Shown: positions 1-64,000 of the stretch, piece after piece
How the letters are laid out: each line of letters opens with the position of its first letter
Numbering within the stretch: position 1 is the stretch's first letter
Source: Prorocentrum cordatum
Lineage: Eukaryota
NCBI GenBank assembly: GCA_963575745.1
Contig: CAUYUJ010000334.1
Location: forward strand, 1 to 64,000
Length of the DNA stretch: 64,000 nt
Direction: 5' to 3'
Notes under the pieces: generated by a model
What the model saw: only the letters and a program-made list of their open reading frames with translations
What the model was told of the DNA's origin: nothing
Databases searched by the model: none
Program-made: the position numbers and the translations under genes

Positions 1-1460
1 AGGAGGAGGAGGATCGGCGGCAAGCGAGGGGGGGAACTGAGAAGGAGACGGCCTTCTCAGAAGGCGGCGGGGCTCCTCAGGAGCCCTGGCGCCTTCCGAG
101 AAGTTTCCTTTGTGTCCTCGGGGCAGGCTTGGAAAACTTCTCGGACGGCCGGGGAAGACTCCCGAGTCTTCTGGGAAGGCCCGCCCCTTCTCGCTTCCCC
201 CCCCCCCCTCGCTCGCCGCCGGTACAGTCCCCGCCTCGGACGGGGGTTGCTGGAAGGTGCCCCTGGCCCAAGGTGCCCCTGTCTTCTCTCGCTTGCTCTT
301 GGAGCCCCTGGGGCCCGCTGGGCCTCGTGGGTGAGGCCGTGGGGGCCTCCTTGGAAATCCTGGGGGCACCCCGGACCCTGCAGCCTCCGAGGAGACGGGC
401 GGCACTCCTTCCACAATGAGTTCTGCACGCGCTCCGCTGCTTCGAGCGCAGACTCATCGACGATCTTTCCCCGAACCACGGCGTGCTCTGCACGCAGGCA
501 CTCTCGGAGCTGCTGGCCCAAATCGTCAGACCTCCTGAAACGCACAGCATCACGACGGACAACTTTTGCAATTTCCGGCCTCTGGGGTTCAGACCTCTGG
601 GGGCCCACGTCGTGAAAAAAAACATGACATCGGGGGTCTGGGTATGGTGAGGAGCTCTTGCTTAGCGCGCCGCGGCGGCGGCCCCAGCGACACGCCATGC
701 CCTGCGAGCGGATAGGGTGTCGGGGCGGCAGGCTGGGAAAGGCTGGGCACGTTGACGCTTGTGAGCTGGGGAGGTGGTCAACGTGTGGCGCCGGAAGCGC
801 GGTGGGCTGGAAGCGGCGGAGCGACACGCAAAGCAAACGCTCGTGACCGTGCTCCTCCTTCTCACGGTCCTCCCCCTTCCCCTCGTGGCGCAGGTCGAGG
901 TCCGCCGCGCCCGCGCGCGCGCTGCAGGGGGGTGCCGCGCGGGGCTCTCGTCTTGCTTTCGGGAGCAGAGGCGGGGTCCTCCGCCCCCCCGAGCGCCTAC
1001 GGGCTACAACGGAACTCGAGATGGAGGGCTCTTGGCCGTTGTCGGCCTCTCGGGGTCCTCCACGGGTCGCAGGGTCGTCAGGAGACGGCCAGGGATGAAG
1101 AGCCAGCCCCTGGGAGTGGATCGAAACCTGGGAGGGGGTCCGCGTTGTGAAAAAGCACTGCGTTGGAGCTCTGGGCCTCGTGGACTCTGGCTCGCTACCT
1201 TCTCCTCCCTCACCTCCTCCGCTTCCCCTCCTCCCTCCTCCACGCTCTCCTATCTCCCCCGTCCCCTCCCCTCCTCCATCTCCATCCCTCCCTCACTTTC
1301 TCTCCATGTCTCCATGTCTCTCTCTGATTCTCTCTCTCTCTCTCTTTCTTTCTTTCTTATTTCTCTCTTTATCTCTCCCTCTGCTTCTCGCCTTTCTTTT
1401 CTCTCCTCTCTCTCACATGCGCACACTGATTTGTCATTTTGTAGTTGTTGTTGTGATTGT

Positions 1461-1493
<33 letters not shown>

Positions 1494-1514
1494 AGTTGTT
1501 GTTGTTAGTATTAC

Positions 1515-1551
<37 letters not shown>

Positions 1552-2879
1552 ATTATTATTATATGTTTTTGTTTTTTCCTTTCTCCCTCTCTGTTTCATT
1601 CGCACACACATACTATCTCTCTCTTTCTGTCTCTCGCTGAACTTGCCATTGTCAGAGCTCGCCGTTTCTGTGCTGAACGATACCCATTGCTACGCTTCTC
1701 CTCCTCCCTCCTCCTCCTCCTCCTGCTCCTCCTCCTCGTCCTTGTCATGCTTCCACCCCTCTTGTTGTTTGCTTGTCATGACTATCTGGCGGCACAGCGT
1801 ACACACGCTCCTCCCAGAAGTGGGTATCATTGAAGGAGGACGCGCAACTCGCAAGAACGGCCGTGCAAACACAAAACGACGCCAAACACGATACACTGTG
1901 CGAACCGATGCCGTCTAGCAGCTGCCACTTTCCCGGGCCACATCATCTTGCGAGAAAATCGCACAGCAGCGCCGGGAGTCTAGCACGCAATTCGGCGAAG
2001 CATGCCGCCTGGGGGATCACACGATCTCTCTCTCTCTTTTTTGTTTTTTTTGTTTTCTCTCTCTCTCTCTAAATAAATATACATATATATATATATATAT
2101 ATACATGGGGGGATCACGCGATCTTTTCTCCGAGCCCGGCTGGTTGAATTCAGCGAGGCGGATAGCGGGGCGCGCTGAAGGCAATACCACCGAGCCCTGT
2201 CGATGAGCGGCAGCCGACGAGCGGTGTGCGCGTGCAGCACAACAAGGACAGGCACGACGGGCGGGCGCCTGCACGCCCAGGCGCCCGCACAGGGGCGGAG
2301 AGCGGCAAAGGCGGCAGCACACCGTCGAAGAGTGCTGGAGCCATCCCAAGGCGTGTGAGGCCGGGGAGGCCGGCCGAGCCTGGGCTCGGACAGCGGCGCC
2401 ACGCCAAGCCGAGAGGCGAAATGACCGCCAGCAGACTCCAGGGGCGGCGCACGTGACGCGGTGTCCAGGGAGGCCGCTGGGCCATGGTCCGGACAGCAGC
2501 TCGCCGAGGGGCGGAAGCGTGTGCTCGGCTGCGGCGTAAGGTGTGGCGCCGACCCCCAAAATGGACGACCTGGAAAACCAAGGCAGAGAACAGAGAGAGA
2601 GAGAGAGAGACAGAGAGAGAGAGAGAGGGAGCAACGCCGGGGGACCCAGGCGAACCTGGAACCTGGAGGAGGAAGGGGGGAGACAGCAACGACTCGACGA
2701 TCAGGAAGAGAGGGCGAAACAGTGGGGGAAAGCCCGAGGCGCGGGCAGAAAAAGAGAGAGAGCAGAGGTGCGACGCAAGACGGCGGGGGAGGTGAGAAGA
2801 CGACCCACCCGGCGGCGCAACCAAACGAGTCGGGCCGGCGGCGAGGGGATCACACACACGCGTGCTCTCTTTGACTCTC

Positions 2880-2912
<33 letters not shown>

Positions 2913-4519
2913 TTCCCTGCATACATGTACATTTACACATCTGCATGAACAATTACATGTTAGCATGCGTTGACCCCAGAAAGTGTGTTCTAGCAAGCTA
3001 TGTGGTGCAACCTATGTGTTGCAATCCATGAGGTGCAATCTATGTGGTGCAATCCACTCTGCTGAACTTGAAGTCGTCATCTCCACTGCTCGCGCAAACA
3101 TCCCACCTACCCACCCGCAACTTGGTTTGCAAAACCTCTTAAGACCGACTGCGACGACACCGACGACAACGACGACGACGACACCGACGACGTCTCCGAC
3201 GACTTCGACGACGACACCGACGCCGACGACGACGACGACGACGAAGTCGACGACGACGACGCCAACGAAGACGACGACGAGGGAGGAGGAAGGACGACGA
3301 CGGCGACAACGACGACAACGACAACGACGAGGGAGGAGGGAGGACGGCGACGACGCGAACGACGAAGAAGGAGGAAGGACGGCGACGCCGACGACGACAA
3401 CGACGAGGGAGGAGGGAAGACGACGACGACAACGACCTGTCCCTCCACAGGAGGGAATATTCAAAAATAGTCTAAAAATAATCAGGGGATTTTTTTTTTC
3501 ACTATTCTTGACCATTTTTGATCTTTGTTGGCCACTTCTAATTTTTCGCCCAAAATCCCCCTGAAAGGGGACAGGCCCGACCTAAAGCTGGGTCGAGGGT
3601 CGGTCCGTGCTGGAGCTTCCCGGAACACGCTATCGGAGCGTGCTGGAACGCCCTGAGGAGGACGCGGCGCCCGAGGCAGCTTCCGGAGCCGCCGCAGCTC
3701 CGGAATCCTCGCATTTTATCCTCGCCCGATGTGATCCTCGTCCCGGCTTTGTCTTTGGGGCGGCTGACTTTCAAAATGTGACTCTCGCCTGATCGCTGCA
3801 CACATTCGTTTAGGACGTTTCCAGCAGCTTCAAGAATGGAGGGTGGCTCTCACCTTAGCCCCGCGCACATGCAGCTCAAAACACTGCAACAATTTGGGAT
3901 CTTGGTATGGTTGAAGCACCAGGAATGGTGTTCCGGCGCGGCTTAGGACTGTCAGGACGCAACGGTCACGACGATTCGCGGTGTTGGAATCCCCAGAGCG
4001 GTTTCCTGGCACGATCTAGGATGGTCACGGCGCAACAGTCACATGGATTCGCGGCGTTGATATGCTCATCATCGTGTTCTGGCGCGAATGATGATTTTCA
4101 GACGGTTGTCTTCCAACGTGGCACTTCGCCCCGTGAAAACAAAATTTGGTGGGGACCAATGAATGGGGACCAATGAAGAGGAACTTTGAGTGAGGGTCTA
4201 TTGCAACATCGCTGATGCGTCTTATGTTTGCATGGGTCCTGGTGTCTCTCCTCCTCAATGGCTTGCGCGTCGGCTGCGCGTGCGGGGTCCTTGTTGTACT
4301 GCTGCATGAAGTCGGCAGCAACGTCGGCCTCAAGCCGCAGGGGCGCGAGCCAACAAACAACGCAGAAGCCGGGCGTGCCCATCTCGTCCGCGTCTCCTTC
4401 AAAATCGTGCTTTGCAGCCAGCGCCCCGAGCGGGGCCCGGGCCTTCGTGCGCCGACCCCGGCCTGGCCTGGCCAGGGCCGGCGTGCAGAATGTGTAGCAA
4501 GTTCGCGTCGGGACAACCA

Positions 4520-4683
4520 TGAAGGGAAACTGGGACACACAAATAAATACACACAAATAAAAAGATTCCCCATATTTTCCCATATTTTCTGGGTTTTTGT
4601 CTTCCCCGCCCAATTCCGATATTTTCCCATATTTTCTGGGGAATCGACGATTAATTGTGTCTGTGTGTTTTTTCCCCTCCTGA
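4520..4683 (+). repeat. Dispersed repeat of about 165 bp (GGACACACAAATAAA...CCCATATTTT...CTCCTGA); other copies at 10562-10660 + 11241-11293 (split) and 62426-62590 (-)
   Basis: Direct alignment of three copies by eye. Confidence 0.8.
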
Positions 4684-5639
4684 AACCAGTGCGCTGGGCG
4701 CTGGTTTCAGACACTGCATCTGGAAAAGGTGCTGTTCACACTCTGTGGGGCGCCCCCAAACTCTGGGGGTTGGGTTTTGCTCCGACTTTGTCTCTCCTTG
4801 TCCGACTGTGTCTCCTCGCTCCTGCCCCCTGCCTCCGTCTCCTGGTCCTCCTCCCTGTCTCTTTTCCTGGACGACCGCGGCCTCCCGATCGCTGAGCATC
4901 GGACCAAACAGCCATGGCCCGTCTCCTTCATGCAAATCCTCACTCCCTCCATTATGCCTCCTCTCCCCCGTCCTCAAGCGCGCTGCTGCAGAGCAGTCGC
5001 TCATCTGCGGCCTTCCTCCTCCTCCTCCTATATCCATCCTTCCCAAATCTTTTTAGCCCCCGACCCTCGAAAACAAAAACATCCTGCCAAGAGATCGGCA
5101 GGGAGCACATGCCGAGAGTCGTTGTCCCGGATCGAATGGGGCACTGGGTGCGTACCACCATCGCCAACAAGACAGCACTGCGACTTGCGCGCTCTTTGAT
5201 CCGTGCGTGACATGAACAACACTGTGCGTACTGCCCCCCAAGGCGGCCCGAAAAGGGCTCCAAAACGACCCCCAAGATGGCCCTAATATGCAGGGCATGC
5301 TGTTTTTTGTGCTAAGCGTGTATATGTATGCATACACATATAAAAAATATGTTTATACATGTTTACACATGTGTGCGTATAGCAACTTCCAAGCCGAGCT
5401 TACACATAGCTAGCCTCAACCTCGCACGTGGCGTCATAACCACATGGCATGCTTATGATTCGGTGAATATGTGTATCTGTGTCTGTCTACATGTTAGACA
5501 CGCAAATGTGGCACGAACCACGAAGCACGAGCACATGCCCGCACATGGGCACCGTCTGGCGTGCTGCGGGTGCGGCGTCGGAGCGCCGGAGCGTCCGAAA
5601 GCGAGGCCTGATCAGACGTTGCCCGTGGAGCTGGAGATC

Positions 5640-6690
5640 ATGCCCTTGAGGCTGGAAGTCGAAAGCTGGAGGTGGAAGCCTGGATGGTGGTAGCTGGCGG
5701 TGATTGCCGTGAATCTGAAGCTGAAGGCTGGGGGTCGGCCGCATAATGCGAGAGATCGAGAAGTGGAGGTCGAAAGCTGGAGGTGAAAAGGTAGATGTTG
5801 TGAAACTGTCGGTGGATGGTGGGAGTCGGAAGTTGTACGCTGAATGTGGGTCAGCGAGGTGGAAGTCGACAGGCGGAGGTCGAAAGCTGGATGTGGAAAA
5901 TTGGAGAGTCAGCAGCTGTGGGTGGATGCTTGGAGTCGGAAGTTGGAAGCTGGATGCCAATAGCGTGAGGTGGGAAGCCGAAAGGTGGAGGTCGAAAACT
6001 GGTTGGGAATCGACAACGGTTGGTGCATGGTGGAAGTCGGAAGTTGGAAACCGGAGGTCGGTCGGATGAGGTGGAAAATTGAAAGGTGAAGGTCGAAAAC
6101 TGCGAATGGGACATTGGGTGTCATCAAATGTTGGTGGCTGGCTGAAGTCGGAAATTGGAAGCTGGCTGCCGGTCAGGTGGGGTGGGAAGTCGATAGGTGG
6201 AGGTCGAAAGCTGGAGGTGGAAGAATAGGAGTCGAAAGCTGCTGGTGGGTGGTGGAAGTTGGAGCTTGCAGCCAGGAGTCAGTCAAGCGAGGTGGGAAGT
6301 CGATATGTGAAGGGCGAAAGCTGGACGTGGAAGATTGGGAATCGACATCGGTTGGTGGATGGTGGAAGTCGGAAGTTGCAAGCAAGAGGTCGGTCGGGTG
6401 GGGTGGGGAACCGACAGGTGGAGGTCGACAACTGGAGGTGAAAAGTTGGGAGTCGACAACTGGTGGATGGTGGGAATCGGAGCTTGGAAGGTGTAGGTCG
6501 CTTTTGTGAGGTGGAAAGTCGAAAGGTGGAGGTCGAGAGCTGGAGGTGGGAGATTGGGGAACGACTGCTGATGGTGTATGGTGGGAGTATGGAACTGGAA
6601 GCTGGAGGTTGGTCAGGCGATGTCGAAGCTGGACGCTGGCATGGTGGAGCTAACAAGCAATGTGAAAGACGGGAGCTGGAGGTGCAAGAC
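5640..6690. repeat. Degenerate GGAAGTCGA/GGTGGAGGTCGAAAGCT satellite
   Basis: Recurring 7-20 nt G-rich motifs. Confidence 0.7.
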
Positions 6691-6739
6691 CGTCTGGGGC
6701 GCTGCGGGTGCGGCGCCGGAGAGCTGGAGCGTCCGTGAT

Positions 6740-7985
6740 CGTGTTCGATCTTGTTCCAAAGTTCTGTTGCGGCAGTATCCAATATATCATCCGTATTAAT
6801 GAACCCATTACCCATCTGACTCCCTGCGTGGCTTCGACTGCGGCGTCCATTGGATCACCTGTCGGATATACTTAGTGCTCAATTTCTTAACCCATTTCCA
6901 TTTCCGTTGCTTCATAATGGGAACCCAATCTTTGATCCACAGCCGCTCAATTGCCGCCTCTGCGTCGTGGGTAGCACGTTTGATCCAATGTACCCAAGGC
7001 TCCAGCGATTCGGGCGTTGTTTCGTCCTCGTGCGTCGGCGGTGTTGTGGGCGTGTGGTCTGGCGTCGTGCAGTCTCCTTCGTCCTTGCTGTCGTCGTGCT
7101 GGTGGCTGCTGTCTTGTCGGTTGTCAGAATTGGTATGGGTCTGATGTTGCGCCGTCTGGGAATTTGCATTTGCTGCGGTGCGTCTCGGCACTCGTACGAT
7201 CACTCGAAGCATCTGTCTTTGCGTTCGCCGCAATCGGTTTCCTAGTTCACTCGTGAAGGCCCAAGCTTCGCACCCGTACAGAATCGTCGGCATTATGGTT
7301 CCGCTGAAGAGTCGTAGCTGGTCAGATCGTGAATACCTTCTCCCCGTGAACTCGTCCTTAGGTGCGTGGAACTTCCGCCATGCCGTCGCAATGCGGTTTC
7401 CAGCTCCGTAGCGTGGGGCGTGCTGTTCTGTAGTTGCCGACCTAGATACTTCGCCCCGCGGCAGGGCGGTATAACTTCGATCTTCATGCCGAGCGCGTGC
7501 ACGTAGTCCTGGGCGCGTTTGCGACGCGGTGGTCGGTGGCCGTTGTGCATGATTTCTGTTTAGTCGGGGCGCAAGTCCAAGTCCGCCTTGCCCACCTCCG
7601 TGATCGTGTCCGTGAGCATGTCAGCAAGGTGGTTGAATGACCCAACGAGAAGCAAGATGTCGTCTGCGAAGCGTAAGTTGGTGAGGCGGCCATCCGCGTG
7701 CACTTTCAGCCTGAAGCCGTAGTTCTTGGAAGCCCATTTCGTTGTGGCGCGTTTCGGTACACTCCCCGATGACTAAGGGGGTCTCCCTGTTTCATTCCTC
7801 GTAGGGTATTGAACGGCCTGCTGGGGCGGTCTGCGTGGACTAATGCTGTCAGCTGTTCGTAAAGAAGTTTTGTCAACACATGTATCTCTGGTCTGGGCGT
7901 GTTGTGTTCTGCCAGCGACTCCCAACTTGTCATGTGTGTGATGATGTCGAAGGTTTTTTTGAAGTCCACGGCGGTTTTGTCAAGA
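6740..7985 (-). pseudogene. Decayed 5'-truncated non-LTR RT fragment (RTE-like)
   Basis: Motifs VDFKKTFD, GMKQGDPLS, LTNLRFADD (7660-7685), KYLGRQL, ILYGCEAW and LEPWVHWIKRAT are spread across several frames. Confidence 0.85.
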
Positions 7986-8635
7986 CACGCGTATGTATGT
8001 ATGTATGTATGTCTGTCTGTCTGTATGTATGTATGTATGTCTCTATACACATATGTAAGTGATACAACTGTGCATGCAGATTTGAGTGTATGCATGTGTG
8101 CCGATATAAGCACACACACACATGTCTATACAAACATGTACACACGCGCATATCCTTGACATACTCGAACCACGCGCGCGCGCTACGCGCGCGCTTGACT
8201 TCTAGTCAACTCCCATGGCAGGCATGCGATTTCGGAGGCCACGAACGCGGGAATAGGGGCCGTCGGCGTCGACGTCGCCGTCGCCGTCGGCGTCGTCGTC
8301 GGCATCGTCGTCGTCGTCGTGGTCGCGGTCGCGGAAAAGAAAGAAAGAGATGGGAGGGAGGGAGGTACGGAAGAAGGGAGGCAAGGAAACAAGAAAGGCA
8401 ACAACAGGGATAGCGGGAAAGGGAGCTGGGGATGAATCAGCGGATGAGTATGGGATTGCTCTTCCCCTTTTCTTCTCCGCCTTCTCATTTTTGCCAACCA
8501 TCCGGTGTTGGGTCCTCGTTTTGATGAGACAGCGCCCCGCGTCACTCCTCCTCCTCCTCCTCTTCTCCTCCTCCTCCCCCTCCTCCCTTCTGCTCCCCCT
8601 CCTTGCTGCCTCTGCCCTCCGCATGCCAGAGTTTT

Positions 8636-9045
8636 GGCACACCCCTCAAACATTTCGTGGCCCCGATGGGAGCTCCACCGAAGGCCCCTGGGGCAGGGTT
8701 CGCATGGCGCCACCGCGCCCAGTTCGGCACACCCCTCACACGTTTCGTGGCCTCATAGGGAGCTCCACCGAAGGCCCCAATGGCAGTGGTTTACAGGGCG
8801 CCACCGCGCCCATGTGGGTACCCCCCCCACACGTTTCGTGGCCCCATAGGGAGTTCCATCGAAGGCCCCAGGGGCAGGGTTCGCATGGCGCCACCGCGCC
8901 CGTTTTGGCACCCCCGTCACACTTTTCGTGGCCCCATAGAGAGCCTCACCGAGGGCCCCAGTGGCAAGGTTCGCATGGCGCCACCGCGCCCATTTCGGCA
9001 CACCCCTCACCCCTCAAATGTTTCGTGGCTCCACAATAGGGAGCT
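8636..9045. repeat. Tandem repeat of about 90 bp (about 4.5 units); decayed relatives at about 48990-50040
   Basis: Unit cacccctcacacgtttcgtggccccatagggagctccaccgaaggcccc...cgcatggcgccaccgcgccc. Confidence 0.85.
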
Positions 9046-9130
9046 GCCCCTCTTTACCTGCATTGCGGTACTCGCACCCGCATATGGCTGGGCCCTTTGC
9101 GTAGATAATTCTTAGAGATGATGATGCTGC

Positions 9131-9197
<67 letters not shown>

Positions 9198-9972
9198 CGA
9201 ACTTGCCTAAAATCTAATCGGTGCAGAATTGTCGGTGTCAGCGCCGGGCGGGACGATCTGGAAATTTCTGTTTACCTGTACCCCCGACGTTCTGATTCTT
9301 CCACGACGCGGACACCCGAAGGTTTCAACCCCTTCTCGGGGTCACGATTTGAATCCCGAGTCGTTTTTTGACGGTCCCGCGGCCCAGTGAGGGCCCCCAG
9401 AGGTAGAAAACCTGTCAAAACCTCCGTCGTGTCTTTGTTCACGTCAAAAACCTCATTCGTGTCTTTTTTACGACGCGAGGGGGCTTGGGCATGTACATCC
9501 TTTATCTCTTCGAGAGGAGCCCTCAGATCCGACGTTACGAACACATTGCAACATCGCAACAAATCGCGACCGTAGCCCCAAACTCCATCTTTCTGCGGCA
9601 TTCTTCGTGCCGGATCGATCTGTTATAGTCCTGGGGCCCCGAACTGGGAGAAGATTTGGACGCCCGAGTTGGGTACGGAAAAATTGGTCACGATGCCCAG
9701 CAACAACAATTGTCCCAAACCGACCGTGGCCGCGGTTGGGCAGGCGGCCTTCTGTCTTAAATGGACAACGGCCGCGGCGACGCCGACCGACAGCGAACTC
9801 TGGTCACAACAAACACGAGCCAATTTGGGTCTCTGTAGGACATTGTGCCTTACTTCTGTACACATGTAGGGTGACAAACCGGTCCCAAGGAAGAGGTCCT
9901 TCGCGCCGCCGCGCTGGTCCCGGGCAGGCTGTGCTGCCCGGCGGCGGGGGAAGAGGAGGGGAGAAGCAGGCA

Positions 9973-10026
<54 letters not shown>

Positions 10027-10320
10027 GACGACGACGACGACGAACGCGCAGGCGGGAGGTCAGGGCCAGCGGGGCGTGCGTGTAGGCCGTTCTCGTCTCG
10101 ATCGCTCCGTGGATAGAGAGGCCTCCCAGATGGGGTCCGAGTAGATGGGGTCGAGGGATCGCGCCGCCTCGCCAATGCATCGCCGATGGCTCGGCGACGC
10201 AGCGGCGACGTCGGCGTGCGGAAACACGGGCTCCACGTCGAGCCGCCCCGTCGATGCATCGACGATGCGGCGCGAGCCTCTGACCCCACCTACTCGGACC
10301 CCATCTAGGAGGCCTGGAGA

Positions 10321-10404
<84 letters not shown>

Positions 10405-10405
10405 T

Positions 10406-10436
<31 letters not shown>

Positions 10437-11870
10437 ACTCGCAGGCGGGAGGTCAGGGCCGGCGGGGCGGGCGGGCAGGCCGTACCCATGTCGATCGCTC
10501 TGGGAACGCGCCCCGTGTGAAGCAGCTGCAGCGCCCAGACCTCTGGGAGCGCACCCCTGTAAAGGGGCCCAAGGACACACAAATAAACACACGCAAATCT
10601 CAAGATTCCACATATTTTCTGGGTTTTTGTGTCCCCCCCCACTTCCCATATTTCCCATATTGTAGTGGCCTTCGGCCAGTGCCGCCGATCCGGGGCGCTC
10701 CGACTGATGTGATCCTCCTTCGCCCTCGTCCCTCCTCTCTTTTCCGTTCCTTCCCCCTTTCATTCCGCATTTATCCAGTGGCCGTCGGCCTATCCCACCA
10801 CCGTGCGTGGGTGGTGGGTCAGAGGCCTCATGGACGCTGGTAAGGATATCGTGGTTGGCCAGGACCTCTGGGGGCCTCTTGGAGGCCTCTTGGGGCTTCT
10901 TGGGGGCCTCGTGGGCCTCTTGGGGCCACTTGGGGGCCTCTTGGGGGTCTCTTGGGAGTCTCTTGGGGCTTCTTGGGGGCCTCTTCTGGGCCCCTTGGGG
11001 CCTCTTGGAGGCTTCTTCGGAGCCTCTTGGTGCGGGAGGGGTGGCACTCGAGTTCGGACCCCCCTCGGAGGCCACGATCCTTGTGAGGGGTGTCAAAAAA
11101 CGCATCCGCCGGAAACTCGCCCCCCCCCCCCCCCACCCCCCCTTCCCCGGCAGAGCCACCCCGGCAACCCCCCCGGAGGCTGAGGCTCAGCCTCGAGGCT
11201 GTAGCTGAGACTCCTTGTAACTCACACGCCGGATCGGCGGATTTTCTTGGGAATCGACGATTCATTGCGCCTGTGTGCTTCCCTCCCTCCTGAGTGAACC
11301 AGCAGTAGCGACCAGACCTCCGGGAGCGCAACCCCAGAGAGGAGCGGCGGCGGGGCAGCATCGGGGGCGGCCTGGCGGGGCGCCTGCGAGACGAGGAGCG
11401 CCCCGGGCAGCGCGGCGGCCAGCCTCCACGCCCGCTCCTCGGCCAGCTCCCGGGCGTCGGCGGGGCGCTCCTGGGCGCTCTCCTGGCGGGCGGGCGCCGC
11501 GCGGGCATCAGCGTCGCGGCGGGGCGCATTAGCGTGGCGGCGGCCTCGGCAAGGAGCTCGCGGCGGGCACCGCGCGGAGCGCGGGAGCGGGTCGAGGGCG
11601 CCTGGTGAGGAGGAGGAGGAGGAGGAGGAGGAGGAGGAGGAGGAGGAGGAGGAGGAGGAGGAGGAGGAGGAGGAGGAGGAGGAGGAGGAGGAGGAGGAGG
11701 AGGAGGAGGAGGAGGAGGAGGTTGAGGAGGAGGAGGAGGAGGAGGACGCCTCGGATGACCTGTCATGCAACCAACAACGGGAGCATGGGCCAATCAGATG
11801 GGCCCAGCTCGTTTACCGTGGATTCCCAGGGGAAAAAGTGACGGGAAACAGAGCGGGCCAAGGAAACTCA

Positions 11871-12086
11871 TCAAAACAGTTTGAGCTGCTGGCCATTCTT
11901 GGGGTTCTTACCCGCCTTGATGGCCTTAATAGCATGCCTCTGCTTATACAGTGTGGGGGGGTGCTGAGAAGGGCCCAGGCAGCAGCCTCCAAGCTTCGAG
12001 TGCCCCGCACGCCCAGCATTAAGCTGGTACGACCCACACAACGTGCATACCATAGCACCAAGATTCGAGAGAATTCGGTGACCATC
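11871..12086 (-). CDS. LINE-A ORF2 C-terminal Cys/His domain, separated from the rest by the transposon
   Basis: Reads DGHRILSNLGAMVCTLCGSYQ...KLGGCCLGP...IKAGKNPKNG. Joins ...SDDIVEL (codon 24082-24080) in frame after excision. Confidence 0.85.
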   Translation of the reverse strand, partial: DGHRILSNLGAMVCTLCGSYQLNAGRAGHSKLGGCCLGPSQHPPTLYKQRHAIKAIKAGKNPKNGQQLKLF

Positions 12087-12295
12087 TACTTGAATCACCG
12101 CCCTCTTTGCTTTGCACTTGGTGCGCTTGTAAGTGGATGTATCTTGGCTTATAACATGCACAACGCAACTTACAAGTACGCTAACTTCGCAAGCAACCCA
12201 TCTATTCATATGCAAGTGCACATAAGCACATGGCGCGGTTATGTAACCGCTCGCGTCCCAGCAACCTGCTTTTAACATCTTAAGGGCAACACCAT

Positions 12296-12365
12296 CAAGT
12301 AGGTTAGTGTGGTTAGCACCAAACTGGTTAGCGAGGTTGGTAACCTGCTTAGGTAATCTGCTAAG
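12296..12365 (+). repeat. Left subterminal GGTTAG motif cluster of the transposon
   Basis: caagtaggttag, ggttagc and ggttagcg occur here, inverted relative to the CTAACC cluster near the right end. Confidence 0.6.
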
Positions 12366-12671
12366 TCCATTTACCCAGATGTGCAAATAACGGATTTCTA
12401 TGTTTGGTTCCGTGATTATGCTGATCCTCGGCGCGAAATCCATGTTGCTTTCTGCTGATTTGGATGTTCGCCAATGTGTTTTTTGTTTCTGATTTGGTGG
12501 AAACTGTTAATCGTTTCTGTGTTTCTCGAGGAAGTCACCGAAGTTCGGCCGCCAACAACCCTGCTGCCATCATCGCGTCGGTGCTATAGCCGTTTTAGCG
12601 GTTTTGCCTCATCCACATACCGTTCCCTTTGATACTTCGAGACGCATCGTGATTTTGAGTGTCCATCACGC

Positions 12672-14931
12672 ATGGCGTTGTTGGAAAAAATCGTGCAGTG
12701 AAGGCAGACATTGTAGCGATTATAGAATCCATTGACAATAGTGACGACGAGACGAAGGCAAAGCAGATGATTTCGAAAGCAGACAAAGTCATGGCAATTC
12801 TTATGCAACAAGGATTAGCTTATAGAGAGCGCATCCAGCCAGACAAAATCGGAGTGGATCCCGAAAATAGATTCGGCCAAGGGCTGGATCCAATGGACGT
12901 ACATGCGTTGGGGCTCGAGATATTATCTGATGGGTTTAGCGAAAAGATGACAACGAACGCTACGTGTTTCGAGGTGGACCCGAACAGCACACGTCAGTAC
13001 GATTTCAACAAAGAACTCAGCGACAGCTCGGACGGTATGATACCGTACATCGCCGCCCACGACTTGAGAGCGACCACCGTCACATGCAGCCACGCGACTG
13101 GTTTCATCAGAGCGGTGTTCCATGGTGCGAGTTCTGAGTTGGACGAGAAGTACACGACAGATGGGAAATTGTCGAAAGACAAGATAATTGCCGCCGACCC
13201 TGGGTTCAAAGATGTCTTGGAACGTGGCCTTATGTACTATGTCGTGCGGCATCAAGTCGCCAGCGAGATTCCTCTTGTGGCAAACTTTTTGTCTGAAGCT
13301 GGAAACGCAGCACACGGCGTCGAACGGACCCAAACCAAAATTCAAACTTTGCTGCAAATGCACACCCGTGCTGTGCGTGCCAGAAAAATGACAGGATCAT
13401 ATAAGTTGGATGGAATTGCAAGGTCTATTGAACAGGGGAAGCCTTATCTCAAAGGACAGGTGCGTGATATGGCAGATTACGTAATCAAGTGGGCAGGCGG
13501 CGAATATAAACCAATTTTCCTTCGTGATCTCGACGCGTTTTCGAAAACGCTACGAAGTCGGAAGGACATAAGTGGTCAGACATTCAAGTTGTTAGCTGGG
13601 ATAGACTACGCGTCGGCACCCGAATGTATCACATCTCTCATCAAAGCGAGTCTTGTTGCGCTCCAGACAGCCACACACATAATGGAACGTCCAAACTCGT
13701 GACCAGTGCCGACGCGGTCGTCTACACTGGGAAAGGTCGTAACTCGATTGAGAAGTTTATTGGTTATTTGAGAAAAGCGAAGACTTGGACATCCAACATC
13801 CCGAAAGACATGGATATCCCGCAGGCTACGATTGTCAAGACCCTCAGCGATGCAGAGGTGCGGGCTATCATGTGCATACACAACAAGCGTTCGAAGTCAA
13901 GGAAGCATTTCGAAAGCATCGATTCTGTTTTCCAAGAGTTTCTCAGCGACATGTTCAAACTCAAAGCTGAGTTGAAGGATCACAAGCCGTTGCCATGGGT
14001 ATACAAAGATCTTGCACCCGCGCAGCCTTGGAATACCGAGACTGTTCACATGAGGGAGTTCGGGGAGGCTGGATTGACCAAGAATTCTTTGGAGGCGATG
14101 GGTTTCAAAGTGGGGTCAATGGTAACGAAAACTAACGGACCTGATACAAGGTATGTGGTGGAATCTTGCACAGAGCAGAATGTCTCATTGAAGTCCGTTG
14201 CCATGGCTAAGGCTAAACCATTCAAAGTGCCGATTGGAAAAGTTGCAGACGAATACAAAGTTGTGCCGATTGAGGAATTATTTTCAATGGTCGTGAACGT
14301 CGAAAGTGCAAACGAGTTGGACCACCACGATATACAGATCGAATTGGGGGAATCCCGTGTGCGCGAAGCCCTCGCGCACACATACTATCGTACGGTTGGG
14401 ACGGTTTCTGTGAATCTAGCATGGGCCAACACCCCTAAACCGAGCGTGAGGGAGATGACCACGACTACATCATACGAGAAAGGTGCGTTGATCTTGGTTC
14501 CATTCTCGTCTGTAATTGGAGCGTCTAAAGAATGTCCTACCACGTCAGTCGCTCTCCGCACCCAAGGCGTTGCGCCCAAAGGCTACGAAGCATTTGTTTC
14601 TCCCAGGATCGAGCTCCCGAAGTTTGGTAAACCAAGCCCAGAGCAGTTTGTGGTTCCATATTGGTTGGTGCCGTTGGCGAAGCAAGGGAGCGCCGTCAAT
14701 CTCATTCACGGCGTCGTGAGGGTAAAGCTGCCTGTCGAGAGCGCCGTCCTCCATGATGGCCCTTACAACAAGGGTTCACAGTTTGCAGAGACCATCGTGG
14801 AGATTCCGATATTGTACAACTCTGTTGCGCTCAAGTCAGGGAAAGCTTTGTATCGCAGCGATAAGGCGGTCCCGAAGAGGCCCTCCGACGCTGCGAGCTC
14901 TGCCGCCGGTGTAAAGAATGTGAAGGCGTGA
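12672..14931 (+). pseudogene. Transposon cargo gene 1 (about 750 aa, frameshifted): ParB/Srx-like N-terminus, possible SH3-like and SET-like C-terminal regions
   Basis: Overlapping ORFs 12659..13702 and 13624..14931 join near 13655. Probable ATG at 12672 with a 1-nt indel in the A6 run at 12685-12690. Non-repetitive globular sequence with motifs IGVDPENRFGQG...GF...CFE...TCSHAT. Domain calls are by eye. Confidence 0.7.
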
Positions 14932-15919
14932 AGCCATCACCCAATGCATCCATGAACAATCTCTTCTCGCGAGCTCCCTCACAACGCACAGGGGTGGATA
15001 GAATTTAGGGGCAGGGGGCAAAACCAGGAGATCGTTGGGAACATCTGAGGTTTGTAAATATGTTAAGCTGTCCCCCCATCTGGTGCCCCGTCCTGCGGCC
15101 TGGCGCCCGCCCTGGCCACGTTGGTTCGAAGAAGCGCTCTCAAGTTGTTGGTTTTCAGCGCATCCAGTGTCCTCCTGGAGAATGACGCTAGACCCTCGCC
15201 CTCACCCCACCAAGCATCTCGATATATGTCGCCACGTTGTTAACGTGGTTGATTTGCGCGGCACCGCCGTCGCCGTTGTCGGCCTCAAGTTTTTCGTTGC
15301 CCCTGTGCCAGCCCGATACGTGAGGCCGCAATGCGTTCTGCTGAAGTATGGTCTTGTCTCCTCCCATCCTTCTCATTTCTCCTCGTCCTCGCCGCTCCTC
15401 CGAGGATTGCGCACCCCCCAAGAAGACGTCCCCAAGGGGGCCCAAGAGGCCCTAAAGATGCCCCAAAAAGGTTCCAAAGAGGCCCCAATACACCCACCCA
15501 AGGGCCCCCGATGTTACCCAAACGCAATAGACAAGTAGAAACGAGTAGACCAACAAAAATGAAACGAGTAAGACGGGTAAATCAAGCTAACACACACAAG
15601 CACACATTGTGAACGAATAAAAAACGCATGAAGCGGATGCAAAGAGTGAAACACATATAACGAGTTCTGTATCATCACACCACATATCATCATCACACTC
15701 ACCACACATCATACATCCCACGTGCATGCGGCCCAGCCCGAGCATTGTGCGATTGGGGTGTTGGCCCGAGCTGTGCTGTCCATGGTTTCTCTGCGTTTAT
15801 GTCCTGTGCTCACCACACATCATACATCCCACGAGCGTTGTGCGATTGGGGTGTTGGCCCGAGCTGTGCTGGCTCAAGCTTGCGCACCCCTCTGTATCTT
15901 GACTTGGCGCCTGAATCTC

Positions 15920-16424
15920 ATGGCACACCCCGCTCTGCTTGTGCAGGCGTTGGGCCTGCCATCGGCGCCCGATTCATACGAGCGCTTTCCCGACACAGTG
16001 GCAGAGTGGGAGCAGCAGCAAAGGGAGAAGGAGGAAGCGGAGGCAGCGAAGGGAGGAGCGATCGAGGTCCAAGAGAGCCCTGACGACGATGCGGGCGCAG
16101 ATCCTAGCTTGCCAGTCGCCGCAGCAGCTGAGAAGAGCCCGAGCGACGTAATGGGGGGCGACTCGGCCGCAACATCGGATGATGGCCCCATATGCACGCC
16201 CGCGCCTTCGCATCCCAGAGCTACGCACGCGGTCGAGAGCATGCGAGACATACGATGGCATCGAGAGCGTCGGCGATGACGTCAATGCGAAGGCGGTGTT
16301 CCAGGCCATGCTGAACAATCCTGTATCTACGCATAGCGACCCCATCAACAAAATGGTGAAGCGCAAGTTCCGTGTCCTTTACGAGATCGAGGAGATCTGG
16401 GTCAGCAGCTCCCAGAAGCCGTGA
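15920..16424 (+). pseudogene. Transposon cargo gene 2: small acidic protein, apparently frameshifted near 16230
   Basis: ATG at 15920 follows TGGCTCAAG (SL 3' end, 15870-15878). MAHPALLVQALG... continues in another frame as ...CETYDGIESVGDD...KRKFRVLYEIEEIWV. Confidence 0.5.
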
Positions 16425-16898
16425 GATGTCAAACTTTCTGGTGAAGCCCGTGCAGGGCGCTCAGCTCGCTATATTTATATAGTCTGGTCCATCTGCGGCC
16501 GCTGCCGCCATGCCCGTGGCGAACTTATCGGCTGCGCGCCCCCGACAAAATACATCATTATCATCATCGCCATCGTCATCACGAATTGCGTTGCGGCATC
16601 ACCATCATCATCATCATCATCATCACCATCACCATCCTCGTATCATCATCACCATCATCATCATCACCATCGCCACCATCATTACCATCATACCATCATC
16701 ACCATCATCATCACCACCATCATCATTATCATCAGCATCACCATCACCATCATATCTCATTGAGTTTTATTGTGGTATTTTGAACTGCGTTGCGTTGCAT
16801 TGTCCCAACAAGCGGAGCTGTGGTGGCACTAAGTCGCTGCCCTGGCGATAGCGTTGACGATGGAGTGGTGCGCAAGAGGGCGTGCTCGCATTCATGTC

Positions 16899-16921
16899 GC
16901 CGTAGCTGTTTTGGGCTCGAG
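16899..16921 (+). other. Relict spliced leader upstream of cargo gene 3
   Basis: gccgtagctgttttgggctcgag. A second, more decayed copy (taagctgattttcggactcaa) lies directly before the ATG at 16977. Confidence 0.7.
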
Positions 16922-16976
16922 CCGTCGAGTGAGATTTATAGCACAAGCTCGGACTTAAGCTGATTTTCGGACTCAA

Positions 16977-17729
16977 ATGCCGCTCACCCTTCGCCGTGAG
17001 TGCGTCGTCATTTCCAGCGACCGAGATCAGGGCATCAATGGGAGCTGGGTTGCCAGGGTTGTCGAGCGCAATGGCGCGGAGTTCGTTGTGCCCAACCGCT
17101 CGGACCACAAATGCGTGAAGCTGTTGAAGAATAACTTCGGCATGGTGGCTGAATTGAAGCGCCTCCGCAACGAGAAGGTAACTGAACTAATGCAGGACAT
17201 CGAGCGCGCGGCGGACGAGATGGCGGACGCCGAGGAGGATAGCGATACTGGTGGGCCTCGCCTCAAACGCTCTCGGAGGCAGCTGGCCGACGAAATCAGC
17301 GAAGTCATTGAGCTTGACGTACAGGACACCTTCGAGAACTGGCACAAAGTCAGAGTGTTACGTGCCGCTGATGAGGGGGCGCTACTCCACTTGGAGCTCA
17401 CCGTCGACAACATCAACCTCCTCCACAACGCTCCAATGCCCCGTGATCAGCCACTGTTCCGCCCGAGTGTCAACGATAAGAACATCAAGTGGATCTCTTC
17501 TCGGAATACTTTGAGGCTCAGTTACTTCGACATGGCAAGCCAGAGGTGGAAGGTGAAATCCATGAAGATCAAGTTCTCGTCTGACTACGCCGCGATGCAG
17601 GACCGCGTCGACAAGACGGTGAAAGTCTTGCAGACATTCTTCCAGGAGCACCACGGCGTCCACATCGACCCTGGCATCGCAGAGGCAGAGGAGGACGGAG
17701 GCGAAGACGCTGATGTCGCAATGGAGTGA
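16977..17729 (+). CDS. Transposon cargo gene 3: intact 250-aa protein of unknown function, possible AP2-like C-terminal domain
   Basis: Clean ATG-to-TGA ORF with high GC3 codon bias, preceded by a relict SL at 16899-16921. C-terminus NIKWISSRNTLRLSY...WKVKSMKI followed by a helix. Confidence 0.8.
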   Translation: MPLTLRRECVVISSDRDQGINGSWVARVVERNGAEFVVPNRSDHKCVKLLKNNFGMVAELKRLRNEKVTELMQDIERAADEMADAEEDSDTGGPRLKRSRRQLADEISEVIELDVQDTFENWHKVRVLRAADEGALLHLELTVDNINLLHNAPMPRDQPLFRPSVNDKNIKWISSRNTLRLSYFDMASQRWKVKSMKIKFSSDYAAMQDRVDKTVKVLQTFFQEHHGVHIDPGIAEAEEDGGEDADVAME

Positions 17730-18067
17730 GCTATAGGGTCGCGGGCACATACGTTCGGCGGTGGGGGCGCTTGGCGTATACACGAGAGTCGGGTTTTGCA
17801 AGCGCGACCAGTGGCAGTCTGTCCTATGCATAGCAGGCCTGTCGCATCGGGGCATGCATCGCAGGTGCTGGCGCACGGGCGGTCACGGTCGAAACGTATC
17901 GCACAATTGTGCGCGTACTAGCGAAATGCACAGCATATCGTTGAACAAACAACACCAACACCATCGCCACAAGTGCTCTCGGCATCATCCGCATGGTCAT
18001 CAGCATCGTCTTTAGGAGCGATCTCGTCGTCGTCGTTTCCCGCCTCGGCGGGGCGAGCGAACAAGCG

Positions 18068-18254
18068 CGAACTTCATATAGCGAGCCCGACGTAAAAGCA
18101 CGAGCTCGCTATAGCGAGCCCGCGCAAATGCACGGGCTTCAAAACGTAACATAGGTGCCTGAGGCACCTATGTTGGACTTTTAAGCCCGTGCACTTGCGC
18201 GAGCTCGCTATAGCGAGCTCGTGCTTTTACGTCGAGCTCTCTATATGAAGTTCG
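18068..18254. repeat. 187-bp near-perfect palindrome (foldback)
   Basis: Arms cgaacttcatatag...aacataggtgcct and aggcacctatgtt...ctatatgaagttcg are symmetric about 18161. Confidence 0.92.
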
Positions 18255-18805
18255 TGTTTCTGGGGGGCGGCCTCGGAAGCGCCAGATCTGTCGGGCCAAG
18301 GGCGGCTGTTCGACGGCGTAGACGACGTCGTGAATGACGATGTCCTCCTCCCCCCCCTCCCGTCGGGCCCCAAGTTGGCCTAAGTAGGGGTCCCAAAAAA
18401 GAGCCCCGAGGCGGCCGCCAGGCCCTAAGTTGACCGACATGGAGATCCAAACAACGAGCCCCAAGGAGGCCGCCGAGCCCCAAGTTGACCGAAGTATAGA
18501 TCCCGCAAACGAGCCCCAAGGCGGCCGCTGAGCCCCAAGTTGACCAAAGTAGAGATCCCAAGCACGAACCCCAAGTGCGGGGTTGGCGTGCTGAAGGTCC
18601 CTCGTCCTCCTCCTTCCCTCCTCCCTCTTCCTTCCCTCCTCCTCCTAGGGGGTCCCCGACGAACCTTCCCCCGCTATAGCATCCCCTCATCCTTTGTACC
18701 CTCGCCTGTCATTTCGCGGGGGGGAGGATTCCCATTTTTGTTCCTGGGCCTCGTCCTCAGGAGAGGCCCAGGGACAAAAATGGGAATCCTCCTCCTCCTC
18801 CATCC

Positions 18806-18826
18806 CCGTAGCCATTTTGGCTTAGG
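18806..18826 (+). other. Relict spliced leader upstream of cargo gene 4
   Basis: ccgtagccattttggcttagg, 19/21 match to DinoSL, preceded by a short TCC tract. Confidence 0.9.
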
Positions 18827-18886
18827 CAGGTTTGCGAGCTTGCAGTACAGGCACAACGACGGTTGGCTGCACTCACGATTGGCGCA

Positions 18887-20419
18887 ATGGCTTCGGCGCA
18901 TAGCGCGATCGTCACGGCACTTCAGCATCGGGTTCAGTTTGTCACTGCCCAAGCGGCGACTACAGGGACCCCCGTCGGCTCGATGCTAGACGCGCAGTTG
19001 CAGGCGATGTTGGTCCAGATTCAGCAGGCGACTGGGATCGCGCTCCAGGGGGGGACCGAGATCATGAACGAGGTAGGCCGTGGCCCGTGGACAGTAGAAC
19101 ACAGGCAGGCCTTCTCTATTGCCGTGAGCAATAACATTGCGGCGCCCGTCGCGCGGTCGACTCGTCCTACCCAGAAGTGCAGTGCCATCCGCAACTTCTT
19201 CACGGAAGGCGATTGGGCGATCTTCGAGAGCAGCCAGCTGACCGAAGAGCCGAAGCTGCAGGCGATGGCGAAGAGGCTTTCCATGCTCGGCATCGCGTGC
19301 CCATGCGAGAAGCTCTTGATGTCGGCATGCGCGTTGCTGGTCATGAAGGGCGACCTCCCGCCGAAGGACCACGCTCAGAAACGCGAAATGTGCCACAACC
19401 TGTCGAAGCTGATCAAGATGCACGACAAGACGACTACATGGCCGTTCACCTACATCACGAACTACATGGACAGCCCCCTGACCTTGCCTCCAGAGATTTA
19501 TGCCCACGCATACGGCGCCGACAAGCCCTGTCCACCACCCCCACCGTTCGAGACGTCGGTCTACAACGATGCCGTCTTGGGAATGTGCTACAGGTCCAAC
19601 CACACTGGCGTGTCGGGCAGCAAGAAATCCCCTAGCACCTCACTTGCTGTTCCGACCGCAGGCGCATTGCAGCAGCATCATCAACAAGTTGACGTGATGC
19701 AGATGTGCATGGGGATGATGGGCGCGATGATGCAGCGCATGGGGGTGACGCCGACTGGAGCAGACAACGTCAACGACGGCGGCATCAACCTTACAATGCT
19801 GAAGGGCGGCGCGGCTTCTCCCAAGTCTTCGGCACCCTCTCATACGTTGAGTGCAGAGACTCTGTCTCTGGGGGGTTCGCTCAAGGAACCGATGCCAGCA
19901 CCCCCCGCGCCAGCAGAGCCCGCGAAGACCGCGGCGGCCGCGGTTGATGAGGCCAAGGAGCTCGAGAGGAAGATGGTCGCATCTGCCCGGGCCGTCGGCC
20001 ATCCCACCGCTGCTTCGCAGGTAGGCGGCAAGCGCAAGGCGGCAGGGCATGCCGACGGCGCCGCCGACGGCGCCGCCGACGGCGACTCGGCTCCGGAGGC
20101 CCGGGCCAAAGGCAAGGCCAATGCAAAGGGCAAGGGCAAGGCCAAGGCAAAAGCTAAGGCCAAAGCAACAGCTTCCAAGGCCAAAGCCAAAGCCGCTGCC
20201 GCAGGTGGGCCATGCATCATCAAGCATGGCAAGTTCACGGCCGACATCTCGCATCTCTTGACGCCCGAGCTTGCAAAGGGCTGCATCCCGAAGAACTTCA
20301 AGTGCAAGGCTTACGACCGCGCGAAGTACCTATCTCAGCAGGCGGGGTTGGGCAGTTCCGCTCAGACATCGGTTGCTCAGATGGCTTATGCCAAAGCAGC
20401 CGAGTACCTCGCGGCCTGA
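18887..20419 (+). CDS. Transposon cargo gene 4: intact 510-aa protein with K/A-rich (histone H1-like) tract and basic helical C-terminus
   Basis: ATG at 18887, 60 nt after a near-perfect SL (18806-18826). Strong codon bias. Contains AKGKANAKGKGKAKAKAKAKA and KNFKCKAYDRAK...AYAKA. Confidence 0.82.
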   Translation: MASAHSAIVTALQHRVQFVTAQAATTGTPVGSMLDAQLQAMLVQIQQATGIALQGGTEIMNEVGRGPWTVEHRQAFSIAVSNNIAAPVARSTRPTQKCSAIRNFFTEGDWAIFESSQLTEEPKLQAMAKRLSMLGIACPCEKLLMSACALLVMKGDLPPKDHAQKREMCHNLSKLIKMHDKTTTWPFTYITNYMDSPLTLPPEIYAHAYGADKPCPPPPPFETSVYNDAVLGMCYRSNHTGVSGSKKSPSTSLAVPTAGALQQHHQQVDVMQMCMGMMGAMMQRMGVTPTGADNVNDGGINLTMLKGGAASPKSSAPSHTLSAETLSLGGSLKEPMPAPPAPAEPAKTAAAAVDEAKELERKMVASARAVGHPTAASQVGGKRKAAGHADGAADGAADGDSAPEARAKGKANAKGKGKAKAKAKAKATASKAKAKAAAAGGPCIIKHGKFTADISHLLTPELAKGCIPKNFKCKAYDRAKYLSQQAGLGSSAQTSVAQMAYAKAAEYLAA

Positions 20420-21214
20420 GTGGAAGCATGCTTCTACAGTCTCTTTCTCTCTGCCCCTTCGCAGTGGGGCTGCGGTCGGGCCATGCGCACTATAGTACAC
20501 TCTACTCGTGGGCTGTCAGAGGGCCCAATGAAACGCCCTCGCTCTACTCCGCTGGCACCAGCCAACTCCGACCGAATGGACGGCGAACTCGCTCTACTCC
20601 GCTGGCACCAGCCAACTCCGACCGAATCCCCCCTTGGGACAGCTGGGAGGTTTCTTGGGCTGTCTTGGAGGCCATCTTGAGGCCATGTTAGGCCGTCTGC
20701 TTCGTAGGCCGTCTTTAAAACATGTTGTGGCCATCTTGGCGGTCTTGGAGGCCATCTTGGGCGTCTTGCAGGCCTCTTGGGCCGTCCTTGGTAAATATTA
20801 TGGCGCATGATGTTATATATGTATATATACATGTATGTGTGTATATAGACATACATACAAACAAACTTGCGTACGTGCCTGCATGCATACATACATTCAT
20901 TTTCAGGCCCCCAGCGTGAGTATCTACAGCAAGAGCCCCCATGTGCACTCTTCGGGCCTTATGAGACTCCTTTTGGATCCTTCTTGGGCCCTTAGCTTGG
21001 AGATCTACCATGTATATGATAGGTGTTCGTGGAGATGTACCCTGTATATGATAAGTGTTCGTGTGCGAGTGGAATGCAAGGAAGTCTCGAGCTGGAGCTC
21101 GATCATGGGCTTCTCTTAGAGCCCCCAGAGGGGGGCTACGGATTGGCGTCAGCCCACGTGAAATGAAATTTCCTCCCCGCCCATCCTCGCACCCAAACCC
21201 CAAACTCCTCCAAT

Positions 21215-21239
21215 TCCGTCAGCCATTTTGGCCCTCGAG
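21215..21239 (+). other. Relict spliced leader upstream of the transposase
   Basis: tccgtcagccattttggccctcgag is DinoSL with small insertions and one substitution, 13 nt before the ATG. Confidence 0.8.
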
Positions 21240-21252
21240 GTTTTCTTCACAC

Positions 21253-23252
21253 ATGCAGAAGCGCCTTCGGTTGACCGAATGCGGTAAATATAGTTTCGTG
21301 ACTGCTAGAGGCATCGAGCGATTGCTGCAGCAGGTGAGGGATGAAGGCCTGCCCGACGCGTTTTCGGCAGCCACCCAGGCGAGAAAGCGCAAAGAAATCG
21401 CCCACCAGGCGACTTCACATGGCCCCCTCTTGCGCCGAGTGGCGGCGGTGTCTATAGATGGAAAGGAGGTGGATCTGTGGTTTCAAGACCCTCTCGCGTT
21501 CTTGGGGTGTGCGTGCAGTCGGTCTCCACACTACGCATCGATGATCACAAAGGCCCTCGATGCCAACGGTAACTCACTCTCGATCCTTATCTATTCCGAT
21601 GAGGTCACTCCTGGCAACGTGCTAGCAGAGCATAATGACCGAAAGGTACAAGCACTGTGTTGGTCATTCAAAGAACTGGGATACCCAGCACTCTCTAATG
21701 AGATTTCATGGAACAAAATATGCGCTATCCGCAGCTCTGTGGTCAACAGTCTCCCTGGAGGCCTCTCGGAGGTTTGCATTTTTTTTTATTTTTATTTTTA
21801 TTTTTTTTCGTTCGGAGCGCCCGCGGGAAAGGACCTTCGACGAGGAGTGCCTTTCAAGATAGGTGCAGACGGTGAACAGCGATTGATTGTAGGCAAGCTT
21901 GCAGTGATGATACAGGACGAAAGAGCACATACATTCCCATTTCAGTGCAAGGGTGCTGGAGGACACAAACTGTGTTGTCTTTGCATGAACGCGACCGATC
22001 TGAAGTCCGCCCTGTTGCCCGACCCCACGGGGTTCTTGGTTGCCTCGGGCGTCGTCGACGTGTCGCAGTTCCAGCCCCGCACTGGAAGCAACATCCGAGG
22101 CACCCAGCGCCGACTTCATGAAGTTGCAAATGAAGGCGGTCGGAAGGACAAGCTAACAGATCTCCAGTCTTTACTTGGTTTCAATTATACGCCAACTGGC
22201 GTGTTGGCAGACGAAGAGTTAGATGTAAACCTTCCAGATGTTTTTTTTCAATGGGACTGGATGCATTGCTACATGGTTGGAGGGGTCTTCGTAAAGGAAG
22301 GGGAACAATTGCTCCAGCGTCTGCACGCACATGGGCTGGGCGTGCGTGCGCTCCATGAGTATCTCCAGCACTGGCAGTGGCCGCTTGGATACAGCCACGC
22401 GAAACAAACATGTAGCAAGAAGAAGATGGGCGGTAGTGCATCGGAGCTCATGTCGCTGGCGCCCGTACTTGGAAGGTTCGTGGTGGAGGTAGTTCCTGGT
22501 GGAGTGTGTCCGCTTGAAGTTGAATCGTGCTTGGCCCTCGTCCGTGTTGTTGGGTTGCTCCCAGTTGTCAACAGCGGGCAAGTTTCAGCGATCGAGCTCG
22601 GGGAGTCGATCGCTAGGCATTTGGCTTTACACAAGCGTGCATACGGAGTAGAGGCGTGGTCTCTACTCCGTATCTTCGGAAACACACCATATTGTTGTCA
22701 TGCTTCCTAATGGAAAGGAAACATAAGGTCATCAAGACCATGGCCCAGCCACGTAGGAATACACGATCATATGATCAAAACTTGTTAGAGGAGTGCACTG
22801 TGTTTCACTTGTTCCAGTTGGAACACCACGCGATCGAAGGCGTGGATTTGCTTGGGCCGAAGGCTCCGAGCAAGGAGCTGCTCGCAGAAATTGGTAGTCT
22901 GTTTCCTTCGGTTGATTTGCATGACGCGGTGGCGTCAAAGTCAGCCCACGTGCACTGCAGAGCTGTGCAGATCGGCGATTGCGTTTCATATATCACGTCA
23001 AACAATAGCCTTTGTTTTGGCGTGGTGTTGGTGCATTGCAAAGTGCAGGTGGTGATGCTCACTTTCGTTTCTATGTGGGACGTGATCGATGTCGGAGCAG
23101 AGTGCGCGAAATGCACCGTGCAGGATCGTGCCTGCATTGTCCGCAGCGAAGCAATTGTCGAGCCTTGTATATATTGGCCAACGAAGGTTGGCTCAATCAG
23201 CACTGTGATTCTTTCTCCAAGACTGCAACAGAGGGTCTTTCGGCACGCATGA
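21253..23252 (+). pseudogene. DDE transposase, CMC (CACTA/Mirage)/Plavaka-like, disrupted near 22660
   Basis: Motifs ILIYSDEVTPGN...RK, IQDERA, GAGGHKLCCLC, WDWMH (DxxH), and SCFLMERKHK in the second ORF (22656..23252). ATG at 21253 follows a relict SL. Confidence 0.78.
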
Positions 23253-23923
23253 ATGTGATGCGCACTTCTGTGGTAAAAGCTTTCGCTTTTATTCGGCGGC
23301 TTCCGCCAGCACCGACCTCTGTCTTCACAATCCGCCTGCCTCCCCTCCCTAACCTCCTCCGCCCTTTCTCTTACTCCTCGCACCTCCTCCCCTCCCTTCC
23401 CCCTCTCTCCTCGCCCTCTCGCCCCCTCCTTCCGCTGAGGCTTTCCCTTCGGTAGGCGCTCGGCATCAGAGGACCTCCGAAGACCTCAGAGGACCTCGTT
23501 CCACGGACGCCCGAATCGTCAAGGAGACAGGCGTGAGAACTAACACTTTGAGCCACCGTAGGTTTCTATCCGATTTGAGTTGCCTGCCTGGGGCCTCTTG
23601 TTGGGGCCTCCTGGAGCCACGTTGGGGCCATCTTGGAGCGCGTTGAGCCATCGTGAGCCTTCTTCGGGGCTTCTGAACCACGTCACCAAGACCTCAGAGG
23701 CCCTCCTTCCGCGGCCGCCCGAAAATGTTCAAGGTCAACCGCGGCCTCCCAAAACCGAAAACATCGCATACCCCCATCGTGCACCGACAACAAGATTTGC
23801 TTCACGGTTTACATGTATTTTTCTAGCTTTACTTCCAAATCCAGGGGCAACGAAGTAAGATTTTTCAAAACGAACAAAGACATCCAAAGAAATCATCATC
23901 CACTGTATGGTTTAGCGTGCTCG

Positions 23924-24024
23924 GGCTAACCTACTTAGACGGGGGGGCTAACCTAGTTAGCTAACCTACTTGGCTAAGCTACTTGGACGGCTTGCTAACC
24001 TACGTTAGCTACGGGGCCTAACCC
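23924..24024 (-). repeat. Right subterminal (G)CTAACCTA(C) motif cluster of the transposon
   Basis: About six copies of gctaaccta-like units. ctaacctacttg is the reverse complement of caagtaggttag at 12296. Confidence 0.65.
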
Positions 24025-24079
24025 CGCGCAAGAAGATAGAACCCAGTCAACCATAAAGGAACCACCGCGGTGATTCAAG

Positions 24080-27000
24080 TAACTCTACAATATCATCTGA
24101 AACAGGCAGCTGAGCCCCCGACGGACCAGGAACCACAGGGTCTTCGGGCGGGCTGAGCTCCTGCGCCAAACCTAGCGCAACGTCGACCGCCTCGCTCCTG
24201 TACGGCCGTGCACGCTGCAATGCGACATCGTTGCGGGCCTGGAGCTTCTGTTGCTCCGTGGGCTCACACTTAGCATAATTACTGGTCCCCGCCACGAGTT
24301 TCAACAAACTGGCTGGGGTCCGAGCCGTGGCCAAACAGATCTTGCACTGCCAGACCCCAGGGCTACGGACGACCACCTCGTGCACACGCAATCCTACCTG
24401 CTGTGCAGGAATCGGGGGGGCACCTAACTTGAGCCTCTCGGGTCTACAGCTGGTGGAGTCCCTGGTGATGAGCTTTGCTGCCGCCCAGGAGAAGAACTTT
24501 GCATTCAACTTCTCTTGACTCAGCCTGGCTTCGAACATTTTGACCGTCGATTTGTGTACTGCATGCATGTTGCCCCCCTCTCGAGCGACAAAGTCAGCCC
24601 ACATGTTTCCGAGCAGAAATTCGAATGGGAGGGTGTCGAAGTGTACCTCCAGGTAACTCTCGATCGTAATGTGCGCGGGCGTCCAGCAAGCTCTGGGCCG
24701 ACGCTTGTCGTCATCAGCATGAAAGATGTGCCTCCAGATGTCCGCGTATGTCGAATTCGCATCTTCCTGGTCGTGGTGCCAGGAATTCACTTCAGCTGCC
24801 AGGCTCTGGAGATCTGTCACCAGTAGGTCCACAGCTGGTAAAAGCCTGAGTGTCATGAGGAAAGCCATTCGCTCCGATCTCCCGACCGTCTGGATCGGAC
24901 CCTCAATGGGCTCATAAGCAGCACGAATAGGCAGCCCGTTGTCCCCCATGACGACGAACGACCACCCACATCGACGAATCTCAGGCCACGCTGGGGCCAG
25001 CCCCGAACCATCTGAGAACACCATTGAGCTCCAGGACCTTCTGTCAGACTCCCAGTCACCCCAGCAGACGTACTGCAACTTGGACTCCACATAAGGTGGG
25101 ATGAGAGGGCTCACAGGTATGCCTACTGCCGTGGCAAAACAATCCCAGTCGGGCTCTCCAAGGGCCTTTTGTCCGAGCTCCCTTAGCATATCATATGTGT
25201 ACTGCATATCAGTATTCCAGTCGAGATCGGGCTCTTCAGGCGAGTCGTCATAAAAACTAGGACAGCAAAAGAACTCGTGTCCAATGGTCGATTGCTCCGC
25301 TGCGCAGTAGATGCAAGCAGGGGGGATCTGGTACCCTTTGGCAGCCAGTCTGGAACGTGACCAAATAGAGTCAGACCACAGTGCACGCAGCGCGCCTGCA
25401 AATCGTGGGTTCGTGACCACTGCCTTCTTAGCTCCAACACATCTTCTCATTGCTCCCATCCATATGACCTCATCCCCATAACAAACCTCCTTGTGATGTG
25501 TAAGTATGCGCATGCCTTGCCAGCGCTCGATGCCTTGCCTGATCAACTCCAGCACGTCCTTGGGACAGAGCTGGAGGAGGTCAAAAGTGTGACCAAGGTC
25601 GCTGTAGATCCCCGTGGCGGAATACATGCCCCATCCTATTCTCCTCAAAGACATCCATACAACGGCAATGGGACCCCTTGCAGAGGTCCAAGTAGCCTTC
25701 TTCTTGAGCCCCTCATCAACCTTCATCCAAGCCCGCTGTAGTCTCCCAAGGCAAACTCTGTTGTCCCAAACGAAGCTGCAGTATGCCTTCAGGGGGTCCA
25801 TAGTGGCATTGTATATTGGGTCGTACTTGGCGTCAGCCTGCGTAGCCAGATATACAGTGAGAGAGGAAACTGCCGTCGAGCGGCCACATAACATGCCAGC
25901 AACAGAGCGTAAACGAGCAAGCTCTTGGTCACTGACTCCTGATACAGTCGCGCCATGCGCAGCAGCAGGAATGAGTCCTGTTCTCCAGGTCGCGGTGACT
26001 CTGTTGCCAGCCGCCTTCTGGAGCATAATAAGCCTTGTGGGCCTGTCCTGCAATCCCTCCATCCTAGCCTTAGCTGGTTTTCTCACAGGAACTGGCCCAC
26101 TAAGTTCATGCCCAAGATTTCGGACCCACTTCTTGCCTTTGAGGTTGATCCTGGAGGCCAGCTTGCGGAACTCATGGTGCCCCTTCCTAGTGTTGGAGAC
26201 CCAGCCCGATTTCTTGACCTGCAGCAGGAGCCCCAACTTGGCCGAATCCTTGACGAAGCTCTGGGCCCCCAAGAACAACTCAGCCGAAGAAGTCCCCGAC
26301 GGCCCAACCCATTGGACCGTGCTGTCATCCACGAGCGCTCTCGGGGTCACGTTGGGGGCTATCTGGTGCACCTTCATGAGGGCCCTGTAGGTGAGGATGG
26401 TGAGGAGGGTGGTGGCGTGGGTGCAGCCCGCGAGGATGCCCTGGTACACCACAACCTGCTTGCTCCAACATCCAAAAGCCTTTATTACCCTTGGCTGGGA
26501 ATACGAATTGATTAGCATCCATAACAAACGTAGCGGGAACCCCAGGCACCTGGCTTCATCTACCAATGCAGGGAACAGCACCGTCTCGAAACATTTCCAC
26601 ATGTCGAGAAAAACCGTGACTGAACTCTCTCCCAGAGAAGCAGCAATCTCCGCCTCCAGGTTGTGCGCACATGCAGAGTAACTGGAAGAGTGTCCCCGCC
26701 GATTGCCCCAAACGAACGGGCTCCCATGCTGGGCAATCCATGTTCTTGAAATCGGGCGCCTTGCGCGCGCCCACAAACGTACTAAGCTCTCTACTCGAGT
26801 GATCAGCCGCGTGCCTCCATCGGGCTTGGCAAGCCTAACCATCTCATTGACTACTCTCTGTGTCGGCCAGTACAACATCCGCTCGCATGTGTGGTGCAGT
26901 GTGCAGAGCGCCAACAAACCAGCGTCAGAGAGGAAGAAGAAGACGCGAAGATGCAGCCTCGTCGGCCCAGTGGCAGTCGTCCACTTGAACGTGAGGGCCG

Positions 27001-28405
27001 CCTTGGACAGGTCTTCAGGCCGAAGAGGAGGAATATTATCCCATGAATGCGCATCACTAGGCAGTACTGGCTCCCCCTGACCGTGACAAGACCATACCTC
27101 ATGCCAGGCATCCATTTCCCTGTCGGCCATCTGGTACGGCTGCATTCTGTCGGTGTGCGCCACTGCTGCCTCCAGCGCCTTGACCTTGGACGTGCGATGC
27201 GCAGGGCCTGCACCTTTCTTGAATGCCGTGTCGACCCACGACTTCCAGCTAGCCTCCACCTTCTTTTTATGCACTTGGTGGAATTCATCTGCATGCTCGA
27301 CGATACGGTAGATCTGCTGCTCGAAGTCGTCCCTTCCTAGCAAGGCTATGCCATCTAGGAAGAAGTTCTGAGTCTCCTCATCCAGGTGATTCATCATGTG
27401 GTTCTGCTGCCCCACTATCTTGAGCAAGAAGCGATCTGTGTCCACCAGCGAACGAGCCAATCTATCAATGGGATTCTGACTCGCTGATACTCGCCGCTTC
27501 CTGGAATGCGTTCTGCCAGGATTCCTTGGATCCTCGCGTGGCATCGAGGCTGACGCATTAGCCGCGGTCGCCGAAGTAGTACCCGTAGGCCCTCTACCAG
27601 GGGCATAGACAGCACAGGCCGAAGACGCAGATCGCGGCGCCATCGACCCTCCAGCGATCCCACCGCACGGGGTCACTGAGCTGAGAGCCGCGGGCATGCG
27701 CGGATCAGCATAGGACACGCGCCGCGGGGCAGCCTCGTCCTTCATAGGGCGTAGGCGGCATGACCCACTCGTAGATGCCCTCTGTGAACTCGAAGAGACA
27801 GGCGCTTGTATGTCATGTATGTCACCTGCTACGCGTTGTATGCAAGGTATGGGTACACCGTCGCTCGCCTTCGAACTGTTCCTTCTGCTGGTGACCGTCG
27901 TCCAGTTTTCATCTGCTTCGTCTCTCATGGGAGCTGCGGCAGCAGGTGCCATGGAAGGCTGTCGGCTGGACCAGGGCGAACTGTAGTCAGGAAGGTGAAA
28001 CTCACCCGCCCGCCTATCATCACGTACAGCTTCCTGCGCCAACTTGATCCAGAAGGCTCGCACTCTCATAAGATGCTTCGCCCATCTGGTCGCAGCCTGC
28101 CAAGCTAAGGCCGTCGGCCCAAGAGCTCCCGCCTCCCACTTGGGGGTCCAGTGTGCTTCGACAAACTTGGTGTCTCTCGGGCCCGCTCTGCCCCTGAATG
28201 GAGCCGCATCATCGTCGACCACGTCGTATCTGTTGAGAATCTCAAATTCCACTCCAGTAATGACTGCGTCCCAAGCCATCCTTAGCGTGTCGTCGTCATG
28301 AGCACGTAGAATGGTGTCCATCACTTGATCCCAATTCATTGGAAATCGCGAACAACCTTGCTTGGGTAGCTCTGGTAGCTGCTTGGGCTCAACAGGGACC
28401 CTCAG
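24080..28405 (-). CDS. LINE-A ORF2, reverse transcriptase + RNase H portion
   Basis: RT motifs LAKPDGGTRLI, FLDMWKCFETV, QGILAGC, ALVDDS, RNLG. RNase H motifs FSDGSG, QTVGRSE, TDLQSL, WTPAH, GNMWADFVA. Also CxxC motifs (CIYC...HEFFCC; WQCKIC). Open in frame from just after the TGA at 28406-28408 down to the transposon junction at 24080. Confidence 0.93.
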
Positions 28406-29131
28406 TCAGATTTGCTTGGGCACTGCTCGAATCGAGAGAGCCACAGGCGCATGCGTGGGTAGCCCTGCTGCAGCCAACACATCTGGTGGCTCAATGATGG
28501 CAGCCAGATTGGAGTGGACCAGGAAATAATCATAAATCTTGCCCTCGACGGAGTTGGTGGTGCGACAGGTGACTTGCGAAGGTACCATCATCAACGCATT
28601 AGTCTGCGCCACCCACTCCTGTGAACCAATCAAATTCGCACTCATATTAAAGTCACCTCCAATGACCCAAGGCCGATTGGCGGCATTGAGGCGGCCCACG
28701 TACTGCGCCACCTTGTGGAGAACCATAAGGTTGTAGTCATTCAAGTCAACGGAGTCCTGCAAGTAGAGGGAGATGACAACCAACCCGCTCTTCAGGCCCC
28801 AGTTGACCTGCGCTGCCACAGCCCGAGAGGGCGCAATCTCAGGGTCCTTGAGCAGAGGTGGCGCCGTAACCGTGATATAGCTCGGCGTGATCACTGCAAC
28901 CCCAGCTGATAGCCCGTCAGCTGCCGTGCGCTTGGCCGCCGAGAAGATGCCGTGGTAGCCCATGCACTTGAGCTTGTACTGCAAGCTGGGCAGCATCAGG
29001 CCATCTGACTTATGCTCTTGAACCAGTATCACGGCATCTGTGGCCTGCTCCACATGACGTAGCAAAGGGCCAGCTGCATCAGAATTGACCGTAACGATCT
29101 GCCCCTTGATCTTAGAATCGGAACTCGCCAT
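28406..29131 (-). CDS. LINE-A ORF2, APE (exo/endo/phosphatase) endonuclease domain; ends at a single in-frame TGA
   Basis: Motifs VTVNS, ILVQEH, SAGVAV, ISLYL, IGGDFN, IYDYFLV, THAPV. Same frame as the 24047..28339 ORF. Confidence 0.88.
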   Translation of the reverse strand: MASSDSKIKGQIVTVNSDAAGPLLRHVEQATDAVILVQEHKSDGLMLPSLQYKLKCMGYHGIFSAAKRTAADGLSAGVAVITPSYITVTAPPLLKDPEIAPSRAVAAQVNWGLKSGLVVISLYLQDSVDLNDYNLMVLHKVAQYVGRLNAANRPWVIGGDFNMSANLIGSQEWVAQTNALMMVPSQVTCRTTNSVEGKIYDYFLVHSNLAAIIEPPDVLAAAGLPTHAPVALSIRAVPKQI

Positions 29132-29180
29132 CTTAACCAGAAAAGTGAACATCATCATGACATGGATTAGCCTCCTAGGC

Positions 29181-30317
29181 CTAGTAGGCCTGGAAACCTG
29201 GCCCCTTCCTCTGCTTGGCATGCTGCTCCAGCTTGCAGAGTCGGTTGGCTGCACTACGCATCTCCTCCAAGGTCGTGGGCACCTCCTGACCCGCCTCCGC
29301 CAGGTAAGGCCGCAAGACTTCTTCGGTTGCTTCCTTGATAGGCACCAGAGGGACATCATCATCAGCAATTGACTCATTGTCCAGCAGCTCAGGAATCGCC
29401 TGATGTCTAGGCGCACCCACAGGTTGCAACCGAGCATTCGTGATGATTTGTGGCAGTGCTTGAGCCACTCCGTGCGCGATGGCGTCAGTCCTGTCACCAG
29501 CTCCGAGGGCGCGCAAGACCTCGCCCAACTTGGTGGTATCAAGGCCCAGAGCTTGAACAGTCTGCCCAGACTCCCCGTCATCATTAGGTACAGGTGGGAC
29601 ATAGCTCTGACGCGCCAAGTCCGCGTGCTGGGTCTGGAGCTCGAGCAGCTTGGCCTTCTTGTCCAGCACCTTCTGCTCTGCCTGCGCCAGCACCTCCTGG
29701 AGCTCCTTGATGACCGCCTTCTGGTCCTCAACGTCCTTCTCCGCTTTGGCAATTTGCTTGCCCATAGCTTCAATCTGCTTGCCAACGACGAACATGCGTG
29801 AGGCGGCAGGCTTGTGCTTGTTAGTCTCTCCCTGGAGCTCGCTGCGTTCTTTGGTGAGCGCCTCCTTGAGAACGTCCCAGGCTGCGCCCACACCTTTGCT
29901 GGCGACAGCGATCTCCTTATCCAGCTCCAAAATACGTGCACGAAACTTGCCTTCATCGAAATCATTTCCCATAGCCTTTGGCTCCGACACGTCCGTGGCA
30001 TCAGGCGCTGGCACGTACTTGGCCTGGACTTGCTTCTCCAGCTTGGCGATCGTCTCCTGCGCCAAGCGCAGCTGCTTGGCCACCTCCCACGGTGCCGAGC
30101 CAGAGCTGGTGGCTTTCTTGCCACCTCCCTTGAGACCTCCAGCGTGCACGCTCGGGTCTGTGGTGGACTGCTTGTAGGCCTTGAAGCAACTGCTTTTGGG
30201 ACGCCTGCACGGGAAGCATGTTGTTCTGTCGGCCTTATTGAAGAAAGGTTCGCCCGTGCGCTCGTGGATGCAGGTCTTGCACAGCCAAGTCTTGTCGGCG
30301 ACTGGGCGTGGCACCAT
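29181..30317 (-). CDS. LINE-A ORF1 (378 aa): N-terminal RanBP2-like zinc finger and long coiled coil
   Basis: ATG at 30317. Motif WLCKTC...FFNKADRTTCFPCRRPK (W-x-C-x2-C...N...C-x2-C). E/K/A/Q-rich heptads follow. Lies immediately upstream of ORF2. Confidence 0.8.
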   Translation of the reverse strand: MVPRPVADKTWLCKTCIHERTGEPFFNKADRTTCFPCRRPKSSCFKAYKQSTTDPSVHAGGLKGGGKKATSSGSAPWEVAKQLRLAQETIAKLEKQVQAKYVPAPDATDVSEPKAMGNDFDEGKFRARILELDKEIAVASKGVGAAWDVLKEALTKERSELQGETNKHKPAASRMFVVGKQIEAMGKQIAKAEKDVEDQKAVIKELQEVLAQAEQKVLDKKAKLLELQTQHADLARQSYVPPVPNDDGESGQTVQALGLDTTKLGEVLRALGAGDRTDAIAHGVAQALPQIITNARLQPVGAPRHQAIPELLDNESIADDDVPLVPIKEATEEVLRPYLAEAGQEVPTTLEEMRSAANRLCKLEQHAKQRKGPGFQAY

Positions 30318-30511
30318 CCTGCCCTCACAACGCACACGAGGAACAAGAGCACAATACACGAGGCAGAGAGGCCCCGAGTATGCTGGGATGAGAGAAGCGC
30401 GCCGAGATGGGGCGGACCACCTCGGCGCTCGCCCTGGGGCTGACCAGGGGAAGGACTGCAAACTGGCCGCGGACTAGCGGTATCCACTCGTTCCCCTGCG
30501 GAACAAAGCAT

Positions 30512-30533
30512 CTTGAGCCAAAATGGCTACGGA
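30512..30533 (-). other. Exact dinoflagellate spliced-leader sequence (22 nt) at the 5' end of LINE-A
   Basis: The + strand reads cttgagccaaaatggctacgga, the reverse complement of TCCGTAGCCATTTTGGCTCAAG, matching the DinoSL consensus DCCGTAGCCATTTTGGCTCAAG. Confidence 0.97.
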
Positions 30534-32087
30534 GGAGGAGGAGGAGGAGGAGGAGGAGGAGGAAGAGGAGGAGGAGGAGGAGGAGGAGGAGGAGGACTCG
30601 GGAGCGGAGCGGGAAGGAAAGGCCTCCCAGGGCCTCGGCATCTCTGGGACGCGTGCGTTGGCCCTCGGCGAGGGCCATCGTTCCCGAAACCGGCATACAG
30701 CGGAGGCCAATCCACAAGAAACCTTCCACAAGGAGCCCAACCCTGAGATCCCAGGACGTCCTTTGATTTTTGGCGTGGGAACGTCACGCTTTCCACAACG
30801 AAGCCGTCGAAACCCAAGACACCCTGGAGCGGGGGGGTTCCTTGGCATGGCCCCCCACTGTATAAAAGGCACGGGGAGTGGCCGCCCGAGCAATGGCGAG
30901 AGGCCTCCCATGGAGGAGGAGGAGGAGGAGGAGGAGGAGGAGGAGGAGGAGGAGGAGGAGAAGGAGGAGGAGGAGGAGGAGGAGGAGGAGGAGGAGGAGG
31001 AGGAGGAGGGGAGGGCGGAGGGCCTTCTCTCCGAGGCTGCTGCTGGCGGCTCCTCGCCACTCGCCCCCAGAGCTCCCGGGCGGCTGCGGGGGCGGCGGGG
31101 AGGCTCTGCGTCGATCCCTGCGGCTCTCCTCGCCCCGGAGTGCGCTCCAGCAGCTGCGCTTCGCCGAGAGCGTACGGGGGGTGCCCCGGTCGGCCGCCAG
31201 ATGCCCGAGGCATGGCCCGAACGCCTTGCCTCCTCGCGTTGCAACAAAAAAAACGCGACGCACATTTTTTTTTGGCAATCTTCGATCTCTGGGCCTCGCC
31301 GGGCCCCATGACTTACCATCAAGGGGATCACGTAGGAAAAAATGAAGCCAGCGTTGTGGGTTCCGCCTTCTAGGACTGTGGGGGGCTTCTGTGAAGGCAA
31401 GGGCCTTCTTAGGGGCACTCTCGGCTTCTGGGGAGGCGTCTCAGAAGCCTCGCGCCCTGTCCGAGAGGGCTCCTTCCTTCTGAGACGCCCCCGCCTCCCC
31501 AGAACGCCTTGTCCTTCGCCCCGAGTCCTTTCCCTGAACGGCCCCGGAGCCCAGCGAGGTCCCCCAGAGGCCGAGAACGACCCCTTGAGGGAACGAACTC
31601 GAGGAGGCGCAGTTGATGGGAAGCATCCCGAGGCAAGATATCCCACAACAAACAACGGCAACACCCGACAGACAGACAGAAGGAGGAGGTGGTGGAGGAG
31701 GAGGAGGAGGAGCGGGAGGAGGAGGACGAGGAGGAGGAGGAGGAAGAGGAGGAGGAGGAAGACGAGGAGGAGGAGGAGGAGGAGGAGGAGGAGGAGGAGG
31801 CACGAAGGCGAACAGCCCGAAAGCCCTCCGTCGGGTCCTGGGCGGCGGCGGCGGGCTTCTTCTGGGCGGCCCTCTTGGGCGGGCGCTGCGGCGGGAAGGG
31901 CGCCATTGCGCCGCCGAGCCGCTGGCGCTTCGTGCCGAGCGGCCCTCCGCCGGGCAGCCTGCTCCCCTGGCGCTTGGCGCCGGGCTCCGCGGGCGTGCCT
32001 GCGGAGGCCAGTTCCCCGCCCGGGTCTCTCTCTCTCTCTCTCTCTCTCTTTTTTCTTTCTCTCTCTCTCTCTCTTTTTTTATTTTTT

Positions 32088-32123
<36 letters not shown>

Positions 32124-32487
32124 GTATGTATATATACATATATAAATATGCCGCCATCTACCTCTCTCTCTGCCTCTCTTTCTTTTTCTGTCTCTCTGTG
32201 CCTCTCTCTCTCTCTTTCTTTCTTTCTCTCTCTCTCTCTTGTTTCTCTGTGTGCGTGTGCCTGCTTACTTCATTCGTCAACCTCTAGTCTGGCCTCCCAT
32301 CGGCACACGATCGGACGTTCGATGGTAATCTCTCTTAGCGCGTTTCGCTTTTGCCCTCGCTGCGTTGGACCAACAGGCCGCGAAGAAAAACATGTGTGTG
32401 CGTGTGTACGTAGACGCGCGCTTCACTGCCTGCACCCGACTTTCTATGCCCCGTCGCCGCGCGCGGGGCCGCGACGCCAAAAAAACG

Positions 32488-32496
32488 TGTGCGTGA

Positions 32497-32572
<76 letters not shown>

Positions 32573-32735
32573 GCGCGCGCGCGCGCGCGTGTGTGTGTGT
32601 GTGGTGTGTGTTGTGTGTGTGTGTGTGTGCGTGTGCGTGTGCGTGTGCGTGTGCGCGTGTGCGCGTGTGCGCGTGTGCGTGTGTGCGTGTGTGCGTGTGT
32701 GTGCGTGTGTGCGTGTGTGCGTGTGCGTGTGTGCG

Positions 32736-32802
<67 letters not shown>

Positions 32803-32803
32803 C

Positions 32804-32839
<36 letters not shown>

Positions 32840-32884
32840 TGTGCGGTGTGTGTGTGTGTGTGTGTGGTGTGTGTGTGTGTGTGT

Positions 32885-32935
<51 letters not shown>

Positions 32936-33021
32936 GCGTGTGCGCGTGCGTCTCTCTCTCTCTCTCTCTGTGTGTGCGCGCGCGCGCGCGTGCGTGCGTG
33001 CGTGCGCGCGTGCGCGCGCGC

Positions 33022-33069
<48 letters not shown>

Positions 33070-33086
33070 TGTGTGTGTGTGTGTGC

Positions 33087-33127
<41 letters not shown>

Positions 33128-33473
33128 GTGTGTGGTGTGTGTGTGTGCGTGTGCGTGTGCGTGTGCGTGTGTGTGTGTGTTACTCCGCCAAGTCGCTGCG
33201 CGCGAGGCCGCGATCGCCGAAAGTGTGTGTGTGTGTGTGAGGAGGAGGAGGAGGAGGAGGTGGAGGAGGAGGAGGTGGAGGGAGGAGGAGGAGGAGGAGG
33301 AGGAGGAGGAGAGGAGGAGGAGAAGGAGGAGGGGAGGAGGAGGAGGAGGAGGAGGAGAGGAGGAGGAGGGAGGAGGAGGAGGATATGTGTGTGTGTGCGT
33401 GTGTGTGTGTGGTGTGTGTGTGTGTGGTGTGTGTGTTGTGTGTGTGTGTGTGTGCGTGTGCGTGCGTGTGTGC

Positions 33474-33513
<40 letters not shown>

Positions 33514-33556
33514 GTGTGTGCGCGCGCGCGCGTGTGTGTGTGTGTGTGTGCGTGGG

Positions 33557-33604
<48 letters not shown>

Positions 33605-33613
33605 TGTGTGCGC

Positions 33614-33651
<38 letters not shown>
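32488..33651. repeat. Compound (GT)n/(GCGT)n/(GGA)n microsatellite
   Basis: Seen directly in the sequence. Confidence 0.97.
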
Positions 33652-33653
<2 letters not shown>

Positions 33654-34504
33654 CCGTCCGCTTTCTCGGCTACCAGCGCTGGCGCGCTGCGCGTGCGCTC
33701 CGGCTGTCCTCTCCGCCTCCCACTCACCCTTGCAGCCTCGTGCTGCCGCCCTGGCCTCGGCCGCCCTTCTGCCGCCCGTCGCTGGTCGCTCTGCGCTCGG
33801 GGGCGCGCAAACATGGATTAGCGATCCATGGATTTGGCGCGCGGTCGCCAATTCCATAGATCGGGGGAGGGCCCTCCCCTAAATGCGGCCGGTGCCGCCT
33901 CGCTCGGCGGCGGAAATCCGCGATTTCCCCTGGGAACGGACCCCGTCGCTAATCCACGCCCCCTTAATCCGTGTTTGCGATCGCCTGACTGTCGCTCGTC
34001 ACTAGTCGTGCTGCGCCTCCTCCTTCCCGGGGCTTTGCCCTTGCCCCCTGCTGCAGCCTCGCTGCCCACGCCCGGGCACGTCGATGGCTGGTCGACCCAG
34101 TGCGGGCCCCTCACGCTCTGAACGGCTCCCCGCGCGCGCGCCCTCCGCTTCGGTGACTTTCTGCGCCTCGACGGAGGAGGAGGAGGAGGAGGAGGAGGAG
34201 GAGGAGGAGGAGGAGGAGGAGGAGGAGGAGGAGGAGGAGGAGGAGGAGGAGGAGGGCGAGGCCGTGTACCACAGCCCGCTCCATTCTGGTGATGCGCTCG
34301 GCGAGGGGGGGCCCGACGCCCCCTGGGGTCCCAAATCACCCCTCCCGCGCCTCTGACGTCCCCGCCCGTGCGGCCCCCGCCCGCGTTGACTCCGCGCCCT
34401 TGCGGACCCTGAGCTGCACTTCCTCGCTGCCTGGTGGTACGGTGATGGCATTGGATAGGGAAACCTTCGATAATCGGGGGGAACGACGAAGGGGGGGGGG
34501 GATA

Positions 34505-34675
34505 GCAAAGGGCAGGGTAGAGACTCAGCTCACGCAGCTGATTTTACCAGCGCCTCCCTGCGCCGGGAGGCGCCCACGTATCGAGGAATGGGCCCGGCGG
34601 CGGGGCGAAACCAGCTGCATGCAGCAGATTTCGTACCCCCCCCTCTCCCGATCCCCCCATATTTCGTTCGGCCCG
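34505..34675 (+). repeat. Dispersed repeat; second copy at about 61333-61492
   Basis: Both copies share aaagggcagggtaga...cagctcac...cgaaaccagctgca.gcagcagatttcgtacccccc. Confidence 0.8.
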
Positions 34676-34759
34676 AGATGAGGAGTCCAGGGTCTGGAAG
34701 CCTGTGGAAAACCCATCGCGGATCGGCCATGGATGTCACCGCCGCCCTCATCAGATAGG

Positions 34760-34917
34760 TTACCAGCCTGGAACATATCCCTATCCCTATGCTCGGCACC
34801 TCCTCATCACGATGCCAATCTTAGGGATTCCCTGAGTTTTCCAGGGCGAATGCCTAAGATTGTCATCGCCTTTTGGCGCGTCAATCTTAGGGATAGGGAT
34901 ATGTTCCAGGCTGGTAA
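34760..34917. mobile_element. MITE, 158 bp, 30-bp perfect TIRs, 5-bp TSD ATAGG
   Basis: ttaccagcctggaacatatccctatcccta at 34760-34789 and its reverse complement at 34888-34917. atagg at 34755-34759 and 34918-34922. Confidence 0.9.
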
Positions 34918-35276
34918 ATAGGGGACCCTCCAGGGGCCCAAAGCCTCCCGGGCACGGCGCGTTCCTTCACGAACGCCCCCACTGTATGTGCGGTCGATCC
35001 ACAACGGCCCCGCAGCTGAGGTCCCGGCCGCGCGCGCCTCCGCCTCGGCGCCGCGCGCGAGGCCGGGGCCGCGCAAAAAGTGTGTGTGTGTGTGGTGTCT
35101 GCCTGTCTGTCTGCCTGCTTGTCTTGTCTTGTCTGGTCTTGTCTAGTCTAGTCTAGTCTAGTCGCGTCCAGTCCAGTCTAGTCCAGTCCAGTCTAGTCTA
35201 GTCTTGTTTGTCTGTGCCTCTCCCCTTTCTCGTCTCTCTCTCACACTGCCCACGATCCATCAAACCATCACCATCC

Positions 35277-35311
<35 letters not shown>

Positions 35312-36427
35312 CTCCGGCCCTCGTCATCTTTGCACACCATTTCGCTGGGCGTGCTTCGGTAGGAGGGATTGCTGCATCACGAGACGTCTGGGGATGGCCT
35401 CGCGATCACTGGAAGTCCTGCCCAGGGAGGGGGGTCCTTGAGTACCAGGAGCCTGCCCAGGTCGTGCCAGCCTCCAGCCGATGCCTCATTTAGGCGACCA
35501 GGCCGGACTCCCCACCATAGGACAATCACCCCCACTCCTCCTCCTCCTCCTCCTCCTCCTCCTCCTCCTCCTCCTGCCAACCTGATGCGCACCAGGTTGA
35601 GTGCCTCAGACCAGGCGCCGCGCATGCAGGCGTCGCTCGGAAGCATGCGGGGCGGTGCGGCGGGTGCCGCCTTCCACCGAGTGGCTCGGCAGGGACGGCT
35701 TCGCATGGCCCTGCGGCCGCCCCCGCCAGGCGCCACCCGGCGATGAGGCAGGTGCGCACACCACGCGTGCGGGTCCCAGCCCAAGGCGACCGCAGGGAGT
35801 GGGCAGTCAACGACGTCGCTCCGCGCGGCAAGAGCGCGAGGAGGAGCGGGAGGAGGAGGACGAGGAGGAGGAGGAGGAGGAGGAGGATATAAGGATAAGG
35901 CCCTTGGGGGTCTGTCAACTTCGCCTACCGACAGGCATGCCGACCCCTGGGAAAAACATGGATGCGGGCCCTCCACCTGCATGCTGTGGGGGGCCGCCTG
36001 AGGCGACGGGGCCCGCCTCCGTGGAGGCGTGGTCCCCGAGCCTCGCTAGCAGGGGAACCCTGCCTCGGCTAGGCGCTGATGCTGGTGCAGGCGGAGGGGG
36101 GCTGCCTCACTCTTTGGGCGCACCCCCCGCCGCTGAGAGCCCACCCACCCTCGCTCCCCACTCCTCCCCACCACTCCCTCAAGGCGGCAAGAAAGAGAGA
36201 CAAACAAAAAGAGGGGCGGCCTTGTACTTGGTGGACGCGTCCCGTCCCCACTACCCTCGCCTGATCACACATGTCTCTCAGCAGAGATATGAGGAGGTGG
36301 CGTGGCCGCACTGGCTCACGCGTGGAATGCTGTGCCAATCTCTACTGCCAGTCGAGCGTGTGATGCTCTCGCTGAGGGAATAAAAAGAAAAAGAACAAGG
36401 CCTGAAGCGATGGGACCAGCTCTCAGC

Positions 36428-37238
36428 TCACGACATCCCGATGCCCCAGCCTGCCGCAGCCGCTGCCCTTGGCGACGAGAGTCGCACGTCCCTGCTCTGA
36501 GCTGCGCCTGTGTTGTGGTCGGCCTTAGTAGCGGCGACTGGGGCCTCGGCCACGACCACGCCACGGCTCTCCCAGCCCTGCGCGCTCTTGCTCGGACTCG
36601 GGCATGGCGGCCTGCGCGCGGGCTGGAGGAGGTCCTGCTTCTCCGTCTCCGCCGCCGTCGCTGCCGTCACACTCTGGGTGGAGAAGAAGGCCTCGTCGTA
36701 GGCGTAGCCCTGCGGGCCTTTGGTCCAGCGGGTGTAGATGTGGTCGATCTCATCCACCTGGCGCCTCATGTAGTCGAGCTCCCACGGCATCGGTCCGTGC
36801 GCCATCTTGCCGAGCTTGTCGTCCGTGATGCCGGTCGCGCTCCTCAACGCGCTGATGGCTTGGTGGATGTCGCGCAGCTGCTCCTTGAGGTAGTGCTTTG
36901 CCTGGCTGCGTTCAGCTTCTTCATGCGGGTTGAGGCTCCTGCCGTTCATGCGCCCGAGCGTGGTCGCCACCCTCTCCCTCTGCTTGTGAAGGACGTGGAG
37001 TGCCATCTCGCCGTGCTTGGTCGCCTCCTTGAACGCCTCGGACGTGCTCTGGAGTGTGTTGTGCGCGATCTCCAGCCTGTACGCCGCCGTGCCCGTGACC
37101 TGGTCAGCCACTCCGTAGCCCCCCCCTGTCGTGTGGCTTCTGCACTACCGTGGGCTGCGGGTTGAGCTCCGTCGCAGCTGCAGCTGACTGCTGCTCCGTC
37201 GCCCCCACTTGCTCAACCATGGTCGTCTGCGCCGCCAT
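36428..37238 (-). CDS. Putative third ORF (about 270 aa, helical) in the LINE-B 3' region, with a 1-nt slip in a G8 run
   Basis: ORF 36428..37111 has coding-like bias (LEIAHNTLQSTSEAFKEA...WELDYMRRQVDEIDHIY). ATG at 37238 joins it if the C8 run at 37119-37126 loses one base. Confidence 0.5.
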
Positions 37239-38063
37239 TGCTGCCGAGGTCGTGAGCCCACGAGAAAAGCAGGCCCTGGATGTCGCGAGAAAGCTCGAGT
37301 CGTAAATGTCCGCTGGTAGTATGTCGGACTGGGTCCTGGGCCTCGTTTTACCTTAGTTGACCCCGCCTAGCTGTTGTTCACCTTAGGTAATGTAGTAGTT
37401 TCCTTAGTTCCCAAAGGGTTGGGGCGGTGAGAGACCGTAGTGGGAGCCTTGGAGTAGGAGTAGGCTTAGGCTCGGTTGTTCGCTGGAGTCGGAATCCTGG
37501 GCCTGTCCTTAGTATGCGACTCTTCCTCGCTCCCTCCATCGCGCTGAGGGTCGAGGGAGGTAGCCACTATGGTAGCTAAGGCTGGAAGTAGCTGAGCGGA
37601 AGAAGGGAGGTCGAACCGTGGTCGGACCACACGCGCATGGCTGTGCTGAATGTTGTGGTGTGATAGTTCCCAATGAGTGCGGTCGTGTCCCTAGTACGCC
37701 GTGTGTACTCTGTTGCCGTGTACTGTCTTGCTGCATGGCTGTCCTGAATGTTGTGATGTGATAGTTCCCCGTGCGGTACGCAGTATGTATTCTGTAGCCA
37801 TGTACTGTCGTTCTGTTGTACGAGGCCAAGTACGAAGTCACAAATACGTCGGCGCCGATGCGGGCATCCGCAATAGTATCTGACAGACAAGCCGCGTGCG
37901 GGGGGAGAGATCGACTGCGAGTGGAACTAGTCGAGAGCTGAGAGCCTGAGGAATAGTATATTGGAGGTGGGAGTTGGTGGGAGGGGGGGGGGGGGGGGCG
38001 TAGGTGGTGGGAGCCCGTGTAATAGTAGGGTGGCGGCTGGAAAAGTAGGTCAGCCGTCCACCC

Positions 38064-41000
38064 TTATTTTTTCGCCATAGGTTGGTAGTAGTCCCTTGGC
38101 CGTAGGTCCCGATAGTACGTAGCCATCCGATACAGGTAGGCCATCTGGCCTCCGTGTTGTTCGGCCTGGCTCCTGAGACTCGTCATACGAACAAGGTCTG
38201 TGCTGATCTGCTGTGCGATTTTTTCCTCTCGAGTCACTGGCGGAGCTGACGGTGGCCAGGCACGAGGGCGCCCCGTAGAGTTGAGGCGTGACTCGGGGGC
38301 GCTGCTCGACACCGAGCTGGCGGCGCCGCTAGGCTGCGGGCCTGGTGGGGACTGGCCCGCGGGGCTCTCTCGCTCGCGGCGGGGCGAGCTGCTGGGCTTA
38401 GGCTGAGGCGTGCCTTGGCTCACCTCCTGTTGAGCTGCGCCTCCACCGCCCTCTCCAGGCCCGTCTTCGGGCCCCCTGAGCGGCTCTTCGTGGCCCCGAG
38501 GTGCGCCAGCGCGTGGCCCAGCGCCTGCTTGAACATGTCCCCCTTGAATCCCGAGATCTTGTCGTACTGCTCCTGCTCGAGCTTCTGGTCGTACAGCACC
38601 GCCCTGAAGCTCGGCGCCGTGTTGATCGTGTAGATGAGCTTGGCCTTGCACTGCTTGATGTCCATCTCCACGTCTTCGCCCGACTTGTTGTGCGCCTCCT
38701 GGATCTTGCGCTGCAGGAAGACCTCCGTGATGAAGATCGGTCCCCAGGGTTCGTCGAGCTGGCTCATGAACTCTTTCAAGAGCTGCCTCACGTGGAGGAG
38801 GGACGCGTCGAGCTTCTGCTCCTCCGCGTCGAGCACCGCCACGATCTCCTCGACCAGGCTCGCCGCGACCTGGCCGTGCGGTGGGCCGAGGCCGTGCCCC
38901 TTGCCCAACTGCTTCACCTTCCGTCCGTACTCTTTGCCTGTCTCCATCGGCGCCTGCACCCAATTTGGCTCGAGCGGCGTCAGCCAGAACTCTCCCGTGA
39001 GATGCAAGAAGTTGCGAATCTCGTTCGAGTTCTGGAGGGTGAGCCTCTGGAGCGATCTCAGCTGGTCCCGCAGCTCCACCTGGCCGCCGCCGCCACCACC
39101 GCGGCCTCCTCCTGGGGGTCCTCGACCGCCTCCGCCTCGGCGCTGTGTGGGGGGCGGCTGCTGGGGCGGCTGCTGCGACTGCGGTGTGTCTGACGAGCCG
39201 ACTCCGCCGCCGCCGAGGTGCGGGCGCTGCGTGGGCGGCTGCCCCTCTGCTGCGCCCCCTCCTCTCTTCGTGCTGGCCCTGATGCGCCAGTCGCCGTGGC
39301 CCCCGTGCAACATGAGCTCCCTCACCCCGTGCCGCTCTGATCGGCTCTGGCCCTGCAATGTGCTCGCGGATGTGTGCGTGATACTCCTCGAGAGTTTGAG
39401 CCTCGCGGTTGCAGATCGGGCAGGTGAGGGAGCTGGGGTCGGAGATAGGGTGGGACCACATCGACCTGTCTTGGTGGCAAATACCGTGGCCGTGGACAGC
39501 CCTGGTCGCATGGTCGACACATACCTTACGATTAATAAATGTGCTCTTGCACCAGGGGCACTGGTTGTTGACGATTACGGACGCCGCCGCTGGTCGGATG
39601 TTGTGGGACTCTCGGCGATGCCCAGCTAGTGCTGCGTATGTCGCAAAGCGCATGCCACACCTCTGTTCCGTGCCGTGTTCGCCCGTCGTCGTATGATCGC
39701 ACCAGTAGGGTTTCAGTGACTCCTCCTCCCTGCCCTCCTCCTCCTGCAGCGTCGTATCTCGTGTCGTAAGCACGTCCCAGTTTCGCTCGTAACTGTACAA
39801 TATTGATGGGTCTGTTTGCAGCCAGTTTTTTTGTTCCGCACTCCCCTGTTCGAATATGGCAAGGTCTGAGTCCCTGTCTGCATGCCATCCCATGCTCTCG
39901 TCAACCTTTGCTATCGCCTGCATGTCGACTGCAAACTGCTGCGCCCACGGGGTGGAGGAAGGTCCCACAAATCCCTGCCCTTCGAGTCGCTGAATACCCT
40001 GAGCCGCGTCGAGTCTGGATGTCCCAAAAACCGCTGCGATGACTGCTCCGTGCTCCCAGGAGTGCCTAGACCAGTTCTGGTACCATCGCAAACGTCGCAC
40101 AAGTAAGGATACGGATGTGCGCTCGAGCCTCCAATATCTAAACACCTGTCGCAAATTGTTGCACCTCGCGGTCCCATCCGCTCGGGTCCACGACATGGCT
40201 CCTCCCGCTAGCGTCCGTAGGTATTTGCCTAGTACACTGTCGATTGCCGTTGTGTGGGTATCTGTCAGAACTAACGCTGGCAATCCGCTGAGGGCCGCAC
40301 CTACGACGAAAGCCATGAACATCATGCGTTTTATCTGTCGGGGTACCGTAGAGGTCCAAAAGATCCCACATTGTCGCCATGCGACGCGGATGGCTGCGAT
40401 ACGCCGCACGACCTCGCCTGTGATGCCCTGACCAGCTGGTAGGTAAGGGCCAAGTACACGCATCTCCCTCAACGCCTGACCCTGCAGTCTTTGGCTGCGT
40501 CTGAGTTGTCTGGTCTTTCCGTAACAGCCTTGCCCTACTAAATATAGTAGGTGGTTGGTCTTGGCGTTGTTGAGTCCCCATCCTCCTGCTGCAATTGTTT
40601 GGGAAAGGCGTTCAGTGTTGTTGTTGAGTTGGTGTTCAATATCGCCAGCCGACGATGTAGGTAGGATCGTCTGCACATAAGTGATGTCGTCCATGAACGT
40701 GTTGAGGGATAAGTCGTGGGTGTTGCCTGCGACTGGGTTAGTCGTGTCGTGGATAATTTGGTCTGGGTCCGTGCGGCCTTGTTCCCACCATTTGGTGACG
40801 TACAGGTTGTATGCAACGTTGAATTGCCGCGGGCAGAGGGTGAAGCCCATTTGAGCACCTGTGGTGCTCTCAGCTTCGACGGCGCCGTCGGCAGCTTCGA
40901 GCGTCAGGGTGGAGTGGTCAATGGCTGCCATGGCAAAGCGCTGATCGTGCTCGTGGGCTTGCCTGAAGGTAACCGCTCTGAGTAGGGCTCGGTTGGTGGC

Positions 41001-43298
41001 TGCGAACGCGCTGGTGCCGTCGTAGTTGGTGGTGATTGTGCCCACCCCCCCTTGGGCGGCTCTCCATTGGGCCGCTTGTGCACAGAGGATGGCGTTTTCA
41101 CGGCAGCGGTGCGGGAGACCTCCCTGGGCCCAGGGTGCATGTGATGGGGGTGAGCCACGTAGGTGGATGCCTGAGTGCCAAGCCATTCCGAAAGAATCGT
41201 ACACGTGTAGTATACGCTTCCCTAGTATCCCATCTTTGTTGTTGTGTTTTTCTGCTGGGAATGCTTGTGATCGATGCCAGTCCAAGGGGGTAACCTGACA
41301 GCTTCGGCACTGTGCAAGAAATTGATCAAGGTACTTCATATATCCTTTGCTGTGATCTGCAATCTTGTCAGCACCTACCCCTGCAAACCTGCCCCTCCCC
41401 ACTGAATAAGATTGCTGCTCCCAGGCGGCTCCTTCTGTCCCATCCGTCGCCGTCGGCACACGACCCGACCTAGTACCGTCAGTCCACCCCATCCGTCGGA
41501 GCAGTTCCCTCCCCTTTTTGCATCGTCCCAATGTCGTGTAGTGTGCAAGCTCGTCTTCGTCCCCTCTCTTCTCTGCAGCTGCAACTCGCTTTTCTTCTAG
41601 GCGCTTGCTGAGCTCTGCTGGGTCCTGAAGGTGGAGGGTGGGGTCGATCATCAACCGTGTCATTTCGATCGGGATGCCCCAAGGCGGCCAGGCCCGTCGC
41701 TTGCTAGCTCGCTGACAGTACCTGCGCATCGCTCGCTTGTCCGCCTCGACTTGAAAAAGTAAATCGTGGTCGATCGGCAGTCGGTCGATGTGTTCCTGGA
41801 CGTAAGCCTCATGTACTGCTCGCTCCTCGTTCCTATCGATGGGCCGCGCTCCTAGCCCCCCTTCCAGGGCTGGGTGGGCAAGCTCCTGGTACCAGTAGTC
41901 ACGTGGCCAATGAGTTCGGGCTGATCGGTAGTACCTTTTTTTTGGCCCGCGCCCATTCCTCTGGTACTGTATACGTAGTCGGTGCATCTCGGCGAGGTTC
42001 CGTTTTTTCGTAGGCCTCCCATATGCGTTCGACCAGGAGCGCCCTTCTTTGTTTCTCGACACCTTCTCGGGCCTGCTTCAGCGCAGCTGTGATCTCTTTC
42101 AGCTCGTTTTGTACCCTGTCGTAGTCGTCGGCGCACTGTTCTGGAGTGAGGCTCTGTCGCAGTGCTCTTCGTTGCCTAAGGAGTTCGAGTCGGTGTTGCT
42201 TGGCTCGCTTCGTAAGCTGGTCGATCTCGTCGGGAGAGCCGTTTTTTTTCCGAAGGTCCTGAGCATGGCCGCACGTGCCGCTCCCCCCAAAAGGTCCCAG
42301 GTCTCGTCTGGCGTCGCTGCTCCCAGTGCTCTCTCCCACTGCTCCCCACCCACCTCCTCCACCTCCTTGTCGAGTTCGGTGAGCAGCATCTCCCTCTTGT
42401 GGCCGCTGCGTAAGCATTCCATGAGGCCGTCCCTGCACAGTCCCTGTTGTAGGCGGGCGCGCGTGGGGAAGGAGGTGGTGGTAGTGGAGGCGAGGAGGGT
42501 GCGGCCGATGGGGGGGTGGTCCTTGTGTCCTCGTACTTTTACTTTTTGGAGCCTTTTACCAGACCGATGGAGGACCTCGCACCTTTTTATGAGTCCCAGG
42601 GCCCCTGTGGGTACAACGATGTGGTCGATACGGCTGTTATAACCTGAATGCCCGTAGAAGGTGGGTTCGGCAATGTGGTAAGTAGTAGCAATACTAAGGT
42701 CGCTGGTCTGACACAGGGTCCTGAGGCTCGTGCCGTTGGAGTTCTCAATCCTGGGCTCCCTGTCTCCTACCGTCGGTCCTCTACTTCGCACGATGGTCCC
42801 GTCGGTGTCTCGCTGGCAACCAAAGTCGCTGTTCACATCACCGCCCATCACGATCGTCGTACGGCTGCCTACTCGGTCGACACACTGCTCTAACCATTTA
42901 GTTATAGCGTCTGCTAGTGGCACGTAGTACGAGAGATGGGTGGGGGCGTAGTAGTAGACAAAGAGTACGTAGTCGTATTGGCTAGACGACAGGCGAATTC
43001 CTGCAACCCGTCCCTGGAGGCTGGTCGGTGGAGTGTAGATCTCTCGTAGGCTGCGCTCGTCGATTCTCTGGCTGATGAGGATCGTTAAGCCACAGCTTTT
43101 GTTGATCCACTTCCCTTTGCGGGCACCGAATTGTAACACGTAGTGATTAGGGAGATAGTGTCGCTGCACTGCTTCTGCTCCCGCCCATCTACATGTGCCA
43201 CTGAGGAGGATAACGTCCCAACTGTGTAGTTCGGCACTGATGTCCTCTAGTCGTTCGATGCTCGCTGCCTCCTGGGGGTTGTAGTAGCAGATTCTCAT
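38064..43298 (-). CDS. LINE-B pol: APE endonuclease + RT + three C2H2-type fingers; two compensating homopolymer frameshifts
   Basis: APE motifs YYNPQ, ILLSGT, GDVNS, RIDHIVV, KDHPPI. RT motifs NYDGTSAF, GAQMG, FMDDI, RVLGP. Fingers CGMRF...HRRESH, CPWC...H, CPIC...HIREH. Frameshifts at the T8 run (42242-42249) and T6 run (42003-42008). Confidence 0.88.
38420..39313 (-). CDS. LINE-B second ORF (297 aa): RGG-rich N-terminus and helical domain with GHGLGPPH motif
   Basis: ATG at 39313 with very strong GC3 bias in this frame. The overlapping pol frame here reads like a frame shadow. Confidence 0.72.
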   Translation of the reverse strand: MLHGGHGDWRIRASTKRGGGAAEGQPPTQRPHLGGGGVGSSDTPQSQQPPQQPPPTQRRGGGGRGPPGGGRGGGGGGQVELRDQLRSLQRLTLQNSNEIRNFLHLTGEFWLTPLEPNWVQAPMETGKEYGRKVKQLGKGHGLGPPHGQVAASLVEEIVAVLDAEEQKLDASLLHVRQLLKEFMSQLDEPWGPIFITEVFLQRKIQEAHNKSGEDVEMDIKQCKAKLIYTINTAPSFRAVLYDQKLEQEQYDKISGFKGDMFKQALGHALAHLGATKSRSGGPKTGLERAVEAQLNRR

Positions 43299-44682
43299 GC
43301 CTAGGCGCACGGACTCGCCATGCGGGCCCCCCAGTCCCCCCTGCCCCGAAGCCTGTGGGTGTGGGCGCAAAATCGCTGGTGTACGGTTGTACGTGAGGTG
43401 CGGTCGGTCAACTTTTGGGCACCTCAAACAGCGACTAGGAGGAGGAGGAGGAGGAGGAGGAGGAGGAGGAGGAGGAGGAGGAGGAGCAGGAGGAGAACGA
43501 GGAGGAGCGGGACGAGGCCCGCGTGCGGGGACCTCCGGGGCGCAAGCGTGCCGGCCGTGAGCGGGTCGGCGCGCTCGGCGGCCGGGCGGAAGGGTGCGAC
43601 TGGCGTCGCGCACAAGCTATGCTGCGTCTTCGGGGCGCCCTGTCTGTTCCAGCGCGCCGCGAAGGAGGCGGACATCGTGTGGACTCCACGCCGAGCCCAC
43701 GTGGGATGATCATGATGACATGCGGCCGCTTCCAAGACAGGCGAGGTCCCCTGAGACTGGTGTCGCGCACAAGCTATGCTGTCTGTTCCAGCGCGCCGCG
43801 AAGGAGGCGGACATCGTATGGAATCCATGTCCAACCCGCTTGGGATAATCATACTAACGCGCGGCCCTTTCTAAGGCAGGCAATGTCCCCCGACTCTGAA
43901 GCGTAACGCGAGATGGCGCGGGGAGGGTGGGCTTTCTAAGAGGGCGGGGGCTTCTTAGACGGCAGGGGGCTTTTCGGAAGGGAGCCCCAAACTCCACTGC
44001 TGTGTTTTCTTCACGACGTGATCTCCCAGAGGTTTGGGCCCCTCTCTCGGGATCTGCTTCTCGTCCTGGATTCGTGCTTGACGGTCTTGGGGCCCGGGGA
44101 GGGCTCCCCCCGAGGCTGAAAACGTTCAAAAACCCTCCGTCGTCATCTGCTTGCAGCGCGAAGAGGTAAACGTCGTTCATTTCTAATCGTGCTCACTTCT
44201 AATCGTGCTCGTTTCTGATTATTCCTGGCCCCCCGATGGCTGGGAAGAGGCTCAGGATTGAACAATTAGAATGAAAGGATCTTGGCCCCCAGAAAATCAA
44301 ACAACTTTCGAATAATTAGAAATGAACAATACAATGGGCGGTGGACAAACCTCCCTTTAGTACACCACCCCTTAGTGAAAACGGCCTGGGACCGAAACCG
44401 ACGGACCTGGACCCGCACAAACAACGGCCGCGACGCCCTCTCGCGAACCGAACACGGCCCATTCACTCATCGACGTGTCAGGGTAGGAGGTCTATCCACC
44501 CCCGATTCTTTGGCCAGGTGAAGGAGCAGCGAAGACCAAAAGGGCGAGGAAAAGCAACAGTGGGCCGAAAGCCAAAGGGCCACCGACAACCGAAAGGGTG
44601 CGAAGACCAGAGGCGCGCCGAAGACCGCAGGAAGGCCGGAAATCGAAGGGGCGCCGAACATGGCGCCGAAAACCCTCTGCCG

Positions 44683-45080
44683 CCATCTGCCTGCAGCGCG
44701 AAGAGGCTCGAGGCTCCTGGGCCACACCTCGGCCCATTCACTAATCGACGTGTCAGGGAGGGAGGTCTGTCCACCTCCGGTTCAAAAACCCTCCGTCGGC
44801 ATCTGCCTGCAGCGCGAGGAGGCTCGAGGCTCCTGGGCCACACCTCGGCCCATTCACTAATCGACGTGTCAGGGAGGGAGGTCTGTCCACCTCCGGTTCA
44901 AAAACCCTCCGTCGGCATCTGCCTGCAGCGCGAGGAGGCTCGAGGCTCCTGGGCCACACCTCGGCCCATTCACTAATCGACGTGTCAGGGAGGGAGGTCT
45001 GTCCACCTCCGGTTCAAAAACCCTCCGTCGGCATCTGCCTGCAGCGCGAGGAGGCTCGAGGCTCCTGGGCCACACCTCGG
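44683..45080. repeat. 116-bp near-perfect tandem repeat (about 3.4 units)
   Basis: gctcgaggctcctgggccacacctcgg recurs with a period of 116. Confidence 0.9.
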
Positions 45081-45349
45081 GCCTCCGGCGGCCGCACGCC
45101 CGCGAGCCGCCCTCGACGAGCCGCGGCTGCTGGGAGCGCCCGCCGAGGCGAGGCAGTTCGGTCGGGCGCGTCCTCGGGCGGACCTTGGACGAGCAGAGAA
45201 TCGTCAAAGCATGCTCAAGCACAATAAAAGGTACTAAGAAAGAATCGTCTCCAGAGTATGTCTTGACTATTTTTTGAATAGTCCTCCTGTAGAGGGACAC
45301 GCCCGACTTCAACCAACAAACAGAGCCTCCCCGCCCCCCTCCCCTCACG

Positions 45350-46045
45350 CACCGGCAGTTCGGTCGGGCGCGTCCTCCTGCGGGCGGATCTTGGACGAGC
45401 AAAGAACCGTCACAACTTTTTGATTCGCGGGTCGAGAGCGCACCTCTTCCGGTCGAAGCGAAGCGGCCCGCGCGGAGCTTGAGTTAACAACGAGGGGGGG
45501 GCAGAAGGAGTGCAGCCTCACGGCGAGGCCAGGAGGAGGCAAGGCCTCGGGATCAGGCGGTGCCGGAAACGACGTGCTTGCAAAGGAACGGAACCGTCAA
45601 AACATGCTCAGGCATCATGAGAAATACCAGAAGGACCGTCTCCAGATTATGTTTTGACTATTTTTGAATAGTGCTCCTGCAGAGGGACACGCCCGACTTC
45701 AACCAACAAAAAGAACCGCAAAACTTGGACGAGCAAAGAACCGTCACAACTTTTTGATTCGCGGGTCGAGAGCGCACCTCTTCCGGTCGAAGCGAAGCGG
45801 CCCGCGCGGAGCTTGAGTTAACAACGAGGGGGGGGCAGAAGGAGTGCAGCCTCACGGCGAGGCCAGGAGGAAACAAGGCCTCGGGATCAGGCGGTGCCGA
45901 AAACGATGTGCTTGCGAAGGAACGGAACCGTCAAAACATGCTCAGGCATAGTAAACAATACTGGAAGGACCGTCTCCAGATTATGTTTTGACTATTTTTG
46001 AATGGTCCTTCTGTAGAGGGGCACGCCCGACTTCAACCAACAAAA
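45350..46045. repeat. Tandem duplication of a unit of about 330-360 bp
   Basis: ttggacgagcaaagaaccgtcacaac...ggcccgcgcggagcttgagttaacaacg occurs at 45391 and about 45725. Confidence 0.85.
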
Positions 46046-46599
46046 AGACCCTCCCCGCCCCCTCCCCCCTCGGAAGGAGCTCTGGGGGACGGCGGAAGCC
46101 GCCAGCAGCAGCCTCGCAGGAGGGGGTCTGGTGAGGAGCCGAGCTGAACTCTATACTCCGACGCTCTCTCTGGCCCCGCACCGCAACTTGCGCAAGAAAG
46201 CGGATCCTGGTGTGTACGGGATCCTGGCCCAGACATGATCGCGTCGTAAACAAAATCAGGACGGGAAATTTTTGGCTATTTTCGGCCCCGGGAAGGCCCT
46301 CGCTGGGCCTCGGGACTGTCAAACAACGACTCAGGACGAAACACGGGTCTCGGGGAAAGGGTCGGGGCTTCCAGGGACGCCGTCCTGAACAAAAACAGGA
46401 CGTCGCAAGTCTGGGGGTGTATACATATTTCGGTGTTTCCCTGGGAAACCGGGGACAAACAGCATGGACAAACAGTATGATTACACCACACCGCCCCGAC
46501 GTCGCCCCCGACACTCCAGAAGGCCTGGGATTGAGAAACAGCCTGCCACTGCTAACATATTCATAGATACATTTGTATATAGGTATGCATGTGTATATA

Positions 46600-46899
46600 T
46601 CCATCCATCCATCCATCCATCCATCCATCCATCCATCCATCCATCCATCCATCCATCCATCCATCCATCCATCCATCCATCCATACACACACTACATACA
46701 TACATACATACATACATACATACATACATGCATGCATGCATGCATGCATACATGCATACATACATACATACATACATACATACATACATAATACATATAT
46801 ATATATATATAATATATATATATATATATTATATGTTCGTATACTTATGCATGTATGTATGTATGTATGTATGTCTGTGTATGTATGCATGCATGCATG

Positions 46900-46935
<36 letters not shown>

Positions 46936-47021
46936 TGTATGTATGTATGTATGTATGTATGTATGTATGTATGTATGTATGTACGTATGTACGTACGTAT
47001 GTATGTATGTATGTATGTATG

Positions 47022-47065
<44 letters not shown>
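46600..47065. repeat. Compound (CCAT)n/(CATA)n/(TATG)n/(TA)n microsatellite
   Basis: Seen directly in the sequence. Confidence 0.97.
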
Positions 47066-47070
<5 letters not shown>

Positions 47071-49357
47071 ATGCGCTCCACTTTCCGATCTGGGACCCCC
47101 CAACGCGCTCCTCCCCCTGCTTTCTCCTCCGGGGGATGCCCCTTCCGGGAGGCAGTTCCCGCCGCGCTCCTATGCTCCGCTCTCCGATCTGGGACCCCCC
47201 AGCGCGCTCCTCCCTCTGCCCTCTCCTCTGGGGGATGCCCCTTTCGGGAGGCAATTCGGCCTTCCGAGGCGCCCCATCGGTCCACTCCCGCCCTCCGTGC
47301 TGCCTCTCCGAGTGGCCTCTCGTCCCGCCCTGTCCGGTGGGCGCCATGTTTAGGTCGGGCGTGCCCTCCCACAGGCGGATTCTGGAAGACAAAGAAGGCA
47401 TAGCCAAACAATGCTCAACAATAGTTCGTGGGCCTCTTTTCCACCACCACCACCATAAGCTGGAGGGGGGAAGGAGGTGAAGGAGGAGGAGGAGGAGGAG
47501 GAGGAGGAGGAGGAGGAGGAGGAGGAGGAGGAGGAGGACCTCCTCCCCCTCCTACGTATGGTGGTGGTGGTGGTGGTGGAAAAGCAGGCCCATCAATAGC
47601 CACAGCTTCTTCGAACAATCCTCACCGGACTATTTTTTTCCTGCTGATCTTTGGAGTATTCCTCCTGCCGAGGGACCTGCCCGTCTTAAAACGCTGCATC
47701 CCCAGGCGGCCTCGGGGAGCGCCGTGGCACTCCGGGGCCACCGGCGCGCCGGCGGCGGCGGCCGGCGCGGCGCCGAGGGGGCAGCCAACCTGCCGCCCTC
47801 TCGGGGCAGGTCTGCCCAGAGGTCCAACGCAGTGCAAAAATCAGGACGGGAGGGCTTTTGACAGTTTTCGGCCTCCGGGGGCCCTCGCCGGCCGGAGCGT
47901 CAAAACACGACTCCGGATGGAACACCGGCCCCGGGGAATGGGTCGAGACCTCCAGGGGACCCCGCATTGAGAAAATCACGACCTCGGATCTCTGGGTAGG
48001 GAGGAGCCTCTCCTGAGACGAGCCTGGGCCTCCATCGTCTCTCGGCGGCGAGCGAGGGGGGGAGGCGAGCGGGAGGAGGCCCCCTCAGAAGGCGGCGGGG
48101 CTCCTCAGCAGCCCTCCGGCCTTCTGGCAGGCGCCCCGTCTTCGGGGGAGGCCGAGAACACGACTCAAACGGCTTGAGGACTTCCGAGCCTTCCGAGCCC
48201 GCCCCCCCTCGGGCGCGCCGCCGGGTCGTGGAGCAAGCGCGACGGCGCAGACCTCCTGGGGCGGCGGCAGAAGTCACGGCGGGCCATTCTTTTGGGCCGC
48301 TGTCGGCCGCCAGGGGCCCGCGCCAGCTCCCCAGGACCGCCACGGAAAAAGACCCGGGGCGAGGCGCCAGTCCTGGGAGAGAGAGAGGTCCAGGCCTCTG
48401 GGGGTCCGCGCTGCGAGACAGCAAGACCTCGGATCTCTGAGAGTGCGGCACGAAGATGAGCCACCAGCAGAAATCTGTGAGAACTGGCAGGCCTCGAGGA
48501 GGTCCCGGGCGCCGCGGCCGTTTCAGAATGCTCGGGCACTGTCTCAGAGCTTCCTGGACCGCTCTGAGGCGATCTATCTTCATCCCAGGCCTGCCTGAAT
48601 CTCCCCGCAGGGATGAAAAAGGGGGGTGAACAAGGGAACGTGCTGGGAGGGTACGAACTCATATTCGGGATCGACGATCGTGCAACATAAATTTGACAAC
48701 AACAACAACCAAGACGCAGATCATGTGGATCTGGCCTCGGCATGGGGGTGCAGTCTAGTACTACCTTGAAGCTGGAACGGAGCGCGCGCTTAGGTTCTAG
48801 CCCACGGAAAGCCAGCATTATATCAATCAGCGGATGCACGCACACCATCCCACTGTGAACACTACATGGAAACACCTGCACAGTTGTGGGCATACCTATC
48901 TCAACAGCGTCCCCCGCCGATTTCGGTAATCTTCTTCCCATGTCGTGCACCTCAGGGAGCCTTGCTTGTGGCCCCAGGGACAAGGCTCGCACATCGTCCC
49001 CCCGAACATCTCGGCACCCCTCTAGTTGTGATCGTGCCCAACAGGGAGCTCCACTTACGGGCCCAGAGATGTGATTCGAATAGCAGCACCTCGCGCGCAT
49101 CGTGCTCCGGAGATAGCTGCACTCACAGCACCAGACGGGAGCTTCACATAGCGTCGCCACGCTCACTTTGGCACACCACCTCACACGGATCGTGCCCCGC
49201 AAGGAGCTCCACCTACGGCTCCAGAGACAATGTTCGCATCCCGACCCCCCGCCTAATTCTGCACACCTCTCAAACGGATCGTGCCCCACAAGGAGTTCGT
49301 TCCATCTACAGCCCCAGAGACAAAGTGCGCTTAGCGCCCCCCCCCGCCCATTCCGGC

Positions 49358-49658
49358 ACACACACACACACCCACACCCACACCCACACCCACACCCACA
49401 CCCACACCCACACCCACACCCACACCCACACCCACACCCCCACCCCCACAGACACACACACACACGCACACACACCACACACACACACCACACACACACC
49501 ACACACACACCACACACACACCACACACACACCACACACACACACCACACACACACCACACACACCACACACACCACACACACCACACACACACCACACA
49601 CACACACCACACACACACATTCACACATTCACACATTCACACATTCACACATTCACAC

Positions 49659-49733
<75 letters not shown>

Positions 49734-49752
49734 CACACACACACACACACAC
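49358..49752. repeat. Compound (CACACC)n/(CA)n/(CACATT)n/(CAGA)n microsatellite
   Basis: Seen directly in the sequence. Confidence 0.95.
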
Positions 49753-52067
49753 CTCACGCGGATCGTGCCCCACAGGGAGCACAACCCACAACCCCAGCAC
49801 ATCGCCACCCCGCCCATTTCGGCACACCCCTCACGCGAATCGTGCGCCGTGAGGAGCTCCACTTGTGGCGCTAATGGGCATCTTCGCATGGCGCCCTTCC
49901 GCCCATTTCGGCTCATACCTCACACGGGTCGTGCCCCACAGGGAGCTCCACCTGCGGCCTCAGTGGGCGTGTTCTCGCGGGGACACATGGATTATTCGGT
50001 GCCCCCTTTGCGCGGATCGTGCCCCACGAGGAGCTCAGCGCGCACGTGGACGCTCGCTCCACAGCCGCCACCTATCCGCACTGCCCCGCGGCGCACAGTA
50101 CGTGAAGAGAGAGCCGCGCCCTGCGCTTCACGTGACTGCAAAGTGCTGGGCTGTCCGCAAGGCTAAATGTTCGCTCATCGAAGGGGCCGGCGCCGAATAA
50201 CCGCCGCTCCCTGCCCATGCGTTTCCCCAGGGCTGCTGGGCAGCATCGCCGCGGCGCCATCCGGGGTCCGTCTTGGCTGCAGCAAGTTGTGCTCGGGCAC
50301 TGGAGGGAAGATCCTGGAGCCCGTGCTGGGCACGAGCGAGTCGGCGCTGGGGCTGCTGGCCCGTCTCACCTCCACCACGCCGCTGAACTTCTTGAGATCC
50401 TTGCGAGCTGGGTCATCCGAAACGTCTGGCTCGATGGCACCAGGCGACTTCGCGCTCCCGGCTCTGGACTTTCCAGGGGCGAGATCAAGATCGCAATGGA
50501 ACGGAGAGCCCCCCACCGGGAAATCGGTTCCGGTCTCGTGTTCGTGTCGTGCGTGCGGGCGAGGCGAGGCTGCGTGGGCGCGCGAGAGGACTGACCCCGC
50601 CGTCGCTAGGGCGATTCGGATGCGTTGGGCCGCCCCTCCGCCCCGGGAGGGCGCGCGGTGGCCCGGGGTGTACCGCCGTGGTGTCCCCCCTGTGGTGTCC
50701 TGTTGTATCGCGTTGGTGTTCCGTCGGCGGTGGGCGGGCGGTGGCCGTGGGGTGCCCCGTCGTGGGATCGATAATGAGATCGCCCGACCGGGATGGATAG
50801 TCGTATCAGAATTGATATTGACAGTCATGTTGATTGTGACATTGGTTGTGAGATCGACAGTGAGGTCGATAGAGGAGTCGGTAGTGAGATCGCTAGTGGA
50901 ATCGATGGCTGAACCCATTGGTGCCAAGACTGGCCGCGAGGTCGATAGTGTCGATCAAGTGAGATCGAAAGCGGGGACGATAGTGACACTACATCAGAGC
51001 GCAACATCGTCATCAAGCGTCGTCGCTAACTCGAGGGCGCGTCACCAGCATCGTCAACATCACACCCATCGCATTTGCCAGCAGTTGGCTCTTCCCCCCC
51101 ACCCCTCAACCTCCTTATCACCCGAAGGGTGGTCGTACATTTGTTTCGGCTCCGTGCGTCCATTTTTTCTCGCAAGAGGATCCAGGAGGCTGCTCGAGGG
51201 TCCTCGCCGAGGGAGCGTGCACACGTCCGAGCGATGCCGGGCCAGAGAGGGCCCTGGACTCCAAGTTTCGCACCCCAGAACCACTGCTCCCGCTCGCTGT
51301 GAATGGAGGTTAACGACCAGAGGGCCGAACCTACCGTATGATCCGCAGGTGGAGGATGAGGAGGATAGGAGATGATCTTTTGTCCTCGCGCCCTGCGAAC
51401 GGCGGGCGCAGGCGTATCCAGCAGGCTGGATGCTGTCCGATACCTGATCCGACAGGACAGCAGGAACGAAGGCCGAAAGGAGGAGATAAGCGGTCTTCGT
51501 GCACGCTGGCCGACCGCGCGAGTCTAGTCCATCGACCCTCGCTCCCGGCCGCTGTCGGAGGCCGCCGCGCTCGCGCTCGCCCCCTGCCTGGGCGCGCCAT
51601 GGCGGCGGCTCGCGCGCGAGAGCCGAGGCCCCCCCTCGCGGCCTCGCCGCTGGGCCACCGCCGCGGCCGCCTGGCGCTCCGCCCAGGAGCCCGCTGCCCG
51701 ACGGCCGCGGGCGCCGCGCGCGCCCTGCCTCTCCGCCGGGAGCCCCCGCGGACGGCGCGCGCGCGCGCCCTGCCTCTCGTCGAAGGCCCGCGTCCCGACG
51801 GCCGCGGGCGCCAGGAGCGCCACGAGGCCCGCGGTGCTGAGCGGGGACGGCAGGCACGGCGGGGCTGCCGAGCAGCAGCGCAGGCGAGGTGCACGCCAGG
51901 GCTGCGGCCGACCCCACCGGACCGAGGGTGGCCCAGCGGATGTCCACTGAGAGGCGCGCGGCGGCAGCAGCGCAGCGGATGTGCAGCATAAGGCTACCGC
52001 CGGTGGGACCCCTGCCCGCGCCCCACATCGTGTTCGTGTCGCTGTAGCCGAAGGCTCGCGCGAGGTA

Positions 52068-52233
52068 CACGTCGTTCACTTCTGATCGTGCTCACTTCTA
52101 ATGGTGCTCATTTCTAATTGTTCCTGGCCCCCTACTGGCCAGAAAGAGGCCCAGGATAGAATAACTAGAAATGAAAGGATCGTGGCCCCCCAAAAATCGC
52201 AGAACTTTCGAGGAATGAGAAGTGAACAATGTG
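52068..52233. mobile_element. MITE, 166 bp, imperfect TIRs, TA flanks; second copy at about 44169-44330
   Basis: TA|cacgtcgttcacttct ... agaagtgaacaatgtg|TA. Internal sequence aligns with 44169-44330. Confidence 0.78.
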
Positions 52234-52613
52234 TAGTGCTTCCAGCAGGTGCCACCACCACGGTGCGAGCGCCCACAGACACGACAACGATCTCCAAGCC
52301 CGAGGTGCGGATCATGTTGCACTTGGCAGGCAGTGCCCCGGATCCGAAGCCCAGGCTCCAGGAAACGAACCAGGCGAAATCCGCCACCGTGCCCCCTAGC
52401 ATTAGGTCGGGCATGCCCCCCTACAGGCGGATTTCGGGCGAAAAGTAAAACAACTATTATCCCGGCAAAGCAACCTAACAGCGATGTGTAGGAGCATATC
52501 TTGAAGCATTCCCCTTAAGATTCAGATGAGAATCCTGTTGTAGAATTCTGCTGTTCTCGCAGTCGTAGTCGCATTCGTGATGGCAGTCGCAGTGGCAATG
52601 GCAGTCGCAGTCA

Positions 52614-53086
52614 CAGCCTCAGCCTGCCTCAGCCTCAGCCTCAGCCTGCCTCAGCCTCAGCCTGCCTCAGCCTGCCTCAGCCTGCTTCAGCCTCAACATC
52701 AGTCTGCCTTCTGCCTCGGCCTAAGCCTCAGCCTGCCTCAGCCTCACCCTGCATCAGCCTCAGCCTCAGCCTCAGCCTGCCTCAGCATCAGCCTGCCTCA
52801 GCCTCAGCCTCAGCCTGCCTCAGCCTCAGCTTCAGCCTGCTTCAGCCTCAGCCTCAGTCTGCCGTCGGCCTCGGCCTCAGCCTCAGCGTGCCTCAGCCTC
52901 AGCCTGCATCAGCCTCAGCCTCAGCATCAGCCTGCCTCAGCATCAGCCTGCCTCAGCCTCAGCTCAGCCTCAGCCTCAGCCTCAGCCTGCTTCAGCCTCA
53001 GCCTCAGTCTGCCTTCAGCCTCGGCCTCAGCCTCAGCCTGCCTCAGCCTCAGCCTGCCTCAGCCTCAGCATCAGCCTGCCTCAGCA
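52614..53086. repeat. CAGCCT/CAGCCTGCCT satellite
   Basis: Seen directly in the sequence. Confidence 0.95.
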
Positions 53087-53356
53087 TTCAAAATGTGGCC
53101 CGGGAATGGAGTTCTGGGAACTCGAAGAACACGAAGTGGCCTACAGTTGGCTCCGGGCATTCAAAATCATGCCCAGGAATGGAGTTCTGGGAACTCGAAG
53201 ACCACGAAGTGGCCTACAGTTGGCTCCGGGCATTCAGAATGTGGCCCGGGAATGGAGGTCTGGGAACTCGAAGACCACGAAGTGGCCTACAGTTGGCTCC
53301 GGGCATTCAAAATGTGGCCCGGGAGTGGAGTTCTGGGACCTCGAAGACCACGAAGT
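53084..53356. repeat. 73-bp tandem repeat (about 3.7 units)
   Basis: gcattca starts at 53084, 53157, 53230 and 53303. Confidence 0.92.
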
Positions 53357-53859
53357 GTGTAGCTGTTGGCTTGAAAAAATGCCCGGCACCCTCCCCCGGA
53401 TCGCGTCCAGACCCCCCTGGGGCGTCACTCTCTCTTTTGACCCTACTAGAAACCTATCAGTCTTCGCTGTTAGGTAAAATGATCAGAACATGCCCCCCAA
53501 ATGGGCAAAAGTAGTAAAACAAATCGTCCCCAGAGTGTTTTGTAACTATTTTTGGATATTCCTCCTGTAGAGGGACAGGCCCGACTTAACCCTAGCATGC
53601 TGTGGCGTGGTCGAATGCAACGTGCTGTCTGATAGGCTTTCTGCAATGCGCCGACCCCATGTGGATCTCCAAACATGTGAGACTGTCCCCCTTAATGCCC
53701 CCCCCAAAGGCCTCAAACCGGAAATTAGACCCCCCCCCCGTGGCTCCGAACGACCCCCCTGGGAACGCGCCACGGGAGGCTCCAGGTTCTTCTGGTGCTG
53801 TTTGGTGGCTCCGAGACGGCTCCAGAAACACCGAGAACAGTTCAAGAGGGCCCCGAATC

Positions 53860-56800
53860 GCCAAAAAATATACCAAAGACGCTCAAGATGGCCTCCAGAT
53901 GGCCCACAAGGCCTGCAAGACGCAATATCGCCCCAAGACGGTTTAAGAGGCCCCCTTGAAATTTCAGAGACGGCACCCGAGGGCTCCAACACGGCCCTAA
54001 AAGGCGCCCATGACGGCCTCAAAGCGCCCCAAGATGGCCCTTAGAGTGGCTCAACTGGGGGATCGCGAACTCATTTTCCTAGCTTTCCGAGCCGAGAAAG
54101 ACTCTGAAGCAACCATCGGGCGCCTTAGAACCCCCCGAAAGACCCAAAGAGGCTGCCGAGAAACCCACGTAAGGCCCAAATGGCCCCCACGACGGGCCCC
54201 TAGAGGCCTCAACACTTTCTCAAAACGGCCCCCCCAGAAAGTCCGCCCCCAAACCCCAGCAGGCTTCCAAGAGGTCTCTGACCCACGAGCTCGGGCACGG
54301 TGGCGGGATCGGCCGAAAGCCGCGAGGTCCGCCGCCCCCTTTTGACTTACCAGAAGGGTGCCTGGCGTGGCGTGTTAGACCCTCATTTTTTTTTCTTCTC
54401 ATTTTTTTGTTTTTTTTTGTTTGTTTTTTGTATGTGTTTTTTGTTTTTTTTGTTTTTCCTTTCTCAAAAAGAACTCCCCCTGGGGCTCCGGCGCGTCCCG
54501 CCGGCCACCCGGAAAGGATCTCAAAACGCATCCGTCTTGCCTTTGTTTCCTCCAGTTCGCCCAAGATGGCGTCCAAGAGACGGCCAAGATGGCCCAGGAT
54601 GGTCTCCAAGACATCTCCAAGACGCCCCAAGATGGCCTCCAAGACGGCTAAGATGGCCCCAAGATGCCTCCAAGACGGCCCAAGATGGCCTCAAGATGGT
54701 CTACGACGGCCCAACAGGCCCGCAAGACGCCTCCAAGACGGCGCACGAGCCCTCCAAGACGTCCTCCAGGAAGGCCCGAAAGGGCTCAAATCATTGATTT
54801 TCCTTAGGTTCTTGAAAGGTTTTGGCATTTGCGCCTCTTCGGCATTCCGACGGCCCAAGACGGCCCAAGAGGCCCCCAAGATCGCCCAAGAGGCCCCCAA
54901 GACTGCCCAAGAGGCCTCCAACACTCCCAAAATTGCCTCCAAGAGGCCCAAGATGGCCTCCGCGAAGCGCTCCAAGAGGGCCCCAAGTCGGCCCAGAAAC
55001 CCCCCAAGACGACTCCCGACGGCGTCAGACGTGCCAGGAACCCACCAAGATGGCCGAAATTGGCTCGAAGCTGGGCCAAGACGGCCCAAGAGGCCCCCAA
55101 GAGGGCCTCCAGGAAGGCCAGAAGAGGCCCAAAACATTGATTTTCCTATGGTTTTTTAACGGATTTTGACATTTGCTTCTTATCGGCCTTCCGACGGCCC
55201 GAGACGGCCCAAGAGCCCCCAAAGATCGCCGAAAGATCGCCCAAGAGGCCTCCAAGATGGCCTCAGAACGGCCCAAGAGGGCCCCAAGACGGCCCCAAGA
55301 GGCCCCCAAGACGGCACAGGAGGCCTTTAAGACGCCCAAGATGGGCCTCCAAGACGGCCCTGGAGCATTCCAAGAGGGCCCCAAGTCGGCCCATAGAGGC
55401 CCTCCAAACGGCTTCCGACGGCGTCAGACGGACCAAGAGCCCACCAAGACGGCCGAACATGGCCCTAAGACGGCCCAAGACGGCCCAAGAGTTCTCCAAC
55501 TTTCCTCCAGGAAGGCCCGAAAAGGCCAACATCATTGATTCTCCATGGGTTATTGAAGGATTGTGGCATTTGCTTCTTTTCTGCCTTCCGACGGCCCGAG
55601 ACGGCCCAAGTGCCCACAAAGATCGCCCAAGAGGCCCCCAAGACGGCCCCAAGAGGCCCCCAAGACGGCCCAAGAAGTATCCAAGACGCCCAAGATGGCC
55701 TCCAAGACGGCCCAAGAGTCCTCCAAGACGTCCTTTAAGAAGGCCCGAAAGGGTCAAAATGGCCCCCAGGCGGCCAAGATGACCTTCAAGATGCCCACGT
55801 GTTCCCCGAAGGCTTTCCAAACCGATTCGGGGACCACATGGTCCGATAGCTTGGCAGGTCTGGCCTCAACGTTCGGCCACATAGGAGCTTCCAAAAAGGC
55901 AGGGGGCGGCGGTGATTCGCCGTAGGCGTCTTCGATCCGCCGCCCCCTTTTGATTTATCAAAGGGGTGCCTGGCGTGCGGGATGGTATGGCTTTTGGTTT
56001 TGGTTCTTTTTCCCAAAGAACTGCCCCTGGGGCTTCGGCTCGCCGGCCACCCAGAAAGGATCTCAAAACGCGTCCGTAGTGCCTCTGTTTCCTCCAGTTG
56101 GCCCAAGATGGCGTCCAAGACGGCCAAGATGGCCCAGGATGGTCTCCAAGACATCTCCAAGACGCCCCAAGATGGCCTCCAAGACGGCTAAGATGGCCCC
56201 AAGATGCCTCCAAGACGGCCCAAGATGGCCTCAAGATGGTCTAAAACTGCTCAAAAGGCCCGCAAGAGGCCTCCAAGACGGCTCAAGAGGCCTCCAAGAG
56301 GTCCTCCAAGAAGGCCCGCAGAGGCCACAATCATTGATATTCCTATGGTTTTTGAAGGATTTTGGCTTTTGCGCCTTTTCGGCATTCCGATGGCCCAAGA
56401 CGGCCCAAGAGGCCCCCAAGGTCGCCCCAGGATCGCCCAAGAGGCCTCCAAGAGGGCCCCATGACGGCCTAAGAGGCCCCCAAGACGGCCCCAAGAGGGC
56501 CCCAAGACGGCCCAAGAGGCTTCCAAGACGCCCAAGATGGCCTCCAAGACGGCCCCGAAGCTCCCCAAGAGGACCCCAAGTCGGCCCAGACAGACACCCC
56601 AAACGGCTTCCGACGGCGTCAGACGGGCCAGGAGCCCACCAAGATGGCCGAAGTTGGCTCGAAGCTGGCCCAAGACGGCCCACGAGGCCTCCAAGAGGGC
56701 CTCCAGGAAGGCCAGAAGGCCAAAAACATTGATTTTCCTATGGTTTTTGAAGGATTTCGACATTTGCTTCCTTTCGGCCTTCCGACGGCCCGAGACGGCC

Positions 56801-57608
56801 CAAGAGCCCCCAAAGATCGCCCAACGATCGCCCAAGAGGCCTCCAATATGGCACCAGAACGGCCCAAGAGGCCCCCAAGACGGCCCCCAAGAGGCCCCAA
56901 GAGGCCTCCAAGACGCCCAAGATGGCCTCCAAGACGGCCTCAGAACGGCCCAAGAGGGTCCCAAGACGGCCCCAAGAGGCCCCCAAGACGACTCAGGAGG
57001 CTTGTAAGACGCCCAAGATGGGCCTCCAAGACGGCCCTGGAGCATTCCAAGAGAGCCCCAAGTCGGCCCAGGGAGGCCCCCCAAACGGCTTCCGACGGCA
57101 TCAGACGGGCCAGGAGCCCAACAAGACGGCCGAAGATGGCCCTAAGATGGCCCAAGAGGCCTCCAAGAAGGCCTCCAGGAAGGCCCCCAAAAGCTCGAAA
57201 AGTCCAACATCATAGATTCTCCATGGGTTATTGAAGGATTGTGGCATTTGCTTCTTTTCTGCCTTCCGACGACCCGAGATAGTCCAAGAGCCCCCAACGA
57301 TCGCCCAAGGGGCCTCCAATATGGCCCCAAAACGGCCCAAGAGGCCCCCAAGACGGCCCCAAGAGGCCCCCAAGGCGGCCCAAGAGGCCTCCAAGACGCT
57401 CAAGATGGCCTCCAAGACGGCCCTGGAGCACCCCAAGAAAAGCCCAAGTCGGCCCAGCCTCGCCCACCGTGTTCCCCGAACGCTTTCCAAACCGATTCGG
57501 GGAACACATGGTCCGATAGCTTGGCAGGCCTCTGGCCACAACGTTCGGCCACATAGGCGTTTCCAAAAAGGCAGGGGGCGGCGGTGACTCGCCGTAGGCG
57601 TCTTCGAT
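53860..57608. repeat. CCAAGA(C/T/G)GGC(C) satellite with a higher-order duplication of about 1.6 kb
   Basis: Units of about 11 nt. Blocks of about 54330-55937 and 55938-57608 share start and end sequences. Confidence 0.9.
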
Positions 57609-57818
57609 ACATATAAATACCTCTGATCCGCCGCCGCGGCATGAATCGTACCGCGTGTCTCGTAGCGTCTGTTCCAGACACTTCTGGTTCACGACCCAAA
57701 CGCTGTGAGCTGTGGATCCCGGCCCTCGCTCGGTGGCGGGTTGCCTCTCATGGCGCTTCCACTGCTGTTCCGCCCCACCTCTGCCACCTCATTCTATTCT
57801 TGACTGGTCTCCCTACGC

Positions 57819-57983
57819 TTAGGTCGGGCATGTCCCCCTCCAGGCGGATCTTGGCAGAACACTTAAACATAGTCAACAGCATAGCCCAAAATGGTACAAC
57901 ACAAAAACAGTCGAAACATCGTTCCCAGACATTATTTGGACTACTTTTGGATTTTCCTCCTGTAGAAGGACATGCCCGACTGA
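57819..57983. mobile_element. MITE-like family with TIR core AGGTCGGGC(A/G)TG(T/C)CC...CAGG; related ends at about 3437-3585, 45286, 45676, 46010, 47350, 52402, 53565
   Basis: taggtcgggcatgtccccctccagg ... cctgtagaaggacatgcccgact are inverted ends. The motif recurs throughout the window. Confidence 0.65.
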
Positions 57984-58199
57984 ATCCTACCACTCTCCTT
58001 TCTCTTTTTCCATCTCCTCCTTCTCCGTTCTCGTCGTCATATTCTGCGGCCTCTCTCTTCGATTGCTCCCTGCGCCGTCCTGGGGCGCACTCAGGCCCTG
58101 TAGGGCTTCTCGGTGACGTCTTGGGCCATGGGGCTCTCGTGGAGCTCTCGTGGGGGGACGATGAGGAAGAATTCGCTAACCACAGAATGTGGTGGGAGT

Positions 58200-58413
58200 G
58201 GGAGGAGGAGGAGGAGGAGGAGGAGGAGGAGGAGGAGGAGGAGGAGGAGGAGGAGGAGGAGGAGGAGGAGGAGGAGGAGGAGGAGGAGGAGGAGGAGGAG
58301 GAGGAGGAGGAGGAGGAGGAGGAGGAGGAGGAGGAGGAGGAGGAGGAGGATGAAGAGGAGGAGGATGGGAGGAGGAGGAGGAGGGGAGAGGAGGAGGAGG
58401 AGGAGGAGGAGAG

Positions 58414-58444
<31 letters not shown>

Positions 58445-58480
58445 GAAGAGGAGGCGGGGGAGGAGGAGGAGGAAAGGGAG
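58200..58480. repeat. (GGA)n tract
   Basis: Seen directly in the sequence. Confidence 0.97.
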
Positions 58481-59000
58481 GAGACGGCCGCGCGCCCCCC
58501 CACAAGGACCGCGCGCGCGGTGCTGGCGGGCGCCAGGGCCGCGGCGGCGGGCAGGCGCTCCTGGGTGCCGGCCGGCCCTCCTCCTCTCCTCCTCTCCTCC
58601 TCCACTTGGAGTCTTGGACTGTGTTAGTGCAGGTATCGACGCACTCCCCCGGCTGATAAACTTGTAGCAAGGCTTGTCGCGGATGGCCGATCCGATCCCA
58701 TCTGATGCCTTCTCCTCTCCTTCCTCCTCCCTCAGCCTCCTCTCTCCTTCCTCCTCACCCCCTCCTCCTCCTCCTCCTCCTCCTCCTCCCCTCCTCCCCT
58801 CCTCCTACTCCTCCTCCTCCTCCTCCTCCTCCTCCTCCTCTCCCTCCTCCCACCTCCTTTCCTCCCTCCTCCTCCCTCCTACCCTCTCCTCCTCCTACTC
58901 CCTCCTCCTCTCCTCCTCCCCCGCCACTGAACCACCTTCTCTTTGTCCTGATCGCCCCCTGCGGTCTCGACGCCACCGCCCGTCGCCCCTGCCGCCGCGA

Positions 59001-59031
<31 letters not shown>

Positions 59032-62000
59032 GATCGTCGTCGTCATTGTCGTCGCCGTCTTCGCCGCTGCGGTCGCCGTGGTGGCGGTGGTGGTCGTCGT
59101 CGTCGTCGTCGCCGCCGTCGTCGCTGCCAGTCTCGCTCTCTGAGCTACGAGGCCTCCTTTTCTCCTCCTCCTCCTCCTCCTCCTCCTCGCTCCTCGCTCC
59201 TCGCTCCTCCTCCTCCTTCGCCTCGCTTCTCCTCCTCGCTCCTCCTCCTCCTCCTCCTCTCCTCCTCGTGGGCGTCGAATGGGGTGGGGAGGACTCGAGA
59301 CTTGGGGTGTGTGGATACCCTGGCTGGGGCCACGACAATCTCCCAAATGTTACGCCCCTCTCTTTTGTCCACGCATCCTAACCCATCCCCATGCCTTGGT
59401 GCGGTGGTGGACCGTACGGTGACCTAGAAATGCCAAAAGACTTCACCGCACGGTCAGTCACCTGTACAGTGCGGACTTTGGAGGCCCCAGTCGCTGGAGA
59501 CATCCTCGGAGAACGACCCAAGTCCCAAAACAGGGCGCCCACCGCGAATCCCCGCTGACTCAACCTGGCGGTGTGGTCACTGCACCGTTTTGGGGCTTCC
59601 GATCCTCATCCTCGCTCCTCCTCGCTCTTCGCTTCTCCCCAGAACTCTGACGTCGTGATCTTTTCGCAGCGTGGACCCCCAGAAGTCTGGGCCCCTTCTT
59701 GCGGACTGCTCTTTTACTCCGCGTCGTGTTTGGTGAAGGCGCTGGGGGCCCGGCGAGGGCTCCCGGATGCCGAGTCGTTCTGCAGCGAAATCGCCCGAAA
59801 ATTCGCTCGCTTGGCCAGCATCGACCCGGATGCCGCGGCAGCAGTGCACAAGAATCCCACTGTGCGTGAACAAGTTCCGGAGAGGAGGATAAAGCGGAGG
59901 AACAGGCGAGGGAGCGGGTTGCCCTGGCAAGCAGGGGCGGCAAGCGTGCTGCTTCAGACTCCTGCGGCCCCAAGCGGCCAGTACTTGAATCCAGCACCAC
60001 ACGAGGTGGGAAGGCGACGAGGAGTGACTGAACTATCAACGCATCTCTGTCCTGGGGCTTTGCTGTGTTCCGGCTCGCTAAGAGCATTCGGCATGTGTGC
60101 GGAGCTACACTGTCAATGCTGCGCTTGCTTTTGGCTCTGCCGTATTCCTGCTCTGAACGCACACCGCCTGAGGCAGCGGAGAACTTGAGAGATCCATCCA
60201 ACAAATGGCGACCCAACCATGGGTCCGTGGGTGTCGAGTGTACGGCTGCCGTGGACCGTCGGCCGCCGCGCCCCCCCAGCGAAGAGGAGGAGGAGGAGGA
60301 GGAGGAGGAGGAGGAGGAGGAGGAGGAGGAGGGGAGGCAGGAAGGAGAAGGAGGAAGGAGGAGAGGAGGAGGAGGGAGGAGGAGGAGGAGGAGGGAAGGG
60401 AGGAGGAGGAGGAGGAGGAGGGAGGAGGAGGAGAGAGGGGGAGGGGAGGGAGGGAGGAGGAGGAGGAGGAGGGGAGGAGGAGGGAGAGAGGAGGAGGGAT
60501 GCGGAGGAGGAGGAGGAGGATGAGGATGAGGAGGAGGAGGAGGAGGGAGGAGGGGCGTCTCCCAGGTTCCTCTCCTTCCCTTCTCCTTTCCCGCTCCTTG
60601 CCTCGGGCGGGGGCGCGCGCGCGCGAGCCCAACGGTGGGGTTGGGTGGCTCACACCTCACGGCCGTGCTCCCGCCTCCTCAACCTTCCCGTTCTTCCCGC
60701 CTCGTCTCCCTCCTCTCTGTCTCCCTCCTTCATGCCGCTTTTTTTGGGGGGGGCTTGGGCCCTTTCGCTGGTGCCTGGGTGGACTGTCGCCTCGCCTGGA
60801 CATTGAGAGAAGCAGCCGGACATGCGCACCCCCTCTGTGGCGCGGGGTGGCAGGTCGGTCGATACGCCTGACCCCCGTGGGCACTTGTTCCCAAAGTTGG
60901 ACAGGTGCCGGGGTCGTGGAATCAGCAGCAGGAGGAGCGGGGGCGAGCCAGCGCTGGAGCGAGGAGCGAGGAGGGGCGGATGGTGGGGGAGCAAGCCGAA
61001 GGTGGGGGAGTGAGGAGGGGCGGATGGTGGAGGAGGGGCGGATGGTGGAGCAGCGGGGACTGTGGACGGTGGAGGGGCGGACGTTGGAAAAGGAGTGGGT
61101 GGGTGGAGGAGCGAGGAGGGGCGGATGGTGGAGCGAGGAGGGGCGGATGGTGAGGGCGGGGAGGGGCGGATGGTGGGGGAGCGACGGGCGGATGGTGGGC
61201 GAGGAGGGGCGGATGGTGGCGGAATGACACGCCGCAGATGCGAGGAGCGCAGGCCCCCGACGTTGTGACTCTTGCGCGACGAAGATCCGTGGAGTCTCAG
61301 GCCCTTTCGGGGGAGGCGAAAGGGTAGGATAGTAAAGGGCAGGGTAGAACATCAGCTCACCTAGCTGGGTTTCCTGCGCTTCCTGGCGCCCGGAGGCGCC
61401 CATGTATCGAGGGGGGGGGTACGAAACCAGCTGCACGCAGCAGATTTCGTACCCCCCGTCCCCCCTTTCCCTCTCCCCTCCTTTCGTTCGGTCCGACCCT
61501 CCCCCGGGACCAGTCTCTCCTCCCGAGCCGTTTGCTCGACGGCCCCCGGGCCCGGCGAAGGCCCCCCGAAGCCGCAACGCAAGTGGCCCAACATCTCCCG
61601 TCGCGACTCTTCCGCGGCGCGAGGGGCTCTGGGGAGACCTGGGTGGCTGGGGCGAGGACCATGGCGTGGCCGACGCGAGGGGGAACGCTGGGGGGAACCG
61701 GCTCGAGGGTAACATCGGCGACACATCGCCGCTGGATCGGCGACATGCCCCCGATGGCCGCTGTCGGGCCCCTACCAGGGAGCCCAGACTCGAATCGAGA
61801 AATCGGGTCTGCAATCGACATGGGTCGGATCGGTGGGAATCGGCAGCCGAGTCGGGAAAAGTCAGATCGGCGGACATCGGCAGGCCAGTAGGCCTCCCAT
61901 GAGAAATCGGAGCCCAAATCGGAATCCCAAATCGAATCGAATCGGAATCGGCAACCATCGAAATCGAATCGAGCCGAACCGGAGGAATCGAAACGAGCCC

Positions 62001-62937
62001 TGCCCCTGTCGGCGATCAGTGGGCGATTGGGGCATCCTCCCCTCATGTTGCCTCCGAGGCGGGCAGGGACCGACTGTCCCTGCATTCCTATAGTCCTACC
62101 ACGAAGTGTTCTTAGAACCCAACAAAGTTCGGATAACCAGAACAATGTTCTCATAACATCAAGGCGATGCGATAAGACAAGACAGACTCCGCCAGAAATG
62201 TTCTAAGAACTTCTCGTGGAAGCCACAACAGGTTCTTAGAACATTGTCTGGTAGGGCTATAGGCGAGCCAGGACGCTTCGCCACTGCTTGACTGAGGCGG
62301 GCTCGAAGCATCGAGCGGGCTGAGGCAGGCGCTGCGCGCTCTCCGCCGCGACGAAGGCCCGCCGTGCCGCTCCAGACGCTGCGCGCGCGCGACCACCGGC
62401 GCAAGGCATCTCGTGCGCTGCTTCAGTCAGGAGAGGAAAAAACACACAGACACAATTAATCCTCGATTCTCAGAATATATGGGAAAATATGGGAAGTGGG
62501 GGGGAAGACAGAAACCCAGAAAATATGGAAAAATATGGGGAATCTTTTTTATTTGTGTATTTATTTGTGTGTCCCAGTTCCCTTTCATTCAGGGGGGCAG
62601 CGGACGGGTAGGAGCAAGGGAAGCCGACCCTGAAGGGCTGGAACAAGCAGGAATCGAGCGTGTCAACGTGATCGTATCCGGCGTGTCGTCGTCGGGCGGA
62701 AGAGGGGGGGGGGGAAGAGAGGTGCTGGGGCCCGCGCCGATCGGCAAAACAATGACAAAGAAAACGGTCGCAATGGAAAAACAGACGGACTACAATAATC
62801 ACAAACTTCTGGACGTTCGCACGGATTTCTGGGATCCGCGCTGGGCCCCTCTCTCTAGCGCGCCGGAGGCGCCGCCAAGGGTCCCCACGCGGACCCCGAG
62901 AAACCCGCGGAGCTTCGACAGTTTGTGCTTATGCGTT

Positions 62938-62939
62938 CG

Positions 62940-62989
<50 letters not shown>

Positions 62990-63295
62990 GCTATGGTTGT
63001 TGTTATTATTGTTGTCGTTGTGGTTATTGTTGTTGTTGGCGTTGTTGTTGTCACTGTTGTTGTTGATGTTGTTATTGTTGTCGTTGTTGGTGTTGCTGTT
63101 GATGTGGTTGTTGATGATGATGTTGCTGTTGTTGTCGTTGTTGCTGTTGTCGTCGTCGTCGTCGTCGTCGTTGTCGTTGTTGTTGTTGTTGCTGTTGTTG
63201 TTGTTGTTGTTGTTGTTGAAGTTGTTGTTGTTTTTGTTGTTGTAGTTGTAAGTGTAGTTGTATTTGTTTGTTCTTGTTGTTGTTGTTGTTGTTGA
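62938..63295. repeat. (GTT)n/(GTC)n microsatellite
   Basis: Seen directly in the sequence. Confidence 0.95.
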
Positions 63296-64000
63296 ACATT
63301 ATTACTTCTAAAGAATAATTATTGTTGGGGCCCCTGGTGCACGACCCCCCCGCCGCGCCTAGGCCGCAGCCTCATTTTCATTATTTTCGTGAGGAAGTCT
63401 CAGGCAAAACGGGGGAGTCCGGATCCGGTTGTGTTGTTACGATCGGTTTTCCCTTGCAGAAAAATAACTGAAGTGGACATTTCTTGTTCTAACATATCCA
63501 AACTTCAAGAATCCCTTGCAAAAATAAGATAAAGTGGACATTCGCGCGCGCAAGACGAAATCCTTCCAAAACGTTAGTTTTCGTAGCGATTTTTAACATA
63601 AAAACATAAAAAACCAATGGTTTTTCAAAAAAATGTCAAAATTTCATCCCGCGCGCTCTTGCGGATTCGTAGGAAACCCAACACTTTTTAAAACATTTCT
63701 GTCAAACGGGCTTTTGCGAGCAACTTTTTCGAACTTCTTCTGCAACAACGGTTGCGCACCTGCCAGGGCCATCATCCCTGTCAAATAATACCATGCGGAC
63801 ACATTCGTTTTTTCTTCGCGCGCGCACGCCGTCGTCGTCGGCCGCGGGGCCCTGAATAGTAGCCACGGTCGTCCGCATGCCACGAAGTGAAGTGTCCGAA
63901 CGTCATAGGGCGGGAAGCTGGGTGTGGGTGGTGGCGAAGAGTCGTTTGGAAATTTGGTAGAGCTTGAACCGGCCCCCCACAAAGTGGGGGTATTGCCCGC

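What the first reader, a model, noticed from the sequence alone, without database searches (positions are those of the whole stretch)
12596..21239. Genes of the DNA transposon, including the transposase, carry relict spliced leaders
Seen: SL-like sequence shortly upstream of each start. 18806-18826 is a 19/21 match; 21215-21239 precedes the transposase; 16899-16921 is followed by a second decayed copy before the ATG at 16977; TGGCTCAAG lies at 15870-15878; and a weak tagcggttttgcctca lies at 12596-12611. Known: the SL is added to dinoflagellate mRNA by trans-splicing, so genomic SL relics mark reinserted mRNAs. Inference: this class II element was assembled, or serially refreshed, from retroposed mRNAs. 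The different degrees of SL decay and of GC content (gene 1 is visibly AT-richer than gene 4) suggest stepwise capture. Alternatively, the relics act as built-in splice-acceptor or expression signals.
Basis: partly seen in the sequence, partly recalled or inferred. Interest (0 to 1): 0.88.

Follow-up and report, generated by a model that had tools for sequence, protein, structure and literature searches.

The report
Spliced-leader relics inside dinoflagellate DNA transposon
A 12-kb cut-and-paste transposon in a dinoflagellate genome carries, just upstream of its genes, decayed copies of the short leader that these algae splice onto every mRNA, so its genes seem to have passed through an RNA copy and may now use the relics as ready-made processing signals.

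Summary
SL-like sequence sits at every cited coordinate, 14-62 nt upstream of each of five same-strand genes. Three relics (g3 16899-16921, g4 18806-18826, g5 21215-21239) are far above chance. Two (g2 15854-15878, g1 12596-12611) are marginal alone (p about 0.01-0.02). Jointly, Fisher p = 3.5e-9.

The genes do lie in a DNA transposon, 12087-24081 (11,995 bp). It has 15-nt perfect terminal inverted repeats, inverted subterminal GGTTAG arrays and TA at both ends. Its right end abuts the coding sequence of a LINE that itself starts with a perfect SL. The 'transposase' has no Pfam hit, but its family folds like the RAG1/Transib core (Z 17.8) with a C-terminal BAH domain.

Genes g1, g4 and g5 recur in the same order in a metagenome element with its own 27-nt TIRs, so stepwise capture of these genes is not supported. 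One distant subfamily carries 3.3 tandem truncated SL relics upstream of its transposase. A 25-nt block of that array is 24-25/25 conserved where four-fold sites are 71% identical.

Best reading: trans-spliced element mRNAs re-entered element copies as cDNA, and the relics travel with the DNA element and probably serve as trans-splice acceptor cassettes. No RNA data could be laid. This is a new variant of a known phenomenon.

The parts
12087..24081 (+). Whole DNA transposon (11,995 bp) with five same-strand genes. This is a decayed, non-autonomous copy.
   Evidence: Bounded by a 15-nt perfect inverted repeat. Same size and gene order as the element L013:528-12321.
12087..12101 (+). Left terminal inverted repeat TACTTGAATCACCGC. 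The first two bases (TA) are probably the target-site duplication.
   Evidence: 15/15 complementary to 24067-24081 (BLAST E 0.002 in the 1.8 x 1.1 kb searched). Local score 30 against a maximum of 27 in 200 shuffles.
24067..24081 (-). Right terminal inverted repeat. It lies inside the last 11 codons of the minus-strand LINE ORF2 frame.
12296..12345 (+). Left subterminal repeats (GGTTAG three times; CAAGTAGGTTAG unit).
   Evidence: 3 of the window's 4 GGTTAG lie here. The reverse complement CTAACC occurs 5 times at 23926-24023. Related GCTAACC/CTTAGC arrays lie inside both ends of L013.
23925..24023 (-). Right subterminal repeats (CTAACC five times), inverted relative to the left array.
12596..12611 (+). 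Weak SL-like match upstream of g1 (13/16 ungapped), ending 62 nt before the ATG at 12673.
   Evidence: Local score 20, p = 0.019. Below 18 in the whole-SL scan. Marginal.
12673..14931 (+). g1, about 750 aa accessory protein (ParB-N-like N-terminus, SET/PR-like C-terminus). Broken by frameshifts near 12686-12691 and near 13650.
   Evidence: Homologous to L013 ORF 1037-3148 (E 8e-18). Family of 2111 representatives. Fold results.
15265..15289 (+).
   Evidence: Gapped score 24. Expected 0.025 per window at this score.
15854..15878 (+). SL-like match upstream of g2 (16/21 with one gap, ending in an exact TGGCTCAAG), 43 nt before the ATG.
   Evidence: Score 21, p = 0.010. Its 5' part lies in a duplicated 40-mer (D19).
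15921..16425 (+). g2, a small acidic protein. The reading frame probably shifts near 16245.
   Evidence: Three-frame translation. GC3 74%. No family found.
16899..16921 (+). SL relic upstream of g3 (full length, 3 mismatches and 1 inserted base).
   Evidence: Score 27. None of 1280 background windows reaches it.
16950..16976 (+). Possible second, strongly decayed relic abutting the g3 ATG.
   Evidence: Local score 18 over 14 bases with 2 gaps. Weak.
16977..17729 (+). g3, intact 250-aa ORF of unknown family.
   Evidence: One homologue, 69% identical. No similarity to the L013 ORF at the same place.
18806..18826 (+). Best-kept SL relic (19/21), 61 nt upstream of g4 and preceded by (TCC)5.
18887..20419 (+). 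g4, intact 510-aa ORF. Its N-terminal domain is conserved across the element family.
   Evidence: 94% and 86% identical proteins in Prorocentrum cordatum. Homologues directly upstream of the transposase in L002, L003 and L005. hhalign to the L013 fourth ORF: probability 97.4%, E 9e-12.
21215..21239 (+). SL relic (TCCGT-C-AGCCATTTTGGC, then CCTCGAG) ending 14 nt upstream of the transposase ATG.
   Evidence: Score 29-31.
21253..23252 (+). g5, a DDE transposase with a RAG1/Transib-like fold and a C-terminal BAH domain. Broken here by a T-rich replacement at 21775-21815, loss of the PKxHxxxH motif and a frameshift near 22690.
24047..30533 (-). LINE-like retrotransposon next to the element. A perfect 22-nt SL (30512-30533) abuts the ORF1 ATG. 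ORF1 is 701 aa (endonuclease-like) and ORF2 is 1430 aa (RT).
11871..12086 (-). Possible continuation of LINE ORF2 on the far side of the transposon (71 codons if 2 nt are kept).
   Evidence: Not confirmed: keeping 1 nt also gives a long open frame, there is no Pfam hit, and no other LINE copy was found for comparison.

Best explanation
The region 12087-24081 is a dead copy of a five-gene cut-and-paste DNA transposon of a dinoflagellate. The closest named proteins are from Prorocentrum cordatum.

Its genes are expressed as host genes are: each mRNA receives the 22-nt spliced leader by trans-splicing. Some of these mature mRNAs were reverse-transcribed, presumably by the RT of LINEs such as the SL-headed one next door. 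The cDNA then recombined back into element copies and left a full SL in front of the 5' UTR.

The relics then became part of the element and were carried along by DNA transposition. They were not made at this locus.

A relic contains the SL's own internal AG (CCGTAG|CC), which published work identifies as the acceptor for the next round of trans-splicing. A relic is therefore a portable acceptor cassette, letting each gene of a promoter-poor, multi-gene element be cut out of read-through transcripts wherever the element lands. I think this is why relics persist upstream of the genes.

Shown: the relics, their positions, the element with its ends and family, and the conservation of a relic block in relatives.
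Inferred: cDNA re-entry by recombination, and acceptor function.
For: 1. Relics are real and positioned. Local scores 20, 21, 27, 34 and 31 lie in the upstream leaders of the five genes, all on the sense strand and ending 14-62 nt before the ATG. Fisher p = 3.5e-9.

2. The genes lie in a transposon. There are a 15-nt perfect TIR and inverted subterminal arrays. The transposase family model (pLDDT 82.9, pTM 0.84) matches RAG1 at Z 17.8 over 441 residues, BbRAGL at 16.3 and HzTransib at 15.8. L013 has the same layout, with 27-nt TIRs (25/27) and a sharp change of composition at both ends.

3. The genes are ancestral, not captured. Homologues of g1 (E 8e-18), g4 (hhalign E 9e-12) and g5 (E 1.6e-46) are in the same order in L013. 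The g4-g5 adjacency recurs in L002, L003 and L005.

4. Recycling signature in relatives. The unit TGCTCAAGCATTTG occurs 3.3 times at L013:9852-9897 and is 12/14 identical to the 3' 14 nt of the SL. The array is present in L013-L016, and in shorter form in L010/L011 together with a full-length-like relic. Published work describes tandem relics truncated at the SL's AG as the product of repeated mRNA re-integration (PMC3229502 passages; PMC12014239 passages).

5. Constraint. The block TATCAGyTGCTCAAGCATTTGTGCT is 24/25, 24/25 and 25/25 identical between L013, L015 and L011. The flanking leader is 37-47% identical between L011 and the others, and four-fold sites are 71% identical (133/188). Fisher p = 4.6e-7 against the flanks.

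6. The relics predate this insertion. The neighbouring LINE keeps a 22/22 SL and ORFs of 701 and 1430 aa, so the locus has decayed little. The element, by contrast, has at least 4 frame-breaking lesions and decayed relics.

7. An RT source with an SL-capped template is on the spot.
Against: - No RNA evidence.
- No poly(A) remnant. There are 0 windows with 12 or more A in 15 anywhere in 12087-24081. The usual second hallmark of retroposition is therefore missing, and recombination has to be invoked.
- Only one copy of this element could be read (none other in the window; no genome held). Whether sister copies share the relics is unknown.
- In L013 the leaders of g1 to g4 are not significantly SL-like (p 0.14-0.48).
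- 7 of 10 lineage groups of relatives show nothing upstream of the transposase.
- The conservation test rests on two to three sub-lineages of one subfamily. Against the 71% neutral identity it gives only p of about 0.002 (my binomial).
- g1 and g2 are marginal matches.
- The (TCC)5 directly before the g4 relic resembles the LINE's own 5' junction. That could point to endonuclease-mediated insertion rather than recombination.
Confidence: 0.5

Rival explanations
1. Neutral scars only. Element mRNAs re-entered as cDNA exactly as above, but the relics do nothing and simply decay.
For: The window's relics differ in decay (2 to about 8 changes). The copy is dead. 7 of 10 related lineage groups have no recognisable relic upstream of the transposase. 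22-25% of dinoflagellate full-length ESTs carry relics with no function proposed (PMC3229502 passage).
Against: The 25-nt relic block is 24-25/25 conserved across sub-lineages whose four-fold sites are 71% identical and whose flanking leader is 37-47% identical. In the window all five genes have an SL-like match within 62 nt of the ATG.
Confidence: 0.25
2. Stepwise capture. The transposon picked up host retrogenes one after another, each bringing its own SL relic.
For: g2, g3 and g4 have host-like GC3 of 74-75%, against 53-60% for g1 and g5. g3 shows no detectable homology to the L013 ORF at the corresponding place, and the L013 second and third ORFs find nothing significant in the window. In L014 an SL-headed 744-aa ORF sits where the element's right end should be, which shows that SL-bearing genes do land in these elements.
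Against: g1, g4 and g5 are orthologous and collinear in L013 at 22-28% protein identity. ORFs of similar size fill the g2 and g3 slots there. There are no poly(A) tracts. The transposase itself carries a relic, and a transposase cannot be a captured host gene.
Confidence: 0.1
3. The SL-like segments were copied at the DNA level from SL RNA genes, or evolved as mimics, without any cDNA step.
For: The g5 relic is followed by GT (CTCGAG|GTTTTC), as an SL exon would be. There is no poly(A).
Against: No RNA family match anywhere in the window (0 matches at gathering score). The relics are followed by leaders and ATGs, not by a shared intron-like sequence. The tandem truncated units in L013 fit the published cDNA-recycling pattern.
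Confidence: 0.07
4. Chance resemblance in GC-rich, repeat-rich DNA.
For: The g1 and g2 matches alone have p of 0.01-0.02. A coding-region window inside the element reaches local score 25.
Against: Scores of 27, 31 and 34 are reached by none of the 1280 background windows. No shuffled window reached 27 among 19,660. Expected 0.00 matches at 3 or fewer mismatches.
Confidence: 0.02

Closest known systems
Relict DinoSL retrogenes ('recycled' cDNAs) of dinoflagellates. Slamovits & Keeling 2008 is known to me only as cited in passages of PMC3229502 and PMC7245778. Also Song et al. 2017, PMC5585692, and PMC12014239.
   Same: Genomic SL copies lie shortly upstream of intron-free coding sequences. Full-length relics come first, and a relative has tandem truncated relics. 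LINE RT is the presumed agent.
   Different: Here the genes belong to a class II transposon and include its transposase. The relics sit inside a conserved multi-gene unit between TIRs, so they move as DNA. There is no poly(A) trace. In the papers I searched, transposase, transposon, transposable, gene conversion and homologous recombination occur 0 times in PMC5585692. Transposase and transposon occur 0 times in PMC12014239.
Endogenous dinoRNAV elements with nearby relict dinoSL (PMC10235124, passages).
   Same: Foreign or selfish genes in dinoflagellate genomes are tagged by relict SLs (6 of 26 RdRp ORFs within 500 bp). This is read as LINE-mediated retroposition.
   Different: Those are RNA-virus fragments with no mobility of their own. 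Here the carrier is a DNA transposon with TIRs.
Transib transposons, RAG1 and the ProtoRAG RAG1-like protein.
   Same: The predicted fold of the transposase family matches the RAG1 core best (Z 17.8, 441 aligned residues, rmsd 4.9), then BbRAGL (16.3) and HzTransib (15.8). The family has invariant D121, D224 and E504, plus C243, C246, H482 and near-invariant H486. The spacing resembles what I recall for RAG1's catalytic DDE and zinc ligands; this is recalled and was not aligned residue by residue here.
   Different: No sequence-level match to any Pfam family at E up to 0.1 or to PDB sequences. The ends are flanked by 2 nt (TA...TA), not 5 bp. The TIR starts CTTGAA or CTGAGA, not a CAC heptamer. 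There are four accessory genes and a C-terminal BAH domain. No RAG2-like gene was recognised.
CACTA/Mirage/Chapaev (CMC) superfamily. Recalled; no solved structure, so it could not appear in the fold searches.
   Same: Large elements with accessory genes, subterminal repeat arrays, a D-x2-H motif (DWMH), and short target duplications (2 bp in Mirage, recalled).
   Different: No hit at E up to 0.1 to any Pfam family, so none to a Pfam CACTA or KDZ transposase model if the library holds them. Membership could not be tested by structure.

Membership tests
Relict-SL retrogene (dinoflagellate mRNA recycling) | DinoSL-derived sequence encoded in genomic DNA shortly upstream of the coding sequence, on the sense strand | tested here: met
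   Met for g3, g4 and g5 (scores 27, 34, 31; none of 1280 background windows reaches 27). g1 and g2 are marginal at p = 0.019 and 0.010.
Relict-SL retrogene (dinoflagellate mRNA recycling) | Coding sequence without introns | tested here: met
   g3 and g4 are single ORFs. Relatives of g1, g4 and g5 are single ORFs of full length in 14 or more loci. Transposon genes often lack introns anyway.
Relict-SL retrogene (dinoflagellate mRNA recycling) | Poly(A) remnant at the 3' end of the retrocopy | tested here: not met
   0 windows with 12 or more A in 15 nt anywhere in 12087-24081.
Relict-SL retrogene (dinoflagellate mRNA recycling) | Tandem relics truncated at the SL's internal AG | tested here: inconclusive
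   In the window there is only a weak second match before g3 (score 18). The feature is clear in relatives: a 14-nt unit repeated 3.3 times upstream of the L013-L016 transposase.
Relict-SL retrogene (dinoflagellate mRNA recycling) | Intron-bearing parental gene elsewhere in the genome | not testable with these tools
   No whole genome is held for this window.
Class II (cut-and-paste) DNA transposon | Terminal inverted repeats bounding the unit | tested here: met
   Window: 15/15 at 12087-12101 and 24067-24081. L013: 25/27 at 528-554 and 12295-12321. The same end sequence recurs in L015 and L016.
Class II (cut-and-paste) DNA transposon | Target-site duplication | tested here: inconclusive
   TA flanks both ends in the window and in L013. 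The two outer bases vary (TT, TG) in L015 and L016 while the next 14 or more are conserved. This fits a 2-bp duplication. TA is palindromic, however, and only two complete elements were seen. The reading-frame test does not discriminate.
Class II (cut-and-paste) DNA transposon | DDE-type transposase with an RNase H-like core | tested here: met
   Fold match to RAG1, RAGL, Transib and P element transposases. Invariant D, D and E in 20 sequences. The window's own copy is broken.
Transib/RAG1 superfamily | Sequence-profile membership | tested here: not met
   No Pfam family at E up to 0.1 for 3 family members. No RAG1 or Transib chain in a profile search of PDB sequences at E up to 10.
Transib/RAG1 superfamily | RAG1-core architecture | tested here: met
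   Z 15.8-17.8 over 398-453 aligned residues, covering model residues 23-552. The next family, P element, scores Z 12.4. All listed Foldseek rows with E of 0.001 or less are RAG1, RAGL or Transib.
Transib/RAG1 superfamily | 5-bp target duplication and CAC-type heptamer ends (recalled definition) | tested here: not met
   The five bases flanking each end differ (CCATC and ACTCT in the window, GATGA and GGCCA in L013). The ends read TA|CTTGAA and TA|CTGAGA.

The most novel reading that the evidence does not exclude
A previously undescribed superfamily-level group of about 12-kb, five-gene DNA transposons is widespread in marine dinoflagellates. It encodes a RAG1/Transib-fold transposase with a BAH domain, a ParB-like/SET-like protein and three further proteins. 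Its evolution depends on the host's RNA biology: its genes are periodically rewritten from trans-spliced mRNAs through LINE reverse transcriptase. The resulting SL relics are selected as portable trans-splice acceptor cassettes, which let every gene of the element be expressed from host polycistronic transcription at any insertion site. That would make it a class II element with an obligatory RNA-mediated step in its long-term maintenance.
Probability: 0.3. Interest if true: 0.82.

Novelty: new variant of a known kind. Interest (0 to 1): 0.66.

Why it matters
Relict spliced leaders are the standard tag for retrogenes in dinoflagellates and are read as 'this gene was retroposed'. Here the tag sits on every gene of a cut-and-paste transposon, including its transposase, and it travels as DNA. 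A relic near a gene therefore need not mark a retroposition at that locus. Surveys that count retrogenes by relics will also count transposon cargo.

The case also offers a concrete, testable answer to how a multi-gene selfish element gets each gene expressed in a genome that relies on polycistronic transcription and trans-splicing.

Separately, the element is of interest in its own right. Its transposase family has no Pfam home, and one member carries the name 'RNA-directed RNA polymerase' in UniRef. The family's predicted fold is nearest to RAG1/Transib and it carries a chromatin-reader-like BAH domain. Its largest accessory protein belongs to a family of more than 2000 representative clusters in public data.

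Tried and rejected
- RNA evidence. The look-up of sequencing runs listed no RNA holder. No reads or contigs were laid, so expression, trans-splice sites and sister copies in runs X1-X3 remain untested.
- Own genome not held. No earlier notes for this genome.
- No second copy of the element or of the LINE in the window or the loci.
- Pfam gave nothing for g1 to g5, for the L013 and L002 homologues, for the 744-aa L014 ORF, or for the 71-aa putative LINE tail.
- PDB sequence searches with the g5 and g1 profiles gave nothing relevant.
- The protein atlas gave no usable hit for g3 or for the g4 N-terminal domain.
- Viral contigs: no relative of g5 by profile, none of g1 by a single-protein search that finds close relatives only. 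The g1 alignment was unusable for pattern design.
- Rfam: 0 matches at gathering score in the window.
- I first took the GGTTAG/CTAACC arrays and the 15-mer for two LINE 3' ends in opposite orientation. A local alignment of 11800-12450 with the LINE's 3' end found only the 15-mer. Related arrays inside the L013 TIRs then showed that they belong to the transposon.
- Empty-site test. Keeping 2 nt extends LINE ORF2 by 71 codons, but keeping 1 nt also gives about 90 open codons. The frame does not settle the size of the duplication.
- L013 leaders of g1 to g4 are not significant (p 0.14-0.48). I dropped the idea that all five L013 genes carry relics.
- The 'different decay means different age' argument. 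2 to about 8 changes in 21 nt is compatible with a single age (my Poisson estimate, not a tool result).
- Papers. A search for Transib plus dinoflagellate listed 4 papers, none on the topic by title. A search for spliced leader, transposase, dinoflagellate and DNA transposon listed 3. I read passages of one of them, PMC3229502, and they do not describe relics on transposon genes. Supplementary tables of the retrogene papers were not opened and could list transposase-like retrogenes.

Full report
**What is in the sequence**

The window is GC-rich (about 55-65%) nuclear-type DNA full of microsatellites. It was later confirmed in passages of PMC8045281 and PMC7245778.

With 3 or fewer mismatches it matches twice: 18806-18826 on the plus strand (19/21) and 30512-30532 on the minus strand (21/21). 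The expectation from 100 shuffles is 0.00.

A gapped scan of the whole SL gave these sites at 21 or more on the plus strand:
- 18806-18826, score 34
- 21215-21239, score 29
- 16899-16921, score 27
- 15265-15289, score 24
- 38950-38974, score 23
- 15854-15878, score 21

In 40 Markov shuffles, sites scoring 24 or more are expected 0.025 times per window and 5 were observed. Sites scoring 21 or more are expected 1.3 times and 8 were observed.

**Position relative to the genes**

Five plus-strand genes follow one another, with these ATGs:
- g1 at 12673. This is the start suggested by comparison with the L013 homologue. The frame then slips in an A-run.
- g2 at 15921
- g3 at 16977
- g4 at 18887
- g5 at 21253

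The best local SL alignments in the leaders score 20, 21, 27, 34 and 31. They end 62, 43, 56, 61 and 14 nt before the ATG. I compared them with 1280 windows of 160 nt from the same 64 kb, on both strands, outside the element and away from the LINE's SL. The p-values are 0.019, 0.010, and below 0.0008 for the last three. Fisher combined p = 3.5e-9. In shuffled sequence a score of 20 is reached by 0.96% of windows and a score of 27 by none of 19,660.

Three relics are therefore certain. Two are credible only because of where they lie. The second relic before g3 is weak.

**The five genes form a DNA transposon**

A 15-nt perfect inverted repeat (TACTTGAATCACCGC) stands at 12087-12101 and 24067-24081. 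Just inside the left end, GGTTAG occurs 3 times, out of 4 in the whole window. Just inside the right end, its complement CTAACC occurs 5 times.

No Pfam family matches any of the five proteins. The g5 protein has relatives of 640-730 aa, with conserved YxDEVTPGN, QDERA, KGAxGxKxCxLC, DWMH, PKxHxxxH and ERKH motifs.

I modelled an intact relative from an alignment of 20 sequences: P0002, from Prorocentrum cordatum, 43-44% identical. The model has pLDDT 82.9 and pTM 0.84.
- Foldseek: 47 PDB chains at E of 0.001 or less. Every listed one is RAG1, amphioxus RAG1-like or Helicoverpa Transib (best E 2e-7).
- VIA-align: Z 17.8 (441 aligned, rmsd 4.9) for RAG1, 16.3 for BbRAGL, 15.8 for HzTransib and 12.4 for P element transposase.
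- Residues 544-664 match BAH domains at Z 10-12.

So 'transposase' is right, and the nearest solved fold is RAG1/Transib.

The window's own copy is dead. It lacks the PKxHxxxH stretch, shifts frame near 22690 and has a T-rich replacement. g1 has two frameshifts and g2 probably one. g3 and g4 are intact.

**The element is a family with conserved gene order**

A metagenome scan with the g5 alignment returned 33 loci. Viral contigs gave none.

L013 (13 kb) has five plus-strand ORFs of 703, 219, 245, 593 and 701 aa.
- The first matches g1 (E 8e-18) and the last matches g5 (E 1.6e-46).
- The fourth matches the g4 N-terminal domain by profile comparison (probability 97.4%, E 9e-12, 209 columns).
- The second and third show no detectable similarity to the window: tblastn found nothing significant for either, and a direct BLASTP of g3 against the third ORF found nothing.
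- g4 homologues lie directly upstream of g5 homologues in L002, L003 and L005 (E about 1e-19 to 1e-21).

L013's unit is bounded by a 27-nt inverted repeat (25/27) at 528-554 and 12295-12321. GCTAACC/CTTAGC arrays lie inside both ends and GC-richer DNA lies outside. The same end recurs in L015 and L016 with different outer dinucleotides.

Both complete elements, the window's and L013's, have TA outside the conserved end on both sides. This fits a 2-bp target duplication, not the 5 bp of Transib (a recalled figure).

The g1 family is very large: 2111 representatives at E of 0.001 or less. Its model (pLDDT 89.8) shows a C-terminal SET/PR-like domain (Z 10.7, 113 aligned) and an N-terminal part resembling a ParB-N domain (Z 8.0, 211 aligned). 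The ParB match is at the level the tool calls common, so I treat it as a lead.

g4 has 94% and 86% identical proteins annotated in Prorocentrum cordatum. That species' published genome GC of 59.7% (PMC10666404 passage) fits the window.

**Context and timing**

The right TIR lies within the last 11 codons of a minus-strand ORF of 1430 aa with RT and zf-RVT matches. That ORF is preceded by a 701-aa ORF with an endonuclease-like match. The ATG of the 701-aa ORF directly follows a perfect 22-nt SL, and the SL is preceded by (TCC)n. This is a LINE that was retrotransposed from a trans-spliced mRNA.

The transposon appears to have landed in the LINE's ORF2. If the element is removed and 2 nt are kept, the frame runs on for 71 codons to 11871. 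Keeping 1 nt also gives an open frame, and no other LINE copy was available for comparison. The continuation is therefore an inference.

The LINE's SL is 22/22 and its ORFs are long and open, so this locus has decayed little since the LINE arrived. The transposon's frameshifts and relic decay must therefore predate its insertion here. The relics were already part of the element when it moved as DNA.

**Relics in relatives**

I examined 24 gene starts in 18 of the 33 loci. The other 15 loci had partial or broken ORFs and were left out.
- 9 of 24 leaders reach the 95th percentile of 2908 background windows. These 9 belong to only 3 of about 10 lineage groups by my grouping: L010-L016, L007/L008 and L017.
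- The other 7 groups (L001-L003, L004, L005, L006, L009, L023, L024) show nothing.

The clearest case is L013-L016. The unit TGCTCAAGCATTTG is repeated 3.3 times (96% matches) shortly upstream of the transposase ATG; the best SL alignment within it ends 61 nt before the ATG. The unit is 12/14 identical to the 3' part of the SL. L010/L011 have a shorter version plus a full-length-like relic (CGTAGCCAATATATGGATTCGAG) further upstream.

Published descriptions say that relics truncated at the SL's AG and stacked in tandem arise from repeated rounds of trans-splicing, reverse transcription and re-integration (PMC3229502 passages; PMC12014239 passages).

Between L013, L015 and L011 (transposases 83-94% identical, four-fold sites 71% identical for L013 against L011) a 25-nt block of this array is 24/25, 24/25 and 25/25 identical. 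The rest of the leader is 37-47% identical between L011 and the others.

The L013 leaders of g1 to g4 are not significantly SL-like.

**Interpretation**

Chance is excluded for g3 to g5.

Independent retroposition of five host genes side by side is excluded by the TIRs and by the conserved synteny. Stepwise capture is contradicted for g1, g4 and g5, and remains possible only for g2 and g3.

The GC argument is weak. GC3 is 74-75% for g2 to g4 and 53-60% for g1 and g5. The transposase also has the lowest GC3 in L013 (47% against 55-65%) and in L002 (65% against 70%).

No poly(A) remnant exists, so simple endonuclease-primed insertion of whole mRNAs at these places is unlikely.

The account that fits best has three steps:
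1. Element mRNAs are trans-spliced.
2. cDNA made by LINE RT recombines with element copies and writes the SL into the leader.
3. The relic then rides with the transposon.

Because the SL carries an internal AG that serves as the next acceptor, a relic is a ready-made acceptor. The conserved block in L010-L016 suggests that selection keeps it. I give this combined reading a probability of 0.5, neutral scars 0.25 and capture 0.1.

**Comparison with what is known**

Relict SLs on host genes, and near endogenous RNA-virus fragments (6 of 26, PMC10235124 passage), are established. I found no report of them on the genes of a DNA transposon:
- Search listings.
- Term counts of zero in PMC5585692.
- Transposase and transposon occur 0 times in PMC12014239.
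- Supplements were not opened.

The element works like a Transib/RAG1-type cut-and-paste transposon but fails that family's sequence, duplication-length and end-motif criteria. CMC-type relatives could not be tested, because no solved structure exists for them (recalled).

**Verdict**

The finding is a new variant of a known phenomenon, sitting in an apparently undescribed and abundant transposon family.

Noticed in passing
window 24047-30533 (minus strand), with 11609-11746 and 30531-30596: A LINE-like element whose ORF1 ATG directly follows a perfect 22-nt DinoSL, so it was retrotransposed from a trans-spliced mRNA. (GGA)n/(TCC)n tracts lie at its 5' junction and about 125 nt beyond the putative end of ORF2, which hints at insertion into that microsatellite. 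Such tracts are very common in the window (37 tracts of 5 or more units), so this may be chance.
   Followed up: partly
window 18787-18805: (TCC)5-ATCC stands directly before the g4 relic, echoing the (TCC)n-SL junction of the LINE (inverted-repeat pair I18). This could be a trace of endonuclease-mediated insertion, microhomology at a 5' junction, or slippage. Unexplained.
   Followed up: no
window 18063-18259 and 18720-18795: Two near-perfect palindromes in the g3-g4 spacer: arms of 98 nt (89% complementary, 1 nt apart), and about 38 nt just before the (TCC)5 and the relic.
   Followed up: no
window 15265-15289 and 38950-38974: Two further SL-like sites (gapped scores 24 and 23) that the finding did not list. 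The first lies in the g1-g2 spacer with no evident ORF behind it. The second lies outside the element.
   Followed up: no
window 10846-11044, 15423-15485, 20633-20791, 54.5-57.4 kb: An 11-nt satellite-like repeat (CTTGGGGGCCT-like) recurs in the flanks and inside two spacers of the element. Host-type simple repeats have invaded the element's spacers.
   Followed up: no
L014:6367-8836: In this relative the element's right end breaks off after the first subterminal repeat (about 6367). An SL-like sequence (score 30, 6506-6526) lies 75 nt upstream of a 744-aa ORF with no Pfam match. An SL-tagged gene has apparently landed in or replaced the element's end.
   Followed up: partly
P0002: The Prorocentrum cordatum member of the transposase family bears the UniRef name 'RNA-directed RNA polymerase'. 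Its predicted fold is RAG1/Transib-like plus BAH, so the name looks like a mis-annotation.
   Followed up: partly
window 16550-16760: A long imperfect (CAT/CAC)n tract (a His-rich frame) lies in the g2-g3 spacer. Part of it (16673-16709) tripped the read-laying filter.
   Followed up: no
EukProt hits P0003, P0005, P0010: Transposase relatives at 43-50% identity are filed under a Pyramimonas sp. transcriptome. Either the family extends to green algae or that data set holds dinoflagellate sequence.
   Followed up: no
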